DNA of 64,000 bases from Monocercomonoides exilis PA203 (Eukaryota > Protista > Preaxostyla), in contig LSRY02000029.1 of the NCBI GenBank assembly GCA_001643675.2, positions 1,054,001-1,118,000 on the forward strand, given 5' to 3'. The translations under genes and the position numbers were made by a program. Position 1 is the stretch's first letter. Every line of letters begins with the position of its first letter. The notes under the pieces were generated by a model. The model did not search any database, was not told where the DNA came from, and saw only the letters and a program-made list of their open reading frames with translations. Positions 1 through 64,000 of the stretch are shown here, one piece after another.

Positions 1-3000
1 AACCCCATATCGCCAGATCCTTCACAAATGGCTCTCCAAAGTTGATCAGGAACTGTGATTCACTTATCTGCGAGTCAAGATTTGTGCATTTCACAAACAC
101 ATCTCTTCCTTTCAGTGCAACATTCCCCTTGAATGTGATGTTCGACAGCACAAATGGCAAAGTCTTCTGTGCAATACTCTGTGATTTCAAAAACAACCCT
201 CCGCCTCTTCCAATGTTCGAGCAGAAACATTTTACCACATTCGTGTGGTTCATTTCCAGCTTTCCCCTCTCATTGAGGAGGGAAAACATTCCTCCTCCTT
301 CATTCGAGCTTGTCGATCCACATTCATCAATCGTTGAGTTCTCAATTATCAATCTCACTTCATTTGTCATATCACAGTAAAGCAATGAAGGGTCATTAAC
401 AACACTGTGTTTCACATTCAAAAATGAACATTGCTCAATTTAAATATTCCACATCTCTTCTGCATTATCATTCTCCATTCCAGAAATAACACTTTCACTC
501 ATTTCAATTGCACTTTTTCTGCTCAAAGAAATATCTTCAAATGACACATTATTCATTGTTGTCACACAATCAGCAGATATGCTCATAATCTCATGCATCG
601 TTGAGAATCCAGTTATCTTTGTCTTTTCAATCTCAACAATTTTTTTTGAAGCAGATATCAGCACAAATGACACTTCATCTTCAGCATTGTCACTCATGTG
701 AATTGAACATCCTGCAACACTCGTTTTGATTGCATCTGAGCCTGTGTGGATGAGGATGTTTGCCCCATTATTAAAGGTTGTTGGAATCAGCATCCCCACT
801 TCTTCAAATTGAACAATCCCTTTACATTCAATAACAGGATCCTCATCCCCTTCAAGTGATTGAATAAATTGGATTCTGTCTGATTCTCCATCTGTTCCTT
901 CAACCTTCATCCCACTCACACTCATTTCACTCCTCACATCACAAACACCTTGAATCGTCATTAGCTCAAGTGATGAATTGCTTCCACGATTCAGCCCATA
1001 ATCAACAGCCTTGCACGGAAGATTTGGAAATCCACACACAACCACATTGTTTCCTTCCTCGGCAACATTCACACTCGATCCCACAGATTTCCAAAAATAG
1101 ATAAGTGGAATTGCGCACTCTCTGTTTCCTTCATCATACCCTCTAATCGAGTCTTCGGTCAGCAACTTCAATCTATCTTTAACAAATGGAAGTGTTTCGT
1201 TTTTGATGCTCGTGATCAGAGACGGAGATGAAATAAATAAATCTTTTCCATATTTAGCATTGTTCGGCTTCTCAAATGAAAAAACAGGTGATGATATCAC
1301 AAACACTGCTTTTCCTTCTTCTTCTTGTTTCAGTATCTTCAGCATTATTCCTCCACCATATCCAACACTTCCCTCTTCATGTGGTGCTGTGCAACAATAA
1401 AACGAACACATATTTATCAAAAGATTCGTTTTCGAAGATGCCTCACAAAAGAGTGCTCCTCCCCCACACTCTTCTTCCTCTCCAACAACAGCACATCCTT
1501 CGAATGTGCAGTCATTTATTTCCACTTTGTAATCTTTTCCATCATTATCATCCCCACTGTTTGCAATGCAGATGCATCCTCCACTTCCCTTCGAACGAGT
1601 GATCGATGAAAATGTGCATCCTGACATCTCTTCAATAATCCCCTCGTGGCACTCAATAACACACCCATCCCAAAATGTGATTTCGGAAAAATCACTTTGA
1701 GTCATGTTTATCGAAGGCACACTTTCAGTATCCCCTTCAACAACAAATATCGATGAATCTCCAATTTTCATATTCTTTGATCCAAATTCACTCGCCTCCA
1801 CAACCCCTCCAACAGCCATCACAAATACTGTCCAAATAGACTCAGTGCCTCCTTCTATCCCACATTCATTCAGTGTGAGCTTCCCAGAATGGCACTCAAA
1901 CACACTTTCATGAAAGGTCAGCGATTTCTTCAAAGAAAATATAACTCCAGTCACAGACACTGGAACCGACTTTCTATCAATCCATTTTGTGTTCCCTCTT
2001 TCTGATCAGAGACTTCACACTTCATTTCATTCTCTTTTGATTCAATGTTCCATTCATTTTCAGTCAAGCTCAATTCTTCTTCAAAGACAAATGGATCGAG
2101 AATAGTAACATCCTTTTTCTTTCCTTCAAGGTGGAGTGACACTGCCTTCGAAATGGATAAACACGGAAACTCTTCAAATCCACACTTCGAGAAATCATGG
2201 CTCAGTGATCCTCCTCCCACAAACTCTGGCTCAGAAAAGTTGTTCCACAAATAGACACATAGTGGAATTGGGAATGATTCATCCCAATTTTCATATCCTT
2301 GCATCTTGCTCTTTGTTTCTAACGAAGCAGTCAATGAAGTGATCTTCCCACTTGTTGCAGTTGATTCCAAATTGAACGAGTCAACAAAAATGTCACTTCC
2401 CCATTTGGCCCTGTTCCCTTCAAATGATGATGAAATAAGAAACTCTGCATTTGTGTCTTTCACTTTCAGTCCAATCCCTCCTCCTCTCACTTGAGTAGTC
2501 GAGGCATAACAGTTTCTCACAACACCTCCATTCATTTTCAATGAATTCCCACTTCCAACTTCAACCATTATTCCCCCTCCAAACTCAGAAGCTTCACTTC
2601 CACATCCATCAACCGTGCATCCTTCAAAAGTTATCGAATATGACCCTTCACTCACACTCATCGGAGATGATCCTGCTGCTGTCCTCACAATGTTGCTGAA
2701 CGCACAGTTATCCAGAGACAGCGAAACAGATGATTCCTGGGAAAGTGATATCACACTTGCGGTGCTGAATGTTTGTCCCCGTCTCACATCTTGCATCTTC
2801 AACTCTCCCCCTTCCAGTTTCACAAGTGAGTTCTGAATGCTCCTCTCCTCTGAATGAGCTGCATCCATCGAAATACTCATTCTCTTCACATCCGTCAACC
2901 CACTTCCCTCGACCTCAAATAATCTGCATTGCCTGTTGTTTTCAAATGAGGTGTTGTGAACCACAGACAGATCACTCACTGCCAGTTTCCCTGTTCCAAC

Positions 3001-4749
3001 ACAAAACAGACTCAGTCCATTTCCCTCAAAATGTGTTTCAATAGATGAGCCAGCTGGAGAAACTCCATTCACAGTGATTGTTTTCTCCCCAATGTTAACT
3101 CCTTTGCCTTCTTCAACTGTTCCACTCAACACTTTGATTTCCTCCACAAATCCAACAATCATTTGGGAAAGGCAATGACTGATTGTGAGGCATGCACAAC
3201 TTTCATTCAATCCGCAGCTGAATGTGTCTTTTGCATTCTTTTGACTTTCCTTCGAAGCAACAAATCTGCTTCTTCCTCCTTTATTCGGAAACCAACCGCT
3301 TTTGTCAGTACCATAGGCATAGTATCTCACACCTGAAGTTCTTGTTGAATAACAGAAAACAATTTAGGAGTTTGTATTATTATCAAAAACATGAATATCA
3401 TTGCCATATGGAGCAGTATTGTTATGAAAAAAGCAAAACCACAAAAGATTTCCACTATATCCATTTGTCATAATACTAATTGCACCACCTCGATAATGTG
3501 AATGACACCCTTGAAAAAAACAATTTTTCAACACAATTCGATCGATTATACTCCAATGAACAAACCCTCCTCCGTCTGTACTTGTTGCATCATTCCCACT
3601 GCAATTTTGAAAAAAACAGTTTAATACACAATCTATTGTTTTTGTTGTTTTTGAACTTATTACTATCAATCCTCCACCATCATTTCCAGACCATCCATCT
3701 TTGAACAAACAATTATTTACAATCACTTGAATTTTCATTCCTTCTATTTCTGCACTTGCACCTCCTTTATCATTTGATGACAAGCAAAAACATTCAACAA
3801 ATGTGGAATGCTCAACTGTAAATTCTGCAATATTCAAAGCGAATATTCCTCCTCCTCTTGTTGAAGTTGCATTACATTTCGCAAATGATGAATTCTCAAC
3901 AGTCAGCGTCGCACTCGAATTGTCATGAACGTACAGTGCCCCACCACATGGAGCAGAGCATTCATTCCATTCAGCATTCTTATATGTTTGTGTCTCGGTG
4001 GTTACATTTCGCACAGTGTTTTTCATCTTCCGATCCGCTCTTTCATTCTGAACAAATGTGCAATTTTTGCAAGAAAATGCAATAGATCTTTTAGTTCCAC
4101 TTACAATTCCTCCCTCCAGCACGTTCATTGAATTTTTAACTCGGCAATTATCCATAATGCTCAATTTTATCTTTGGTACTTTTTCAATAAATATCTTTTC
4201 TGTTAAGTAATATTTCTTTGTGATATTCGCAAATTCGCAGTTTTGAATGCATTCAAAACTTCCTGAACCATCTCTCAGAAAACTTCCTCCATTCCCGCAA
4301 AATACAACATCCTCAAACTCACTGTTTCTCACAAATAACGAAGACAAATCACCCCCGTCCATCTTCACCACACTCCCCATTAATTTACGTTTCGGACCAT
4401 TTCCAACAACCAAAGTCGTGTTTATAAGCGAGCATATCCCTTCATTCGTCATATAATTCCCATTCCACTCATTATTTCTCACAAATACACACCCATTAAC
4501 CTGTAGCAATGACCCTGATCTAACTTCAAACGCTACAGAACAATCCGGCTTTTCTAACAGCATTCCTTTCAACTCAACTGACGAATTGTGCATTTTACAG
4601 AGCATTTGACCAACACTTCTCTTCCCAAAAATACCACTCTTCTCCATTCCACTAACATAGAAAGCGTCATATTCATTTCTCAATCTATCATTTCTGTCTT
4701 TGCCACAAATGGCTGACAACAAACATACAAGAAAAATGAAGTGAATCAT
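1..4749 (-). pseudogene. Disrupted secreted/surface beta-helix repeat protein (paralog of the 33493-45759 family), running off the window start
   Basis: Signal-peptide-like start MIHFIFLVCLLSAICG (ATG 4749), GGAL/GGGI motifs and CGxxxxPC modules (CGFEEFPCLS, CGFPNLPCKA). In-frame TAA at 3364-3366 (frame continues IVFCYSTRTSG), a 1-bp frameshift near 1965, in-frame TAA at 440-442 and another frameshift near 355. Confidence 0.8.
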
Positions 4750-5979
4750 AGTTCCAATGAAGATAATGGGTTTATGAACCCATATTTTTGATGATGATTC
4801 CATTATCTTGTGGTGCATCAAAAAACATTATTTCCTGCACCATTTCCATTTTCTAAATCCAATTCTCTGCTTTTATTTTCATTTCTCTGAATCATTCTAT
4901 TTTTACATCAATTTTCTGAAAATGTCATTTTTTATGAATTTCCTCTATTTTTCTTCAATTTTTCAAATCTCATCTTTCTTTAGATATTTTGTTTAAATTA
5001 AGTGCATCATCTCTTCTTCTCCTTTTTCGTATAATTGCTTTCCTTCATTTGATATCTCCATATTTTCTTCGATTGATTTCAAAGATTTTTGAAAATACAA
5101 AAAGAAATAAAAAATATCTAAAAAAGTTGAAAATTCAAATACTAAGTAATAATTCTGAATGTTTCAAAACTGCATATTATTATTTTGCTTCATTCAGTTA
5201 AATTTGCATCAACCCTTAACCTTGTCTTCAAAATCCTCCCTTTCTTGTACGTCTTTCTGTTGGAATTCTTTGTTCCTTTTTTTCAATGAATAAATTTATT
5301 TTTGTTGTCAGATCCTCTGTTCTTTCTCTTTTCTGATTTTTCTTCGATTGTTTCTTCAAGTTATCCTTGTTTTACTCTCTTCTATTTATTTTCAACTTTT
5401 TGAGTCTTTCTTCTTTGCTATAATTAGTATTTTCTGTCAATTTTTGCATTTTCCTTATGATTCAAATTTCCAATGAATTTTTGAATCAATATCATTTCAT
5501 AGTATTCTTGACAAGTATTCCAATGAAATTATGTCTTTTGCTTGTGCTATTCTATCGCTTCAAAAATACCTCAATTCAGCATTTTCCTTCCTTAGAAAAA
5601 TACAGGAAATTGCTTTTTCCTCCGAATCAGTTGAGATTTGGAGAATGATCATTCATAACTGCTCTTTCAAAGAAATTAATTTTCCATTAGCCATTTCCTC
5701 TATTGCAGTGTTTCATTACCGCAGTTTCATTTCATTCATGAGGAATCGATGAGTTTCTGAGATTAAACGAACAAAATAATCCATTTCCCTGATAATTTAA
5801 CAAAGATCATAAAAACATATAGGGTGATTTATTAACCCGAATATTTTTTTTAACCCGAATATTCTTTTTAAAAATAAGTTTAATCAACCCACTTTTTTTA
5901 TTTTTTATATTGTTTTCAGTATATAAGGAAAAATCAATGACTGAAATTCCAGATAAAATCACTATTCCTAATCTCTGAT

Positions 5980-5997
5980 GGGGGGGGGGGGGGGGGG
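5980..5997 (+). repeat. G18 homopolymer in the transposon 5' region
   Basis: 18 consecutive G in otherwise AT-rich DNA. Confidence 0.9.
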
Positions 5998-6165
5998 TTA
6001 GCTCCTCCATCTCTGATTGGTGCCTCCCCTGAGGAGATTAGGTAATAGCAAGGGGTATTAAAAAGTTAGAATTTGGTCGAAAAAATTTTTTTTATTTTTT
6101 TTATCATTTAAAAAAAATTTTTTTTTAAAAAATCAAAAAAGATCATTACCAGAATTTTTTTTGAA

Positions 6166-7569
6166 ATGAGTGTTGTCGAAAATAAAAAACAACAAGGATT
6201 AAAGAAAATTAGAAGTTTGATGAGATCCTTTCAATATCCGCATATTGAAAGTAGTTTAGAACGAGTTACAACAATTGTCGCAAATGGAGAAGCTCGGGTT
6301 GCAGATGCTACAAACATGAAAGAATTTACTCGCTCTGCAATTGATAGGGCAGTCACAGCTGTGGAAAAAGGAAGGAAGGCAGGGAAAAATGGAAGACTAG
6401 AATTATTCAATCAGGAATAAAAGGAAACTATATTTGGAGTGCTTAAAATCGAATGTGAAAGTGGAACAAGTTACAATGCTGCGCAAATGAGGAAATTAGT
6501 TTGTTACAATTTTTAATTTGTTGTATTTATCTATTTTTTATATATTCAGATGAACACTATTATCAATGATAGGAAAAAAGACGACTTCGATGAAGAAGAT
6601 GAAGAGGTGAACATTTCCAAAGCATATCCCTATCAATACACCAAAAGGAATCCCGAGCTTAAGGCTTCACATCCTCGAAACGTCGACATCCAAACACTCT
6701 CTGCATCAAATCAACAAACTCTTCTTCCATTTTTCACTCTTCTACAAAACCTTCATGATAATCATCATTATTCTAACTCTCTCATCTTTAATATTGATGA
6801 ATTCTCTCTTCGACTCTCTGATTCTTTCTCGACTCTTGTTTTCCATCCTTCCGACATGCCTGCCGGTTTCTCCAAAACACCAATGAACATGCCGAATGCA
6901 ACTCTCGTCGTTGCAGCTGCAGCTGATGGTTACTCACTAAAAAGCGTCGTTCTGTGGCCTTGTCGGAAACTGCCAGATGAACTGCGCCTTGTTCTGAGTT
7001 CGCAGTTGGATGTTTGGGGTGAAAATGAAGGCTGGATGACTGAAGCGCTATTCCTCAAATATGCTGAAGAAGTGTTGCTTCCAGGGATCACACAAAGAAG
7101 AGAAACTTCGAAGAGGAGTGATGAACGTTGCCTACTCCTTCTTGATTCGCATTCATCGAGAGCGCAGCCTGACTTATGGAAAAGGTTTGCCGATTCTTCA
7201 ATAGATGTCGTCACCTTCGTGCCCCATACAACTCACATCGCACAGCCTTTGGATCGTGGAGTGTTTATTGTTTTTAAAAAGACAATAAATGCTAATTATG
7301 AAGCGCCTTCTTCTTCTTCTGTTGTTTTGCGACGAGAAGCACTGGCTGATGTGCTTCCACAAGCTTTGCAAACTTCTTTGTTTCCTTCAACGATCAAATC
7401 ATCGTTTGCGAAGAGCGGAGTACTGTCACATCAGTGGCACGAAGTGTTAGCCAAGCTGCCAAAAGAACCTTCCGTGACTCTGAAGAAAAGAACAAAAAGA
7501 TTTGATTATTTTGGAAAATTAATTACTGATGAAGAATTTTTATTAGAATATAAAAAAAGAAAAGGATGA
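6166..7569 (+). pseudogene. DD35D transposase with one intron (6499-6549) and a premature stop
   Basis: Motifs FNIDE / LLLDSHSS / QPLDRGVF, with 35 residues between the 2nd and 3rd Asp. Exon 1 (6166-6498) splices in phase 0 to 6550 but contains TAA at 6418-6420. The acidic tail continues in another frame after the A-run near 7552. Confidence 0.85.
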
Positions 7570-8807
7570 AAGAAAAGAGTCAAAAAATGAAGAAATAGAT
7601 AATGAAGAAATTGAAAAGGCTTTGTTTGAAGATGAAAAACCGAAAAAAAGAAAATTCAACCCATTGAAAATTTGAAATGATGATTTTTCTGATGATGAAA
7701 AAAAAGAAAGAAATACTCGAAAAATTGTGAAACGAGAGCTTGTTGATTATATTTATTATTAATATTTTTTAAAAACGAAATCAATTCACAATACACAAAA
7801 ATAAATTCATTTATTTTTTGTTCGGGTTTTCAAAAAAATATTCGGGTTTATAAATCACCCTATCTAACAATTGTTTTGATAAACGAAAAAACCCCAAGTA
7901 TTCAATTCCTTTGTTGTTTAAGTTGTCGTTAATGTGGAGCATGTTTTCACTTCAAATCCTGATTCTGAACGATTTTTATTTCTTTTTCATTTTTTGTACA
8001 ACAAAAATATTTTTGTGGGACAATCATTTTGTTTGAGTGTTTATTTTCACTTATGAATGAACTGCCAGTAAAATATGTTAATCTGGAAATTATTTTCAAT
8101 TTTTCCTTTTTGTGTTTAACATTAATAATGCCATTAAACCAGCTTTGGAAATGTTAAAAAGCAATAATGAAGAATTGGAATGATATTTTTTTGCTTAATA
8201 AATAATTGTTCCACTCAATATCTTCTTTCATTTTTCTCATTATTTTCCCACCCCCAATTTTCTTCAAGATAATACATGAGAATGTCAAACTGAAAATGAT
8301 ATGATCGAGAAGAAGTTTGAAACAAAATTTAGTTTTTTCTTTTAAAAAAACATTCACTTAAATTAAAAGGTGAGATTCACCGATAAATAATTTATTGTTT
8401 TCTGAAATATTTTCTTGAAATAATAAATATTCTATTGAAATTTTTATTTTTAAAATGAAAGTCTTTTTGGTGAATGATGTCAAAAAATAATTCTAATTAA
8501 ATTCATTTTCTCAAGTTTGTCCGTTGTAATAAGCTTCCAAAAAGTTAATTTTTTCCTATTACAAAAAAACGCAGTTCATTTTGAATTGCAAAGTTGTTGT
8601 GTTGGAATCAGCAAAAGGATTCAGAAAAGAAATAATTGATTAACAATAACAATATAGAAAAAAATACAATATTGGCTTTTATGAACAAAAAGAAGCAATT
8701 CTATAAATATACTCATCGCATCTTCATGAAAATAACAATGCTAATTATTAAAAGGTAAAGAATGTTTTCTAATTCAATCTAATCTGAAAAAAAAATAATA
8801 ATTCTCT

Positions 8808-11800
8808 CTAATTTTCAGCAGGTGCATCGACCTCCTTCACGACAGAGCCCAAACTGTCGCTCATGATCAAAATCGAGAACCGGCGTGAGGTTTCATAGTT
8901 AGCTCTCCCTGAAACATAAGAACTGATATTCGTGCTCTTGTTCACAGACGCGTAGTCAAAGCACCCACGCAAATCAGTGAACCCATCCTTCACAAACGCC
9001 CCACTTTCACCACCTTGTTTTCCATACACCTTCACATACACCCCAGGCACAGGCCGATGAGTGAACTCCTCCTTCACAACGAGTCTTCCGGTCTCCTCAA
9101 ACAACTCTACATCCATGCCGCAGTTGAATAGCGCATCCGAGCGACTCTTTCCTTCATATTCTACCTCAACAAACACATTCTGCCGCTGCAGTTCGTCTGG
9201 CACAGGCACAACAACACTCCGAGCAAGATGAGTGGAAGAAGAAGAAGAAGAAGAAGAAGAAGAAGAAGAAGACGAGGAAGAAGCTGAATTCGATTCTTCA
9301 AAAGAAAATTCAATTTGCTTTGGCTTTACAATCGAAAAAGCCTTTGCTGAATCTTTTCCTTTCATAAACGGCTTCGTACTAAACAGACTTTCAATGTCCA
9401 CTCTATAGAACTTTATTTTTCCTGTTTTTTCCTTCCCATTCTGTTGTTGTAAAGTAATTGTATTTGCCTTTGCATCAATCACCATTTCCACTGTTGCCTC
9501 AACCGTCTTTGACTCTACCAGTTGTCGCTGTCTTTTACTCTCTCGTTCGGCCTCATTCTCAACAAGAATATCCTTCTTTCTCCCTCCTTTCTCTTCTTTC
9601 TCTTCTTCCTCTCTCTTCTCCTTCTCCTTCTCCTTCTCCCTCTGCTCTGCCGCAAACATCTTGTCCACCTCCTTGATCTGCTCATTCAGATGATCAAACA
9701 TCAGCTTCCATCGTGGAATTGAACAGTTTCTGTGTTTCTCAGCCACTCGTCGTGCTACAGTCAATCTTGGTGCTTCCATCGTTTCTTCTCCACATTTCCC
9801 GCTCTTTTTCACAGGAAGGGCACTTTCAGGGTTTGTCATGTCCAGATATGCACTCATGTAGTCATATTGAAGTTTCATTTCCATTTCATTCTCATTTTCT
9901 CTCTTTTGTTTTGTCGATCCGCTGGCTGAAGCAGATTCCATGCCGATTGTATCAAACAGTGCGCGCGCCTCATCTAATCTGTCCTGCAGCAAGAGATAGT
10001 ACGTCAACACCAGTTTTTCTCCATCACCTAAAAGTGAAGAACCAGACATCTCAGGCATCCATTGAGAATATCCATTGTATTCTTCATCTCTTTCAATATC
10101 TGCGTCACTCTCAAAAAGAGAAGATGAAGCATAAGCAGCGGCTGCACCATGTGCCAAGTAGATCAGATACTTTCTGTACTGCCGAGCAAGATTCGCATTT
10201 GGTATGCGTTCTTTCTCCTCTCCAAACAAGAAGGTGCGTGGATTGATCAGTGGGCGATACTCTAATACACGAAAAGCTCCTCTTGTCACGGGATTCTTCA
10301 CGAATATTGGAGACAGCACAGTCGCAAAGCTTGGCAATCGGATTTCGATTTCCTTTGAGACGAACGGATCGCACAAATACCTTTGCACAGCAGTAGCTGG
10401 CCCAAGGTGCTTCATAGAATACGAATAGACCTTTTCATTGTACACACCGCGGCGCATCAGAACAGCTATCACAGCATCAAATACATCCTTATCTCGCAAT
10501 CGCCACGCAATCATCGATAAATCCACATCTGCTCGGTGCAAATTCTCCTTCTCCAGAAACTCGAGTAACACTTCTTTCTCTGCCTCCTGAGACACATACG
10601 CCCAATCTCTTCGCTCCGGCTGCGCAGTGGCGTGCTCTGCCACAAGCACCTTATGTCCTCCTTCTCGGCTGCAGCACATGTAATGCCCTCTCATTGCAAC
10701 TTGCGCTGGATAGTGAACAAAAGCACCGCCTCGTGGGAAGTAGAACGAATATGACAGCGTCTTCGTGCCATATGCTCCCAGAACAACGCTCTGTGTCTTC
10801 GTCATGCTTCCTCTCAGCAACGGGATCGAACCGGCTGGCACTTGCATGAGCACTTCCACCGACCTCTGTGTGGCTGTTGTGTTCGTTAGCACCACATCGC
10901 ACATATATACTCGCCCAGCATATAATTTCTCCCAGTCCACATACTTCCTTGTTTTTCTCCCTTCCTCGTTCACCTCCCATTCCTCTGCCATGTCGCACAC
11001 AAACTCTTGCACCAGAACCTGCTTCATCTGTACAATTTTTCCTTTGCCTTTTTCTTCCTGCTTTTCTGTTCTCATTGATTCTCTTTCTAGCGCTGAATCT
11101 TCTTTTCCTTCCTCAACCGCCTCCATCTCCTTCACATAAAGCAGAGCTGCTGTGTTTTCACTCGAAATAGAAGCACTTGCTCTTCCACCGCTCATTTGAA
11201 TCGCCTTCTCAACTGAAACAGGGCGCAGTGAAACATCGGTCAACGCTGCAGCAAACGCCGCAGAGGTAAAAGAGTTAGCGCAATCCAAAATATTTGCAGA
11301 TACAAAAGGAACGCAATTTGCACAATCAGATGCGTCAGTTCCTATTCCATCTGCCATGCACCCAAAGAGATATTTTGCATAATCCAAGAAGAACTCGTTC
11401 CATCCAACGAGTGGATCATCTCTATTAGCCACGCGATGGTATTGGTTCTCGCGGTATTCTTTTGTATTCTCAACTTGTTGGAACTTTGCAACCGGAGCTA
11501 TCTCTTCCTCTTCGGCATCATAGTCATAATGCACATTCTGCACTGCCATCTTCATCTTCATTGGCATTGGTGACGGGGCTGCTGAACAACAAGCAGGAGC
11601 CGCAAAGTTCATACTTCGACTTTGAACGCTCCGCATTAACGTTCGCGGTGCGAATCCAAATCCCACACCAATCGGAGCTTTCGGAGCCGCTTCGCGCCTG
11701 AGGCTTGTATCAAGCATCAATTCAGGTCCAGTTCCTCCACCACGCAAGCGGAGCACAAGATCCAATGTTGCTTTGTTTTTGATGTTGTAATGACCCATCG

Positions 11801-14800
11801 TGTAACGATCTTCCAGTTGCCTACCTTCTGATATAATCCTCTGCTGGTCAGGAGGAATCCTTTCTTTGCGAAAGATCATATTCCTTAATTCCTCAACAGT
11901 TGTATTTCGTCTTACAAAAAAGGAAAGGCGCTTTCCTGTAAGCATTTTCACAAAAATCAACATCTGGCCCAAATCCTCTCCTTCATTGAATGCTCGCGCA
12001 GACGCTTCCTTCACTCTGCTCTTTCTGCTTGTATCATTCTTTCCTTCTTCGTTCTCCGCTTCAATCAACTCCCCAACATCCAACCCAGACTTAAGCGCCA
12101 TTTTAAATAATCTTTCTTCCGCTTCTTTGCCTCTCTGTTCTGCTTTAAGCTTTCCTTCTACTTTCTCCACCAGCGCAACACATCTGGCCACACTCCTCTT
12201 CAGCAGTTCGTCTCCTCTTCCGGCTTTCTTCTCTGCCTGCCCCAACGCAACCAATCTTGCCAGAACAAACACCTGCTCCACTGCGTTCAACTGCGCAAAC
12301 AGAGCCGGCTCTGCATACTCCTCAAACAGTTCCACATCGTCCGTAGCAAGAAGATAGTGATCAATCACCGTCTTCTCCTTTTTACTTGCTAAAGCCGGAC
12401 GTATCGCCTGCTCAAAGAATTTTGGTGCCTTTTTGTACAGCAGCAAATTTGTCTCATGGCATGCAAATTCACTGTATCGGTCGCAAAGCTCTCTGTATTT
12501 CTTCTTTTTCTCTTTCTCGTCTTCGTCTTTTCCTTCATCAACCAGTTTGTATAGTTCCTCAAATGCATCGCACCACGCATCAAATGTTCCGACTGAGGCT
12601 TCATTCCCCAAGTCTGCTTTCATCGAACACTTCAGCAGATGGAGAATTCCACCAAAGCAACTGTACGTTTCATATGTTGATGTTGACAGATCATCAATCG
12701 TGCGCGACGCAACACACTTGGAAAGATACGCTTTTTTCAATGAGAAACTTCCATTCGAATTTCTGCTTGCACATGTACAACCAGATGAATCAGAAGAAGA
12801 GCTTGCTGCTACTTTTTCCTCGTTCTCCTTTTCATTGCAAGCTTCGCAACAGCTGTCATTCAACACTTTCTTTGGTAGAATCAGCGCTGAGCGCATCTTC
12901 TGAAGAACATGCTTCTTCGGGTCAAATGCGTTCATCAGTCGCATTTCTCTCAGCCGGCCTTCTTCTCCTTCTCCTTCTTCTCCTTCCGCTTTCTTTCTTC
13001 CTCTGCACAAACTCAGATCTACCGCCAATACACGTGCCACTATACGGTCATCGTCTGTTGCCAACACAGTCAGAGTGCTCTGTCCTTTCTGCCCTATAAC
13101 CTGAGTAGGAATCACTACACGCCGAGTTTCCCCAACTCCCACAGGCTTGTTAAGAATCACTGTCGTAGTATCAGTAAGGAAGTCGATGTTTTTCCGATCA
13201 ACTTGACATTCTCTCCAATTCTCAGTTCTTGTTTCATCGAAGTCTCGTTTTTGACATCTAGTTGCTTCCATTTTTGCCATTAATGGTCCATTTGTTGCAC
13301 CTCCACAAATGGTGTCGCTGCTATATGAAGTTGCTTCCTTTCGAGTGGTTTCTTGTGTGACAACTGGATGCATTAGCACAGACGGTGCATCCAAAGTGTT
13401 GCCCAAACGAGCTGCAGATGATTGTCTTCGCTGAATGTACTCCTGCTCAGTGCCCAGTCGGTTGTCTGATGTGTAGAACGAGCTGACTGCCATTGTTGTT
13501 GTCGCCTCTGCCTGTCTCACAAACCACATTGCATTCAGCTGCGTCTCCGGGTCAAAGACGCCAGCAAAGTGTGTTCCAAATGCATGTATTCGCGTCATTT
13601 CTGTGCAGTTTCTGAGAATAACTTCCACATTTCCTGCTTCTGCTCCTTCTCTAATTTGACGCACCCCTGCAACTGTTACTGCCGCTTCACTTCCTCTTCG
13701 CACTATCCTCCGCGCGCCACACAAAAGCGATGTGTTATCCTGTCTCACCCTACAATCACTTTCTTCTTCTTTCGATTTTTGTGTTCCTCCTTTTTGGCTT
13801 ATTTGATTTTTCTCGTTATTTTCAGCTGTCTTGCGTGGTTCAATCAGAGAAATTGACGTAACCACCCATGTCTCCACCTCAAACAACATATATTCGCCAC
13901 CAGGCAGATCGGCTGGCAGAATCGCTTTCCCTTCCTTCAGCACCATCTTCTCTGTCACATCATGTAAATGCACTCTTGCATCTGGTCCTCCCATTTGTGT
14001 CAGTGTAATCATCCTCTTCTCAATCCTCGTCTTTGCTCTTTCCTTTTCTCTCTCTTCATACCCCTCTTCTTCTCCTTCATCCCAGTCCATCTCCAACGGC
14101 ACCTCCAGCTCTTGCCCTGCATACCCTACAACCCTATCTCTCCTGTTATAAAGATGTATCGGAGTAGGCACAATACCGTGACCTTCCAAGCCAAACAGCT
14201 GACTTGCCTCATTCGTTCCATCACCTGAGTCCATCGTTATCTCAAAAGCACTCACGTCTCGCAAAGAGCCTAATGTAATCTCTCCATTTTCGTCTGTCAT
14301 TAACTGTACCCCTTTCTTGCAGTAATCGGACCAGATGTTAACATACCGAAAGAAGAACTTGAAAGAGACAGCATGATATTTCACTTTCTCTCCACTTTTT
14401 CCAAACACACGCAGTACATAACATGTTTCCCCTTTCTTCACATTCTTCTCTTCTATTCTTCGCACCAGCGCTGCTGCCACAAACCCTCGCGTGCTATCGA
14501 TAGTGTTCACCGTAAATGTCTTCTCTCTCGATACTGGCACGGTACGCCCTAAGTCTGAGTGAACAACAATAACCCCGTTCACCTGCACATGCACCTTCGC
14601 AACATTCTCAGGAACGGTATATTCTACACACGTCAACTCTCCATCAACAAACTGCAGACCTGCATACTGCCGTGTCACATCAATTCCCTCCACAGTTGTT
14701 GATGTCACCTTCACTGATACGCCACGCACCATTCCAACTGATGCAGGCTCATAACAACAAAACAGCTGAGGGCGTAAGAGGATGTGCGCGTTGGCATGAC

Positions 14801-16808
14801 GGATTAGCTCCTCGCGATCAATGTAGATTCCACATCCAAACGTGTACATCTCCGATTTATGCTCAAATCCATCAACCAACACACAGAACTCGTCCGCCAA
14901 GTCTTCCACAATCGCCTGCTTTATCCCTGCACCACTGCCAGTTGCATAAGGTACCAATATCTCGCATGGCTCCAAACCCGGATGCTTCTTTGGAGTAGTG
15001 CTTGCGCTATGTTTCTTTCCATCCACCCACACCGCCACTCGACTTCGTGGCAAAGGCATGTTCAGTTCGTCCAGCACAGTCACTGCCTGCCCGTCTGCGA
15101 TGCACCGCGACATCATTCTTAAGCTCCCCTTTCGAATCAAAGCACGGCTCGTCAATCCGCCTCCAGACAGAACAACCACAAACACTCCTCTCTTTTGCAC
15201 CCGCTCTCCTTCTCCCCGCTCAACTTCGTCCTCGTCTTCTTCTTCTTCTTCCACTTTCTCTCCTTTTTTGTCCAACACAAGTGAAGGAAGCTCTATTCGC
15301 TCTGTATGACGGATCACTGGTGCATATGCTGAAAAATCAAGAAATCGTTCGTAGTTCGCCACCAATCCGTCAAGTTCCATTCCTGCATCCACTTCTCGAT
15401 GCATCAGCGAATAGTATGCCTGCGTATTCACCTCAAACACTTGCAAACGCATCTCCTGCACATTCTTCACTACAACATTTACTGACGGAACCTCTTCGGC
15501 TTCGCTTCCAAAGCCAAAGTATGTCTGGTTGTCGTCTGCAAACGTGAGCTCTGATTTTTCCGTCAGCTGGCGAACAAAATACTCGTCGGCGTCCTTCCTT
15601 CCCACTTTACTCACATCCATTTTCCCGTTCGTTAGCTTTGCCTCCGTTACTAATCTTCGCAATTCCGTTTCTATAATGTACGTCTGGAATTTCCGCTCAT
15701 CTACGCCATTAGCGATGAAATGAATCACCTGCTTCCGAATCAGTTCTGTGCTCCCATTTCGCTCCATCCATTGTAATTCAGCTCTTGGCACTCCAATTTT
15801 CTCTAGCCAATGCATATCGACTCGACATACATTTCTATATCTGTTGCTCATATTACTCCACGTTTTACAAATACCAACATCCCGTCTCGGACACTTCAGA
15901 AGGCTCAAAAACCTCTCCAAATTTGACTCCCCTCTCAGCAAATCATGAACCACGCATGCTTCCATCAGCGAAGCCCTCATCCAAAATGCAGCTTCGTTCA
16001 ATTGGCATGCAATGTTCCATATCCTCTCAAAATATTTATCTTGAGCAGTTTTATCTGTTTCCCATACTACATCTACTCCTGGTACCATTCGAATCAGCAT
16101 CATCTCCACCCAATGTTGGTTTTTGCGTAATTCTGCCTTTTCTTCTCCCAATTTCTCCAATTGTTCAATAGTTAAATCAACCGACAAATCAGACAGGTGC
16201 GTGTTTGGCTTTGAAAGATATAGCTTTATCAGATCCAAAAGCCCAGGATATGAGCACGAACGCACATTATTGATGAACTGCTGTAGATCATGCTTCTCAA
16301 GCTTTTTGGCATCAACTTTTAGCATTCCCTCCGGCGTAAGTTCGTTGAGGATCCGCCGTTGTGTTGCCGCTTCCTTTAGCACATTTCCAAAGTCAACTTC
16401 GTCCTCATTAAGTACAGTTGGCAACGCAACCTCATCTCTAGGTTCATCTCGTGCTCCTATATGTCGTTGAGCATCTGTAAAATCCCTATGTAATATATCA
16501 TCCCGGAGATGCTCCAATACTTCTTTTTGAGAGGCTTTATCCATCTTTCCAAAAGATGTTAAACTTCGCCTCAGTTTCAGTTGTGATACAACAGAACTAT
16601 TTTCCCCTAGTTTTTCAATAAGCTTTTTCAACAAATTTTCTTCTTCTGCAGTGGAATGCTCCGGACTTTTCAATTGTTCCCGCAGAATCGCATAATACAA
16701 ACGCTCATTAGAATTTGCAGGCAAAACTTCAAGAGCTGCATCACGCTCCTTTTCGTCCTTCGCGAATACAAACTTTTCAAGGAATGAAACACTCACGGAT
16801 TCTTCCAT
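8808..16808 (-). CDS. Giant (~2670 aa) intronless protein of an uncharacterised bacterial-like family with an internal ubiquitin domain
   Basis: Uninterrupted 8-kb ORF (first ATG at 16808). N-terminus [18 protein letters not shown] and C-terminus [22 protein letters not shown] resemble, from recall, ~2000-aa hypothetical proteins of Planctomycetes/myxobacteria and some protists. Ubiquitin at 11736-11963. Confidence 0.85.
11736..11963 (-). other. Embedded full-length ubiquitin domain (76 aa)
   Basis: [11 protein letters not shown]...IPPDQQRII...LVLRLRGG, exactly 228 nt. 42/76 identical to canonical ubiquitin by manual ungapped alignment. Confidence 0.97.
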
Positions 16809-16963
16809 GTTTGTTAAAAATTTCAAACATATTTATCAAGGGATAGATCAAAACAGTTTGACAAATTTTAATATGAGAAAACGAAAAATTCAAAAAGGTT
16901 ATAAGGACACACATTGAAAGAGGTGATTATTAATGAAATTTAAGATAATATCACTTGTTTGCT

Positions 16964-16964
<1 letters not shown>

Positions 16965-17016
<52 letters not shown>
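16965..17016 (+). repeat. A52 homopolymer in a divergent intergenic region
   Basis: 52 consecutive A between the start of the giant gene (minus strand) and the COG2-like gene (plus strand). Confidence 0.9.
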
Positions 17017-17020
<4 letters not shown>

Positions 17021-17288
17021 TATTTTATAAAATGTGTTCATCAAATGAACGAAATATTAAACAAAGGATATGTTTCTATTGCAGTTCTGCTTGATTTGTA
17101 TGATTCTGTTTTTGCAAAAAAAATATTTTTCCAAAATCTATTCTGAAAAGCAATGCACAAGTTGAAAGAAAGAACGTGAAAGATTAATTATGGGCTAATT
17201 CATTTGAGTCTTTTTCGATAGAATCTTTATATTAACAATTTTTAAAATTTTGCAAGAATAATTTGATATAAATTGATTTGTTTAATTT

Positions 17289-18521
17289 GTGTTCTACGGA
17301 ATGACTGCGTATTCATCGACGCTTTTAAGAAAGAATATTGATTCATTTATTTTGGCAACCATGGAGTTAGGAAATGTTAAAGAATCTGTAGCTTCCATTA
17401 GATTGTTTACAGACGAATGCAATAAAAGGGTTTCACGTTTGTCTTCCATATCTATGGCAAAACAAGAAGAGTTAGACAAATCATTATTATCGTTGGAAAA
17501 AGTCAGTAAAGAACTCTCAACAAATCAACACACAAATGAAATATATGACCTTTCGCAAGAGTGCGCTGGAATTTTACGAGAAGCCAAATTACTGGCCAAT
17601 AAAAATGGCATGATGTTGCTGTAAATTTTTTCTAAATAAATATTATTCCTTTATCTTTCTTATTTAAAGATACGCACGGTTGGGTTGCATGTTTAGGGAA
17701 AGCAGCGCGTGTTATCGGAACACTAAAAGGACATGTTAGATGGATGAAAAAGGAAAAGATTCTTGGTGATAAACACCTTGAATCAATTTCGGTGAGCACT
17801 CAAGCCCTTAATCAAAACTTAACTCAACATCTTGATGCAGCTTTTGTCACAGTTTGTGTGTTAAGCGTAACGCAAGCAGAAAAAGCAAAACAATCTTCAT
17901 TTTTGGCTAAATCAGATCAATCCTTAACTCAACTGTCAAATTTCGAAACCATGGATCAATCATTTGATTGCACTTCTTCGCAGCTTCATCGTTCAATGGC
18001 ATTGCTTTTGCGAGCATTTTTTGACGCTAATTCAATCCGGAGATGCCCTTCGTTGTTTGCAGACAATGTTGTCAAACCGCTACTAATCCGCTGCACTCAG
18101 CGTTGTTGGTCATCTTTTTCGTCTGCACATCCGATGTTGCATCTTCCATCTTCACAGTCAGCCCAATCAACTTCATCATCTTCTTCTTCTGAACAGCCTC
18201 CGGCGTCTGACGGGCGGTCCTCCCCTTCCTCCTCTCTGCCTTCGCCTTCTTCATCGCCGTCTCAATCATCCTCGTCCTCTTCTGGCTCATCATCTGCAAG
18301 ATCGCCACCCACTCTCTCCTCTCTCTCTCCGCACGAAGTGCTCACCCTCTTCACACACCTCCTCAGCAACATCCGGCACACGCTGCTACCAATCATCGTC
18401 TCCATCTCCCGCTCCTGCCACAAAAATAGCAAAAACAATCTTCTTTCTGCCTCTTCCCGTGCCAAGCCTTTTAACTCCGAAGAGTTTCAGAACTGTTCTG
18501 CTGCTTCTGATCAAATAGCAC

Positions 18522-18553
<32 letters not shown>

Positions 18554-21500
18554 CCTCCTCCTCCTCCTGTGCAATCTGCAAATTTGCAGTCAATAAAGTC
18601 GCACCACGAATTCCCCTCGTTTATTCGCAAACTGCCAAGACACAAGCCTTTGTTCCACTTTGACACAACTTACAATGCTACAAGTGATAATTCTTCTTCC
18701 TCTTCTTCCTCATCATCGTCTTCCTCTTCTCCATCTGAAGATGCAGTCTATCTGTTCTTGCCATCTGATTACACAGCCCTTTTTTTATCTGCTTTGGTCA
18801 ACATGACAATCAGCCATCTTCTTTCGATCTTTTCGACTCCTTCTCTTTCTTCTCTCTCTTTGAAACAGCCTTCTCTTTCGCCTATGCCAGCAGCAGGCAC
18901 ACAACCCTCTTCGCAAACGCTGCAATCTTCTTCTTTGCCTTCTTCTTCTACTTCTTCTCCTTCTCCTTCTTCCATTCCTCCTTCCTCTTCTTCCTCCTCC
19001 TCTTCTTCTTCATTTCATCTGCAATCCTCCGCCCTCTCCCCTCTCTCACAGTCATATGCCATCTCTTCTGTTGTGTCATGCAATTCTCATTCAACAGCCT
19101 CTCCTTCGTCTTTGCCCCAGTCATTCACTGCTCTTATTCCTGAGAAGCGCATCCGGCTGATCAAAATGATCAACCTCTTCATCAACACCCTCCTCGACGA
19201 CATTTCAGAGAGATTCCCTTCGTTCTCTTATTCTGATACAGAAAGCGATATCAATTCTTCTTCTTCCTCCTCCTCCTCCTCCTCTTCTTCTTCTTCTCCT
19301 TTGTCACTGAAGCGTTGGTGGTATCATCATGACTCCCTCTTATCTTTTCAGTCTCTTCAGCCGTCTTCATTCTCTGCTCAAAATGCTTCTTCTTCTTCTT
19401 CTTCTTCTGATGCTGCTGATGCAAAGAAAAGCGAAGCAGAAACACGAAATGAACAACCTGATGATCCAGATCTCTTCTTCATTCCGCCTCTTCGCAGCTC
19501 CCCTCTGTATTCGATATACACATCTTCTGCTCTTTCTTCTTCTTCTTCTAATTCTGATTCAATTTCTTCTTCTTCCTTCTCTTCCTCTTCCTCTTCTTCT
19601 TCCTCTTCCTCTTCTTCTTCTTCTTCTTCTTCCATTATTTCTCCTTCTCCATTGTCTCAGCTTCTTTCTTCGTTCCACACGACTCTTCTGTTTGACTTGG
19701 TGTCTTCTCAAATCAAAAACAGATATTTCTCTTCTCTCAATGAAATCTCTCCCAACCTTTTCTCTCTTCTTCCTCAGCCTTTCCAGTTCAATCCGTTTGA
19801 CTCCTCATTAGTCACTGCTTTTCCATTTTCCTCTTCCTTAATCCAATCATCATCCTCCACTTCCTCTTCTTCTTCTTCTTCCTCTTCCTCTTCCTCTTCC
19901 ACTTCTTTAAAGCCCTCACTCCATCTGAAGAGTGTTCTTTCACAGAGATTTCTGTCTATTGTGCTTGTTCCTCTCTTCAGCACCCAGTTTCTGCTGCCGT
20001 CGGCTGTGCCTGCGCTGATGAGGGTGCTGAGGCAGGTGACAGAGAAAACTGCTGGTGCTGTTTCAGAGGCTGCAGGGAAGATCACGAAGAAGTGGTGTCA
20101 GAAGGGAAGGAGAAGGAGGAGAAGGATGGGGAGGAGAAGAAGAGAGAAAAGAGAGGGAAAAGGGCAAAGAGAGAAGGAAGAAAAGGAAGAGAATGAGGAT
20201 GGGATGAAAGGTAGAAGAGATGGAGATGGAGATAATGATAATGGCATTGTTGATGGAGAGAAGGAAAAGACAAGCAAAGAAGCAGGAAAAGAAGCAGAAG
20301 AAGAAGAAAGGAATGCTCTTCTGAAGGGAGACGATGCATCACATTCTGATTCATTGCAAACATCAAATGCAACAAATGCCAAAGGAATCAACAAAGGAAC
20401 AAAAGATGAAGATATTGAAGACAATGAAGAAAAGGATGTGGAAGAAGAAGAAGAAGAGGAGGAGGAAGATGATGGTGATGAGTCAGCCAAAGTGGAAGAG
20501 AAGAAAGAGCTAGTGAGTGCAGTGCTTGACTGCTACTTTGACTTCATCCAGCTGCATTACTTGATTGTCAGGCATTATCTTCCATTGCTGATGAGAGTGT
20601 CACTTGCTGCTGAAGACGATCCAATCGGCCAAATGAACAGAGCATTGGCATTGAAATCTTCATCATCAATATCTTCTTCTTCTTCTTCTTCTGGTTTATC
20701 TTCCAACAAGACAACTTCACAGTCACTTCACAACACTCCTCCTTCTCTTCCTTTGCCTCTTCTGCTGTTTCAAGTGTTCTTCTGCTTTGTGTCTTCTACA
20801 TATTCCTTCCTTTTCTCTTGTCTTAGCTCTCTTCTTTCCTCTCTCCTTGCCAGCATCTCTCTCTCCCCCACCGTCAAACAGCACATCCGCCACCTCCCCT
20901 TCTCCACCCGCTCTTCTGGCTCTTCTCTTATCACACAGCATTCATTTTCTGATAGAACATCTGCAGATCAGCAGTCTTTCCAGTCATCTTTGTTCCCCTT
21001 TGACAATTTGAGTGAAAGTGACAGCGCTTTCCCGATGAATTCGCCCTTTGGCTCTTCTTTCTCGTCGGCTGACTCACATTTTGCGCGCTCTCCTTTCTCT
21101 GCCTCTCCCTTTGAGCCTCCTTCTCCCTTAGAACCATCTGACTCTGCAAATAGCTCAGACATTCTGTCAGAAACTGCAACAAATGCATCGTCTTTCTCAT
21201 CTTCCCAATCATCATCATCATCATTTTCTTCTTCTTCTTCATTTTCTCTCCCGCAGCCTTCTTCTTTTCTGGTCAACATTTTTTCTCCTCTCCATTCGTT
21301 CATCTCTGCAGCAACATCTGAGCTCACACAAACAGCCAGCCGTCTGTCACACATGAATGAAGTGACATCGGCTGTGTGGAAGGCAGAAAACAGCTTTGTC
21401 GACAGAATTGCGCAGAACACAGCAGCAACTGCTTCTTCTTTTTCACTTTCTTCTTCTTCTTCTCTTTCTGCTTCAGACAATACAACATTGCACTCTCCAT

Positions 21501-22066
21501 TCAGAGTATCTTCGATATCTTCAGTGTCTTCTTCTTCTTCTTCTTCTTCTGTTGGCAGTGTGAATGCATCAGCTGTGCTTCCGTCGTGTCTGTCTCGTAT
21601 GAGCAGACAGGATGTGCAGATGGCATTCTCTTCGTCTTCGTTTGCGCTGAGGCATTTGGCAGTGGCGATTGTTGATTCGATCTCGTCTGTCACATTCTAT
21701 TTCACTCGGCAGAGCAACAAACAGCTCTCTCTTTACACCGCAGGCGCATTAAATTCATCATCATCATCATCTTCTTCTTCTTCTTCTTCTGTTTCTGTTT
21801 CTGTTTCTGCTCAGTCAAATTCATCTGTTTTGAATTCGTCTTCTCCTCTTCTTCCACTCTCTCGCATCTGGCTGGCCAACACACAGCTGCTGTTCAATGA
21901 AATCCCGTTCATTCTGTCATTCAACCAGGACATCTCACAAGAGATAGACAGGCAGCTGAAAGAAGAGTGTGATAACGCTGACGACAAGGCAGATTCAGAT
22001 GCTTTTTATTCTGTTTATACACCGCATCTGCTCAGATTGCGGACTAAACTGGAAGGAACTTTGTGA
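17289..22066 (+). CDS. COG2-like (conserved oligomeric Golgi complex subunit 2) protein inflated by poly-Ser tracts; multi-exon, ends uncertain (may start ~17045 and extend to ~22438)
   Basis: N-terminal coiled-coil exon. Segments FHTTLLFDLVSSQI, PLFSTQFLLPSAVPALMRVLRQV, ELVSAVLD and PSSFLVNIFSPL occur in the order of recalled COG2 motifs. Many (TCT)n tracts. Confidence 0.45.
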
Positions 22067-22801
22067 TTTTTATGTTATTCACAAAGGATGGATTTATCAG
22101 AATTTTTGGAAATATTTTCTATTTTTTTTTTTGTGATTCACTTCTTATTTTTGTTTTTATTTTTAAAATGCTTTCTTTTTATAAGATTTTAGCTTTGAAG
22201 GGAATTTGTTAATGCATTTGGACTATCCCAATTATCATATGACATTTTTATGAAAATGAGATTGTTCATGATGATTCCGGCAAACGTTTCTGAAAACATA
22301 AAATGATGTTCGCCAAATAAAAAGTGTCTCAGAAATTCAATAAACAAATATTCTTTTAATCCTTTACAGATTTCAGATGTTGATCGTAACAAAATTCAAG
22401 AGGAAGAGAAAATGGACAGAAATAGCAAACTGCTGTAAAATAGATATTTATTCTAAGTGAAATATTCAAAAATCATTTGAAGATGTTCTTTCTAAAAAAA
22501 GCTTCTCAAAAAAAGAAATAGAAAGAATTGTTGATGGAATAATAAAAATAAAAGAAATTGTAATGATTGGATTACCCCCAAATTAAGACATCCTCAAATT
22601 TCGAAATTGACCGAACAATTAAAAATAAAAATAACATAATTATTTATTATTAAAAAAACCCAATTATGAAACAGGAAATATCCATATTTCCAAAGAACAT
22701 AACGTGCATCATTGAATAAAATATAAGCAAAATGTTGCTTTCTTCATTCCATTTTCCAATCAAGTAGCAACAAGCGTATTTGCGTTGCATTTTCTTGTCA
22801 G

Positions 22802-24143
22802 CTACTTTTGTGCCGGGAGAGAAGGAGGCGGATGAGATGGAATGCTCGGATAATCATGGATGTGGGCTGAGCTTTCAGAAGGGTCTTTGACGAAGGGGCC
22901 AGAAGAAGGATATTGCGGGAAGGAGGACTGCGAAGCAGACGAACTGGAACTTGGCTGTGCGGACGAGTGGTCAACAGAAGTTTGGTAAATAGGGTAAGAA
23001 AAGGAAGAGGAAGAAGAGGAAGAGGAAGAAGAGGAAGAAGAGGAAGGATGGTTCATGTTTGGATATTCATGAACTGTTGGCTCTGCAGACGTCTTGCCCA
23101 GCAAATTGGCCTCGCTTTCTGCCTGGATCAGCGCCTCTTCTGCAGTCAGATGGTCGAGCGTGCCTTTCACCTCAGGCTCCAACGTCGCCATGTCAGAGTA
23201 TGATGTGGCATGCATGTTGTACTTAGCAAATTGGCGTCATACCCAGAATCAAGGGTTTTTTTAAAGATATTACAAATAAATTCAAATTAAAGAGGTTTAT
23301 GAATTAAATTTCTATACCATTTCTTCAAATATAAGCGAAACGTGCTTCAGGATATCGTGGTTCTTTTTCGCCTCAACGAAATTCACAGCTGCTAGAAGCT
23401 GTGCTCGATCAGCTTGGTATTTTTCATCCAATCTCCGAAACTCAGCTGCTGCCTTTTCGGTCTTAAATTGGCCATCTTTTCCTCTATCTCTCATTGCTGA
23501 ATCTCTTGAAGTTCGCAACGATGATAAAGCATTCTTCTTTAACTACAAAATAACATGCTTGTAAGCAATTCTACAACAAATGTTAATGAGCAAACCCTTG
23601 TTTGCGTTATTTCCTTTTCATAAAAGCTTGTCTCTGGGACAACTGCCACGCTCGCCACTGTCCTCCTGTTAAACAACTTTGAAAATCCAGAATTAAAAAT
23701 AATAATCTTTTCAAACATAAACTCGCGCATATATTCTTCGTAGGCTTTCATTGCTTCAGCTATAAAATGGATGAGAATTTTCGAAATAATTAATCATGTT
23801 TTGATTGTTCAAACCAAATTTTACAACACGTGGATCAAGAGAAGGGCTTTTTCCTGCAAATTCTAAAAGAAAATTAAGCTAAATCAAATAACTTCACAAA
23901 ACGCAATTTGTTTTAAACAAAATAATATCACACATATGCCATTCTAGCGTCACTTGCGATATTTGCTGTATCAATCATCTTTTTTCCTTTCTTTCCTAAT
24001 TCATCAATGCACTTTCTTGTCATCTTAAAATTTTCAATTGTTTTCGTAAATTCTTCTGTTTCTTTAAATTCTTCAGCTTTCCCCATTTTTACGAGCATTT
24101 TCTGCCCCAAATTTGATGCTTTAGTCTTAAATGAATCAAGCAT
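22802..24143 (-). CDS. BAR-domain (amphiphysin/endophilin-like) protein, ~5 exons, Ser/Pro-rich tail
   Basis: N-terminus ASNLGQKMLVKMGKAEEFKETEEFTKTIENFK resembles the BAR H0/helix 1. Helical exons separated by AT-rich introns. Confidence 0.7.
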
Positions 24144-25359
24144 CTTAATGCGAAAAAAAGTTTATATGAAATTTGTATCAAAATCATCACAAATAATTCC
24201 GTTAAAATATACGTCTGTAATCAAAATTATTATTCAAAATCTCGGAAAAACAGAATAACTTTTTTCCTTTTTGATCTAAGCCATATTCAAAAAAACAGGA
24301 TTAATTTCAAAATTTTCAAAAATGCATAATTTCATATTCAACGTTTCAATAAGAAAATTTCAAAGTGTTTTATTTTTGGATATAAATGAAACTTCGAAAA
24401 TTTCCAAAGGGTCTCGAAAAAGAACAATTTCCATGAATAAAGTTATTATAATTATTATAACAATAATGTATCAAAAATTGAAGATATTTCTTTTATCTGG
24501 GACATTGAATCTATTCCAAATTTTATTAATAAATTCGTTTATTCATTTGACCTTTTTTTTTTTTTTTTTTTTTTTTTTGAAAGCTTCCTTCTATTTTGAT
24601 TTCAAAAAAAAAATTCTCATATTTCGATTAAATATCTGTTTCCACTTACGAAACTTTCAAAAAATGGAAATAATAACATTGTTCAAATTTTGTTTTCATT
24701 AGACATGTGTTTCTTTGTGACTATTGACAGACAAATTTGGTATCCTGACTGACCGAATAATAATGTTCACGTCAGAGCCTCAAATATGAAAACAATAATA
24801 TTATATGCAAATATTTTTAATTTTAAATCCAAACAAGCAAAAAATAAAAACACGTTTTTCAAAAAGGATATTGACAAAAAGTCAATTTTGGAATTTATTA
24901 ATCATCGGACTGTTAATGAAGTCAGTGACTGTCAAAGGAGTCATTATTTTGTTGGGAAGAAATTTTAACTTATTTTTTTAAAACAAAGAAAAGTTTGAAG
25001 ATTTAAAATGAAATGAATAAAGTGATAAAAATTGATTTCTATGGGAAATTCTTTTTGAAAAATCGCAAATGTTAAATTTTCAAATTAAATAAATATTTCA
25101 TATTTCAATCAACTTTATGCTCCGGCTCATTAATCAACATCTGTATTTTAGTAGTTGCTTTATAAAATGCAGTCTTTACTTGATATAATCACATCTGTTT
25201 TACACAACTTTTTGTGACTATATCCGATTGTGATTATATGGGATGCCTATTAACACAGCAAAAAAAAAAAAAACTACAGATTTCGCACAAAATACAGAAC
25301 AAGATCGATTTCACAATAACAGCAAAAGGAACAACTCTGATAATTTTCTTCAAAATATA

Positions 25360-25553
25360 TCTCATAAAAACAAACTCGTTTGATAAACAAAACTTTCAAA
25401 ATAGCTTCATTTGCGCTCAGAAAAAAATAAATGATTGAAATCTCGGAAAAATAGGATTTTGATTTTCTCCGAGATTTCAATAATAATTTTTTTAACGAAC
25501 AAATGAAACAATTTTGAAAGTTTTGTGTATCAAAAGAGTTTGTATTGTCAAGA
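25360..25553. mobile_element. 194-bp hairpin MITE inserted in the left arm of the foldback element
   Basis: ~92-bp imperfect inverted arms with a ~9-bp loop, and TA at 25358-59 and 25554-55. Removing it plus one TA restores colinearity with the right arm. Confidence 0.7.
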
Positions 25554-25673
25554 TATGAATGATTATTTTTGAAATAATAACTTTTTTCGGGGCGTTGGTT
25601 TTTCAAACTTTGTTTATCATTTGGAAGAGCCTTAGAAAAAAAATACTCAATTTATCACAACTGTTTAAAGAAT

Positions 25674-26074
25674 AAATGGGTGATTATTTTTGAAAGCATA
25701 TTTTTTCTTTCAACATTTCCGGTTCAAAAATTTATCTTGAACAAAAAAAGAAGAATACTAAAAAATGAAAACACTAACAAATGACATCATCATCTTTATT
25801 TGAGCAATAACATTTGTATATTACACATTTGTGTTTAATTCAGCATTCAAATACAAAATCTTTTGCCAAATTCAAACATAATTTGAAAAATAAGCTCCCA
25901 GAAAAAAGTTATGATTTCAAAAATAATTACCCAAATGATTCGGCTAAAATAAAGAAAAAAATGTCTTTGTTTTGCCTTTTCACTCTTCAGTGATTACAAA
26001 TCCACATTTAAGGGAAATTTTTGAACCGAAAATTTTGAAAGAAATAATATGCTTTCAAAAATCATCACCCATTT
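25674..26074. repeat. Inner inverted repeat pair (60-bp arms)
   Basis: 25674-25733 vs the reverse complement of 26015-26074: 56/60 identical. Confidence 0.85.
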
Positions 26075-27169
26075 TATAAATTTGAAAATAATATTTTTGT
26101 TGAAATGTTTTTTTCATTAAATTGCATCAAAAGACATTGTTTGATGTGAAAATGAGACAGATGTGTTTTTTGTTGAAGTTATTTCTTATCTGTGTTCATT
26201 GTCATTAATTCAAAACAAAAAATTTTACTGAAATTATGCTTCAAAAAAATATGATTTCAAAAATAATCACTCAAATTTTTTAAGGAAAATTGTCAGAAAT
26301 ATTCCTCTTGCAGTTATTGAGAAATCGATCTTGTCCTGTATTTTGTGCGATGTCCGGTTTTTTTATGCGATATATGTTCATTTGAAAAATAAACACTTTG
26401 AAAAAAGTTAAGATTAAATGAATAATCACGCAAAAAATATTAAAAAATGAAAGATAAGAAAAAAAGAAAAGAAAAGAACAGAAAAGAAAAAAGAAAAGAA
26501 AAAATTGAAAATTGAATCAAATCAACATGAACCATTCTCATTATCTTTTTTATTTTGTTTTTTATTTTATTTTATTTTTTCATTTTCATTTATTTTTTAT
26601 TTTTAATTTATTTTTTATTTTTAATTTTTAATTTTTTATTTATAATTATTTTTTATTTTTTTATTTTTTTTTACCAAAGAATATAATATTGCATAAAGAA
26701 ATGTCGTGAAACTATTTCAAAACACTTTTGATTTAAATATGTTGATATTTCCATTTCAAGAAATGAAAAAGAGAAAAGATCCAATTAATATAATAAAAAA
26801 TTTCATTAATGCCAAAAAAGTCAAAGAAAAAGAAAGAAATCCACAATGGAATAAGTGCAGTTTGGATGCATTATATATTTAAAAAACGATTTTAATTATT
26901 GTGTTTTTGTTAAAAATATTAAATTCAAACATTTCAAAATTCGAAAAATCTTGATTATTTTTGAAAATTTGAAATTGTGTCAAGAGTTCCGAAATTTTGG
27001 AAGTTGAAACAGATGGTATTTTATGATCTTCTTCATTGTCAATTGATTATTTACAATTATTTGTTTTTCTGAGCTGTTAAACGACTGGATTCTTTATTAA
27101 AACGATTAGAGTTTGTCTTTGCTTTTTGAGAGCGGTTGCCTCTGAAACGTCTTTTTAAGCGTAAAAACA

Positions 27170-30100
27170 ATGAAGAAAGACAACTTTTTAAAAGACTCAA
27201 ATGAAATATTAAGGAACATCGAATTATGCGTTGGTGAAATGGAGACAGTCCCACTGAGGATTCTCACCGAAATGGTTGATAAAGGAGTTGGTATTCTGAA
27301 ATCAGCAAGCAACGACAACGAAGTTTTGACCTTTGGAAAGATTTTCGAGGTTATTTTAAATCCTGCTTCATATTCGCCAACGTTTCGAAAAATTAAAGAG
27401 AAGAATGTTCCACGTGTTGGAAATGAAAAATACAAAGATACGAGTTTTAAGCATGAATTATATCCAAAGAGGAAAAGCGGAGAATCAGAATACTTCAAAT
27501 CTCCCTTTCTGCATAATGTTATAAGTGGAAAAGAGTTGGTTCGATCTGCTGTTGATCACATTCTTTCCACAGAAAATGATGAAATATTCGGATTATTACT
27601 AAAATTACTGGGCCACATTTTAAGGCTGAGCGAAAGGAATGAAATTGTCACAGCGGCTAAGCAAGGGCTGATTGATGGAGTTATCGATATCTTGAAAAGA
27701 TGCCAAAGTCCATTAATTTTGCTGGATGCTTTATCACTGTTGCTAACTTTCAAAAACAAGATCATTCACCTTCCAGATTTCATGAAAAGAAGGATTTCTC
27801 AATGTGTATGCTATCATGAACTTATTCTATCCGTCCTTGAGATTGTTATCGGAAATGAAGAGAGAGGAATGGCTTATCCGACTGTTCAGAATATTTGTCT
27901 GAACAAGAATATCAGACGAATGTCAAACGAGGTTTTTATACAAAGAATTTTTTACTCACCAAAAATAAAGAAGAGCGAAAAAGCAGATTATAAGAACAAT
28001 GTGTCAGACAGAAAATCGCCAAATTCGAAAGAAGAAGAAGAGGAAGAGGAAGAAGAAAACGAAAATTGCGAGAAAACCAGTTTGGGCAAAGATGCAGATG
28101 CCAATGGCGATGAAGACAATGATGCTGGATTTAAACGGAAGCAGAATGATTCAACAATAACAACAGCTTTTTCAACAGCGGCCGAAACTACTATAACAAT
28201 AGCAACGCCCTTTGCCAATTTTTTTAATGTTTTTTCAACGAAGACTTTAGAGGCAGCAATGGATTATTATGCATTTTCTCACAATGAAGAAGAACAGCAC
28301 TTTCCGGATCTTAACGTTCCTTTCCTTCCTTTTGATGTTCGGTTGAAGGCGGCTGAGACATATTCATTGTTTATTGAAGACAGCACAATTTTGTGTCCTG
28401 CCTATCCAATTGTGGCTGTGCTTGCAGAAGGCATTGAGCTCGAAGACGGAGACGAAGAAGCGTTCATTTCAGCAAAAAAGAAAGAACAGAAAAGAGTTGT
28501 GGGAGAAAAAGAATCTGATGCAGAAAGTTCAGAAGAGACAGAAATGCCATTCTCTGATGAGATTTATGCGCCAACGACTGAATGTGACCTGACTTCGAAG
28601 ATGACAAAGATCAGAGATAGTCTGCTCGCCTTGTGTCGCATATATGTTAGCCGGTCTCTTCTTGATATTCCAGGTGCTGTTGTTCAGTCTTTTCACTCTT
28701 TTGGTGCTTTTAACAGAAAACAATCTTTTATTTTGATTTTTATTTTTCACGATTATTTTGCATGTGCATTCAATTTATTCTTCTTTCAAAAAATGTTGAA
28801 TTTTCTGTTTGCGAACACGTACAGAAGTTTTGACGTATCATTATGGATCTGATGCAAATATTTACGAAAGGCTTGCCCTTCCTTCGCATTTGTATCGGAA
28901 GCTTGAAAGAAGTCTTGTGCGCCTAATAAAGTGTGGTTTTAGATAATTTTTGCAAGAAAGTCATTCATTTCTAATTAATTTGCATGCGATGCATTTCCCC
29001 CAATGAGCAGTTTCCCCATGGCACGCTTCTGCAATCTTGCAGGAAGCTGTTTGAATCGTTTGGCTGTGTTTATGCCTCTGCCTGAGAAGAAGAAGACAAT
29101 ATGCTCAATTGGACCAACAATATTGAATAACTTAGAAAAGGTGGAGGCAGAAATGAAGGAGATTGTTCAAAGAAAAGCTTCTGATCAATCAGAAGCTGCA
29201 GAAGAAGACACGATGCAAATCTTTTATGAAAGCAATCCAACAATCCAGTTCGAAAAAAGCGATCCGTTTATTCTTGCGATGAAGCCGAATGCGGGTGATT
29301 GTCTGACTGTCAGCGAGCTGGAAGAGAAGTGGCTGCTTTTTGAGGATGCGCAACTGCGCTTTGCAACAGACACATTGCTGGGGATCAAAAACACTTATTC
29401 GGATCTGAAGTATAACTGGAACTTTCAATTCTCCAACTTTCATTATATTTGGGACATACAGAGATACCACAGATCTTCCAACGCGCTTCGACTGAATGCA
29501 TTGCTTTCCTGCCTTTTTAGCTGCGTGAACAGTCGAGGCAGTGCCAGCGATTATGCACTCATTCAACCCTTCTTCAGGGTGCTCGTGGAAAAACTTAAAT
29601 TTCTATTTCCGCTTCGTGCTCCGATTGACGAAAGCAAAATGTTCTCCACTTTCAACCAGCCAACGGCACTTGAATCTGTGCAGACCACAGTTGCAGCTGT
29701 TGTGCTTTGTGTGCTGATGAATGCACTGAAGGAGCTTCCGTTTGCCTTTGCGTCAGGGATAATAAAAGACTTTTTGGAGTTTGGTGCAGATTTCAGGTAT
29801 ATCACTCCGCAGCTGATGGCACATGTCATTCAAAAAATTAGAGAGAAGTGCATTATTTTTATGCTTCCTGTGCGAATCAACAGAGTTAAGCAGTCTGATT
29901 CGATTGTGAAGGATGAGACAGATGTTCTTTTCAATACCTTTCCGTTCAACATGCTTTCATCGAAAAAGATTATCAGTTGGAAGTGCGTTTCGTTGGTTGA
30001 ACGAGAGTGCTGCTATCCGATTCATTACAAGAAATGCATCGAGAATGCTAATGATATTTCCTCGATTTCTGAAAAGCCATTTTTTGAGGATGCGGAAGAG

Positions 30101-30391
30101 ATCGAGCGAAAAGACGACAGCGGAACATGTCTTTTGTTTTATCTGGACGATGCACTGGAAGAGTCTGGGATTCGTGATGCTGTTGAATCTTGTGTTCAAA
30201 GAGAAAATATTCAAGATTTTTGGTTTGCGCCTTATGCTCTTCCGAAAATGGACAGATTGAGCCACTTTTCAGTATTTGATTACATGCGTCACAACGAAAC
30301 AGCTCTTGCTGATCCAGTTTTTGTTCAAAATAGTGGAAATATTTTGTATAGAAATAATTTTTACATCAGAAATTATCATATTTTCTCATGA
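27170..30391 (+). CDS. Hypothetical helical protein, probably one gene with intron(s) around 28700-29000
   Basis: Two long same-strand ORFs (560 and 462 aa) separated by T-rich intron-like DNA. No recognisable domain. Confidence 0.6.
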
Positions 30392-31066
30392 AATGACAAA
30401 GATTAATGAACAGAATGAAAATGAATCTTTGCATATTTTTATCGAGAAAATATCTTTTGTAGAATTTTTTCTTTTTCTTTCTTTTGCTTTTCTTTTGATT
30501 AGTGCGAGTCTATTTGCTCTAAAACTGTGAAAGATTTCAAAACTTTGCAAGGAGAGTAATATTTTTTCTCCAAAGTGTTGTTTTTGTTTGGGAGTTTTTC
30601 TGGAAAGTCTTCTTGTGTTATTTCATTTTGTTTTGTCTTAATTTATTTCTGTTATTTGCATTAATTCATTTCTTGGTGTATATTTTAATTTTGTATCGAG
30701 AAATATTTAAGCAATGAAAAAGAGAAGTGCAGAAACCTTTTGCTTTTCTATTGATGCACTTTCACTTTAAAACTTCATTGCAAGCTGAAATATAAAGCCC
30801 ATCAGTTATTTTTCACAACATAATCATTCCTGGAAAAAATAGGAGTTATTGATGTTTATGTTAAGCTCATTGTTATGAAAGCGGGAAAATATATCATTGA
30901 AAAGTTGAAATAAGTTGAAAAAATGATAAGTCAAAACTTTTGATCTGATCATCACTTCAATCTGATATTGAGCAAAATTTTTGCATTTGTGAAAACAACA
31001 ACGATTTGTTCCAAACTTATTCTTCATCGTATTATAATAAGTCGATCATCCCCATGTATAATAATG

Positions 31067-31140
31067 AAGAAAAGAAAAGAAAAGAAAAGAAAAGAAAAGA
31101 TAATAAAATAAAATAAAATAAAATAAAGCAAAATAAAAAG
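31067..31140 (+). repeat. (GAAAA)n/(TAAAA)n microsatellite
   Basis: Tandem pentamers visible directly. Confidence 0.85.
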
Positions 31141-31451
31141 AAACAATTCACAATTCATCCAAAGAAAAATATTGTTTGGCAGCAAACATGTAACAAGAAA
31201 AAGAAAAAAGAAAAATGTTCAACAAAATTTGATTGATAAATTGAAAAACAATGGGGTAAAACAAAACAAAAATTAAAAAAAAATTATCTAAAGTCTTTGA
31301 GTTATAATATGAAATAAGTTTCATTTTCTCAAATATTTTCATCTCAGCCAATAATTTATCATGCAACCCAATAAAATATTTCTATTGAGAAAGTCTTCAA
31401 ACCACAGTTAACCGGTGAAGGTCTTAATCCGAAAAATAATAATAATAAAAA

Positions 31452-32830
31452 TTAATGAGCAACAAAATCAAATGAAAAGAATTTAGTCAAGCATTCACAA
31501 AAAAAAAAATCAGAAATATTTTTTGATAATCCATAATAAAATTTGTAACGCAAAGAAATTTCTCCATGAAAGCTAATGATAACATCTTCATATCCTTCTT
31601 CTTCCATCTTTTCAAACGCTTTTCTTTTCAACGCTTTTCTTTCCTCTTCTTCCTTTTCATCATCCTTCTCTTCTTTCAATTTCTGTGAAACATTAATTAA
31701 AAATATTAAGCAATCATGTGTAATATCGTTGTTCATCGTTGATTGCTTCATTTCCTCAAAAAAAAGATCGATGACACCTTCCTTTATAAAAGTATCAATT
31801 TCCATAGCTTTGCTTTTCGCTGCTTTACTTAATGAATAAATGCATTGATGGCTAATTTCGATGTAATTATCCTTTGCTGCTCTAAATAAATTCTCAATGC
31901 TTTCAATTATCACAGAAGACTCTTCGGTTCGCAATTCGCATAAACGAAAGAAAAAGTTCAATGTTCGGAGCCATCTCATCAAAAGAAACATTTCATCCGT
32001 TTTTTGTCTCTTTTCATTGTCTTTCTTTATCTTCCAATTCGCACATTCCATCAGCTCATTCACTTCTCTTTTTGCCTCTCTCACAAAATGTAGTTCTTTC
32101 GTAATCACTTCTTCCAAACTTTTATCATCGTAAAATCTGTCTATCAAAAATGCCCAAGCAGACTGATAGGCAAGTTGCGTTAGATTGCGATGTTCCTGAT
32201 GATATTGGATTATCTCTTTGATTTCTTTCAAACACAGCTCTTTTTCAATTTTCTAATTAAAATCAGATAAAAAAAATAATCGATTATTTCAAAAATGATA
32301 TAGAAATTCTCATACAAAATATTTAAATACGTTCAAACCCAGAAAAGCTATTTCTACTTTTTTTGAACTTCCTCGCTTTCTTCTTTCTTCGAAGCAACTG
32401 TTGGAAGGCAAGGCACACAAATCGAAAGCAATTCCGTTGAAAATTCTAAATTGAGAAAAAGATAGCATTCACAGAGATCAACAAGAAGCTTTTCATCCTT
32501 TTCTTCTTTTTTTTCATTTTCGTCAACAATCATCGTTTCAAAACTTTTTCTTTACGAAGGACGAAAAAAACTTGAGGTGAAAAAACCAATCAATTTTGTG
32601 CGGTATGCTATGTGCTTTGAAAACACAGTTGCACTTTTCAATGATAATTTCTTTTCTCCAATCATTTTGTCAGTCTTATCGAACAGATCTGTTTTTAAAA
32701 CTGATTTGAGTTCTCCTTTCTCCATTTCTTCTGCAAGTTCGTTCATCTCTTCTACAATTCGTTTTTGTTCATTTTCTGTGCAATGTTCTAATTCACTAAA
32801 CAATTCTGTAATCGGAGTTCAAAATACAAA
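31452..32830 (-). pseudogene. Disrupted member of a lineage-expanded helical protein family (FSELE..EQK..EEMNE / KLLVDLCECY / YHQEHRNLT.LAYQSAW)
   Basis: Family motifs in order. In-frame TAA at 32552-32554, after which the frame continues RKSFETMIVDE. Intron-like segment near 32255-32320. Confidence 0.7.
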
Positions 32831-33492
32831 ATTTTTGTTCAAAATTGTTTTTTCCAAATAAAACACAAACTTGAAAATCTCTCGGTTTTGGTAATCATCT
32901 GTATTCTGTTTTCAAAATTATCATCTAACAAACTCATTCTGTTTGTTGCAAAATGTATTCAAAAAGAGGGGTAAAGCTTGGCAAATAACAAAATAAAAGA
33001 TAAATACAAACATAACTGATTATCCTGCAAAATAAAAAAGATTTCAATACAAACCGTTCTGTTTTTGTTATATAAAAAGAAGTGTTTAAGATATTGTGAA
33101 GAAACCACAAGGATTGGCTTTCAAATTCCAAAAATGAAAATAATTTGTTTCTTTTTTGATCTTTCAAGCAGATTATTTGAAGAAAGATATTTTTCATTTG
33201 GGACGATATATTTTGCTTTAAGAATTTTATTCCATTTATTGCTTTCAAATATTTTCCTCAACTTTTTAATATTTCGATATTTTATTTTGCACGAAAATAT
33301 CAGAATTTCAATTATTCAAATGAAGAAAAAGTTTGGAACAAATCATTTCATTTTTCATAAATTCAAAAATACTGTACCATTTACGTTTCCTTTTAACAAG
33401 TATTATTCCAACAATTTTAATTAACCCTTTATATATTAATGTTGATAATCATTCGATCGTTTTATTTGTTGTAGAATCGAATAATTGTTGAT

Positions 33493-36400
33493 ATGATGAG
33501 TCTTTGTGCACTGCTGTTATTTACATTTTTTGAGGCAAGGAAAGAATGGTTCAACATTCACGATAAATTGCTGAAAGACGAAATTATTAAATATTCTCCA
33601 TTTTCAATTTCTCAAAGCAGAGAATCAATGGAAGACTCCTGCAACACGGAAAATTTTTTCTTTAAAATATTTTCTACATCTTCAACTGCTTGCAATTCTA
33701 CACTACTCGTGGGGATAGGAGTTATTTCATCTATTAACAAAGTTATTAATTCTTCATTATCCGTTTCACAATTATACTTGCATGAAAAAAAGGGAAATGC
33801 ACTTTTTAATGTGCAGCATGGTTCAAAGTGCAGAATATACAGATGTATTGTTCATTTGAGGGAATATTCAAAAGAGCCAATATATTCTTCTTGTAGCATT
33901 CTTGAATTTGTTAATCTGTCGTTTTCGTTTTTTTCACACAAAAACATTGCGTCAAACAGCATGGTGAATTTGTGGAATGAGAGTTCACTGATTGTCCAAT
34001 CATCATCATTTTCTTCAATTGTTGTTCAAATGAGCAATCCTCTTCTTGCCTCTGGAGATTTCGATTGTGTTACAACTTCTGATTGCTTTTTCAAAAATAT
34101 CAGCCATCTCCTTACAACAGATAAAGAGCATCATCTTTATTTAAAAGCAAAGGAGAGCATTATTTTTGGGTGCAAATTTTTAGGAGTTGAAAATCCCTTT
34201 TGCTCTGTGCTTGCAATTGGAGGTTACCCATCATCGTTTTTCTGCTTCAATTCTTCGTTTTTAGTGTGTTCAGCAACAGAGCGCAACAGAAAGGTTTTTG
34301 GCAGCTCCGATGGGGATGTTGTTATTGAACAGACAACGTTCAATGTAGAAAGCAAGCAATTGAATGGGGGGACGATATACGCATTTGAAACAAAATCGTT
34401 CACAATAAAAGGATGTTTCTTTGATAGATGCAATAATACTCATCCCGAAGGTTATGGAGGTGTTGTTTTCATGAGAGATGTTGGACCTTTTTTGATTCAA
34501 AATTGTTCAGCTGAAAAATGCATCGCAACAGGAAAGGAAGGAATAATGCGTATCGAAAATTCGCGTGATTCTGTAACAATTACCAATTTGAATTCTACAG
34601 AATGCGAAGGTTTTTATCGTGGAGTTGGTTTGATTGCAGGATCGCAATCTCCTGTGTGCTGTGCAAGTTTGAAAATGTCAAAAAGTCAAAGTAGAGCAGG
34701 TGAAGCTGGTGCAATGATGTTATATCTATCTTTCTCGTCATTTATTGCCACCGATTGGATATGTGATTCTAATTCAGCTGTTAATGTTGGAGGAGCAATT
34801 TATGTTATGAAAGATGTTGAAGGTTCTGTTAATCCAGTTTCTTTTAGGTATTGTTTTTTCATAAATAATTCTGCATATCAGGGAGCAGATATTGCATTTA
34901 CTGAGCATTATTTCAATCAGACAAATTCATCGTGTTTTCTGTTTTGCTTTTCGCAAAGCAACCAAAACAGAGTGTGGATGTGCACCAATGGATTACGAAG
35001 TTGTTCAAGCGGAGAAGAGCGAAATATTCTCCTGCCAAATCCATCTGGAAATGTTATTTATGTGAATCCAGCGCGAACATCAGGAGATATTAATGGATGT
35101 GGGGATGTTTCAAACGAATGCCACACAATTTGCTTTTCATGCAGTCAGTGGATAAACTCATATCACAAGACAGTCAAGCTATATTCAGGAGAGTATTCTG
35201 AATCCTCATTTTCTGTTGGGTTCCAACATATGACCATTGAAAAGAACACTTCTTCTTCAAGTGTTAAAATCTTAACGAATCCATCAAGTGGCGCATTTTG
35301 CACTCTTCTTGGTGGATCGTTGGACATGCGCGGAATGCAGTTTATTCACAGCTCGACATCTTCCCTAGATAAATGCATATTTTCTGAGAACAACGAGTAT
35401 TCTGTGCTTGTGCTGAGCGAGTGCTCGTTAAAGGCAGACTCAACTTCTACTGCATTTAGTGCACCATTTTTTTTGCTTACAAAAGGAGAGGCAAGACTCG
35501 AGAGTTGCGAGATATCATCAGTGGTTTTTGAGAGCACATCGCTATTTACCACAGAAAAGCAAGCACATCTTGCTCTGAGCAATGTGAAGATATCAATGAT
35601 TAGCCGCAGGATAGGCGATGGCTCAGTGTTCAGTAAGGCAGTTCAAGCAGAAGAAAGCTTTGTTCTTTCAAATGTTTCGATGAAGAACTGCAAGTGCTTG
35701 GATGGGAATGGAGGTGCGTTGTATCTGGAGCTAAATGCACAAAGCACAACACAGATTGGGGCGGATTCTGGCTGCATGTTCGACACATGCGCTGTTCCTG
35801 CAGAAAGCCAGAAAAAGAGAAAAGGAGGAGGAATCTATATACAGGTTATGGAGGGAGCCGATGGTTTCCAGCTCAAAATGCTTCAGTTTTCCAATTGCAA
35901 TGGATGGAAAGGGAAAAAAGTATTTATTGAAAGCAAATATTTGTCAAAGGTTATCAACACAGCAACGCTGGCATTCAACCCTTCTGTTGCTGTTGATTCG
36001 ACCGATCTGGATGAACTGAGCGGGATGGAGAACGTAGATCAAAACATGGTCATCCCACTTGTTGTGTTTCTGAGGAACTTCTCATCTCCTGCTTATGTGT
36101 CTGGGCAGACCACTGATTCAGACTATCGCCTTTGCGGATATAGCGATTATCCGTGCCAGAGCGTGGAAGGCGCTTCAGCTGCGCGATTTGCAAACACAAA
36201 GAGAAATATTCGCTTTCTGCCTTCCTTCTCCTTCCGAACAGAAACACTCCTCAACAGTCAATCGTATGCGTTTGACGTTGAGGAAGACAACACACCCATC
36301 AACATTGGCTCATCACAAGTGAAAGAGAATGAAGGGCTTTTGATCAATTCTGTGGAGACAAGTTTCAGCAGAATCAAATTTGTGCTTGAAGCATCTTTGA

Positions 36401-39400
36401 ATGGGAGGAGTGCCTTTATTCTATCAAATGCAAATGTATTGTCGATGTCCAACTGTGCGGCTGTGCCAGCTGTTTTGGGTACTTCTATTTCGTATTGCCT
36501 TGTGAAGATCACTAACGGAAAATTATCTATCAGCAACTTTGCAGTTCCTCTTGCACAGAAGTTAAACTTTGACAATGAACCATTTGTTGCTGTCAGTGGA
36601 AGTGCCTCTGCAGATTTTTATTCTTTGGATACGAATGGAATGACAACATCTTGTAGCAATGGGCTGATATCTGTCGACTCAGGGAACATCACAACAATTA
36701 ATAACAGCACATTTCGTAGCTCAAATTTGACAAGTTCTGCATTTATCGTCAGTTCCTTAGGAACATATTTGTTAACCATCAAAAATTCCACTTTCGAAGA
36801 TATCAAAAGAACTACGGGAAACGGCTCGTGTGTGAATTTGAATGCAAGAAATAGCTATGCGAGCTCATTCACAGCAAGCAATTGCACATTCACTGGATGC
36901 AAAGTGACTGAAAACGGAAAAGGAGGTGGGGCGATTGCTACTCACCTCAACAGTCAGACAGCGCTAACACTCGAGTTGTCCACTTTCACTTTGTGTCAGG
37001 CTCCAAAGCCAAATTCAGGATCAAGCGGAAAAGGTGGAGCCATACAAATAATTTTCGACGAAGCCAACGCTCAGTTTGTTCTCTCAAAATCGCTTTCATT
37101 TATCTCTAATACAGCCGAACACGGAGATGATGTCTTTGCATGTTCGCTGCATCTGGAGTGGTGTGTTATTTCTACCACATTCCAATTCTTTAATCAAGAA
37201 GCACCATTTTCCCCTGAAAGTTGCGCTGGAATTGATTCACAGTGGCCAAATGTGATAATCCCACTTGTGTTTTATCTTCTACCACGCAAAGCAGGAGTTT
37301 ATGTCTCAAAAGAAGGGAATGATGTTTCTGTCTGTGGATTTGCAGAATACGCTTGCAAAACTATCGGATTTTCTATATTTCAAAATGAAGATTCTGTTCA
37401 GCTGATCATTCTCCCTAATTATGAATACGAAGAAGTTGTTTCTCTCTCGTCTGCCAACGAAATCTTAATCGAAGGCAAAGCATTGGAAACAAAGATGAAA
37501 ATGATTGGAACCCAATCCTCGACTGCAAATTCAATGATAACAGTTTCCCAAACATCAACATTTAGGTATCTCGACTTTTATCTGCAGCCAACCATCCCCA
37601 GCCCTCAATCATCTGCGATCCTTGTATACAGTGCAAATGCAATGCTTCATCTGGAGGACTGCTCTTTGAAAACTGAGCAAGGTGAGGAAAAATGCACTTT
37701 TAGGTATTTGGTTGTTACTGAAGGTTCGTTTGTGATGATAAGATTCACAATAAACTCAATTGGATTCCAATCTGTTGAGGTGATAAAAGTTCACAACGAA
37801 GGAAGTGGATCAATAGACTCTTGCACGTGGACAAATGTCACATCTGCTGTTGATACTGGAATCATCTCATATTCTTCAGCTGGCACTCTGAACATACGCA
37901 ACACAACAATCAGCCAGTCAGCTTCTTCATGCTGCTCATTTGTGGAAGATAAGCATGGCAAAAATCTGGTTGTTGAAAACAACACTTTATCAGGGATAAT
38001 CAAAAACGAAGGGAACGGAAGCGTGATCAAGGCAGAAATTGGTGAAAGCGAGTCACTGGAGCTGAACGACATTTCAGTCGATTGCTGCTCTTCGGTGAAT
38101 GGATGCGGCGGAGGGGTGTACATTAGCACAAGCTCCTCTGCCAAAGTTCGGATTGGCAAGGAAGGCACAACCACAAGCTTTGTCAGGTGCAGTGCAAAGG
38201 GAACACTGCCAAAATGCGGATTTGGAGGAGGAATATTTCTGAAGTGTGCAGACTGGCTGGCTGATCTTGTCCTCTCAGAGATGTCTTTCGGAACTGAAGG
38301 TGATGGAACATGCAATGAAGCAGAGGGAGGAGGAAGCGATGCGTTTGTTGAAGGACTCGACCTGGAAAAAATCATCACCAATCAGTCATTCAAGTTCGAT
38401 ATCAACAAAGAGTCAACAGCTGAATTTGGGAAGCTGTGTGGTTTTGAAGATGGGAATGTTTCGTATGCCATTCCTCTGGTTGTGTTTTTGCTGACGTTTG
38501 AACCACCTGCAATTGTGGGGGGGAGCTCTGGGTTTGACTATCGCATGTGCGGTGTTTCGATATATCCCTGTGCAACGATCCCCTTTGCAATCTCCAAGCG
38601 CTTTCCAGCACCCGATTCATCTGGCGCATCCATCAGGCTGACAGCAGACTTTTCCTTCAAGAATGCCATATCTTTTGACACACAGCCAGCCGAAGTGATT
38701 GCTGAGCAAATTGGAGCCGTTGTTGATGTCAGAAGCGATGGAGCGGGAGAAGGTGCTGGATTATTGCTCTCTTCCGTTAATGTGAAGTTCAGTGAAATTG
38801 TGTTTGGTTTACCATGCTCTTTTGAAGAACCCTCGCGATCTTCTCTGTTTCTATGTTCGTCAGCCACGCTAACCATTGACAGATGCGAGTTTCAAAACAG
38901 CAGCAGCTCAGCTGTTGAGTACAGGATCATATATGTGACAAATGGGAAAGTGGAATTGAATGGGTGCTCAATAAATGAACTTGCAATGGGAAATGCAGAG
39001 ATTATTGCACTTGATGGGAGCAACGCTGATTGTGCGATTGAGGGAATAGAAACATCCATTTTGAGCAAAGAAGGGGATGGGGCGCTGATTTTGGTTGCGA
39101 GAGGGAAAAAATTGAATATTGAGAACAGCAGCATCGAAAATGTGACTCTTCCAAACAGCAACCATATCACAATTAATTCTTTGTCGAATGGGTTTCTAAA
39201 AAACATAACATTTGGAAACCTAACGAAAACAAATGGGGATGGCGCAGTGATTAGTGGCGGAATTGGATCGAACGAAGAGCTGGAGGTGGAAAACTGTTCA
39301 TTTTTGCGCTGCAGCTGTTACTCAGCTAGAACGATAGGAGGATGTGTGCTCATGGATGTTGAAGAAGGAGGCGTCTTCCGATTCGAGAGAAACAAAGTGG

Positions 39401-42400
39401 AGTTCTGCATTGTGTCTAGTGGGGATGGATTTGGTGGAGGGCTGTTCCTCACCTTCACCTCTTCACACGTCGATTATTCCATGAGAAACAACACATTTGA
39501 GAATAATGGAGCATTCCGGGGGAAGGATGCATATGTTGTATGCGAAGAGCCGGGCGCAGTGATTGTGCTGATACATTGGAACGGATCTGTTTCTGAAGAG
39601 GCAGCTCCAGAACGCTTTTGGGTGCGCAGTCCTTCTGAGTCGATCGATGGAGGAAGCACAATGATCGACTACCTGTTCCCTCCTCAGACCTCATTTGTGT
39701 TCGTGGATGGTGCTGTCTCGGCTATTGAGAACTGTGGATCGAAGCGGAACCCATGCGCCTCAGTGGAGCTGGGTTTTCAGAAAATGGATTCTTCACACTC
39801 CATCATCCAGCTCGAAGGAAACACTCCCATCGATGCTATTGTGAACAGACACGGAATCTCCCTCACCATTCAAAGTAATACAACAACAAAAGCGATGATA
39901 TTTGGAAGAAATGGAAAATTTGAGCTTGTCGAAGGACCTCGCTCAACCACCCTCACATTTTCCAAGCTTTGCTTTGTGCTTCCATCTTCTCCCAATCCTT
40001 CACCAGAAATGAGTTCACTTGTGGAAGTTAGCATTGGTCAATGCTCATTCTTAGATTGCTCATTTGAGCAAGGAAGCGGCAGAAATTCCAATCCTTCGAA
40101 ATGGATTGTTTCAGGAGGAGGCGGAGTTGTGCACTTTGCCTCTTGCGCTCTTGGAGAGATTCCATTTCAGACAGCTGGAGTTGTTTTGATTGACGGAGCA
40201 TCGCTTCTGTTGGAGGCCTGCAGCTTTTCTTCTATCTCTTCTGACGCACGAAAGGGTTTGATAACTGGAAGCGGGAATTGCGAAATAACGCTGAAGGATA
40301 CAGGATTTGAGAATTGCAAGACGACAAATGGACACACGTTGGAAATTATTTGCCCGAAATCAGTGCATGTAAGCGGAGCATGCACATTTGATGGATGCAC
40401 TTCGACAGAAGGGGATGGAGAGGCTCTTTATTGTGTTCTGGAGGGAGAAGGATCTTTGGTGATGAACAAAACATCAATTGTATCTTGTGAAGTGAATCAG
40501 ATTAATGGGAGAGGAGGCGGAATCTATCTCGATTTGAAGGGAAGCACAAATAAATATTTGTTTTCTGGAATAACATTCAGCGGAAACGAGGCGTTTGAAG
40601 GGAAAGACATGTTTGTGAGAAGCGCTGATTTGAATGCCTCAATTATTCCATCTCTGTTTGATTTCGAGTATTTTGGAGAAGACGAACTACCAAAAGTCGA
40701 TCTGAAAGGAAGAGATGAAACACTTTTTATGAGTGCATCTGCGGATCTGCTGTATTTTTTGGTGAAGTTTTCTTCGTCGACGATAAGCGTTGGATCGGCT
40801 GGAATCGACTTTATTGGGTGTGGAAAGGCAGAAACACCTTGCCACTCGTTGTGGCGAGGTGTTAACAATTTAGAGGCATCTTCAGAATCTCAGACATGCT
40901 CCGTTGAAGTGATGGACGAGGTTTTGATAAGTGAGTGCTTTGCGTTTGAATTAGCTGAACTTCAAATTGGATTTTCTTCATCAGCTGCTTTGCGTTCATT
41001 TGCCAAGCTGATAGTTTCTCAAACAGCAAGCGGATCAAACCCATCAATTTTCAGTTCGAGCAACTCCCTGACGTTTTCCTTAGTGGAGTTTCATCTTCCA
41101 TCGCTCTTCACAAGTGGACAATCTGCCTTGTTTTCCTCAACAGATGGATATCTTACACTTAATTCAACCTTTCTTTGCTCTAATACTACTTCTGTGCTTG
41201 AATACATTCTGCTTCTGAGCAAAGGAGGAACAGTGCAACTGCTAAATGTTTCAATTTCTTCTGTGACATTTTCAAGTTGCCCGATAGCACTTTCATCTTA
41301 TGTGATGCTTGAAAATTGCCACTTCCGAAACATAAGTACACATTCGAGCATTGGAGGTGGAGCAATTTCTGCCAACTTGGAGCGATCAGATTTGCTACGA
41401 GCGAAGAACTGTGAGACAGAACTTTGCAAATGCTCCATCAAAAACGGGAAAGGGGGATTTTTATATGCAGATTGCTCGAAATCGACAGCAACAGCACCAC
41501 TACGATTTGAAGGTGAAATGACGTTTGAGAGAAATGATGCGCAGCTAGGCAAAAACATATTTATTGCATCTACTGAATTGAACGCTTCAGTCACTTTGAC
41601 AACATTTGCATTTTCATTCGAATCGATGAAAGAAGACAGCAATGCGTTTGTGGGGATTGAAGGAGAAAGCGAAGAACTGGATTTATTCAGATATTTGGTT
41701 TCTTATTCCTCAGCTTCAATTTTTCTATCGGCAGACGGAGAGGATGTGATGAGATGTGGAAGCACAGATGATCCGTGTCGAACATTTTGGAAAGGAATGC
41801 AACAGATTGACGAGGAAGAGATAGTCAAAGTGATTACAATCAACAGAACCACTCCTGTTGAAAACACATTCAATCTCTCCTCATTCACAATTCGATCAAG
41901 TTCCTTGGATGAAGACGAAGATTACAAGTCGATTCTTTCTTTTCGAGAAAAGTCTGGAGAAATGACTGATCCATTTTTGCGATGTGAAGGCGAGCTTTCG
42001 TTGAAGCTTATCACACTTGTAATTGAATCATCCTTCAACAATTCTGCATCAGAATTGATTTTGTGTGAGAATGGAGTGTTGTCTTTTGAAAAATGTTCGT
42101 TTGAAACAGAAGGTATTTCCACTGGAAAGCGGGAAATATTGTGTAATTTAGTAACTTGCATGAAAGGAAAGCTTTTGCTTGCAGAAGTGTCAATGGAATC
42201 AGCGAGCATCGGGAAAAATGCAATTGCAATTGGGTCTGTAACTTGCATCGCTAACAATTTCACATGCACCTTTGTGAATATTTCTGATGGAAGCATTTTT
42301 GAATTTGTTGAATCAACAGAAATGGGAAAGGGAATGAACTCTGATGAAAAATCCAAATTTTTAATGAATGAATCGACAATAACTTCTGTAACAAGAACAG

Positions 42401-45400
42401 ACAACGGAGCATCAGTGATTGACTGTAAAAGAGAAAGAGATATTTCAATTGATGTGAGTGGAACAACTTTGAGCGACTGCAAAGCTGTCGAAAGTCAAAA
42501 AGGAGGAGTTGCTTTTATAAAATTGCCAGAAGAGGGCTCATTTTCTGTTTTGAATTCAACGATGATCCGTTGCTGCTGCTCGAATGAAGGGAAAGGCGGT
42601 GCATTTTATATCGATGCAACGGGAAGTGGATCACTGCATTTCTTGTTCCAGAGTGTTATATTCACAGGAAATACGGCAAAAGTTGGGAACGACATTTATG
42701 TTTCGTGCCACAACATATCGGAACAAATCAATGAAACCCAATTCAAGTTTGATTTGAGAGAAGGTGTCTACGTGAGACAGAACGCGATTTATGGGATGGA
42801 CAAAACCGATCACAGAGAAGACACGAATCTGTTAGATTTCATCACGATTTATCAGGCTGACACAATTATTGTGTCATCGCTACGTGAGAACGGAGGAAGG
42901 AATGACAGACAATGCGGAACATATGCTCTCCCGTGTTTATCACTGGATTATGCGATTGCACATGTGACTGCCGATTTTGAGTCGCATGTTGTTGTGGATG
43001 GGGCATCTGTGATTGAAAGTGAAATTGGGCTTGACAATGTGCTTCTCTCGTCACGCTCGAGATATGTGGGCAATGTCACAATACACTCGATTGCCACTGG
43101 ATTAACTGATGCAGTAGTCACCACTCTCAACGCAGTTTCTATCATGAATCTTTGCTTTTCGTTTGAAGCAGATTTTTTGTGCCCGCATTCGACTTTAATT
43201 TCTCCTCAATCGGGGATTGTTGAGCTGACGAATTGCTCGTTTTCATCGGCTGCGAGTCTTCCTTTGCGTTCTCTCTTTGATTTTAGCAAAGGAAACGGAT
43301 CGATAAATTCCTGCATATTCAACTCACTAATTCTTCGATCATCGGTGATAGAAGCTTCAGCTTCCTGTTCTGTCATGATATCCTTCTGCCAATTCAGCAC
43401 CATAAATTCTGGGGGCTCTGTGATTAATTGTGAAAAATGCAGAAATTTATTTATGATGCACTCATCATTTGCAAACAACTCGCTTTCTTTGCCTTCAGCA
43501 AATGTTCCGTCTCTTCTGGCAGGAATCTCCATTGGAAACTTAACTCTCTCAAATTGTTCATTTATTGGGAAGAAACACACTTTGGAAAAAGGAATATTGG
43601 CTGTGGTTTCTCAGTGTCCAGAAGTTTTGCTTAATCTCTGCACTTTTCACGGATGCAATGATTTTGAGATGAAAAACGAAAGGAGCAGCAAAACAGAAGA
43701 ATTATGCAATTGGAATGGATCACTGATAGACATGCAGAAGATCTGGGCTGTTATGAAGTACACAACAATTGCGAACAGCTCTGATGGAGGGGCGAGTGTG
43801 GAAGGGGGAAGTGTTGTGATTGAGAAGGGAGAGTTTGTGGGGAACAATCCTTGGATAGTGGGATACACATCAGCAAGAAGGAACATTGTGTGCAGAGAGA
43901 TGGGGGAGGTGAATGTGAAGAGTGTGAAAGGCGGAGACGGGCAGGAAAGAAACGAATCGCTTTGGATGCTGAATGAAGGATGCACATTGAGCGGGATAGT
44001 GGAAGAAAGGAAAGCTTCTTTGTTTGTCCCCACTTTGGAAAGTGTGGCTGTGGAAGAGGAAGGAGCAGAGTTGAAGGTGACATTTAAAGGGCAACTTCTT
44101 TTGCCTTGCAATTTATCGTTTCGGGTGGTGACAGCCATCCGATCAGAAGCGCTGGTGGTGCGATATGAGTTTGAATCCGAAGGGTTTGTCTCGGAAGATG
44201 AGGCTTGGGGGAAAATACCTTCGAAATCAATTCGAGAGGCAGAAGAGGAAGCAGAAGTGAGTGTTTCGATTCTTTTTGGAGAAAAAGAGGTACCATCTTC
44301 CACTGAAGCAATCATTCTGAAGAACAAAAGTGAACCCCAATCAAAGGGAGATAATATTGTTGCTGAAGGTGGAAAAGAAGAAAAGTCATCATGGGCATTT
44401 ATAATTATTATAATGCTATCAACACTTTTTCTAATTGTATTTCTTGGATTTATCATCTTTTTTGTTCGATGGAGAAAAGCAAAGAACAGAACAGAAGAAT
44501 TAGAAGAGATTGTGAACGACAATATAAAAAAGGATCCGAAATCTTTTGAGTTGGTGACGATGGAGATGTCACCTGAGGAGCAGTGGAGGAGAGCAGAGAG
44601 GGAGGCAGAGAAGAAGAATGAAGAAAGAATCAAGAAAAGAATATATGATTCAAATATGGAACATTCCGAGTCGTCAGAGCATCTTCTATCTGAGAGTGGA
44701 TCGACTGAATACATCCTTGGAAGAGATTCAGACAAGATCCCAGAATGGATGCTGGAGAAAGTGGATGAGAAGGAGAAAGATGAAGAAACAAGAAAGAGAT
44801 CGCCTTCACCTTCCATTTCATCCACTTCAACCACTTCAACAACTGATTCAGATTCGACTTTTGTTCAGAGAGAGGATCTTTGCCCAACCACTTCATCGAT
44901 GTCGAATCTGGTGGATGCAATGGCCTGTTCATCTCCTCATGAGAAACTGATTGTGGACCTGAGGGATTCACTGTTCATGCTGTTGCATGGAAAGAACGAG
45001 AAGAAAGAAATGGCGATAGGCACTCTGAAGGAGAGGGAGCAGACAGCTGCTCAGATCCTGTTCTGGGTGGCGAATGGAGCTCTCCATTCCTTTGATGAAG
45101 AAAACGAATTTCCTTCTCTTGCCAATCTGAGTCCTCACATTGTATTGTTTTCTGAGCATATGGTCATCACAATTGCACTTCATTCTGACAGTTCAACCGA
45201 CTCAGACACTTCATCCATCTCATCCACTTCCACGATTGTGACATCTTCGTCTGATGGCTCGCTGATGAATAAGAATAGAAAAGACTCTCCACCACCTTCA
45301 TCAGCGTTTGAGGACGAGGCAGACAATAGAGAGGAGCGTCTGAGGTGGAAAGCGCCAGAGCTATTGGTAAAAAAGAATATGGGAGCAACAAAGGAATCAG

Positions 45401-45759
45401 TTTCATTCTCGATTGGGATGATGCTGTGGGAGTGTCTGACACTTCAGATCCCGTTTGGAGAATATGAGGCAGCAATAGCAGGAGACAAGATTACAAAAGG
45501 AGAAAGGCCAAGCACTTCTGCGATCCGAAAATCAGTGTTCTTTGAAGCTGTTAAGGTATGCCTGTCTGGAGAAGCGTCTGCTCGACCAACTCTTGTTGAA
45601 CTGAAAAGACTGTTTATTCAGCATTTCCCGAAAGGGGCTGCGATGCTGACGATTTCAGATGCAATTGATTTTGAGGATGAATCAGAAGAGAAAGAAAATT
45701 CAAAGGTCAGTCTTTTACTTGTTTCTGGAAGCGAAGAGGTGGATAAGAGAGAAAACTGA
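33493..45759 (+). CDS. 4088-aa single-pass receptor-like protein: signal peptide, beta-helix (pectin lyase/PMP-like) repeats, TM helix, cytoplasmic tyrosine-kinase-like pseudokinase
   Basis: Hydrophobic N-terminus, eight CGxxxx(P)C modules, many GGA(I/L)Y motifs. TM WAFIIIIMLSTLFLIVFLGFIIFFV at ~44392-44466 followed by RWRK. C-lobe motifs RWKAPEL, SFSIGMMLWECLTLQIPF, RPTLVEL. Confidence 0.88.
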   Translation: MMSLCALLLFTFFEARKEWFNIHDKLLKDEIIKYSPFSISQSRESMEDSCNTENFFFKIFSTSSTACNSTLLVGIGVISSINKVINSSLSVSQLYLHEKKGNALFNVQHGSKCRIYRCIVHLREYSKEPIYSSCSILEFVNLSFSFFSHKNIASNSMVNLWNESSLIVQSSSFSSIVVQMSNPLLASGDFDCVTTSDCFFKNISHLLTTDKEHHLYLKAKESIIFGCKFLGVENPFCSVLAIGGYPSSFFCFNSSFLVCSATERNRKVFGSSDGDVVIEQTTFNVESKQLNGGTIYAFETKSFTIKGCFFDRCNNTHPEGYGGVVFMRDVGPFLIQNCSAEKCIATGKEGIMRIENSRDSVTITNLNSTECEGFYRGVGLIAGSQSPVCCASLKMSKSQSRAGEAGAMMLYLSFSSFIATDWICDSNSAVNVGGAIYVMKDVEGSVNPVSFRYCFFINNSAYQGADIAFTEHYFNQTNSSCFLFCFSQSNQNRVWMCTNGLRSCSSGEERNILLPNPSGNVIYVNPARTSGDINGCGDVSNECHTICFSCSQWINSYHKTVKLYSGEYSESSFSVGFQHMTIEKNTSSSSVKILTNPSSGAFCTLLGGSLDMRGMQFIHSSTSSLDKCIFSENNEYSVLVLSECSLKADSTSTAFSAPFFLLTKGEARLESCEISSVVFESTSLFTTEKQAHLALSNVKISMISRRIGDGSVFSKAVQAEESFVLSNVSMKNCKCLDGNGGALYLELNAQSTTQIGADSGCMFDTCAVPAESQKKRKGGGIYIQVMEGADGFQLKMLQFSNCNGWKGKKVFIESKYLSKVINTATLAFNPSVAVDSTDLDELSGMENVDQNMVIPLVVFLRNFSSPAYVSGQTTDSDYRLCGYSDYPCQSVEGASAARFANTKRNIRFLPSFSFRTETLLNSQSYAFDVEEDNTPINIGSSQVKENEGLLINSVETSFSRIKFVLEASLNGRSAFILSNANVLSMSNCAAVPAVLGTSISYCLVKITNGKLSISNFAVPLAQKLNFDNEPFVAVSGSASADFYSLDTNGMTTSCSNGLISVDSGNITTINNSTFRSSNLTSSAFIVSSLGTYLLTIKNSTFEDIKRTTGNGSCVNLNARNSYASSFTASNCTFTGCKVTENGKGGGAIATHLNSQTALTLELSTFTLCQAPKPNSGSSGKGGAIQIIFDEANAQFVLSKSLSFISNTAEHGDDVFACSLHLEWCVISTTFQFFNQEAPFSPESCAGIDSQWPNVIIPLVFYLLPRKAGVYVSKEGNDVSVCGFAEYACKTIGFSIFQNEDSVQLIILPNYEYEEVVSLSSANEILIEGKALETKMKMIGTQSSTANSMITVSQTSTFRYLDFYLQPTIPSPQSSAILVYSANAMLHLEDCSLKTEQGEEKCTFRYLVVTEGSFVMIRFTINSIGFQSVEVIKVHNEGSGSIDSCTWTNVTSAVDTGIISYSSAGTLNIRNTTISQSASSCCSFVEDKHGKNLVVENNTLSGIIKNEGNGSVIKAEIGESESLELNDISVDCCSSVNGCGGGVYISTSSSAKVRIGKEGTTTSFVRCSAKGTLPKCGFGGGIFLKCADWLADLVLSEMSFGTEGDGTCNEAEGGGSDAFVEGLDLEKIITNQSFKFDINKESTAEFGKLCGFEDGNVSYAIPLVVFLLTFEPPAIVGGSSGFDYRMCGVSIYPCATIPFAISKRFPAPDSSGASIRLTADFSFKNAISFDTQPAEVIAEQIGAVVDVRSDGAGEGAGLLLSSVNVKFSEIVFGLPCSFEEPSRSSLFLCSSATLTIDRCEFQNSSSSAVEYRIIYVTNGKVELNGCSINELAMGNAEIIALDGSNADCAIEGIETSILSKEGDGALILVARGKKLNIENSSIENVTLPNSNHITINSLSNGFLKNITFGNLTKTNGDGAVISGGIGSNEELEVENCSFLRCSCYSARTIGGCVLMDVEEGGVFRFERNKVEFCIVSSGDGFGGGLFLTFTSSHVDYSMRNNTFENNGAFRGKDAYVVCEEPGAVIVLIHWNGSVSEEAAPERFWVRSPSESIDGGSTMIDYLFPPQTSFVFVDGAVSAIENCGSKRNPCASVELGFQKMDSSHSIIQLEGNTPIDAIVNRHGISLTIQSNTTTKAMIFGRNGKFELVEGPRSTTLTFSKLCFVLPSSPNPSPEMSSLVEVSIGQCSFLDCSFEQGSGRNSNPSKWIVSGGGGVVHFASCALGEIPFQTAGVVLIDGASLLLEACSFSSISSDARKGLITGSGNCEITLKDTGFENCKTTNGHTLEIICPKSVHVSGACTFDGCTSTEGDGEALYCVLEGEGSLVMNKTSIVSCEVNQINGRGGGIYLDLKGSTNKYLFSGITFSGNEAFEGKDMFVRSADLNASIIPSLFDFEYFGEDELPKVDLKGRDETLFMSASADLLYFLVKFSSSTISVGSAGIDFIGCGKAETPCHSLWRGVNNLEASSESQTCSVEVMDEVLISECFAFELAELQIGFSSSAALRSFAKLIVSQTASGSNPSIFSSSNSLTFSLVEFHLPSLFTSGQSALFSSTDGYLTLNSTFLCSNTTSVLEYILLLSKGGTVQLLNVSISSVTFSSCPIALSSYVMLENCHFRNISTHSSIGGGAISANLERSDLLRAKNCETELCKCSIKNGKGGFLYADCSKSTATAPLRFEGEMTFERNDAQLGKNIFIASTELNASVTLTTFAFSFESMKEDSNAFVGIEGESEELDLFRYLVSYSSASIFLSADGEDVMRCGSTDDPCRTFWKGMQQIDEEEIVKVITINRTTPVENTFNLSSFTIRSSSLDEDEDYKSILSFREKSGEMTDPFLRCEGELSLKLITLVIESSFNNSASELILCENGVLSFEKCSFETEGISTGKREILCNLVTCMKGKLLLAEVSMESASIGKNAIAIGSVTCIANNFTCTFVNISDGSIFEFVESTEMGKGMNSDEKSKFLMNESTITSVTRTDNGASVIDCKRERDISIDVSGTTLSDCKAVESQKGGVAFIKLPEEGSFSVLNSTMIRCCCSNEGKGGAFYIDATGSGSLHFLFQSVIFTGNTAKVGNDIYVSCHNISEQINETQFKFDLREGVYVRQNAIYGMDKTDHREDTNLLDFITIYQADTIIVSSLRENGGRNDRQCGTYALPCLSLDYAIAHVTADFESHVVVDGASVIESEIGLDNVLLSSRSRYVGNVTIHSIATGLTDAVVTTLNAVSIMNLCFSFEADFLCPHSTLISPQSGIVELTNCSFSSAASLPLRSLFDFSKGNGSINSCIFNSLILRSSVIEASASCSVMISFCQFSTINSGGSVINCEKCRNLFMMHSSFANNSLSLPSANVPSLLAGISIGNLTLSNCSFIGKKHTLEKGILAVVSQCPEVLLNLCTFHGCNDFEMKNERSSKTEELCNWNGSLIDMQKIWAVMKYTTIANSSDGGASVEGGSVVIEKGEFVGNNPWIVGYTSARRNIVCREMGEVNVKSVKGGDGQERNESLWMLNEGCTLSGIVEERKASLFVPTLESVAVEEEGAELKVTFKGQLLLPCNLSFRVVTAIRSEALVVRYEFESEGFVSEDEAWGKIPSKSIREAEEEAEVSVSILFGEKEVPSSTEAIILKNKSEPQSKGDNIVAEGGKEEKSSWAFIIIIMLSTLFLIVFLGFIIFFVRWRKAKNRTEELEEIVNDNIKKDPKSFELVTMEMSPEEQWRRAEREAEKKNEERIKKRIYDSNMEHSESSEHLLSESGSTEYILGRDSDKIPEWMLEKVDEKEKDEETRKRSPSPSISSTSTTSTTDSDSTFVQREDLCPTTSSMSNLVDAMACSSPHEKLIVDLRDSLFMLLHGKNEKKEMAIGTLKEREQTAAQILFWVANGALHSFDEENEFPSLANLSPHIVLFSEHMVITIALHSDSSTDSDTSSISSTSTIVTSSSDGSLMNKNRKDSPPPSSAFEDEADNREERLRWKAPELLVKKNMGATKESVSFSIGMMLWECLTLQIPFGEYEAAIAGDKITKGERPSTSAIRKSVFFEAVKVCLSGEASARPTLVELKRLFIQHFPKGAAMLTISDAIDFEDESEEKENSKVSLLLVSGSEEVDKREN

Positions 45760-46505
45760 GACGGCGAGTAAATTAAATGAAAAAAATAGTATAAAAACTG
45801 TTTGGAGCATTGTCGTTGGATAAAAAAACTTCGAATATTAAAGAACAGTTTTTTTTTGTTCTTGCAAACATATTGCAAAATATTTCAGTTAAGATTAACT
45901 TTTCTAACTTGTCTTTTGATGTTTAACATTGACTTTTGTTCATACAAAAATGATATCTTTTTTTCTCCTCTTAGAATATCACCCCAATTGTTTCATTTCT
46001 TTGAACAGTTTTTTCTTTCCATTTTTGGAATTCAATTTTTGTGAAATTCGGTATTCATTTTAAGTTCAATTTTATAATGATTTGCATTTTTTGTTTGCTT
46101 TTAAAAATTTCTTTTTTCGTTTTTCCAAATATTTATAAATATCTTTTCAATGATATCTGTTAATATTCTGAAAAATGAATAAAATTCATTTTTCTCTGTC
46201 ACAATTACGCTTTTATTCTTCAACGAAGAAGGAGCATTCAAGTGCATGAAACGTCTGCAGTAACTTTGTTTTCAATTTTTTGTTTTCTTTTTTATGTTTT
46301 AAATTGTGTAATTCATTTCTATTTGAATCTTTTGAATAAACAGATAAAAAATTATAAATGTATTGTTTTATTCATGATTGAAATAATATTTTTTTAATGC
46401 AAGAAAATAGAAAAACAATTTGATATTCATCTTAACAATTCCACAAAAAGATGATTTGCTAATTAGATGAAAATTTCAACCATATTTAAATTTCATGGGT
46501 TATGA

Positions 46506-49500
46506 ATGAGTCTTTCCCTTTCGCTTTTCGCGGTGATGAAAAGGGGGGGGCAACGTTTTTCGCAATATAACGGAGAAAAAAATCAATTGGCCAATCAAAG
46601 GCCCCAAATTTGTGACACTTTTTATTTGAGAACAAGTCACAGATTTGATAAAATATCTGTTGTTCGTAATTCACCCGATAATGAAGAAACTCCGATCGAA
46701 AGACGCTTAACTGTTTGTAATTACATTGCTGTTCTAATGTGAAAATACAATTGAATTTTTTATTAGACCCTTGAATTTCAACAAATATTTGAGGCTTTAA
46801 AAACAGATGATGCAGAGAAAATTCAATCCTCTCTCTCAATTATAAAAGCAATTAGTTGCAAAGGTTATTTCTGCATTTCTGTTCCAGTGTTTCAATAAAA
46901 ATTATTTTAGATTCAAGAGCTACACAAGATTTTCTGTTTTCTCATAATATCTTGGAGCATCTGATTGACCTGCTAAAGGCAAGATCAGAAGCAGATATAC
47001 AAGTGTGATTTATTGCATTCACAGATTATATTTTTATTTTGTTTGCTTTAAAAAATTTTCAGGATTTGATTTTATGTATCGCAATAAATCTTTGTGTGTT
47101 AAATCTTTCCGTTTTTCTTTTCTTTTTTTCTATAATAGCGCAAAACATTATATCAATTATATTATTTCAGTGGCAAGAGCATCTGCTCATGCTGTTTCGT
47201 CGATTGTATTTTCAGAAATCACGCTTATTTTTATCAACATCCTTCACTATCCTCAAAATAATACAATCTTAGAATCTGTTTGCTAAAAAATGTGAAATCA
47301 TGAATATTTCTTTTCTTTTATTTTCTTTTTTTGAAAATTAAATAAATAAAATTTAGGTGATTCATTTCTTTGGATGTGCAGCTGGTGATTCAATTGAAGT
47401 TGTTAAGTACATCTTGTCATTGAACATTTTGAACGATGTGGCTCGTATAGCATCAACTGCAGTGAGTTTATTTGTCACCGAAAGCTCAATTCTCGCAGCT
47501 CCTCCGCGTATTTTTTACTCTTCGAATGAATCTCTTCCATATAGCGTGAGCGTCTACCAGATTTGCTGTTATTTTCTCTACAATGTGTCTCGCATCATTC
47601 CTGCCTTGTCTCCGCTAGTTCATTCAGAATCAGAGTGCATTTCTTCATCTCTTTCTGGAACAAACACAAACATTGTTCCTTCACGGCCAGCATCGACTGA
47701 TTTAGCAGCAACAACATCAACTTTATTTAGTGACTCACAAAGCAGCCAGACAATAGACGATGAAGACAGAGAACATGATAAAGAAATCATAAGGCGCACA
47801 ATGCAAACATGCATTGAACTTATTCCTGTGCTTGCTCTGCTGACGCGGCAGAACGACAGTTCCAATGAAACTATTGGTGACATTATAGAAGCACTAACAC
47901 GGATTGTGTCTGGCAATCAGCAAGCCATTTCATTCCTCACATCTCCCTCCATCACAACACTTCATCTCGATCGTTTCCTTCAGCAATACACACCATCATC
48001 ATCACTGTTATCATCGTCGTTGTCCTCATCGATACCATCGCCCGAAGCACCTTCAATTCATTCACATTCATCATTCATATCATCCACTTCATCCCCCAAA
48101 TTCACAACGAGCTCTGTTCTTAGCCCGTTCACTTCACTTCCTCTTCCTCTTGTTTCATTTCCCATGTCGCCTTTCTTCATATCACCGCTAAACTTTCTTC
48201 TGCAGAAAGCGATGCTGTCTCCTTCCAACAAGATCATCGGCAAGTGCATAACGTTGCTGTGGGAAATATCTGCAGAGAAATCATCGAAATTTATCGATGT
48301 TTGCAACCTTTGTATTATGTTTAATCAGATTTTAACGAACATTGCATTAATATATTTATTTCCTTTAACTTCCTTTAATTAATTTAAACTCTTTCTTTCC
48401 CCCTTTTCCTTTCAAACATGCATTTCCTTCAGGTGCTTTGGGAAGACGATGCATTTCCCTTTTTAATGGGCGCATTGTTTATGCCTGCACCGATAACAGT
48501 TCTCAGAACACTGGATATATTCAGCGATGTGGCTGCTTCTTCTCATCCAGCTGCCGAACAGCTTGAGCAGATGGGACTACTCCAGGTCATTTGCAGGCTC
48601 CTTCTGAATGACACGTACGGGACACAATATCTTGTGACCAATGTTTCTGGCAGGAAAGGAAGGAAAAGAAGGCAGCAGTATCAAAGCAGGAAAGGGCTAT
48701 TTCGTATTTCTTCTTCTTCTTCTTCTTCTTCTTCTTCTTCTTCTTCAAGTGATTCTATTCGTATGGACTGTGAAGAGCCAACAGGATCAAGCGAGAAATC
48801 AGGTGAGTTTGAAGAAGCAATTCCCAAACGTATCGTCAAAGTCAAGCCTGCTGCTGATCTTCCGTCTGAAGTGGTGTCTGCCTTTGACGAAGTGGACAAC
48901 ACGGAAGAGGTGAACCAATCGCAACTGTACAGCGACATCCTCAAGAAGAGCATGCGCCGCAGACAAGCAAGCGATGTGTTTCCGCCTCTGCTGAATTCTC
49001 CTCTGGGGCTGGCTTATGTTGACTGGAACGTTCGGGGTAAGTGCATTGTTATGCTTCACGACTTTGCGTGCTCAAATGTGCGGCATATTGATGCGTTGAT
49101 CAGAGCTCGTATTGTTGCTGTTCTGTTGGAGGCGCTGCTTTCGCTCGACACACTTCCTCTTTCGTTTTTCAATCCATCCTCTCTCAGAATGGCAACACAG
49201 GAGGCAGTGACAATTGCACTGTCTATTGTAATTAAGTGCTTGTCAAGAGGGAAAGCAATTGCACAGACAGAGCTGCTTCGCATGAGAAAGAGTTTTGTGA
49301 AGAAGCAGAAGAGCAAAATTAAGACGCAAACAAAGAAAAAAGGGATCACATTCGGAAGAATGGAGGTGGAGCAATCGGGCATTGGAAGAGGAGATGACAG
49401 CTCTGCAGGCAGTAGCGATCAAAATGACAGCAGTGTGAGTGACGAGTCAAGTGACGATGCTCTGCTCAGCATGTACGACGAAGACATTCCAGTCAACATT

Positions 49501-50136
49501 CTCAACATTCCTTTGAGAGACATATTTTCAGACAGAAGAAGGGCTGATTTGATTAGCATGATGGCCAACTGCAAAGTGGCACAGTGGCAGAACAAGGCTG
49601 CTCTGATCTACGATGAATACATTGCACCGCTGCTGGAATGGCAGGAGACGACAGCCAGCGACAGAGTTGGCAGTGGAGAATGTGAAGAAGACTATCCAAT
49701 GAATCTGGAGGAGCTGCTGTCTGACGATGGGGGCTTGTTTCCTGGAGCTGATCGCGCAAGACTGACAGCGCAGGAGCTTCACGAAATATTCTCTTCTGGA
49801 AACGAAACTTCGTCACAGCCATTTTTGAGAGGGCACAATTTTGAAAGTGCAAATGATTGCTTGTCTGAATTTGATGAATCTGAAAGCGATGAAGAAGGAG
49901 AATATGAGAATGAATCCGAGCTTTCTGTGGATCCAATTGATGAAGAAAGTGAAAGTTCGCATGAAGAAACAGGAGAGGATGAGCCGAGAAATACTCACTC
50001 AAATTCTTCAGCAAACGCTTTGCAACGGGAAAGGCTTCAGAATCAATATTCTGGACAGCCTTCGCAAAATCATTCAGTTTCCAGCAACGATAATTTTATT
50101 TCTTCATTTTTTGGGTATAGTGTTGATGCTCAATAA
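46506..50136 (+). CDS. ARM-repeat protein, divergent importin-alpha-like, multi-exon
   Basis: Exons encode NILEHLIDLL..DIQ and VIHFFGCAAGDS..VKYIL, which resemble importin-alpha ARM motifs (GNIAGDS). GT-AG introns, Ser-rich and acidic insertions. Confidence 0.5.
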
Positions 50137-50218
50137 TTTTTGTTAGATATTTTTGTATTTAAAGAAAAAAAATCATCAGATTTTTGTGAAAAAATATTAT
50201 ATAATTACGATCAAAATA

Positions 50219-51313
50219 ATGGCTCCTCCTCTTCACGAAGACCTTAAAAAAGCTCTCCAGATTATCAGAGAAAAACGAAATTTTAAACCAGAAGAATGGA
50301 TTGAAGCAAAATGTAAGATGTTTAATGAATACATGAAAAAAGCTGGACTTAAAGGCTGTGTCATAAACATGTCAGGAGGAGTTGATTCATCTTGTACAGC
50401 TGCACTTTGCATACACGCGATGAAAATGGAAGGCTCTCCAATAAAAAAGGTTATCGGTATTGCACAGCCAATCCATGTGTGAATTTTGATTTCTTTTTTC
50501 TTGTGTTTTAGTGAAAAAAATTTTTTTGAAAAATAATAAATAATTTGATCATACAGAGCACAGCTTCCATTCAGCAAAGGGCATTTGATGTTGCCAAGGC
50601 TATTGGCCTTGAAATGATTACAGTTGACCAAACTAAAATTTATGATGATCTTGCTCCACTTGTTGAATCTCCATTATCGCTCCATGCAAATGAATTTGCT
50701 CTTGGACAACTGAGATCATACATGAGAACTCCTGTGGCTTTCTTTGTTGCACAAATTCTCTCATCTTCAGGGGGATGTCCGTCAATAGTTCTTGGAACGG
50801 GAAATAAAGGTATTCTTGTGTTGAGAATAATTTCATAGCGATAATGTGTTTGGTTTTAGATGAAGACGGATATTTGTATTATTTTTGCAAAGCAGGAGAT
50901 GGAATTTCTGATGTCCAATTAATTGCAGATCTTCATAAAAGCGAGGTATTTTCTGTATCTGCTGTTTTGGGGCTTCCAGAGGTTGTTTTGAAATCTCCTC
51001 CATCTGCTGATCTGTGGGAAGGGCAGACAGACGAAGATGAAATGTTTGATTTGCTTATTTATTTCATAACATACAAATTATTATTTTTTAATATATGTTA
51101 ATATTTTACAAACAACTCAGAGGATGTTCATATGATTTCGTCGAGCTTTACACAGAGCTTCTTGCATACCCTGCTGAAGAGCGCGAGAAAATATTTGCCG
51201 CTTTCTCTGAAGAAGCCAAAGAACAGTACAAAAAGCTGGGCGAGCTTATTGAAGGCATTCATCGCAGAAATTCACACAAAGCAGAATATCCAATTGATCT
51301 CAACATTCTTTAA
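50219..51313 (+). CDS. nadE: NH3-dependent NAD+ synthetase (no glutaminase domain); exons 50219-50476, 50557-50809, 50860-51043, 51121-51313
   Basis: PP-loop SGGVDSS, GTGNKDEDGYLYYFCKAGDG, IADLHKSEV, PPSADLWEGQTDEDEIG. All three GT-AG introns are phase-consistent. Confidence 0.93.
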
Positions 51314-51650
51314 GTAAAATGTGCATTACAAATTAGCGTTTATCTTTTATTTTGTTTTGTTATAATTTACCACTTTTTCGTATGAATTGAAGCAATGCAA
51401 AGGAAATGTTTTTTCCTTCTATTTGCTCTGATTTAACAATGAAACATTTATCATTTTCCATTCTTATTTGCCATTTATCAATTATCAAAAAAACATAAAC
51501 AACTTTTGCTTGTTAATAAAAAAGTGATGCATTTATGCAATGATGCATCGCAATCTCTGATTGATAGAAAGCGCTAAAGTTCTCTTAATGGAATGTCATT
51601 CGTCGTGTGTGCTCCAAACAATCACAGTTATCGCTGAAAGCATTCAATTT

Positions 51651-52933
51651 TCATTTAATGTTGTCTGATTGTTCTTCGTCTAATGAACCTTCACATGCTG
51701 TTGAGGGTTTATCGAATGAACTGTAAGCAGTATCGTCATTTTCGGTGCCTTCCTCATTTTTTTCGTTTGTAAAATCTTGAAGTTTTTCTTTTTCTTCTGT
51801 TTCATCTTTTTCTTCTTTCCTTTCATTTTCCTCTTCACTTTCATTTGAAACCTCATCGTTTTCTTCTTCTTCTTGTTCCTCTGCCTCCCCTTCTTCTTCT
51901 TCTTCATTATCGCTATATTCTTCATCTTCATCCTCTTCCTCATCATCGCTGCTGTGATGCACATTCAGCCATCTGTCTTTTTTTTTCCATTGAGTCTTTT
52001 GTGGCACCATTTCGCCATCACTCCATTTTTCCATCATCTCCTTTTCAATTCTCCGAACGTCTTCAGCTGTTGTACCTGCTGCATATGCATCCAACAATTC
52101 GCTAATAAAATAAAATGAAAATAATTTTAATGATAATTGTTTCTTTCTCAATTAATAAGGTTTTTCAAACTCATTCAATTCAAAAAATGAATGACCCCAA
52201 GTAAATTTTGAGAGAAGATATAAAGCGTCCTCTTTAAATCTGAAGATTAAAATAATCGATAAATATGAACTAAAAAAATTTATAAAATAAATAAATAAGC
52301 ATACCCAGTAATTGCTAATGTTGCGGCAAAAGCTTCTGCACAAGATAGAGTTCTTGGCTTTCCATAATTAATTGGATTTGCTGCCACAAGAAAAGGAACT
52401 GTATAGAAGAATGCAATAATGTATAAAGAGTGTATAAGATATAAGGCAAACGTAATCTATCATTACTTTTTGGATAATGAAGTTTCTCAAGATGCAATTC
52501 AGGAATCCTTGCCCATGAACAATCAATCACGGCCAAACCACGAGTAGAAATTATTTCTTTGTCGGAAGGAGACACAACTATGTCTTCTGCGCAAGGGCTA
52601 TTTTAAAAGTATTTTTGAAATTATCAATTCTTACAAGAACTTAGCACATTATTTAAACATGCCTCAAAACAATTCCACCAAAATGATCCGAATTTCTCAA
52701 TTCCCTAACCATATTAAAGCGTACGCATTTTCTTCCAGTGCACTTTTTCGAATCGCACTGACAGTAATCCCACATCGCAAGACGGACTTAAATCAAATAT
52801 GAATAAAAAATGTAAACATGGAAATTTAAAAAAATTTAATGTTGCTAAAAATGAAGGTAATACCAGAGATATTTTTGTCAGTCAAGTTTCTTTCGAATTT
52901 ATTCCATTTATTCCTATTTTTTCCCCATGACAT
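51651..52933 (-). CDS. TSR3: 18S rRNA aminocarboxypropyltransferase, multi-exon, acidic tail
   Basis: [59 protein letters not shown]. Confidence 0.93.
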
Positions 52934-53084
52934 ATTCTCAGTAATTTTATATTGGTTATATGATCTAGCAGATTTCTCAAATAATTGTTTAAAAACAAAA
53001 CGAAGAATTATTAACCAGAACCACCGTTCTAAACAATTCCATACGTATTTGTGAACAAATATTGTAGAGTTTTGCGCTTTTTTA

Positions 53085-54042
53085 ATGTCACAAACAAAAA
53101 TTCCAGCAAATGCAATAAAACTTGTTGAGTCCATTGCTTCTGAGGACTTAAGAGATTCTCAAGCATTTTTAATTCAATCTCTTGTGAAGTTTGACTCACT
53201 TTGGAGAAAAGAAAATAGAATAAATTTTCTCAAAAATTTTAGCGATTCTGATTTCAAATGGCCTTGTCAGAATTTTACGGACATATGGTGTCAAGAAAAA
53301 ATTGCTACTGTTAGCATTATAATTTTTATTTTCTATTTTTCGCAGGAAGCAAACAAGTTGCGACAGTGCATACTTTGAGGCTGAACTTGGAAAATCTTTT
53401 TCAGAATCAGTTTGTTATTTAAAGAATTTTAAATTGAAGAACATAACCTGTCCGTTTTTGTTTCGGAAAAAAGCTTGTTCCTCTTTATTCAACAATAGAT
53501 TCGATTCAGAGAGATTGCAACCAAGCCTCGACTCGTTCAGCTACATTATTGCCATCAGAAAAAGCGAAGGATGATGAGAGTTTGAGCGAAGAATACGATG
53601 AAGCAAGTCAAACACATCAACTTGCACAAAAGCTTGATCTGGTAACTGATAAAGTGTGGATTATTTTGCTTTTATTTTCTCATTTTCATTTTTTTAATAA
53701 TTATGTAATGATACGAAAAGTTTCTTGATTCGCTTTTTAGTGAAACGATTACGCAGTATATCGTCATTCATTTACCAATAAAATACTTTTTCTTTTTTCT
53801 TTTCTTTTTATTTACTTATTTCTTTCTTTCTTTATCTTTTTCTTTTTCTTTTTTTTTCCCGAAAGAACCCAAGAATCACAAAATCCACATAAGCTTTTTG
53901 CAGGAGTAAACTTCCCAAAGCAGTATGTTTTTTATTTTTCAAACGTGAATCTAAATATTTTTTCTGATTTATTTATTTCATTAGCGTTATAGAATCAGCA
54001 AAAAAACGATTTGATCAAATCATGAAGGAATATAAAACTTGA
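53085..54042 (+). CDS. Small multi-exon hypothetical gene; exon structure unresolved
   Basis: ATG 152 bp from the TSR3 start (divergent). Coding-like blocks alternate with T-rich intron-like DNA, with a possible stop near 54040. Confidence 0.4.
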
Positions 54043-54194
54043 ACCATCTTTTTCTCAAATTAATGAGGAAAATTAAGTTTTTTATTGTTTTATTTGACTT
54101 TATTTAAAGCTCTTTTCGTATCCATTTCGTTTTTTACCTTTTTTTTTTTTTAAAAAAAATTCTATCTGCAAAAAGTAATGGTATGAGTTGATCA

Positions 54195-56633
54195 ATGTCC
54201 TCAAAGAAAGCTGTTGTTTCATCCCATTTTGGACCAGGCTCAAAATATGATTATGTGAAAGTTAAAATACGTATTAGTGGCGGTCATACTACAGTCTTCA
54301 GTCGATTTTTAATTTCAAGATTTCTTCGGGCAATAAAGGTTTGTTTTTTTCATTATTTTCAAATTTATTGATTTTTAATTTCAAAATTTTGTGATTATGC
54401 AAAGATACCAGAACGTGACAGTCAAAAAATTTCTCTTGAATTAAAAAAACTTCTTGTTGATGAAGGATTATTGGAGATATCTCAAGGACAGCTTGACGCA
54501 TTTCTTCTTTGTCTAATGGTTCAATACGGATATGGAAAAGAATATTTTACGCGATATAGGATGATCTCAAGTTTTTTCAGAGAACGAGTACCATTGGTAA
54601 TTATTATTTCCGGAACAGGTTGTTTGGCAAAAAAAGCTGTTGCAACAACTCTTGCAAATCAACTAAATCTCCCAAATGTTTTGCATGCTTCTTTGGTTTC
54701 ACAAATACTTACACAAGTTGGGAAAATTCAAGCTTCATATAGTGGGAGTAAAATCTGGTTTTCCTCTTTTAGAGACGTCGCAACGCATCCTCCTCTTGAC
54801 CTTCCTCCACTTTTTGCAACGATGCAAAAATCACTTACTCAAGAAGATCGTATTTTTCTTTCATATTTTCAGTCGCAATGCAAAGATGTGAGAAATGGTG
54901 TCGCATTTGACGTTAAAAAAGCTAAACAGGAAGGAAAAGCAGTGATTGTGGAAGGATCGTTTCTTGATCCACGTGATTTCGCAGATGAAATGAATTATAT
55001 TCAACAAATAAAGTTTCTCACAAATGAAGCCCAGCTTACAAACGAAAATAAATTTGGAGAAAATGCTGAAAAAGATAGAAAAGAAATCATTCAAACAGAA
55101 AACGAAAGTAATGAAGAATTGCAACAAAAAAGTATATCATCAAAGAATTGTACTCAACAATCATCACTTCCATCTCCTTCACTTCATTCTTCTCCTTCAA
55201 AAGCCATCGACGTTGGCACTTCATCCAATGTGAATAATACTCTCACATCGCCAATAACTCACTCGTCGCAACAATCTGACAAAGGTACACATTTTCAGAA
55301 CGACTTCAAAGCTTCTCTTTCTTCTCCTTCTCCTTCTCCCATGCTTCCTGGGCCTTCTCAGCAGCCACCTGCAGTTACACCTCCGATAGTTTCGGGTATT
55401 TCCATTTCGCGCGATCTTTCCCTTTCAGCCACAGACAGCACGCCAACACAGGAGCCTTTTTCTTCTTCGCCTCCAAAGCTTCACGAATCAAATTCAGACG
55501 TGGCAAAGCCATTGAGTGATTTGCCTCCTCTTTTATCTCCCTCTTCTGATGATCGCCCTCCGCCTGATTCATTCGCTCAAGCAGCAAACACTACAAGTCC
55601 TCAGACAGAAGCCCCTTCCTTCCCTTCTGCTCCGTCGCCTTCAAAGTGTCCAGAAACAAGCTCTTTCCCGACTGTTGGCTGTGTCCTCTTCTATTTTCTG
55701 CTGACATCACCAGAGTCGATTGCATCACCCACAATTGCTCCGCTCCAGACACATACAATATCGAATGCGATGGATGCAACAAAATACCCTCCTTCTTTCT
55801 TGTATTGGCTGTCGTCACACCGCCTTCTTTTGGAAAAAAGGCAGAAGGAAATTATGCAGATGGAGAATCCAGACGAAGAGCTTTCTCCTGTTCTGGCATC
55901 TCCCACAGACGCGTCAGTCTCAAGCAACGCAGACAGACAGCAGCAGCGCGACAAGCCAGGCAAAGAAGAAGAAAAGAGTGAAGAAGCATCATCCACACAG
56001 GCAGAACAGAGTGGAAGCACAAGCTACTCAGCAACTGGAACACCGCCCATTCAGTCGCTGCTGTCTGTGCCTTCGTCGCCGGCTGCTTCGATCGTCAACT
56101 CTCGAATAGCTGCTCTTATTCAGCACCGCATTTCTCTGGTGGAGCACTTTCTCATCTCCTCCATGCTCTCCTTGACGCCTCCTGCTTCTTACGCATCCTT
56201 GTCTCCACACGAGCCAACTGTCGTGTTTTCTTCTGGGCTGTCTCAGCAAACCTTCAGGAAATTCGCCAAAATCCCTCTCCACTTCATCGAACAGCCCGCT
56301 TTGCAGCAGAAAAAGATAGCTACTTCTTTGTCACCTCCGTCCACACCAGCTGTCAAATCCTCTTCGACAGATCCATCGCCTGCAATGGCACCTTCTCGTT
56401 CTCTTACGTCCTTGTCAGCTTCATCTCCTGCTCCAACTCCCAATCGCCAGATCTGCTCAGCACTCATTCATGTGCCTGTGCGTGCCACGCTGGATGAGAC
56501 AGTCGATCAGCTGCATTCGATCATTCTGACAGTCCTCCACTCGCTTTATGACCAGCAGGCGTATGACCACCTTTCCATACTCACCGAACAGGACAGCCAG
56601 GAACACACTCAAAAAAGAGAGGCAGCTAAATAA
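54195..56633 (+). CDS. LPA1 / 2-phosphoglycerate-kinase-like P-loop protein; exons 54195-54338 and 54405-56633
   Basis: SKYDYVKVKI..FSRFLISRFL, KISLELKKLLVD, RVPLVIIISGTGCLAKKAVATTLANQLNLPNVL and GKAVIVEG match this family. Long Ser/Pro-rich C-terminal half. Confidence 0.8.
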
Positions 56634-56686
56634 ATAGCTGTTGCTCTAGCTGAAGCTGATTCCGTAATAAGAAATTGAATCTTTAT

Positions 56687-59600
56687 TTATAAATTGATTT
56701 GTTGAGAAGTGCATTTTGCACATTTGCTTTTTTTTCTGAGACTTTTCGTTTCTTTTACGTTGCTTTTTTCGTTTGTTTTCTGTTCAGTTGGCTTGTTTAA
56801 GTTATTTACAATTCTTTTTCTTTCTTTTTTTAGTCGGAAATTTGATTTATGGAATAAACAGCAAAGTTTTTGTGATGAAAGTGGCATCTGTGAAAGGGCA
56901 TTAATTCTGTTTGTAAATTGCGTTTTGTTTTCATCCACAGAAATTGGGCAATGCAATAACTGTTTCATCAATTCTGAACTAAAAGTTTGTTTTGAGGTGC
57001 CTTTCAAAACTCTTGAGCATCTTGTTCCTTGAAAAGAAGCGTGTGGTAAATTAGTATTTTTTTCACTGAATTCTGACGAAGAAGTTGCACTAACTGAACT
57101 TTTGTAAATGGTAATGAACTTCTTTTTGTTTTGATAGAATGATGCAGAAGCAAATGGTATAACAATTGTGTTGAAAACATTTAATTCGTCATTTTGGCTT
57201 GTATCGATTGAAGATTCTCTTTCATTCAAAATGAGCAACGGAACAGAATCAATATTGTCCGCTTGATTATTCAAATGGGATTGGTTAGTCAAACTTAATT
57301 TTCGCATTTTCAACAGCATTTCAGGATTTCGTTGAGCAGCGCTAGAATGTCCTGGTATTGCTTTAGACAAAGCTGTTATATAGCCATAGCCTTCGTTTTG
57401 TCTTTGAATGCTTTTTGTTTCAATGTGTGATGCCAGTAAAGATTGGCGATATCGAATCCAATCTGAATGGAAGCTTGCATCTGAACAGAAATATTCATCA
57501 GGGAAGAAAGAAAGGTAATCAGACGAAGCAACTGCCTTCACAAGTTCTTGAACGGAAAATCGTTGGATAGTATGCTCGTTCATCGTTGCTCTGATATGTG
57601 GATGGAAATGGTTAATATTAAGCCAAAAATCACGAAAGGGGGAGAATTCATGTTTAATTCTTGGGAATGCTGGCAAAAGTGGTTTCTTTGTTGTTGGAAC
57701 CCAATTTGAAGGATCTTCTTCGACAGTCGAATCGATCCACTTAAAAAACTGCTCATCAAATGTGAAGAGAGACATCGTAGGGAATAACGATGGCTGTGGA
57801 ATTAGCTTGTTTGAGATGCGCACATCAAAAATGGAATTCTCTTTTGTTGAATTTGTATTGCAGTTGAGGCTTCTCGAAGAAGAAGAAGAAAATGCTTGAC
57901 TTCTATCAGAAAGTGAATGATCTGAAGCTATTTCAGCACTAGGCGTTGATGGAGGACTGATGAAGTCAAATATAAGAGGACTCTCAAATTTTTCTGTTTG
58001 TGTTGCCTCTTGTAGAATTGAATGATTGTTCAATGAATAGTCTGTAGTCGTTTGGCGCTTTAGATGTTTCAGTTGATCCCTTTCCAAATCAGAGAGCATC
58101 TTTCGAATCTCCTTCTTTTCCATCTTTTTCTCTTTTCTTTGGATTTTATTTTGGAGTTCCTTCACATCTTGTTCGCTCATTCCTTCCTTCTCAGCGTTGC
58201 ACAGCATGGTTTTCAGCTCTTCAAGTGTAGGGTTCTTCTCTTCCATCTCCCATTTCCTCTCTTTTCTCTCATCGTCTTCTTCCATCTTCTTCTCTGCCTC
58301 GTCCCACATTGCGTTCTCCTCCTCATCCATAACTGACATCTTTTTAATCCAATACCCAAACTCTTTTTTAAACCGCCGAGCTTCTTTGATCTGCTTTCTG
58401 ATCAGTTCAAGTTTTCGCTCCTTGAATTCTGTGTTTGTGTTATCTTCATCAACTTCAGAGAAATCTTTTGCAGAATCACTGTCCGTCGAATTCGCACATG
58501 TACTGTTATCATCTGTATATGTCGTGCTTATTTTATTCTTCAGTTTTGCCTTCTGCTTTTTCAGTTCATGATCCTCTTTCCTCCACTGGCACTGTATCAG
58601 CGTTTCCTCCAGTTTGCACAAAAGTGACTCTCCTTTTCCACCTCCTTCAAGCTCCACATCCGCTGCAATCGTCGCCTGGCGAGTCTTCGGCGGCTCCCAA
58701 CGATGAAGAGCCTCTGAGAAATAGCGTTCGCTGTCTGAGTCTGAAAGCTCTGAGTCGTTTGAAGCATCTGCTGCTGCATCCGTCGAATGAGCAAAGATGC
58801 TATCTTTGTTGTGAGATGGCTTTTCTGAAAGAAAAGAGGCGTTTTTCGATGGGCTGCCATAAGACGTTTGAAGGGAAGTTTTGCTGTTGCTAATAAAAAA
58901 TAGGGACCTACGGAGCTGCTTGAATAGAGTCTGTTCTTTAATTAATTTGATTTGTTCGTATTTATCCCATGGTTCAATTTTCATTTGATTATCTGATAAA
59001 TGTTTGTTTGTTGCCCTTATAATATTGTCGTTTGATTGCGCATCCTCTGTTGCAGAGTTCAAGTGTTCGATGCGTGCATTCTGCTCACTAAAGATGCTCC
59101 CTTGTTGCTTTGTCGATGAAAAATCTTTGGAAATATTATTTTTAGGATTGAGTAAAAATTCTTCATCAATAATTCGTTCAAAAGAAGACTCTTTTGTGGT
59201 CGATGTGGTATCAGATGATTGCGAGACTTGCAAGCGTAAATTTCTTGGATCTAAGAGATGCTTTTTGCTTTCATGTTCATTGAGAGAAGATGAATCAGAC
59301 GAAGAAAATGAAATGCATGAATTCGCAAATAAATGTGAAGTAGATGAAAGTTTCGTTGACTCTCTATAATGTTCATCAAATTCGCTTTCTTTCAAATGGT
59401 CAAGCGCTTGCTTTTTTTGAAAATAATTTGTTCCTGCAAATGAAGTTAAGTATTGTTCAGTTGAAAAAGAAGAGTGAGTCAGGTTATGAGAATCGACAAG
59501 ATAATTAAAGCTGCCAAATAATTTCAAATTGTTCATTTTTGATAAATTATTAGCTAGTAATTCTTGTGCATTGTCAGAACTTTCGTTTTCTGATGTTATT

Positions 59601-59722
59601 TCAGTCTTTTGAATAAAAGAAGATGAATGTTCGGGTGAAATTCTTCTATTATCATCACAAATGTTTTCAAAATGTATGCAATGATTTAAAATCTCGTCAG
59701 TTAAAAAAGAACTAGTTTCCAT
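56687..59722 (-). CDS. Hypothetical 1011-aa protein with a central charged coiled coil
   Basis: Long single ORF with a K/E-rich segment at ~58050-58600. No recognisable domain. Confidence 0.7.
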   Translation of the reverse strand: METSSFLTDEILNHCIHFENICDDNRRISPEHSSSFIQKTEITSENESSDNAQELLANNLSKMNNLKLFGSFNYLVDSHNLTHSSFSTEQYLTSFAGTNYFQKKQALDHLKESEFDEHYRESTKLSSTSHLFANSCISFSSSDSSSLNEHESKKHLLDPRNLRLQVSQSSDTTSTTKESSFERIIDEEFLLNPKNNISKDFSSTKQQGSIFSEQNARIEHLNSATEDAQSNDNIIRATNKHLSDNQMKIEPWDKYEQIKLIKEQTLFKQLRRSLFFISNSKTSLQTSYGSPSKNASFLSEKPSHNKDSIFAHSTDAAADASNDSELSDSDSERYFSEALHRWEPPKTRQATIAADVELEGGGKGESLLCKLEETLIQCQWRKEDHELKKQKAKLKNKISTTYTDDNSTCANSTDSDSAKDFSEVDEDNTNTEFKERKLELIRKQIKEARRFKKEFGYWIKKMSVMDEEENAMWDEAEKKMEEDDERKERKWEMEEKNPTLEELKTMLCNAEKEGMSEQDVKELQNKIQRKEKKMEKKEIRKMLSDLERDQLKHLKRQTTTDYSLNNHSILQEATQTEKFESPLIFDFISPPSTPSAEIASDHSLSDRSQAFSSSSSRSLNCNTNSTKENSIFDVRISNKLIPQPSLFPTMSLFTFDEQFFKWIDSTVEEDPSNWVPTTKKPLLPAFPRIKHEFSPFRDFWLNINHFHPHIRATMNEHTIQRFSVQELVKAVASSDYLSFFPDEYFCSDASFHSDWIRYRQSLLASHIETKSIQRQNEGYGYITALSKAIPGHSSAAQRNPEMLLKMRKLSLTNQSHLNNQADNIDSVPLLILNERESSIDTSQNDELNVFNTIVIPFASASFYQNKKKFITIYKSSVSATSSSEFSEKNTNLPHASFQGTRCSRVLKGTSKQTFSSELMKQLLHCPISVDENKTQFTNRINALSQMPLSSQKLCCLFHKSNFRLKKERKRIVNNLNKPTEQKTNEKSNVKETKSLRKKSKCAKCTSQQINL

Positions 59723-60010
59723 GATTTTTGTTCATAATAAATTATTTTCTATCTTCCTTTAAATAAAAGAGAGAAAAATGAAGTTCAAAATATAAAAATA
59801 TGTTTAATAAATTAATGGAAAAAAACTTTTTTCACGAATAAACGGCCTTTCAACGCAAATTATTGAAAAAACGAAATTTTTTGTTTCGATTATAATTGTG
59901 AATTATCATTATGTTTAAGATCAGAAATACAAAAACAATATTTTCTGTGTGTAATAACCAGCTTTTCTTTAGAATCAGAAGAACTTTTCAATTAAAGTTT
60001 CTTGAGTACA

Positions 60011-62928
60011 ATGGAAAGAGAAAAGAACGATAAGTTTTTTGAATTTTTTAAACGAGACTGCCCACCAAGAGAAAGAATTACTTCTTTGAACTCGGTTCCA
60101 AAGACTTTCACTGGTCTAGCTCGTTTGATGGTAATTGCCCATATATTAAAAATATTATTCTTGAAGCAATTGTTCAATTTTTTTGTTTTCTTTTATGGTG
60201 ACATTTGAATTAAACATTGTAAGCATGCTCAAGCATGGGACCTTATACCAAAGTTCGTCGATCAATTGAGCCTTCCATCTTTATCATCTACACTTGTTTA
60301 TGCAAAGGCATACGCTTTGGTGTGCTTTCGTATTTTTATTTGCCATTTTTTTCAAAATATTTATTCTTTTAAGTTTCAAAATCATGAATACAGCCAATGC
60401 ATGAACAACTTATCTCAATACGGAGAAGCGTGTTATAGAAATCCAGGTATAAACGCATTTGTGAAAATTGTTGATATTTAAACTTTGAAAATGATCGTTT
60501 TTTGAATAAAAATAGATCCTTCAATTCCTTTTTCTCTTAGGTTGCTTTGGGGTTATATTCCATCTGAGTGTGGAGACCCTTATCTAGCAATTGATAGGTT
60601 AACGGCTATAATGTCATTGTGCCAAGGTATTTCATAGTTATAATAATCTGTAGTGATTCTATTGATATTAAATTTTCTATCAAAATAAATGCAAAAGTTC
60701 ATTATCACGAATTCCAAAAGGATGACTCCTCCGAGGCACAGCCTCTTCACAGCACAAGTTCCGGCTCCAACCCCTTTTCGACTGATTCGTTTTATGACAC
60801 GTTTGCTGGCGATCCACTGGGCTCTCCTATTTTAACAGCCACCACAATGCAAAGCACTCCAATGCGTTCTGCCTCCAGACCTCCTCCACCTACACGTCCT
60901 TTGAGCTCTTCAAGCTCTTCTTCTTCTGTGCTATCGACTCCGAAGCCACTCGGAGTAACCACTGTGAGTGCTGTTGATAGCGGAGGTTTTTCTTTATTTC
61001 TCTTTTCTCTTATTTTTAATATTTTGTCTTATTGAATTGTTTCTCCTTTTGTTTTTCTTTCTTTGTTTGTTTTCTGAAAATAGATCTGTTTATTGATCCT
61101 CTGTCTGGCCTTGTCATTGACTCCTCAAAAGATCAGTCAATATCTGAGCAGAACACCACAACACCACCAGCAGCATTATCATCATCCAAAGAAGAAGTCC
61201 TCTCGTCTTCAACTGCCCTCTCTTCACCCAAACTGGTCATTGACTCTTCCACTTCACAGCAGCTGTCCACTCCTTCGCTTGTCGACGAGCCGCTCGCTGC
61301 CTCTTCTCTTTCCACCTCCTCTTTCTCTCCCGTCATGTTGGATGTTGCCTCTCCCGCACCTCCACTCGCATCTGCCTCAGCTTCTGAGCCCAGCCCAGAC
61401 ACGCTGCTTCGCCTCGCTCCTCTTTCTGATCCGCAGCCACCGCCGTATTCACAGCCAGCTACTTCTCCTGCTGCCCCTTCTTCTCCTTCTGCTTCTGTTT
61501 CGTCAGCTCCTTTTTCTTCATCTTCCACTTCTTCAACTCAAATGGCGAATTCCTCTCATTCGCTGCTTGATCCGTTCGGCCCTTCTGTCCCGCCGTTTGC
61601 TGTGTCCACCATCAAAAGCCAGAACGATGTTGGCACAGCGTCCTGCCGCTTGAGAGCTGCTGCTGCACTTTCATATGCCTTTGTGAGGGTGGAAATGTGG
61701 AACGATGCGATAAGAGTGATGGACGAGGCGTTGGAATAGTTTGATTTGTGATTCATATGACAAGATGTTATTGTAATTCCTAACAATTTTTTTGATTTTT
61801 TTTTTTAATTTTGAAATTACATTTTTGTTATTATTATTATTCTGATTCACACGAATTATGTCGAATTGCAGCGCACCTGAAAAGTCATTGTATTTTGTGT
61901 ATTCGATGCTGATGCGACTGTTTCTTGAGGTTTGAATTTCTCCTTTTCAGCCACATCTTTTTGTTCATTTTATTGTATATTTTAACTTGTTTCTCTTTTC
62001 TTCGTCTTCTTTTCTTGTTCACTCAGATTGGGTCAATTGAAGCAGCTTCTATTTATTTGGCTGAAATGGAGCAAATTGCACCTCTTCAGGAAAAGACAAA
62101 CTCTCTTCTTTTGCACAAGTTTGTGAATATTGTCGTTATATTTGACGATATTTTCGATGATTTCTTAAAATTTCAATGTTTTTTTTTCCAATAACTTTAA
62201 TTTCTTTTTCTTTTTCTTTCTTTTTTGTTCATTAATCCTATAACTCTTGTTATTTGACATGTCATGTTTCTTCTTCAGAGGATTGCTCCAAATGGCTATG
62301 CATCAATATGGACAAGCCGCTTCCCTCTTTCGGAAGGTTGTCAAATCCAACCCCACAAATGTCATTGCAGTGAACAATTTGGCTGTTTGCATACTTTTTT
62401 TTCTTTATCCCTTCTATTCTTTGTTTATCTCTTCTGAATTATCATCATCCATTTAATGCCATTGTAATAACTCGTTTGTTATTTCTGTTGTCAATCAATT
62501 GCTTCTTTCAAATAAATTAACTGTATTTTCTTCTGTCCGTATGAACTTCAATGCAACAGCTGAGCTATCTCTATCAGGCAGTCACGCCTTCTTCAAAAGA
62601 GAAAAAAGAAAGGCCTGAAGAAGTTGAACACCCTGTTCTTCTTATTCAAAGGGCCATCGATGCCATTGAGCTTCTGTTCCGCTCTAATCCATATCAAACA
62701 CTGCACGAGGTATGTTTTCATTATTCTCTAAATGTTAAGTCATTTTATTGTTTCAAATAATTCTTTTGTGTGAATGGTATTTTGAACGTTTAGTCAATTA
62801 TTTCTGTTCTTTTCTTGCTCTACGACCTTCTTGCTGATAATCCTCTTCAAAAGAAGAATTTTATAAAGGAATGTGTTAAGCGTTATGGATCTTCGGACTT
62901 AAAATCTGATCTTATGTTCCAAGATTGA
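60011..62928 (+). CDS. TRAPPC12: TRAPP complex subunit 12 (TPR protein), many exons
   Basis: SIPFSLRLLWGYIPSECGDPYLAIDRL, QIGSIEAASIYL and NPTNVIAVNNLA match TRAPPC12/TTC15 motifs in order. Ser/Pro-rich insert. Confidence 0.75.
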
Positions 62929-63131
62929 AAATGTTATTTCTGTATTATTTAATTTTCATTTTTCTTCAAATCCAATTTCATTTCAAATGTAATTTTTATC
63001 TTAATAATAACCTAAATTAGTTTTTGATTATAATTCTTTTATTTGTCATTTTAGTTAATTATTTATTATTTCTCTTTCTTTCGAAATGAGTAATAAACTT
63101 GAAAAGATCAAAATGGCCACTATTTAGTTTC

Positions 63132-64000
63132 ATGGAAACATCAAAAATAATTTTTCCCAAGTTTCGGACAAGACCGCACAGTAATCCATTGAGCGATCAA
63201 GTATTTGATTACCCAATTTCGCCAGAATATGTTGATTGGGGAAAATTATTTGATAAACCAGAACAAGAAATGTGGTGCGATTTAGGATGTGGTTATGGTG
63301 GTTTGCTTGAAACTCTTGGACCAAGATTCCCTAAAATCAATATAATTGGTATGGAACTGCGGGGTCAGGTTGTGGATTATGTTGAAAATCGAATTTTGAA
63401 GTTGAGACGAGGCGAAATTCCTTTTGATAAAATGAATGTGAATCCAGTCCCAAAAGATTGCAGGGGACGTATTCAAGGTACAGAATTAATTGAAGAGCAA
63501 CTTGAAGTAGATGCTGAGGAAGAAAAAAATGACAACGAAGGGCAACAAGAAAAGGATGAAAAAGATAACAAATCTGCTGATGATAATCAAGATGTCAGCC
63601 CACTTTTTCTAAGTTGTCCAGAACTTGCAATAGCTAATCCTATGAAAGGAGTTGATGTTACCGATCTTTCTTTTGCTCGTGATTCTCCTCCTGTTGTTCC
63701 AATACCCGAAGAAGCATTGAAGGATTATAAATTTCTTAATATTGGAGTGATTCGAGCAAATTCAATGAAAAACATGTCAAATTACTTTAAGAAAGGAGGC
63801 CTTACAAGAATGTTTATATTATTTCCAGATCCTCATTGGAAACATCAGCATATACGGAGAAGAGTTGTAAGTCCATCTCTTCTTGATGAATATGGATATT
63901 GCTTAGCTAAAGGCGGAAGAGTTTACACCATCACAGATGTTCCAATTGTGTACCATTGGATGGTGTGGTGCTTTGAACGTCATCCACTGTTTAAGCGCAT
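63132..64000 (+). CDS. TRM8: tRNA (guanine-N7)-methyltransferase catalytic subunit, truncated by the window end
   Basis: FRTRPHSNPLSD, DLGCGYGGLL, GMELR, IRANSMK, FILFPDPHWK, YTITDV. Absent from the supplied ORF track because there is no stop in the window. Confidence 0.93.
   Translation, partial: METSKIIFPKFRTRPHSNPLSDQVFDYPISPEYVDWGKLFDKPEQEMWCDLGCGYGGLLETLGPRFPKINIIGMELRGQVVDYVENRILKLRRGEIPFDKMNVNPVPKDCRGRIQGTELIEEQLEVDAEEEKNDNEGQQEKDEKDNKSADDNQDVSPLFLSCPELAIANPMKGVDVTDLSFARDSPPVVPIPEEALKDYKFLNIGVIRANSMKNMSNYFKKGGLTRMFILFPDPHWKHQHIRRRVVSPSLLDEYGYCLAKGGRVYTITDVPIVYHWMVWCFERHPLFKR

Follow-up and report, generated by a model that had tools for sequence, protein, structure and literature searches.

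The question raised by this locus is why a giant protein of Monocercomonoides exilis, a mitochondrion-free gut protist, holds a complete ubiquitin in mid-chain, and whether the chain is cut there. The locus lies in a window of 64,000 nucleotides, which is the whole stretch of DNA that was analyzed, and consists of an intronless ORF of 2672 codons on the minus strand (8808-16826; all features described below lie on this strand). The ORF opens at TTG; its first Met is residue 7, and Met7 (nt 16808) is the probable start. An initial annotation had described a "bacterial-like" protein that may be cut by deubiquitinases (DUBs) into two fragments or may expose its ubiquitin as a bait.

The reverse strand of positions 11736-11963 encodes 76 in-frame residues (1622-1697 of the protein), with Met first and LRLRGG last, in agreement with the initial annotation. 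The Pfam ubiquitin profile PF00240 matched residues 1624-1695 over positions 1-72 of its 72 (E 7.4e-19; 67.7 bits against a cut-off of 25.4), which places the insert in the Pfam ubiquitin family, and solved ubiquitin chains aligned with it over residues 1-76 at an E value of about 1e-20. The near-invariant sequence of ubiquitin proper is not kept: 43 of the 76 residues (57%; 42 had been claimed) are identical to M. exilis' own ubiquitin, and the changes in the window copy include K48R, K63N, H68D, and K27R.

Cellular DUBs cleave linear ubiquitin-X fusions except where X begins with Pro. The sequence features that DUBs need were found in the window copy, namely, I36, R42, I44, V70, L71, R72, L73, R74, G75, and G76, followed by a non-Pro residue 77, the Gly that opens GTGPELM. 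As a folded ubiquitin with L71-R72-L73-R74-G75-G76 and non-Pro 77, the insert is, on sequence grounds, a candidate DUB-cleavable linear fusion with the predicted scissile bond at Gly1697|Gly1698, between nt 11736 and 11735. An AF2 run over residues 1380-2575 gave no model of the loop or of the ubiquitin within it (pLDDT 25-45), since only two alignment rows cover this part, an outcome that says nothing on the ubiquitin fold. In complex-prediction runs, the ubiquitin was folded (pLDDT 83-84).

In the M. exilis genome, the USP domain had at least 110 matches, and UCH (three loci) and E1 (several genes) are also encoded. For the complex predictions, a USP with intact Cys and His boxes was used; C18:521289-522446, which has GPY and not GHY in the His box, was set aside. 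The ubiquitin tail was placed in the catalytic cleft of the USP with a score of 0.80, against 0.14 for the best control, a mark that 51 of 78 solved complexes and 2 of 108 mismatched pairs also attained. Since the predictor may have learned from solved USP-ubiquitin complexes, we read the score as likeness and not as binding. At least 79% of contacts were common to the runs, and ubiquitin residues 70-79 were predicted to contact the Cys-box and His-box segments.

Outside the ubiquitin, the host protein had no Pfam match, and its family profile matched no chain among the PDB sequences. One homolog, P0016 (E 2e-134 to the window protein), corresponds to WP_428261538.1, an accession found in the homolog table of the CAGE paper together with Blattamonas, Schlesneria, and Ozemobacteraceae entries. 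By homology, the host protein is a member of the CAGE family. CAGE complexes, described only in 2025-26, are homotetrameric hollow cages of about 1 MDa in bacteria and microbial eukaryotes; named subunits are Tetrahymena CAGE1 (I7MLD7) and Dictyostelium AbpF (McCafferty et al., bioRxiv 10.1101/2025.09.22.677704). The term "bacterial-like" is therefore apt insofar as bacteria have CAGE, but many microbial eukaryotes have it as well. Bacterial relatives of CAGE belong to Planctomycetota, Verrucomicrobiota, and Myxococcota. When N-termini were compared, many bacterial homologs were found to have a signal peptide, in agreement with the CAGE paper (bioRxiv 10.1101/2025.09.22.677704), and the window protein to have none, like the eukaryotic CAGE members. 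The gene neighborhoods of three bacterial homologs had nothing in common. Profile and fold searches found no solved CAGE chain in the PDB.

CAGE subunits comprise about 2100-2700 residues without Pfam domains, and their domain order was recovered in our models: N-terminal helical domains, about six Ig/MG-like sandwiches, a helical domain, a long stretch without domain assignment, and then more sandwiches and helical domains. The N-terminal all-helical region (residues 1-422; 15561-16826) was mapped from the AF2 model of the homolog P0013, in which residues 1-410 are helical with a pLDDT of about 90. It is followed by a beta-sandwich array (residues 423-1273; 13008-15560) that, according to Foldseek and VIA, is similar to MG1-MG6 of alpha-2-macroglobulin (A2M), C3, and TEP. 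The last MG-like domain contains a helical/disordered insertion (about residues 1126-1222; 13161-13451), to which the low-pLDDT insert 980-1065 of P0013 maps. The next conserved domain is helical (residues 1380-1579; 12090-12689; residues 1-200 of the AF2 model, pLDDT 75-93) and carries a YACHEL motif (1456-1458) with Cys-His-Glu near-invariant in the alignment columns.

The ubiquitin is flanked by linkers of the kind initially described. Ahead of it, homolog comparison delimited a charged linker of acidic and basic residues (1580-1621; 11964-12089), the end of which (NEGEDLGQ) is common only to ubiquitin-bearing paralogs. Behind it, a low-complexity linker (residues 1698-1787; 11466-11735; pLDDT below 50) starts with GTGPELM and holds an Ala/Pro/Met-rich stretch about 45 residues downstream. 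The conserved C-terminal module (residues 1788-2672; 8811-11465), defined by the model and by conserved columns, consists of a short strand and helices, an MG7-like sandwich (residues 1935-2065; nt 10632-11024), a helical region (2075-2439), and terminal beta domains. In the model, the short strand and helices probably pack back onto the preceding helical domain. The MG7-like sandwich superimposed on MG7 of C3 (805-914) with a Z of about 10 and an rmsd of 2.1-2.5 A over about 105 residues. The protein, a putative tetramer, differs from CAGE as published in that one M. exilis paralog clade has a whole ubiquitin in this long unassigned loop. Ubiquitin is not mentioned in the CAGE paper or its supplements (bioRxiv 10.1101/2025.09.22.677704).

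The MG-like array matched C3, C5, A2M, A2ML1, and CD109 in Foldseek (E 3e-12, the best, to 1e-9; prob 1.0; 800-900 columns). VIA gave a Z of 13.3 over 432 aligned residues to Salmonella A2M 156-1010 and Z values of 11-13 to bacterial and human A2M, CD109, TEP1, and C5. Since an MG1-MG6-like array is present, the analogy to A2M drawn in the initial annotation is closer than first thought; an MG-type sandwich array and flexible internal regions are shared with A2M, C3, and TEP, and a cage-like homotetramer is a feature of both A2M and CAGE. However, the analogy does not extend to the position of the bait. The A2M alignments stop where the last MG-like domain ends, and we infer that the insertion at about 1126-1222 corresponds topologically to the A2M bait region or the C3 ANA insertion; the ubiquitin follows about 400 residues further along the chain. 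Furthermore, unlike A2M, C3, and TEP, the window protein is cytosolic and not secreted, it had no MG2, A2M, A2M_BRD, or TED Pfam signatures at E up to 1, and a CxEQ thioester motif was not conserved anywhere in the family alignment.

Eight full-length CAGE paralogs were found in M. exilis. Ubiquitin is present at the same point in four of them, which form one clade with 100% SH-aLRT, the three other bearers being located on two other contigs. One bearer carries an in-frame stop, and the insert was also detected in many fragments of the long-read (ONT) assembly that are pseudogenes. The MONOS_1119 paralog is annotated at NCBI as a single 2665-residue product including the ubiquitin. Whether other eukaryotic homologs also carry the ubiquitin had been asked at the outset: it is absent from the Streblomastix, Blattamonas, and Aduncisulcus homologs, as it is from the bacterial homologs and the other four M. 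exilis paralogs. A weak ubiquitin match at C2:221859 has no relation to the ubiquitin-less paralog P0004. Because the bearers form one clade and the other taxa lack the insert, the tree and the distribution indicate that the ubiquitin insertion arose once, in the ancestor of an M. exilis-specific paralog clade.

Homolog comparison, a check suggested in the initial annotation, identified the ubiquitin as an insertion in a disordered linker. This linker comprises 108-153 residues in homologs versus 214 here, longer by roughly the size of one ubiquitin, and across all homologs the loop is non-conserved and disordered, varying in sequence and in length (108-290 residues). When proteins of 1470-4676 residues were searched for words shared with the ubiquitin region, a search that sees such words only, the hits were exclusively multi-ubiquitin or kinase proteins, and none of them matched the CAGE profile. 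In the tree, the oxymonad sequences formed a clade of their own, separate from the sampled bacteria, with the Aduncisulcus homolog on a very long branch; no direction for lateral transfer from bacteria can be read from this tree because it contains no other eukaryotic CAGEs.

The ubiquitin domain is under purifying selection, with a dN/dS of 0.38 for C24 versus C14 (15 non-synonymous and 10 synonymous changes) and of about 0.22 between the subclades, for which dS was above 1. Its frame is open in all four copies, and identity between the subclades is 39%. Gly75-Gly76, Arg72, Ile36, and Ile44 are kept in 4/4 copies, positions 8 and 73 are hydrophobic in each of them, and position 70 is Val, Met, or Ile. 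LRLRGG is perfect in two copies, whereas the tail of the sister subclade is degraded to PRMLGG, a sequence that may be cut poorly. Thus, the diglycine was retained among the paralogs, as had been asked at the outset, a retention that is not statistically compelling because only two independent lineages are represented. At a dN of 0.60 versus 0.18, the ubiquitin diverges about threefold faster than the core, with a dN/dS equal to that of the linkers on either side.

As the most likely outcome, to which we give slightly less than an even chance, we propose that DUBs nick the chain after Gly76 (Gly1697) and that the two chains stay interlocked. A single ubiquitin unit entered the long disordered loop once, in an ancestral paralog; this loop would leave and re-enter the interlocked middle domains of a cytosolic cage subunit. 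The inserted domain still folds as ubiquitin and, because it keeps the Ile44 patch and LRLRGG followed by Gly, a USP or UCH would most likely cut after Gly1697. Such abundant enzymes would cut probably during or soon after translation and leave two chains: an N-terminal one of about 1690 residues, with a ubiquitin and its free Gly-Gly at the end, and a C-terminal one of about 975 residues that begins with GTGPELM. The initial annotation had regarded these as separate fragments. However, the segments on either side of the loop build the same domains in the published CAGE1 domain map, and by this analogy the halves would probably remain associated: the domains that they share would keep both chains in the cage as a nicked subunit. 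We infer the cleavage, the lasting association of the halves, and any later use of the free ubiquitin end.

The proposed nicking has parallels. As in polyubiquitin, Ub-eL40, and Ub-eS31, the substrate type of USPs and UCHs, a ubiquitin ending in LRLRGG is peptide-bonded to the following chain. M. exilis has ubiquitin fusion precursor genes (L001-L011); in such precursors ubiquitin is N-terminal and nearly invariant, whereas here it stands after about 1620 residues and is diverged. A ubiquitin unit captured midway in a very long polypeptide is also found in BVDV Osloss, CP1, and CP Rit. In pestivirus polyproteins, mid-chain ubiquitin is cut by cellular ubiquitin C-terminal hydrolases, and the cut after the inserted ubiquitin gives a new N-terminus (PMC8310069). 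The pestivirus inserts are viral RNA recombinants with host-identical ubiquitin that was shown to be cleaved, whereas M. exilis has a cellular gene family with an old, diverged insert that would be cleaved.

With a clearly lower probability, the insert could be an uncleaved, integral ubiquitin-like (UBL) domain that serves on the cage as a docking site for DUBs or for ubiquitin receptors (proteasome Rpn1/10/13-type, UBA/UIM proteins, p62-type autophagy adaptors) and would link the cage, or its contents, to the ubiquitin system. Integral UBL domains are common in eukaryotic proteins, and those of Rad23, Dsk2/ubiquilin, parkin, and USPs likewise present the ubiquitin fold within a larger protein as a docking surface. 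Both subclades have a hydrophobic Ile44-centred patch, whereas one of them has a decaying tail, a pattern to be expected from selection for surface binding and not for cutting; the purifying selection on the domain also argues for docking, and the predicted USP fit is equally compatible with an uncleaved chain. However, integral UBLs, including those of the Rad23 type, as a rule have no C-terminal Gly-Gly and remain uncut, yet GG is found in every intact copy. Moreover, cutting would be expected in any eukaryotic cytosol for a native-like ubiquitin whose LRLRGG precedes a Gly, and many USPs are present here.

It is unlikely that the ubiquitin is a tolerated passenger that was inserted by chance where a disordered loop permitted it and that remains, cut or uncut, without effect on the cage because it folds independently and does no harm. 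The variable loop, the restriction to one species-specific clade while four paralogs and other taxa manage without the insert, the fast divergence with a linker-like dN/dS, and the stop and pseudogene fragments would fit such a history. Against it, open frame and fold-determining residues were kept over a dS above 1 with dN/dS at 0.2-0.4, and functional surface residues and the GG were retained. We regard as quite improbable that the cage-tethered Gly-Gly exposed by DUB nicking is a built-in activation step, or that the loop is a DUB lure. If the former were true, E1-E2-E3 could link the cage covalently to itself or to target molecules, and the cage would be a giant modifier of the ubiquitin type that functionally recalls C3/A2M thioester tagging; if the latter, the loop would capture or report foreign or endogenous DUBs inside the cage. 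Finally, an artefact (misassembly, an intron, or an untranslated segment, so that no protein has the ubiquitin) is very improbable: the exact predicted product of the window copy was not found in the protein collection, but the insert is in frame in four paralogs on three contigs of the ONT assembly, is part of the annotated MONOS_1119 product, is under codon-level purifying selection, and has a GC content of 0.40, well above the 0.276 that PMC8767320 reports for introns.

The insertion is a natural experiment on which part of a CAGE subunit tolerates cutting or decoration, and it may connect CAGE to the ubiquitin system. To our knowledge, mid-chain ubiquitin processing sites are otherwise known from pestivirus recombinants and engineered ubiquitin-reference fusions; the M. 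exilis loop, if nicked as proposed, would be a rare cellular, non-viral one. In that case, a free ubiquitin end tethered to a megadalton particle would raise questions of conjugation.

Translation of window positions 11736-11963 on the reverse strand yielded 76 residues that begin with Met and end with LRLRGG, in frame as residues 1622-1697 of the ORF at window 8808-16826 (-), which has 2672 codons starting at TTG, with the first Met at residue 7. The Pfam ubiquitin model matched this segment over its full length (E 7.4e-19; 67.7 bits versus a cut-off of 25.4), the alignment to solved ubiquitin chains spanned residues 1-76 (E ~1e-20), and 43 of the 76 residues were identical to the organism's own ubiquitin, as taken from the M. 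exilis polyubiquitin and ribosomal-fusion genes. The domain is preceded by a charged linker and followed by a low-complexity Ala/Pro/Met stretch, and the residue after the Gly-Gly is Gly. The initial annotation, which had described a 76-aa ubiquitin ending in LRLRGG, with Gly next, between such linkers, is correct. The exact product of the window copy was not found in the protein collection searched.

Apart from the ubiquitin, the window protein had no match in Pfam or NCBIfam. A word-based search returned P0001 (MONOS_1119), an 85% identical paralog annotated as a single 2665-residue product including the ubiquitin, further homologs from two oxymonads, Streblomastix and Blattamonas, and ~55 bacterial homologs of ~2100 residues (Planctomycetota, Verrucomicrobiota, Myxococcota, and others), none of which had Pfam domains. 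The full-length homolog P0016 (E 2e-134) is WP_428261538.1 (Haliangium, 2120 residues), which is listed in the supplementary homolog table of McCafferty et al. (bioRxiv 10.1101/2025.09.22.677704). According to that study, the CAGE complex of Tetrahymena and Dictyostelium (AbpF) is a homotetrameric hollow cage of ~1 MDa to which no function has been assigned and whose relatives in bacteria and protists number in the thousands, 3,521 homologous sequences being covered by the study; ubiquitin is not mentioned there. Comparison of our models with the published domain list revealed the same order, namely N-terminal helices, a run of beta-sandwiches, a helical domain, a long unassigned stretch, and more sandwich and helical domains. 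Since P0016 is in the CAGE table and the domain order agrees, we conclude that the window protein is a CAGE-family subunit. N-terminal signal peptides were detected in many bacterial homologs but not in the oxymonad ones, the split also stated for CAGE homologs (bioRxiv 10.1101/2025.09.22.677704). Given this lack of a signal peptide, the M. exilis protein is expected in the cytosol, the compartment in which the ubiquitin enzymes work.

A Cys-His-Glu triplet in the helical domain (YACHEL motif; residues 1456-1458, window 12450-12458, reverse strand) is invariant or near-invariant over 57 bacterial and oxymonad CAGE homologs and may be a catalytic or metal site; the CAGE study reports no obvious conserved enzymatic motif (bioRxiv 10.1101/2025.09.22.677704). 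A DDE_1 (pogo/Tc-type) transposase ORF is located 1.2 kb downstream of the CAGE stop (window 6550-7569, forward strand). The sole match of a 4088-codon ORF (window 33493-45759, forward strand) is a C-terminal protein kinase, and the remaining long ORFs of the window had no Pfam match.

When the N-terminal half of the homolog P0013 was modelled with AlphaFold2 (pLDDT 87), its top Foldseek matches were only alpha-2-macroglobulin (A2M), C3, C5, CD109, A2ML1, TEP1, and bacterial A2M (E 3e-12 to 1e-9; prob 1.0). In VIA-align, P0013 residues 411-1112 (window residues 423-1273) superposed on MG1-MG6 of A2M/C3-type proteins, including Salmonella A2M 156-1010 (Z 13.3; 432 residues) and human A2M 30-789. 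When the P0013 model was mapped to the window protein, the last MG-like sandwich carried a helical and disordered insertion (residues ~1126-1222), which probably corresponds in place to the A2M bait region or the C3 anaphylatoxin domain. In an AlphaFold2 model of window residues 1380-2575 (pLDDT 67.7), residues 1380-1579 formed a helical domain, the loop at 1582-1788 was left unmodelled, and residues 1935-2065 folded as an MG7-like sandwich (Z ~10, rmsd 2.1-2.5 Å to C3 805-914), after which came a helical region and, at the C-terminal end, beta domains. Neither a CxEQ thioester motif (window protein and family alignment) nor a sequence-level A2M signature (Pfam; family profile against PDB sequences) was found. 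In architecture, the CAGE protein is like the A2M family, but it does not qualify as a member.

In alignments of 14 and of 57 homologs, conservation ended at ~residue 1574 and returned at 1788, and the residues between were unalignable. This loop is 214 residues long in the window protein, one ubiquitin unit more than the 108-153 of the bacterial, Streblomastix, and Blattamonas homologs. Because the stretch is unalignable and longer by just this unit, the ubiquitin is an insertion into an already-existing disordered loop, a possibility that the initial annotation had raised. We conclude that the complete ubiquitin within an internal loop of a CAGE subunit is real and unusual. The MG array and the cage give its proposed role as a bait a structural setting that was not expected, although the ubiquitin lies not at the bait position but ~400 residues past the equivalent site. 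In CAGE1 of Tetrahymena, domains 9, 10, and 11 each combine segments from either side of an unassigned stretch at ~1415-1495 (bioRxiv 10.1101/2025.09.22.677704), and the window model has matching elements right after the loop (strand 1789-1791, helices 1811-1862, strands 1872-1899). Mapped to CAGE1 by architecture and not by alignment, the loop would be an excursion out of interlocked domains.

The M. exilis ONT assembly (82.3 Mb, 101 contigs; PMC8767320) contains eight full-length CAGE paralogs. Four carry ubiquitin at the same place (the window copy, an 85% identical copy on C14, and two on contig 1, one of which has a single in-frame TAA), and four do not (C19, C1:566k, C1:1654k, and C2, the last being MONOS_6486). 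No CAGE homolog from the other sampled taxa, the fornicate Aduncisulcus among them, carried ubiquitin. Since the four bearers formed one clade (100% SH-aLRT) in a tree computed without the loop columns, a single gain in one M. exilis paralog clade accounts for the distribution. The bearer with the TAA (L065, C1:2418500-2427600, reverse strand; stop ~165 codons past the ubiquitin, context YHRVT*SHSVL) otherwise matches the intact copy next to it at 96-98% identity, with a dN/dS of 0.1-0.2; the stop reflects either a sequencing error or very recent pseudogenization.

Genome-wide, ~25 further ubiquitin matches lie inside stop-riddled CAGE fragments, which cover residues 945-2213 of a contig-1-type gene within a ~6 kb dispersed repeat. 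Copies of this repeat are L067 (C41:693500-700500), L068 (C19:1226000-1233000), L069 (C80:582000-589000), L070 (C26:943500-950500), and L071 (C2:1512000-1519000), with identical gene-fragment boundaries and 88-96% DNA similarity reaching outside the gene-derived part, and the more diverged L072 (C51:120500-127500) and L073 (C39:330000-337000), matching from ~residue 575 to 2262 and 2346, respectively. This pattern suggests that either a mobile element captured the gene fragment or segmental duplication occurred repeatedly.

At least 110 USP (PF00443) matches were detected on many contigs (e.g., C18:971861-973780, C69:1943494-1944951, and C2:942835-944391), along with UCH loci and several E1 genes. 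Judged by this number and by the many matches within uninterrupted reading frames of 4,000-10,690 codons, the M. exilis deubiquitinase (DUB) repertoire is unusually large and set in giant proteins. One USP-domain ORF (L074, C18:520900-522900, reverse strand), with an intact Cys box and GPY instead of the catalytic GHY in the His box, may encode a pseudo-deubiquitinase. Head-to-tail diverged ubiquitin-like units that have lost Gly-Gly at the junctions occur in long ORFs (681 and 951 codons) at L021/L012 (C1:1992700-1995100), L022 (C1:2078000-2080400), and L023 (C10:1705300-1707900), the contig-1 gene having an inverted duplicate ~85 kb off. A family with three tandem diverged ubiquitin-like units (L024, C17:1159200-1160500; L028, C45:469600-470800; L029, C46:485500-486800; L030, C69:134600-135800; L031, C23:1120700-1121700) retains RGG/GGK-type Gly-Gly at most junctions, and its members are thus possibly further cleavable ubiquitin-like precursors. 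Small NEDD8-like genes (L036, C17:917100-917600; L037, C74:29900-30400; L038, C70:198200-198700) end in LRLKGG, LRLPGG, or LRLQGG followed by short Cys-containing extensions.

A folded ubiquitin with an LRLRGG tail fused to any residue except Pro is a DUB substrate. In pestivirus polyproteins, a captured mid-chain ubiquitin is cleaved by cellular hydrolases (PMC8310069). We modeled residues 1618-1703 in complex with an M. exilis USP with intact Cys and His boxes. The score was 0.80, with 0.14 for the best control; 51 of 78 solved complexes came up to that mark, as did 2 of 108 mismatched pairs. This result indicates likeness and not binding, since USP-ubiquitin complexes are already solved. 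The runs showed at least 79% contact agreement and a partner pLDDT of at least 83, and ubiquitin residues 70-79 contacted the Cys-box and His-box segments. The DUB cutting proposed in the initial annotation is plausible but unproven; we consider a DUB nick after Gly1697 the most likely outcome, at somewhat less than even chances.

All four bearers retain Ile36, Ile44, Arg72, and Gly75-Gly76, and positions 8, 70, and 73 are hydrophobic in all of them. The tail is a perfect LRLRGG in the window copy and C14 and PRMLGG in the contig-1 pair; with only two independent lineages, the Gly-Gly retention is suggestive, not significant. The ubiquitin evolved ~3 times faster than the core, with a dN/dS equal to that of the flanking linkers. 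Between the window copy and C14, dN/dS was 0.38 for the ubiquitin (15 nonsynonymous, 10 synonymous changes) and 0.15-0.28 for the core domains; between the two subclades it was ~0.22 for the ubiquitin, at 39% amino acid identity versus 72% in the core domains. The inserted ubiquitin is therefore translated and constrained. Among the other readings, an uncleaved docking domain ranks second and is possible, if less probable, a tolerated passenger comes third and is rather improbable, and an artefact is very unlikely. The misassembly considered in the initial annotation is ruled out because the insert recurs in multiple copies spread over several ONT contigs. As for DUB nicking after Gly1697, the loop being a probable excursion from interlocked domains, a cut there would give a nicked CAGE subunit and not two separated proteins.
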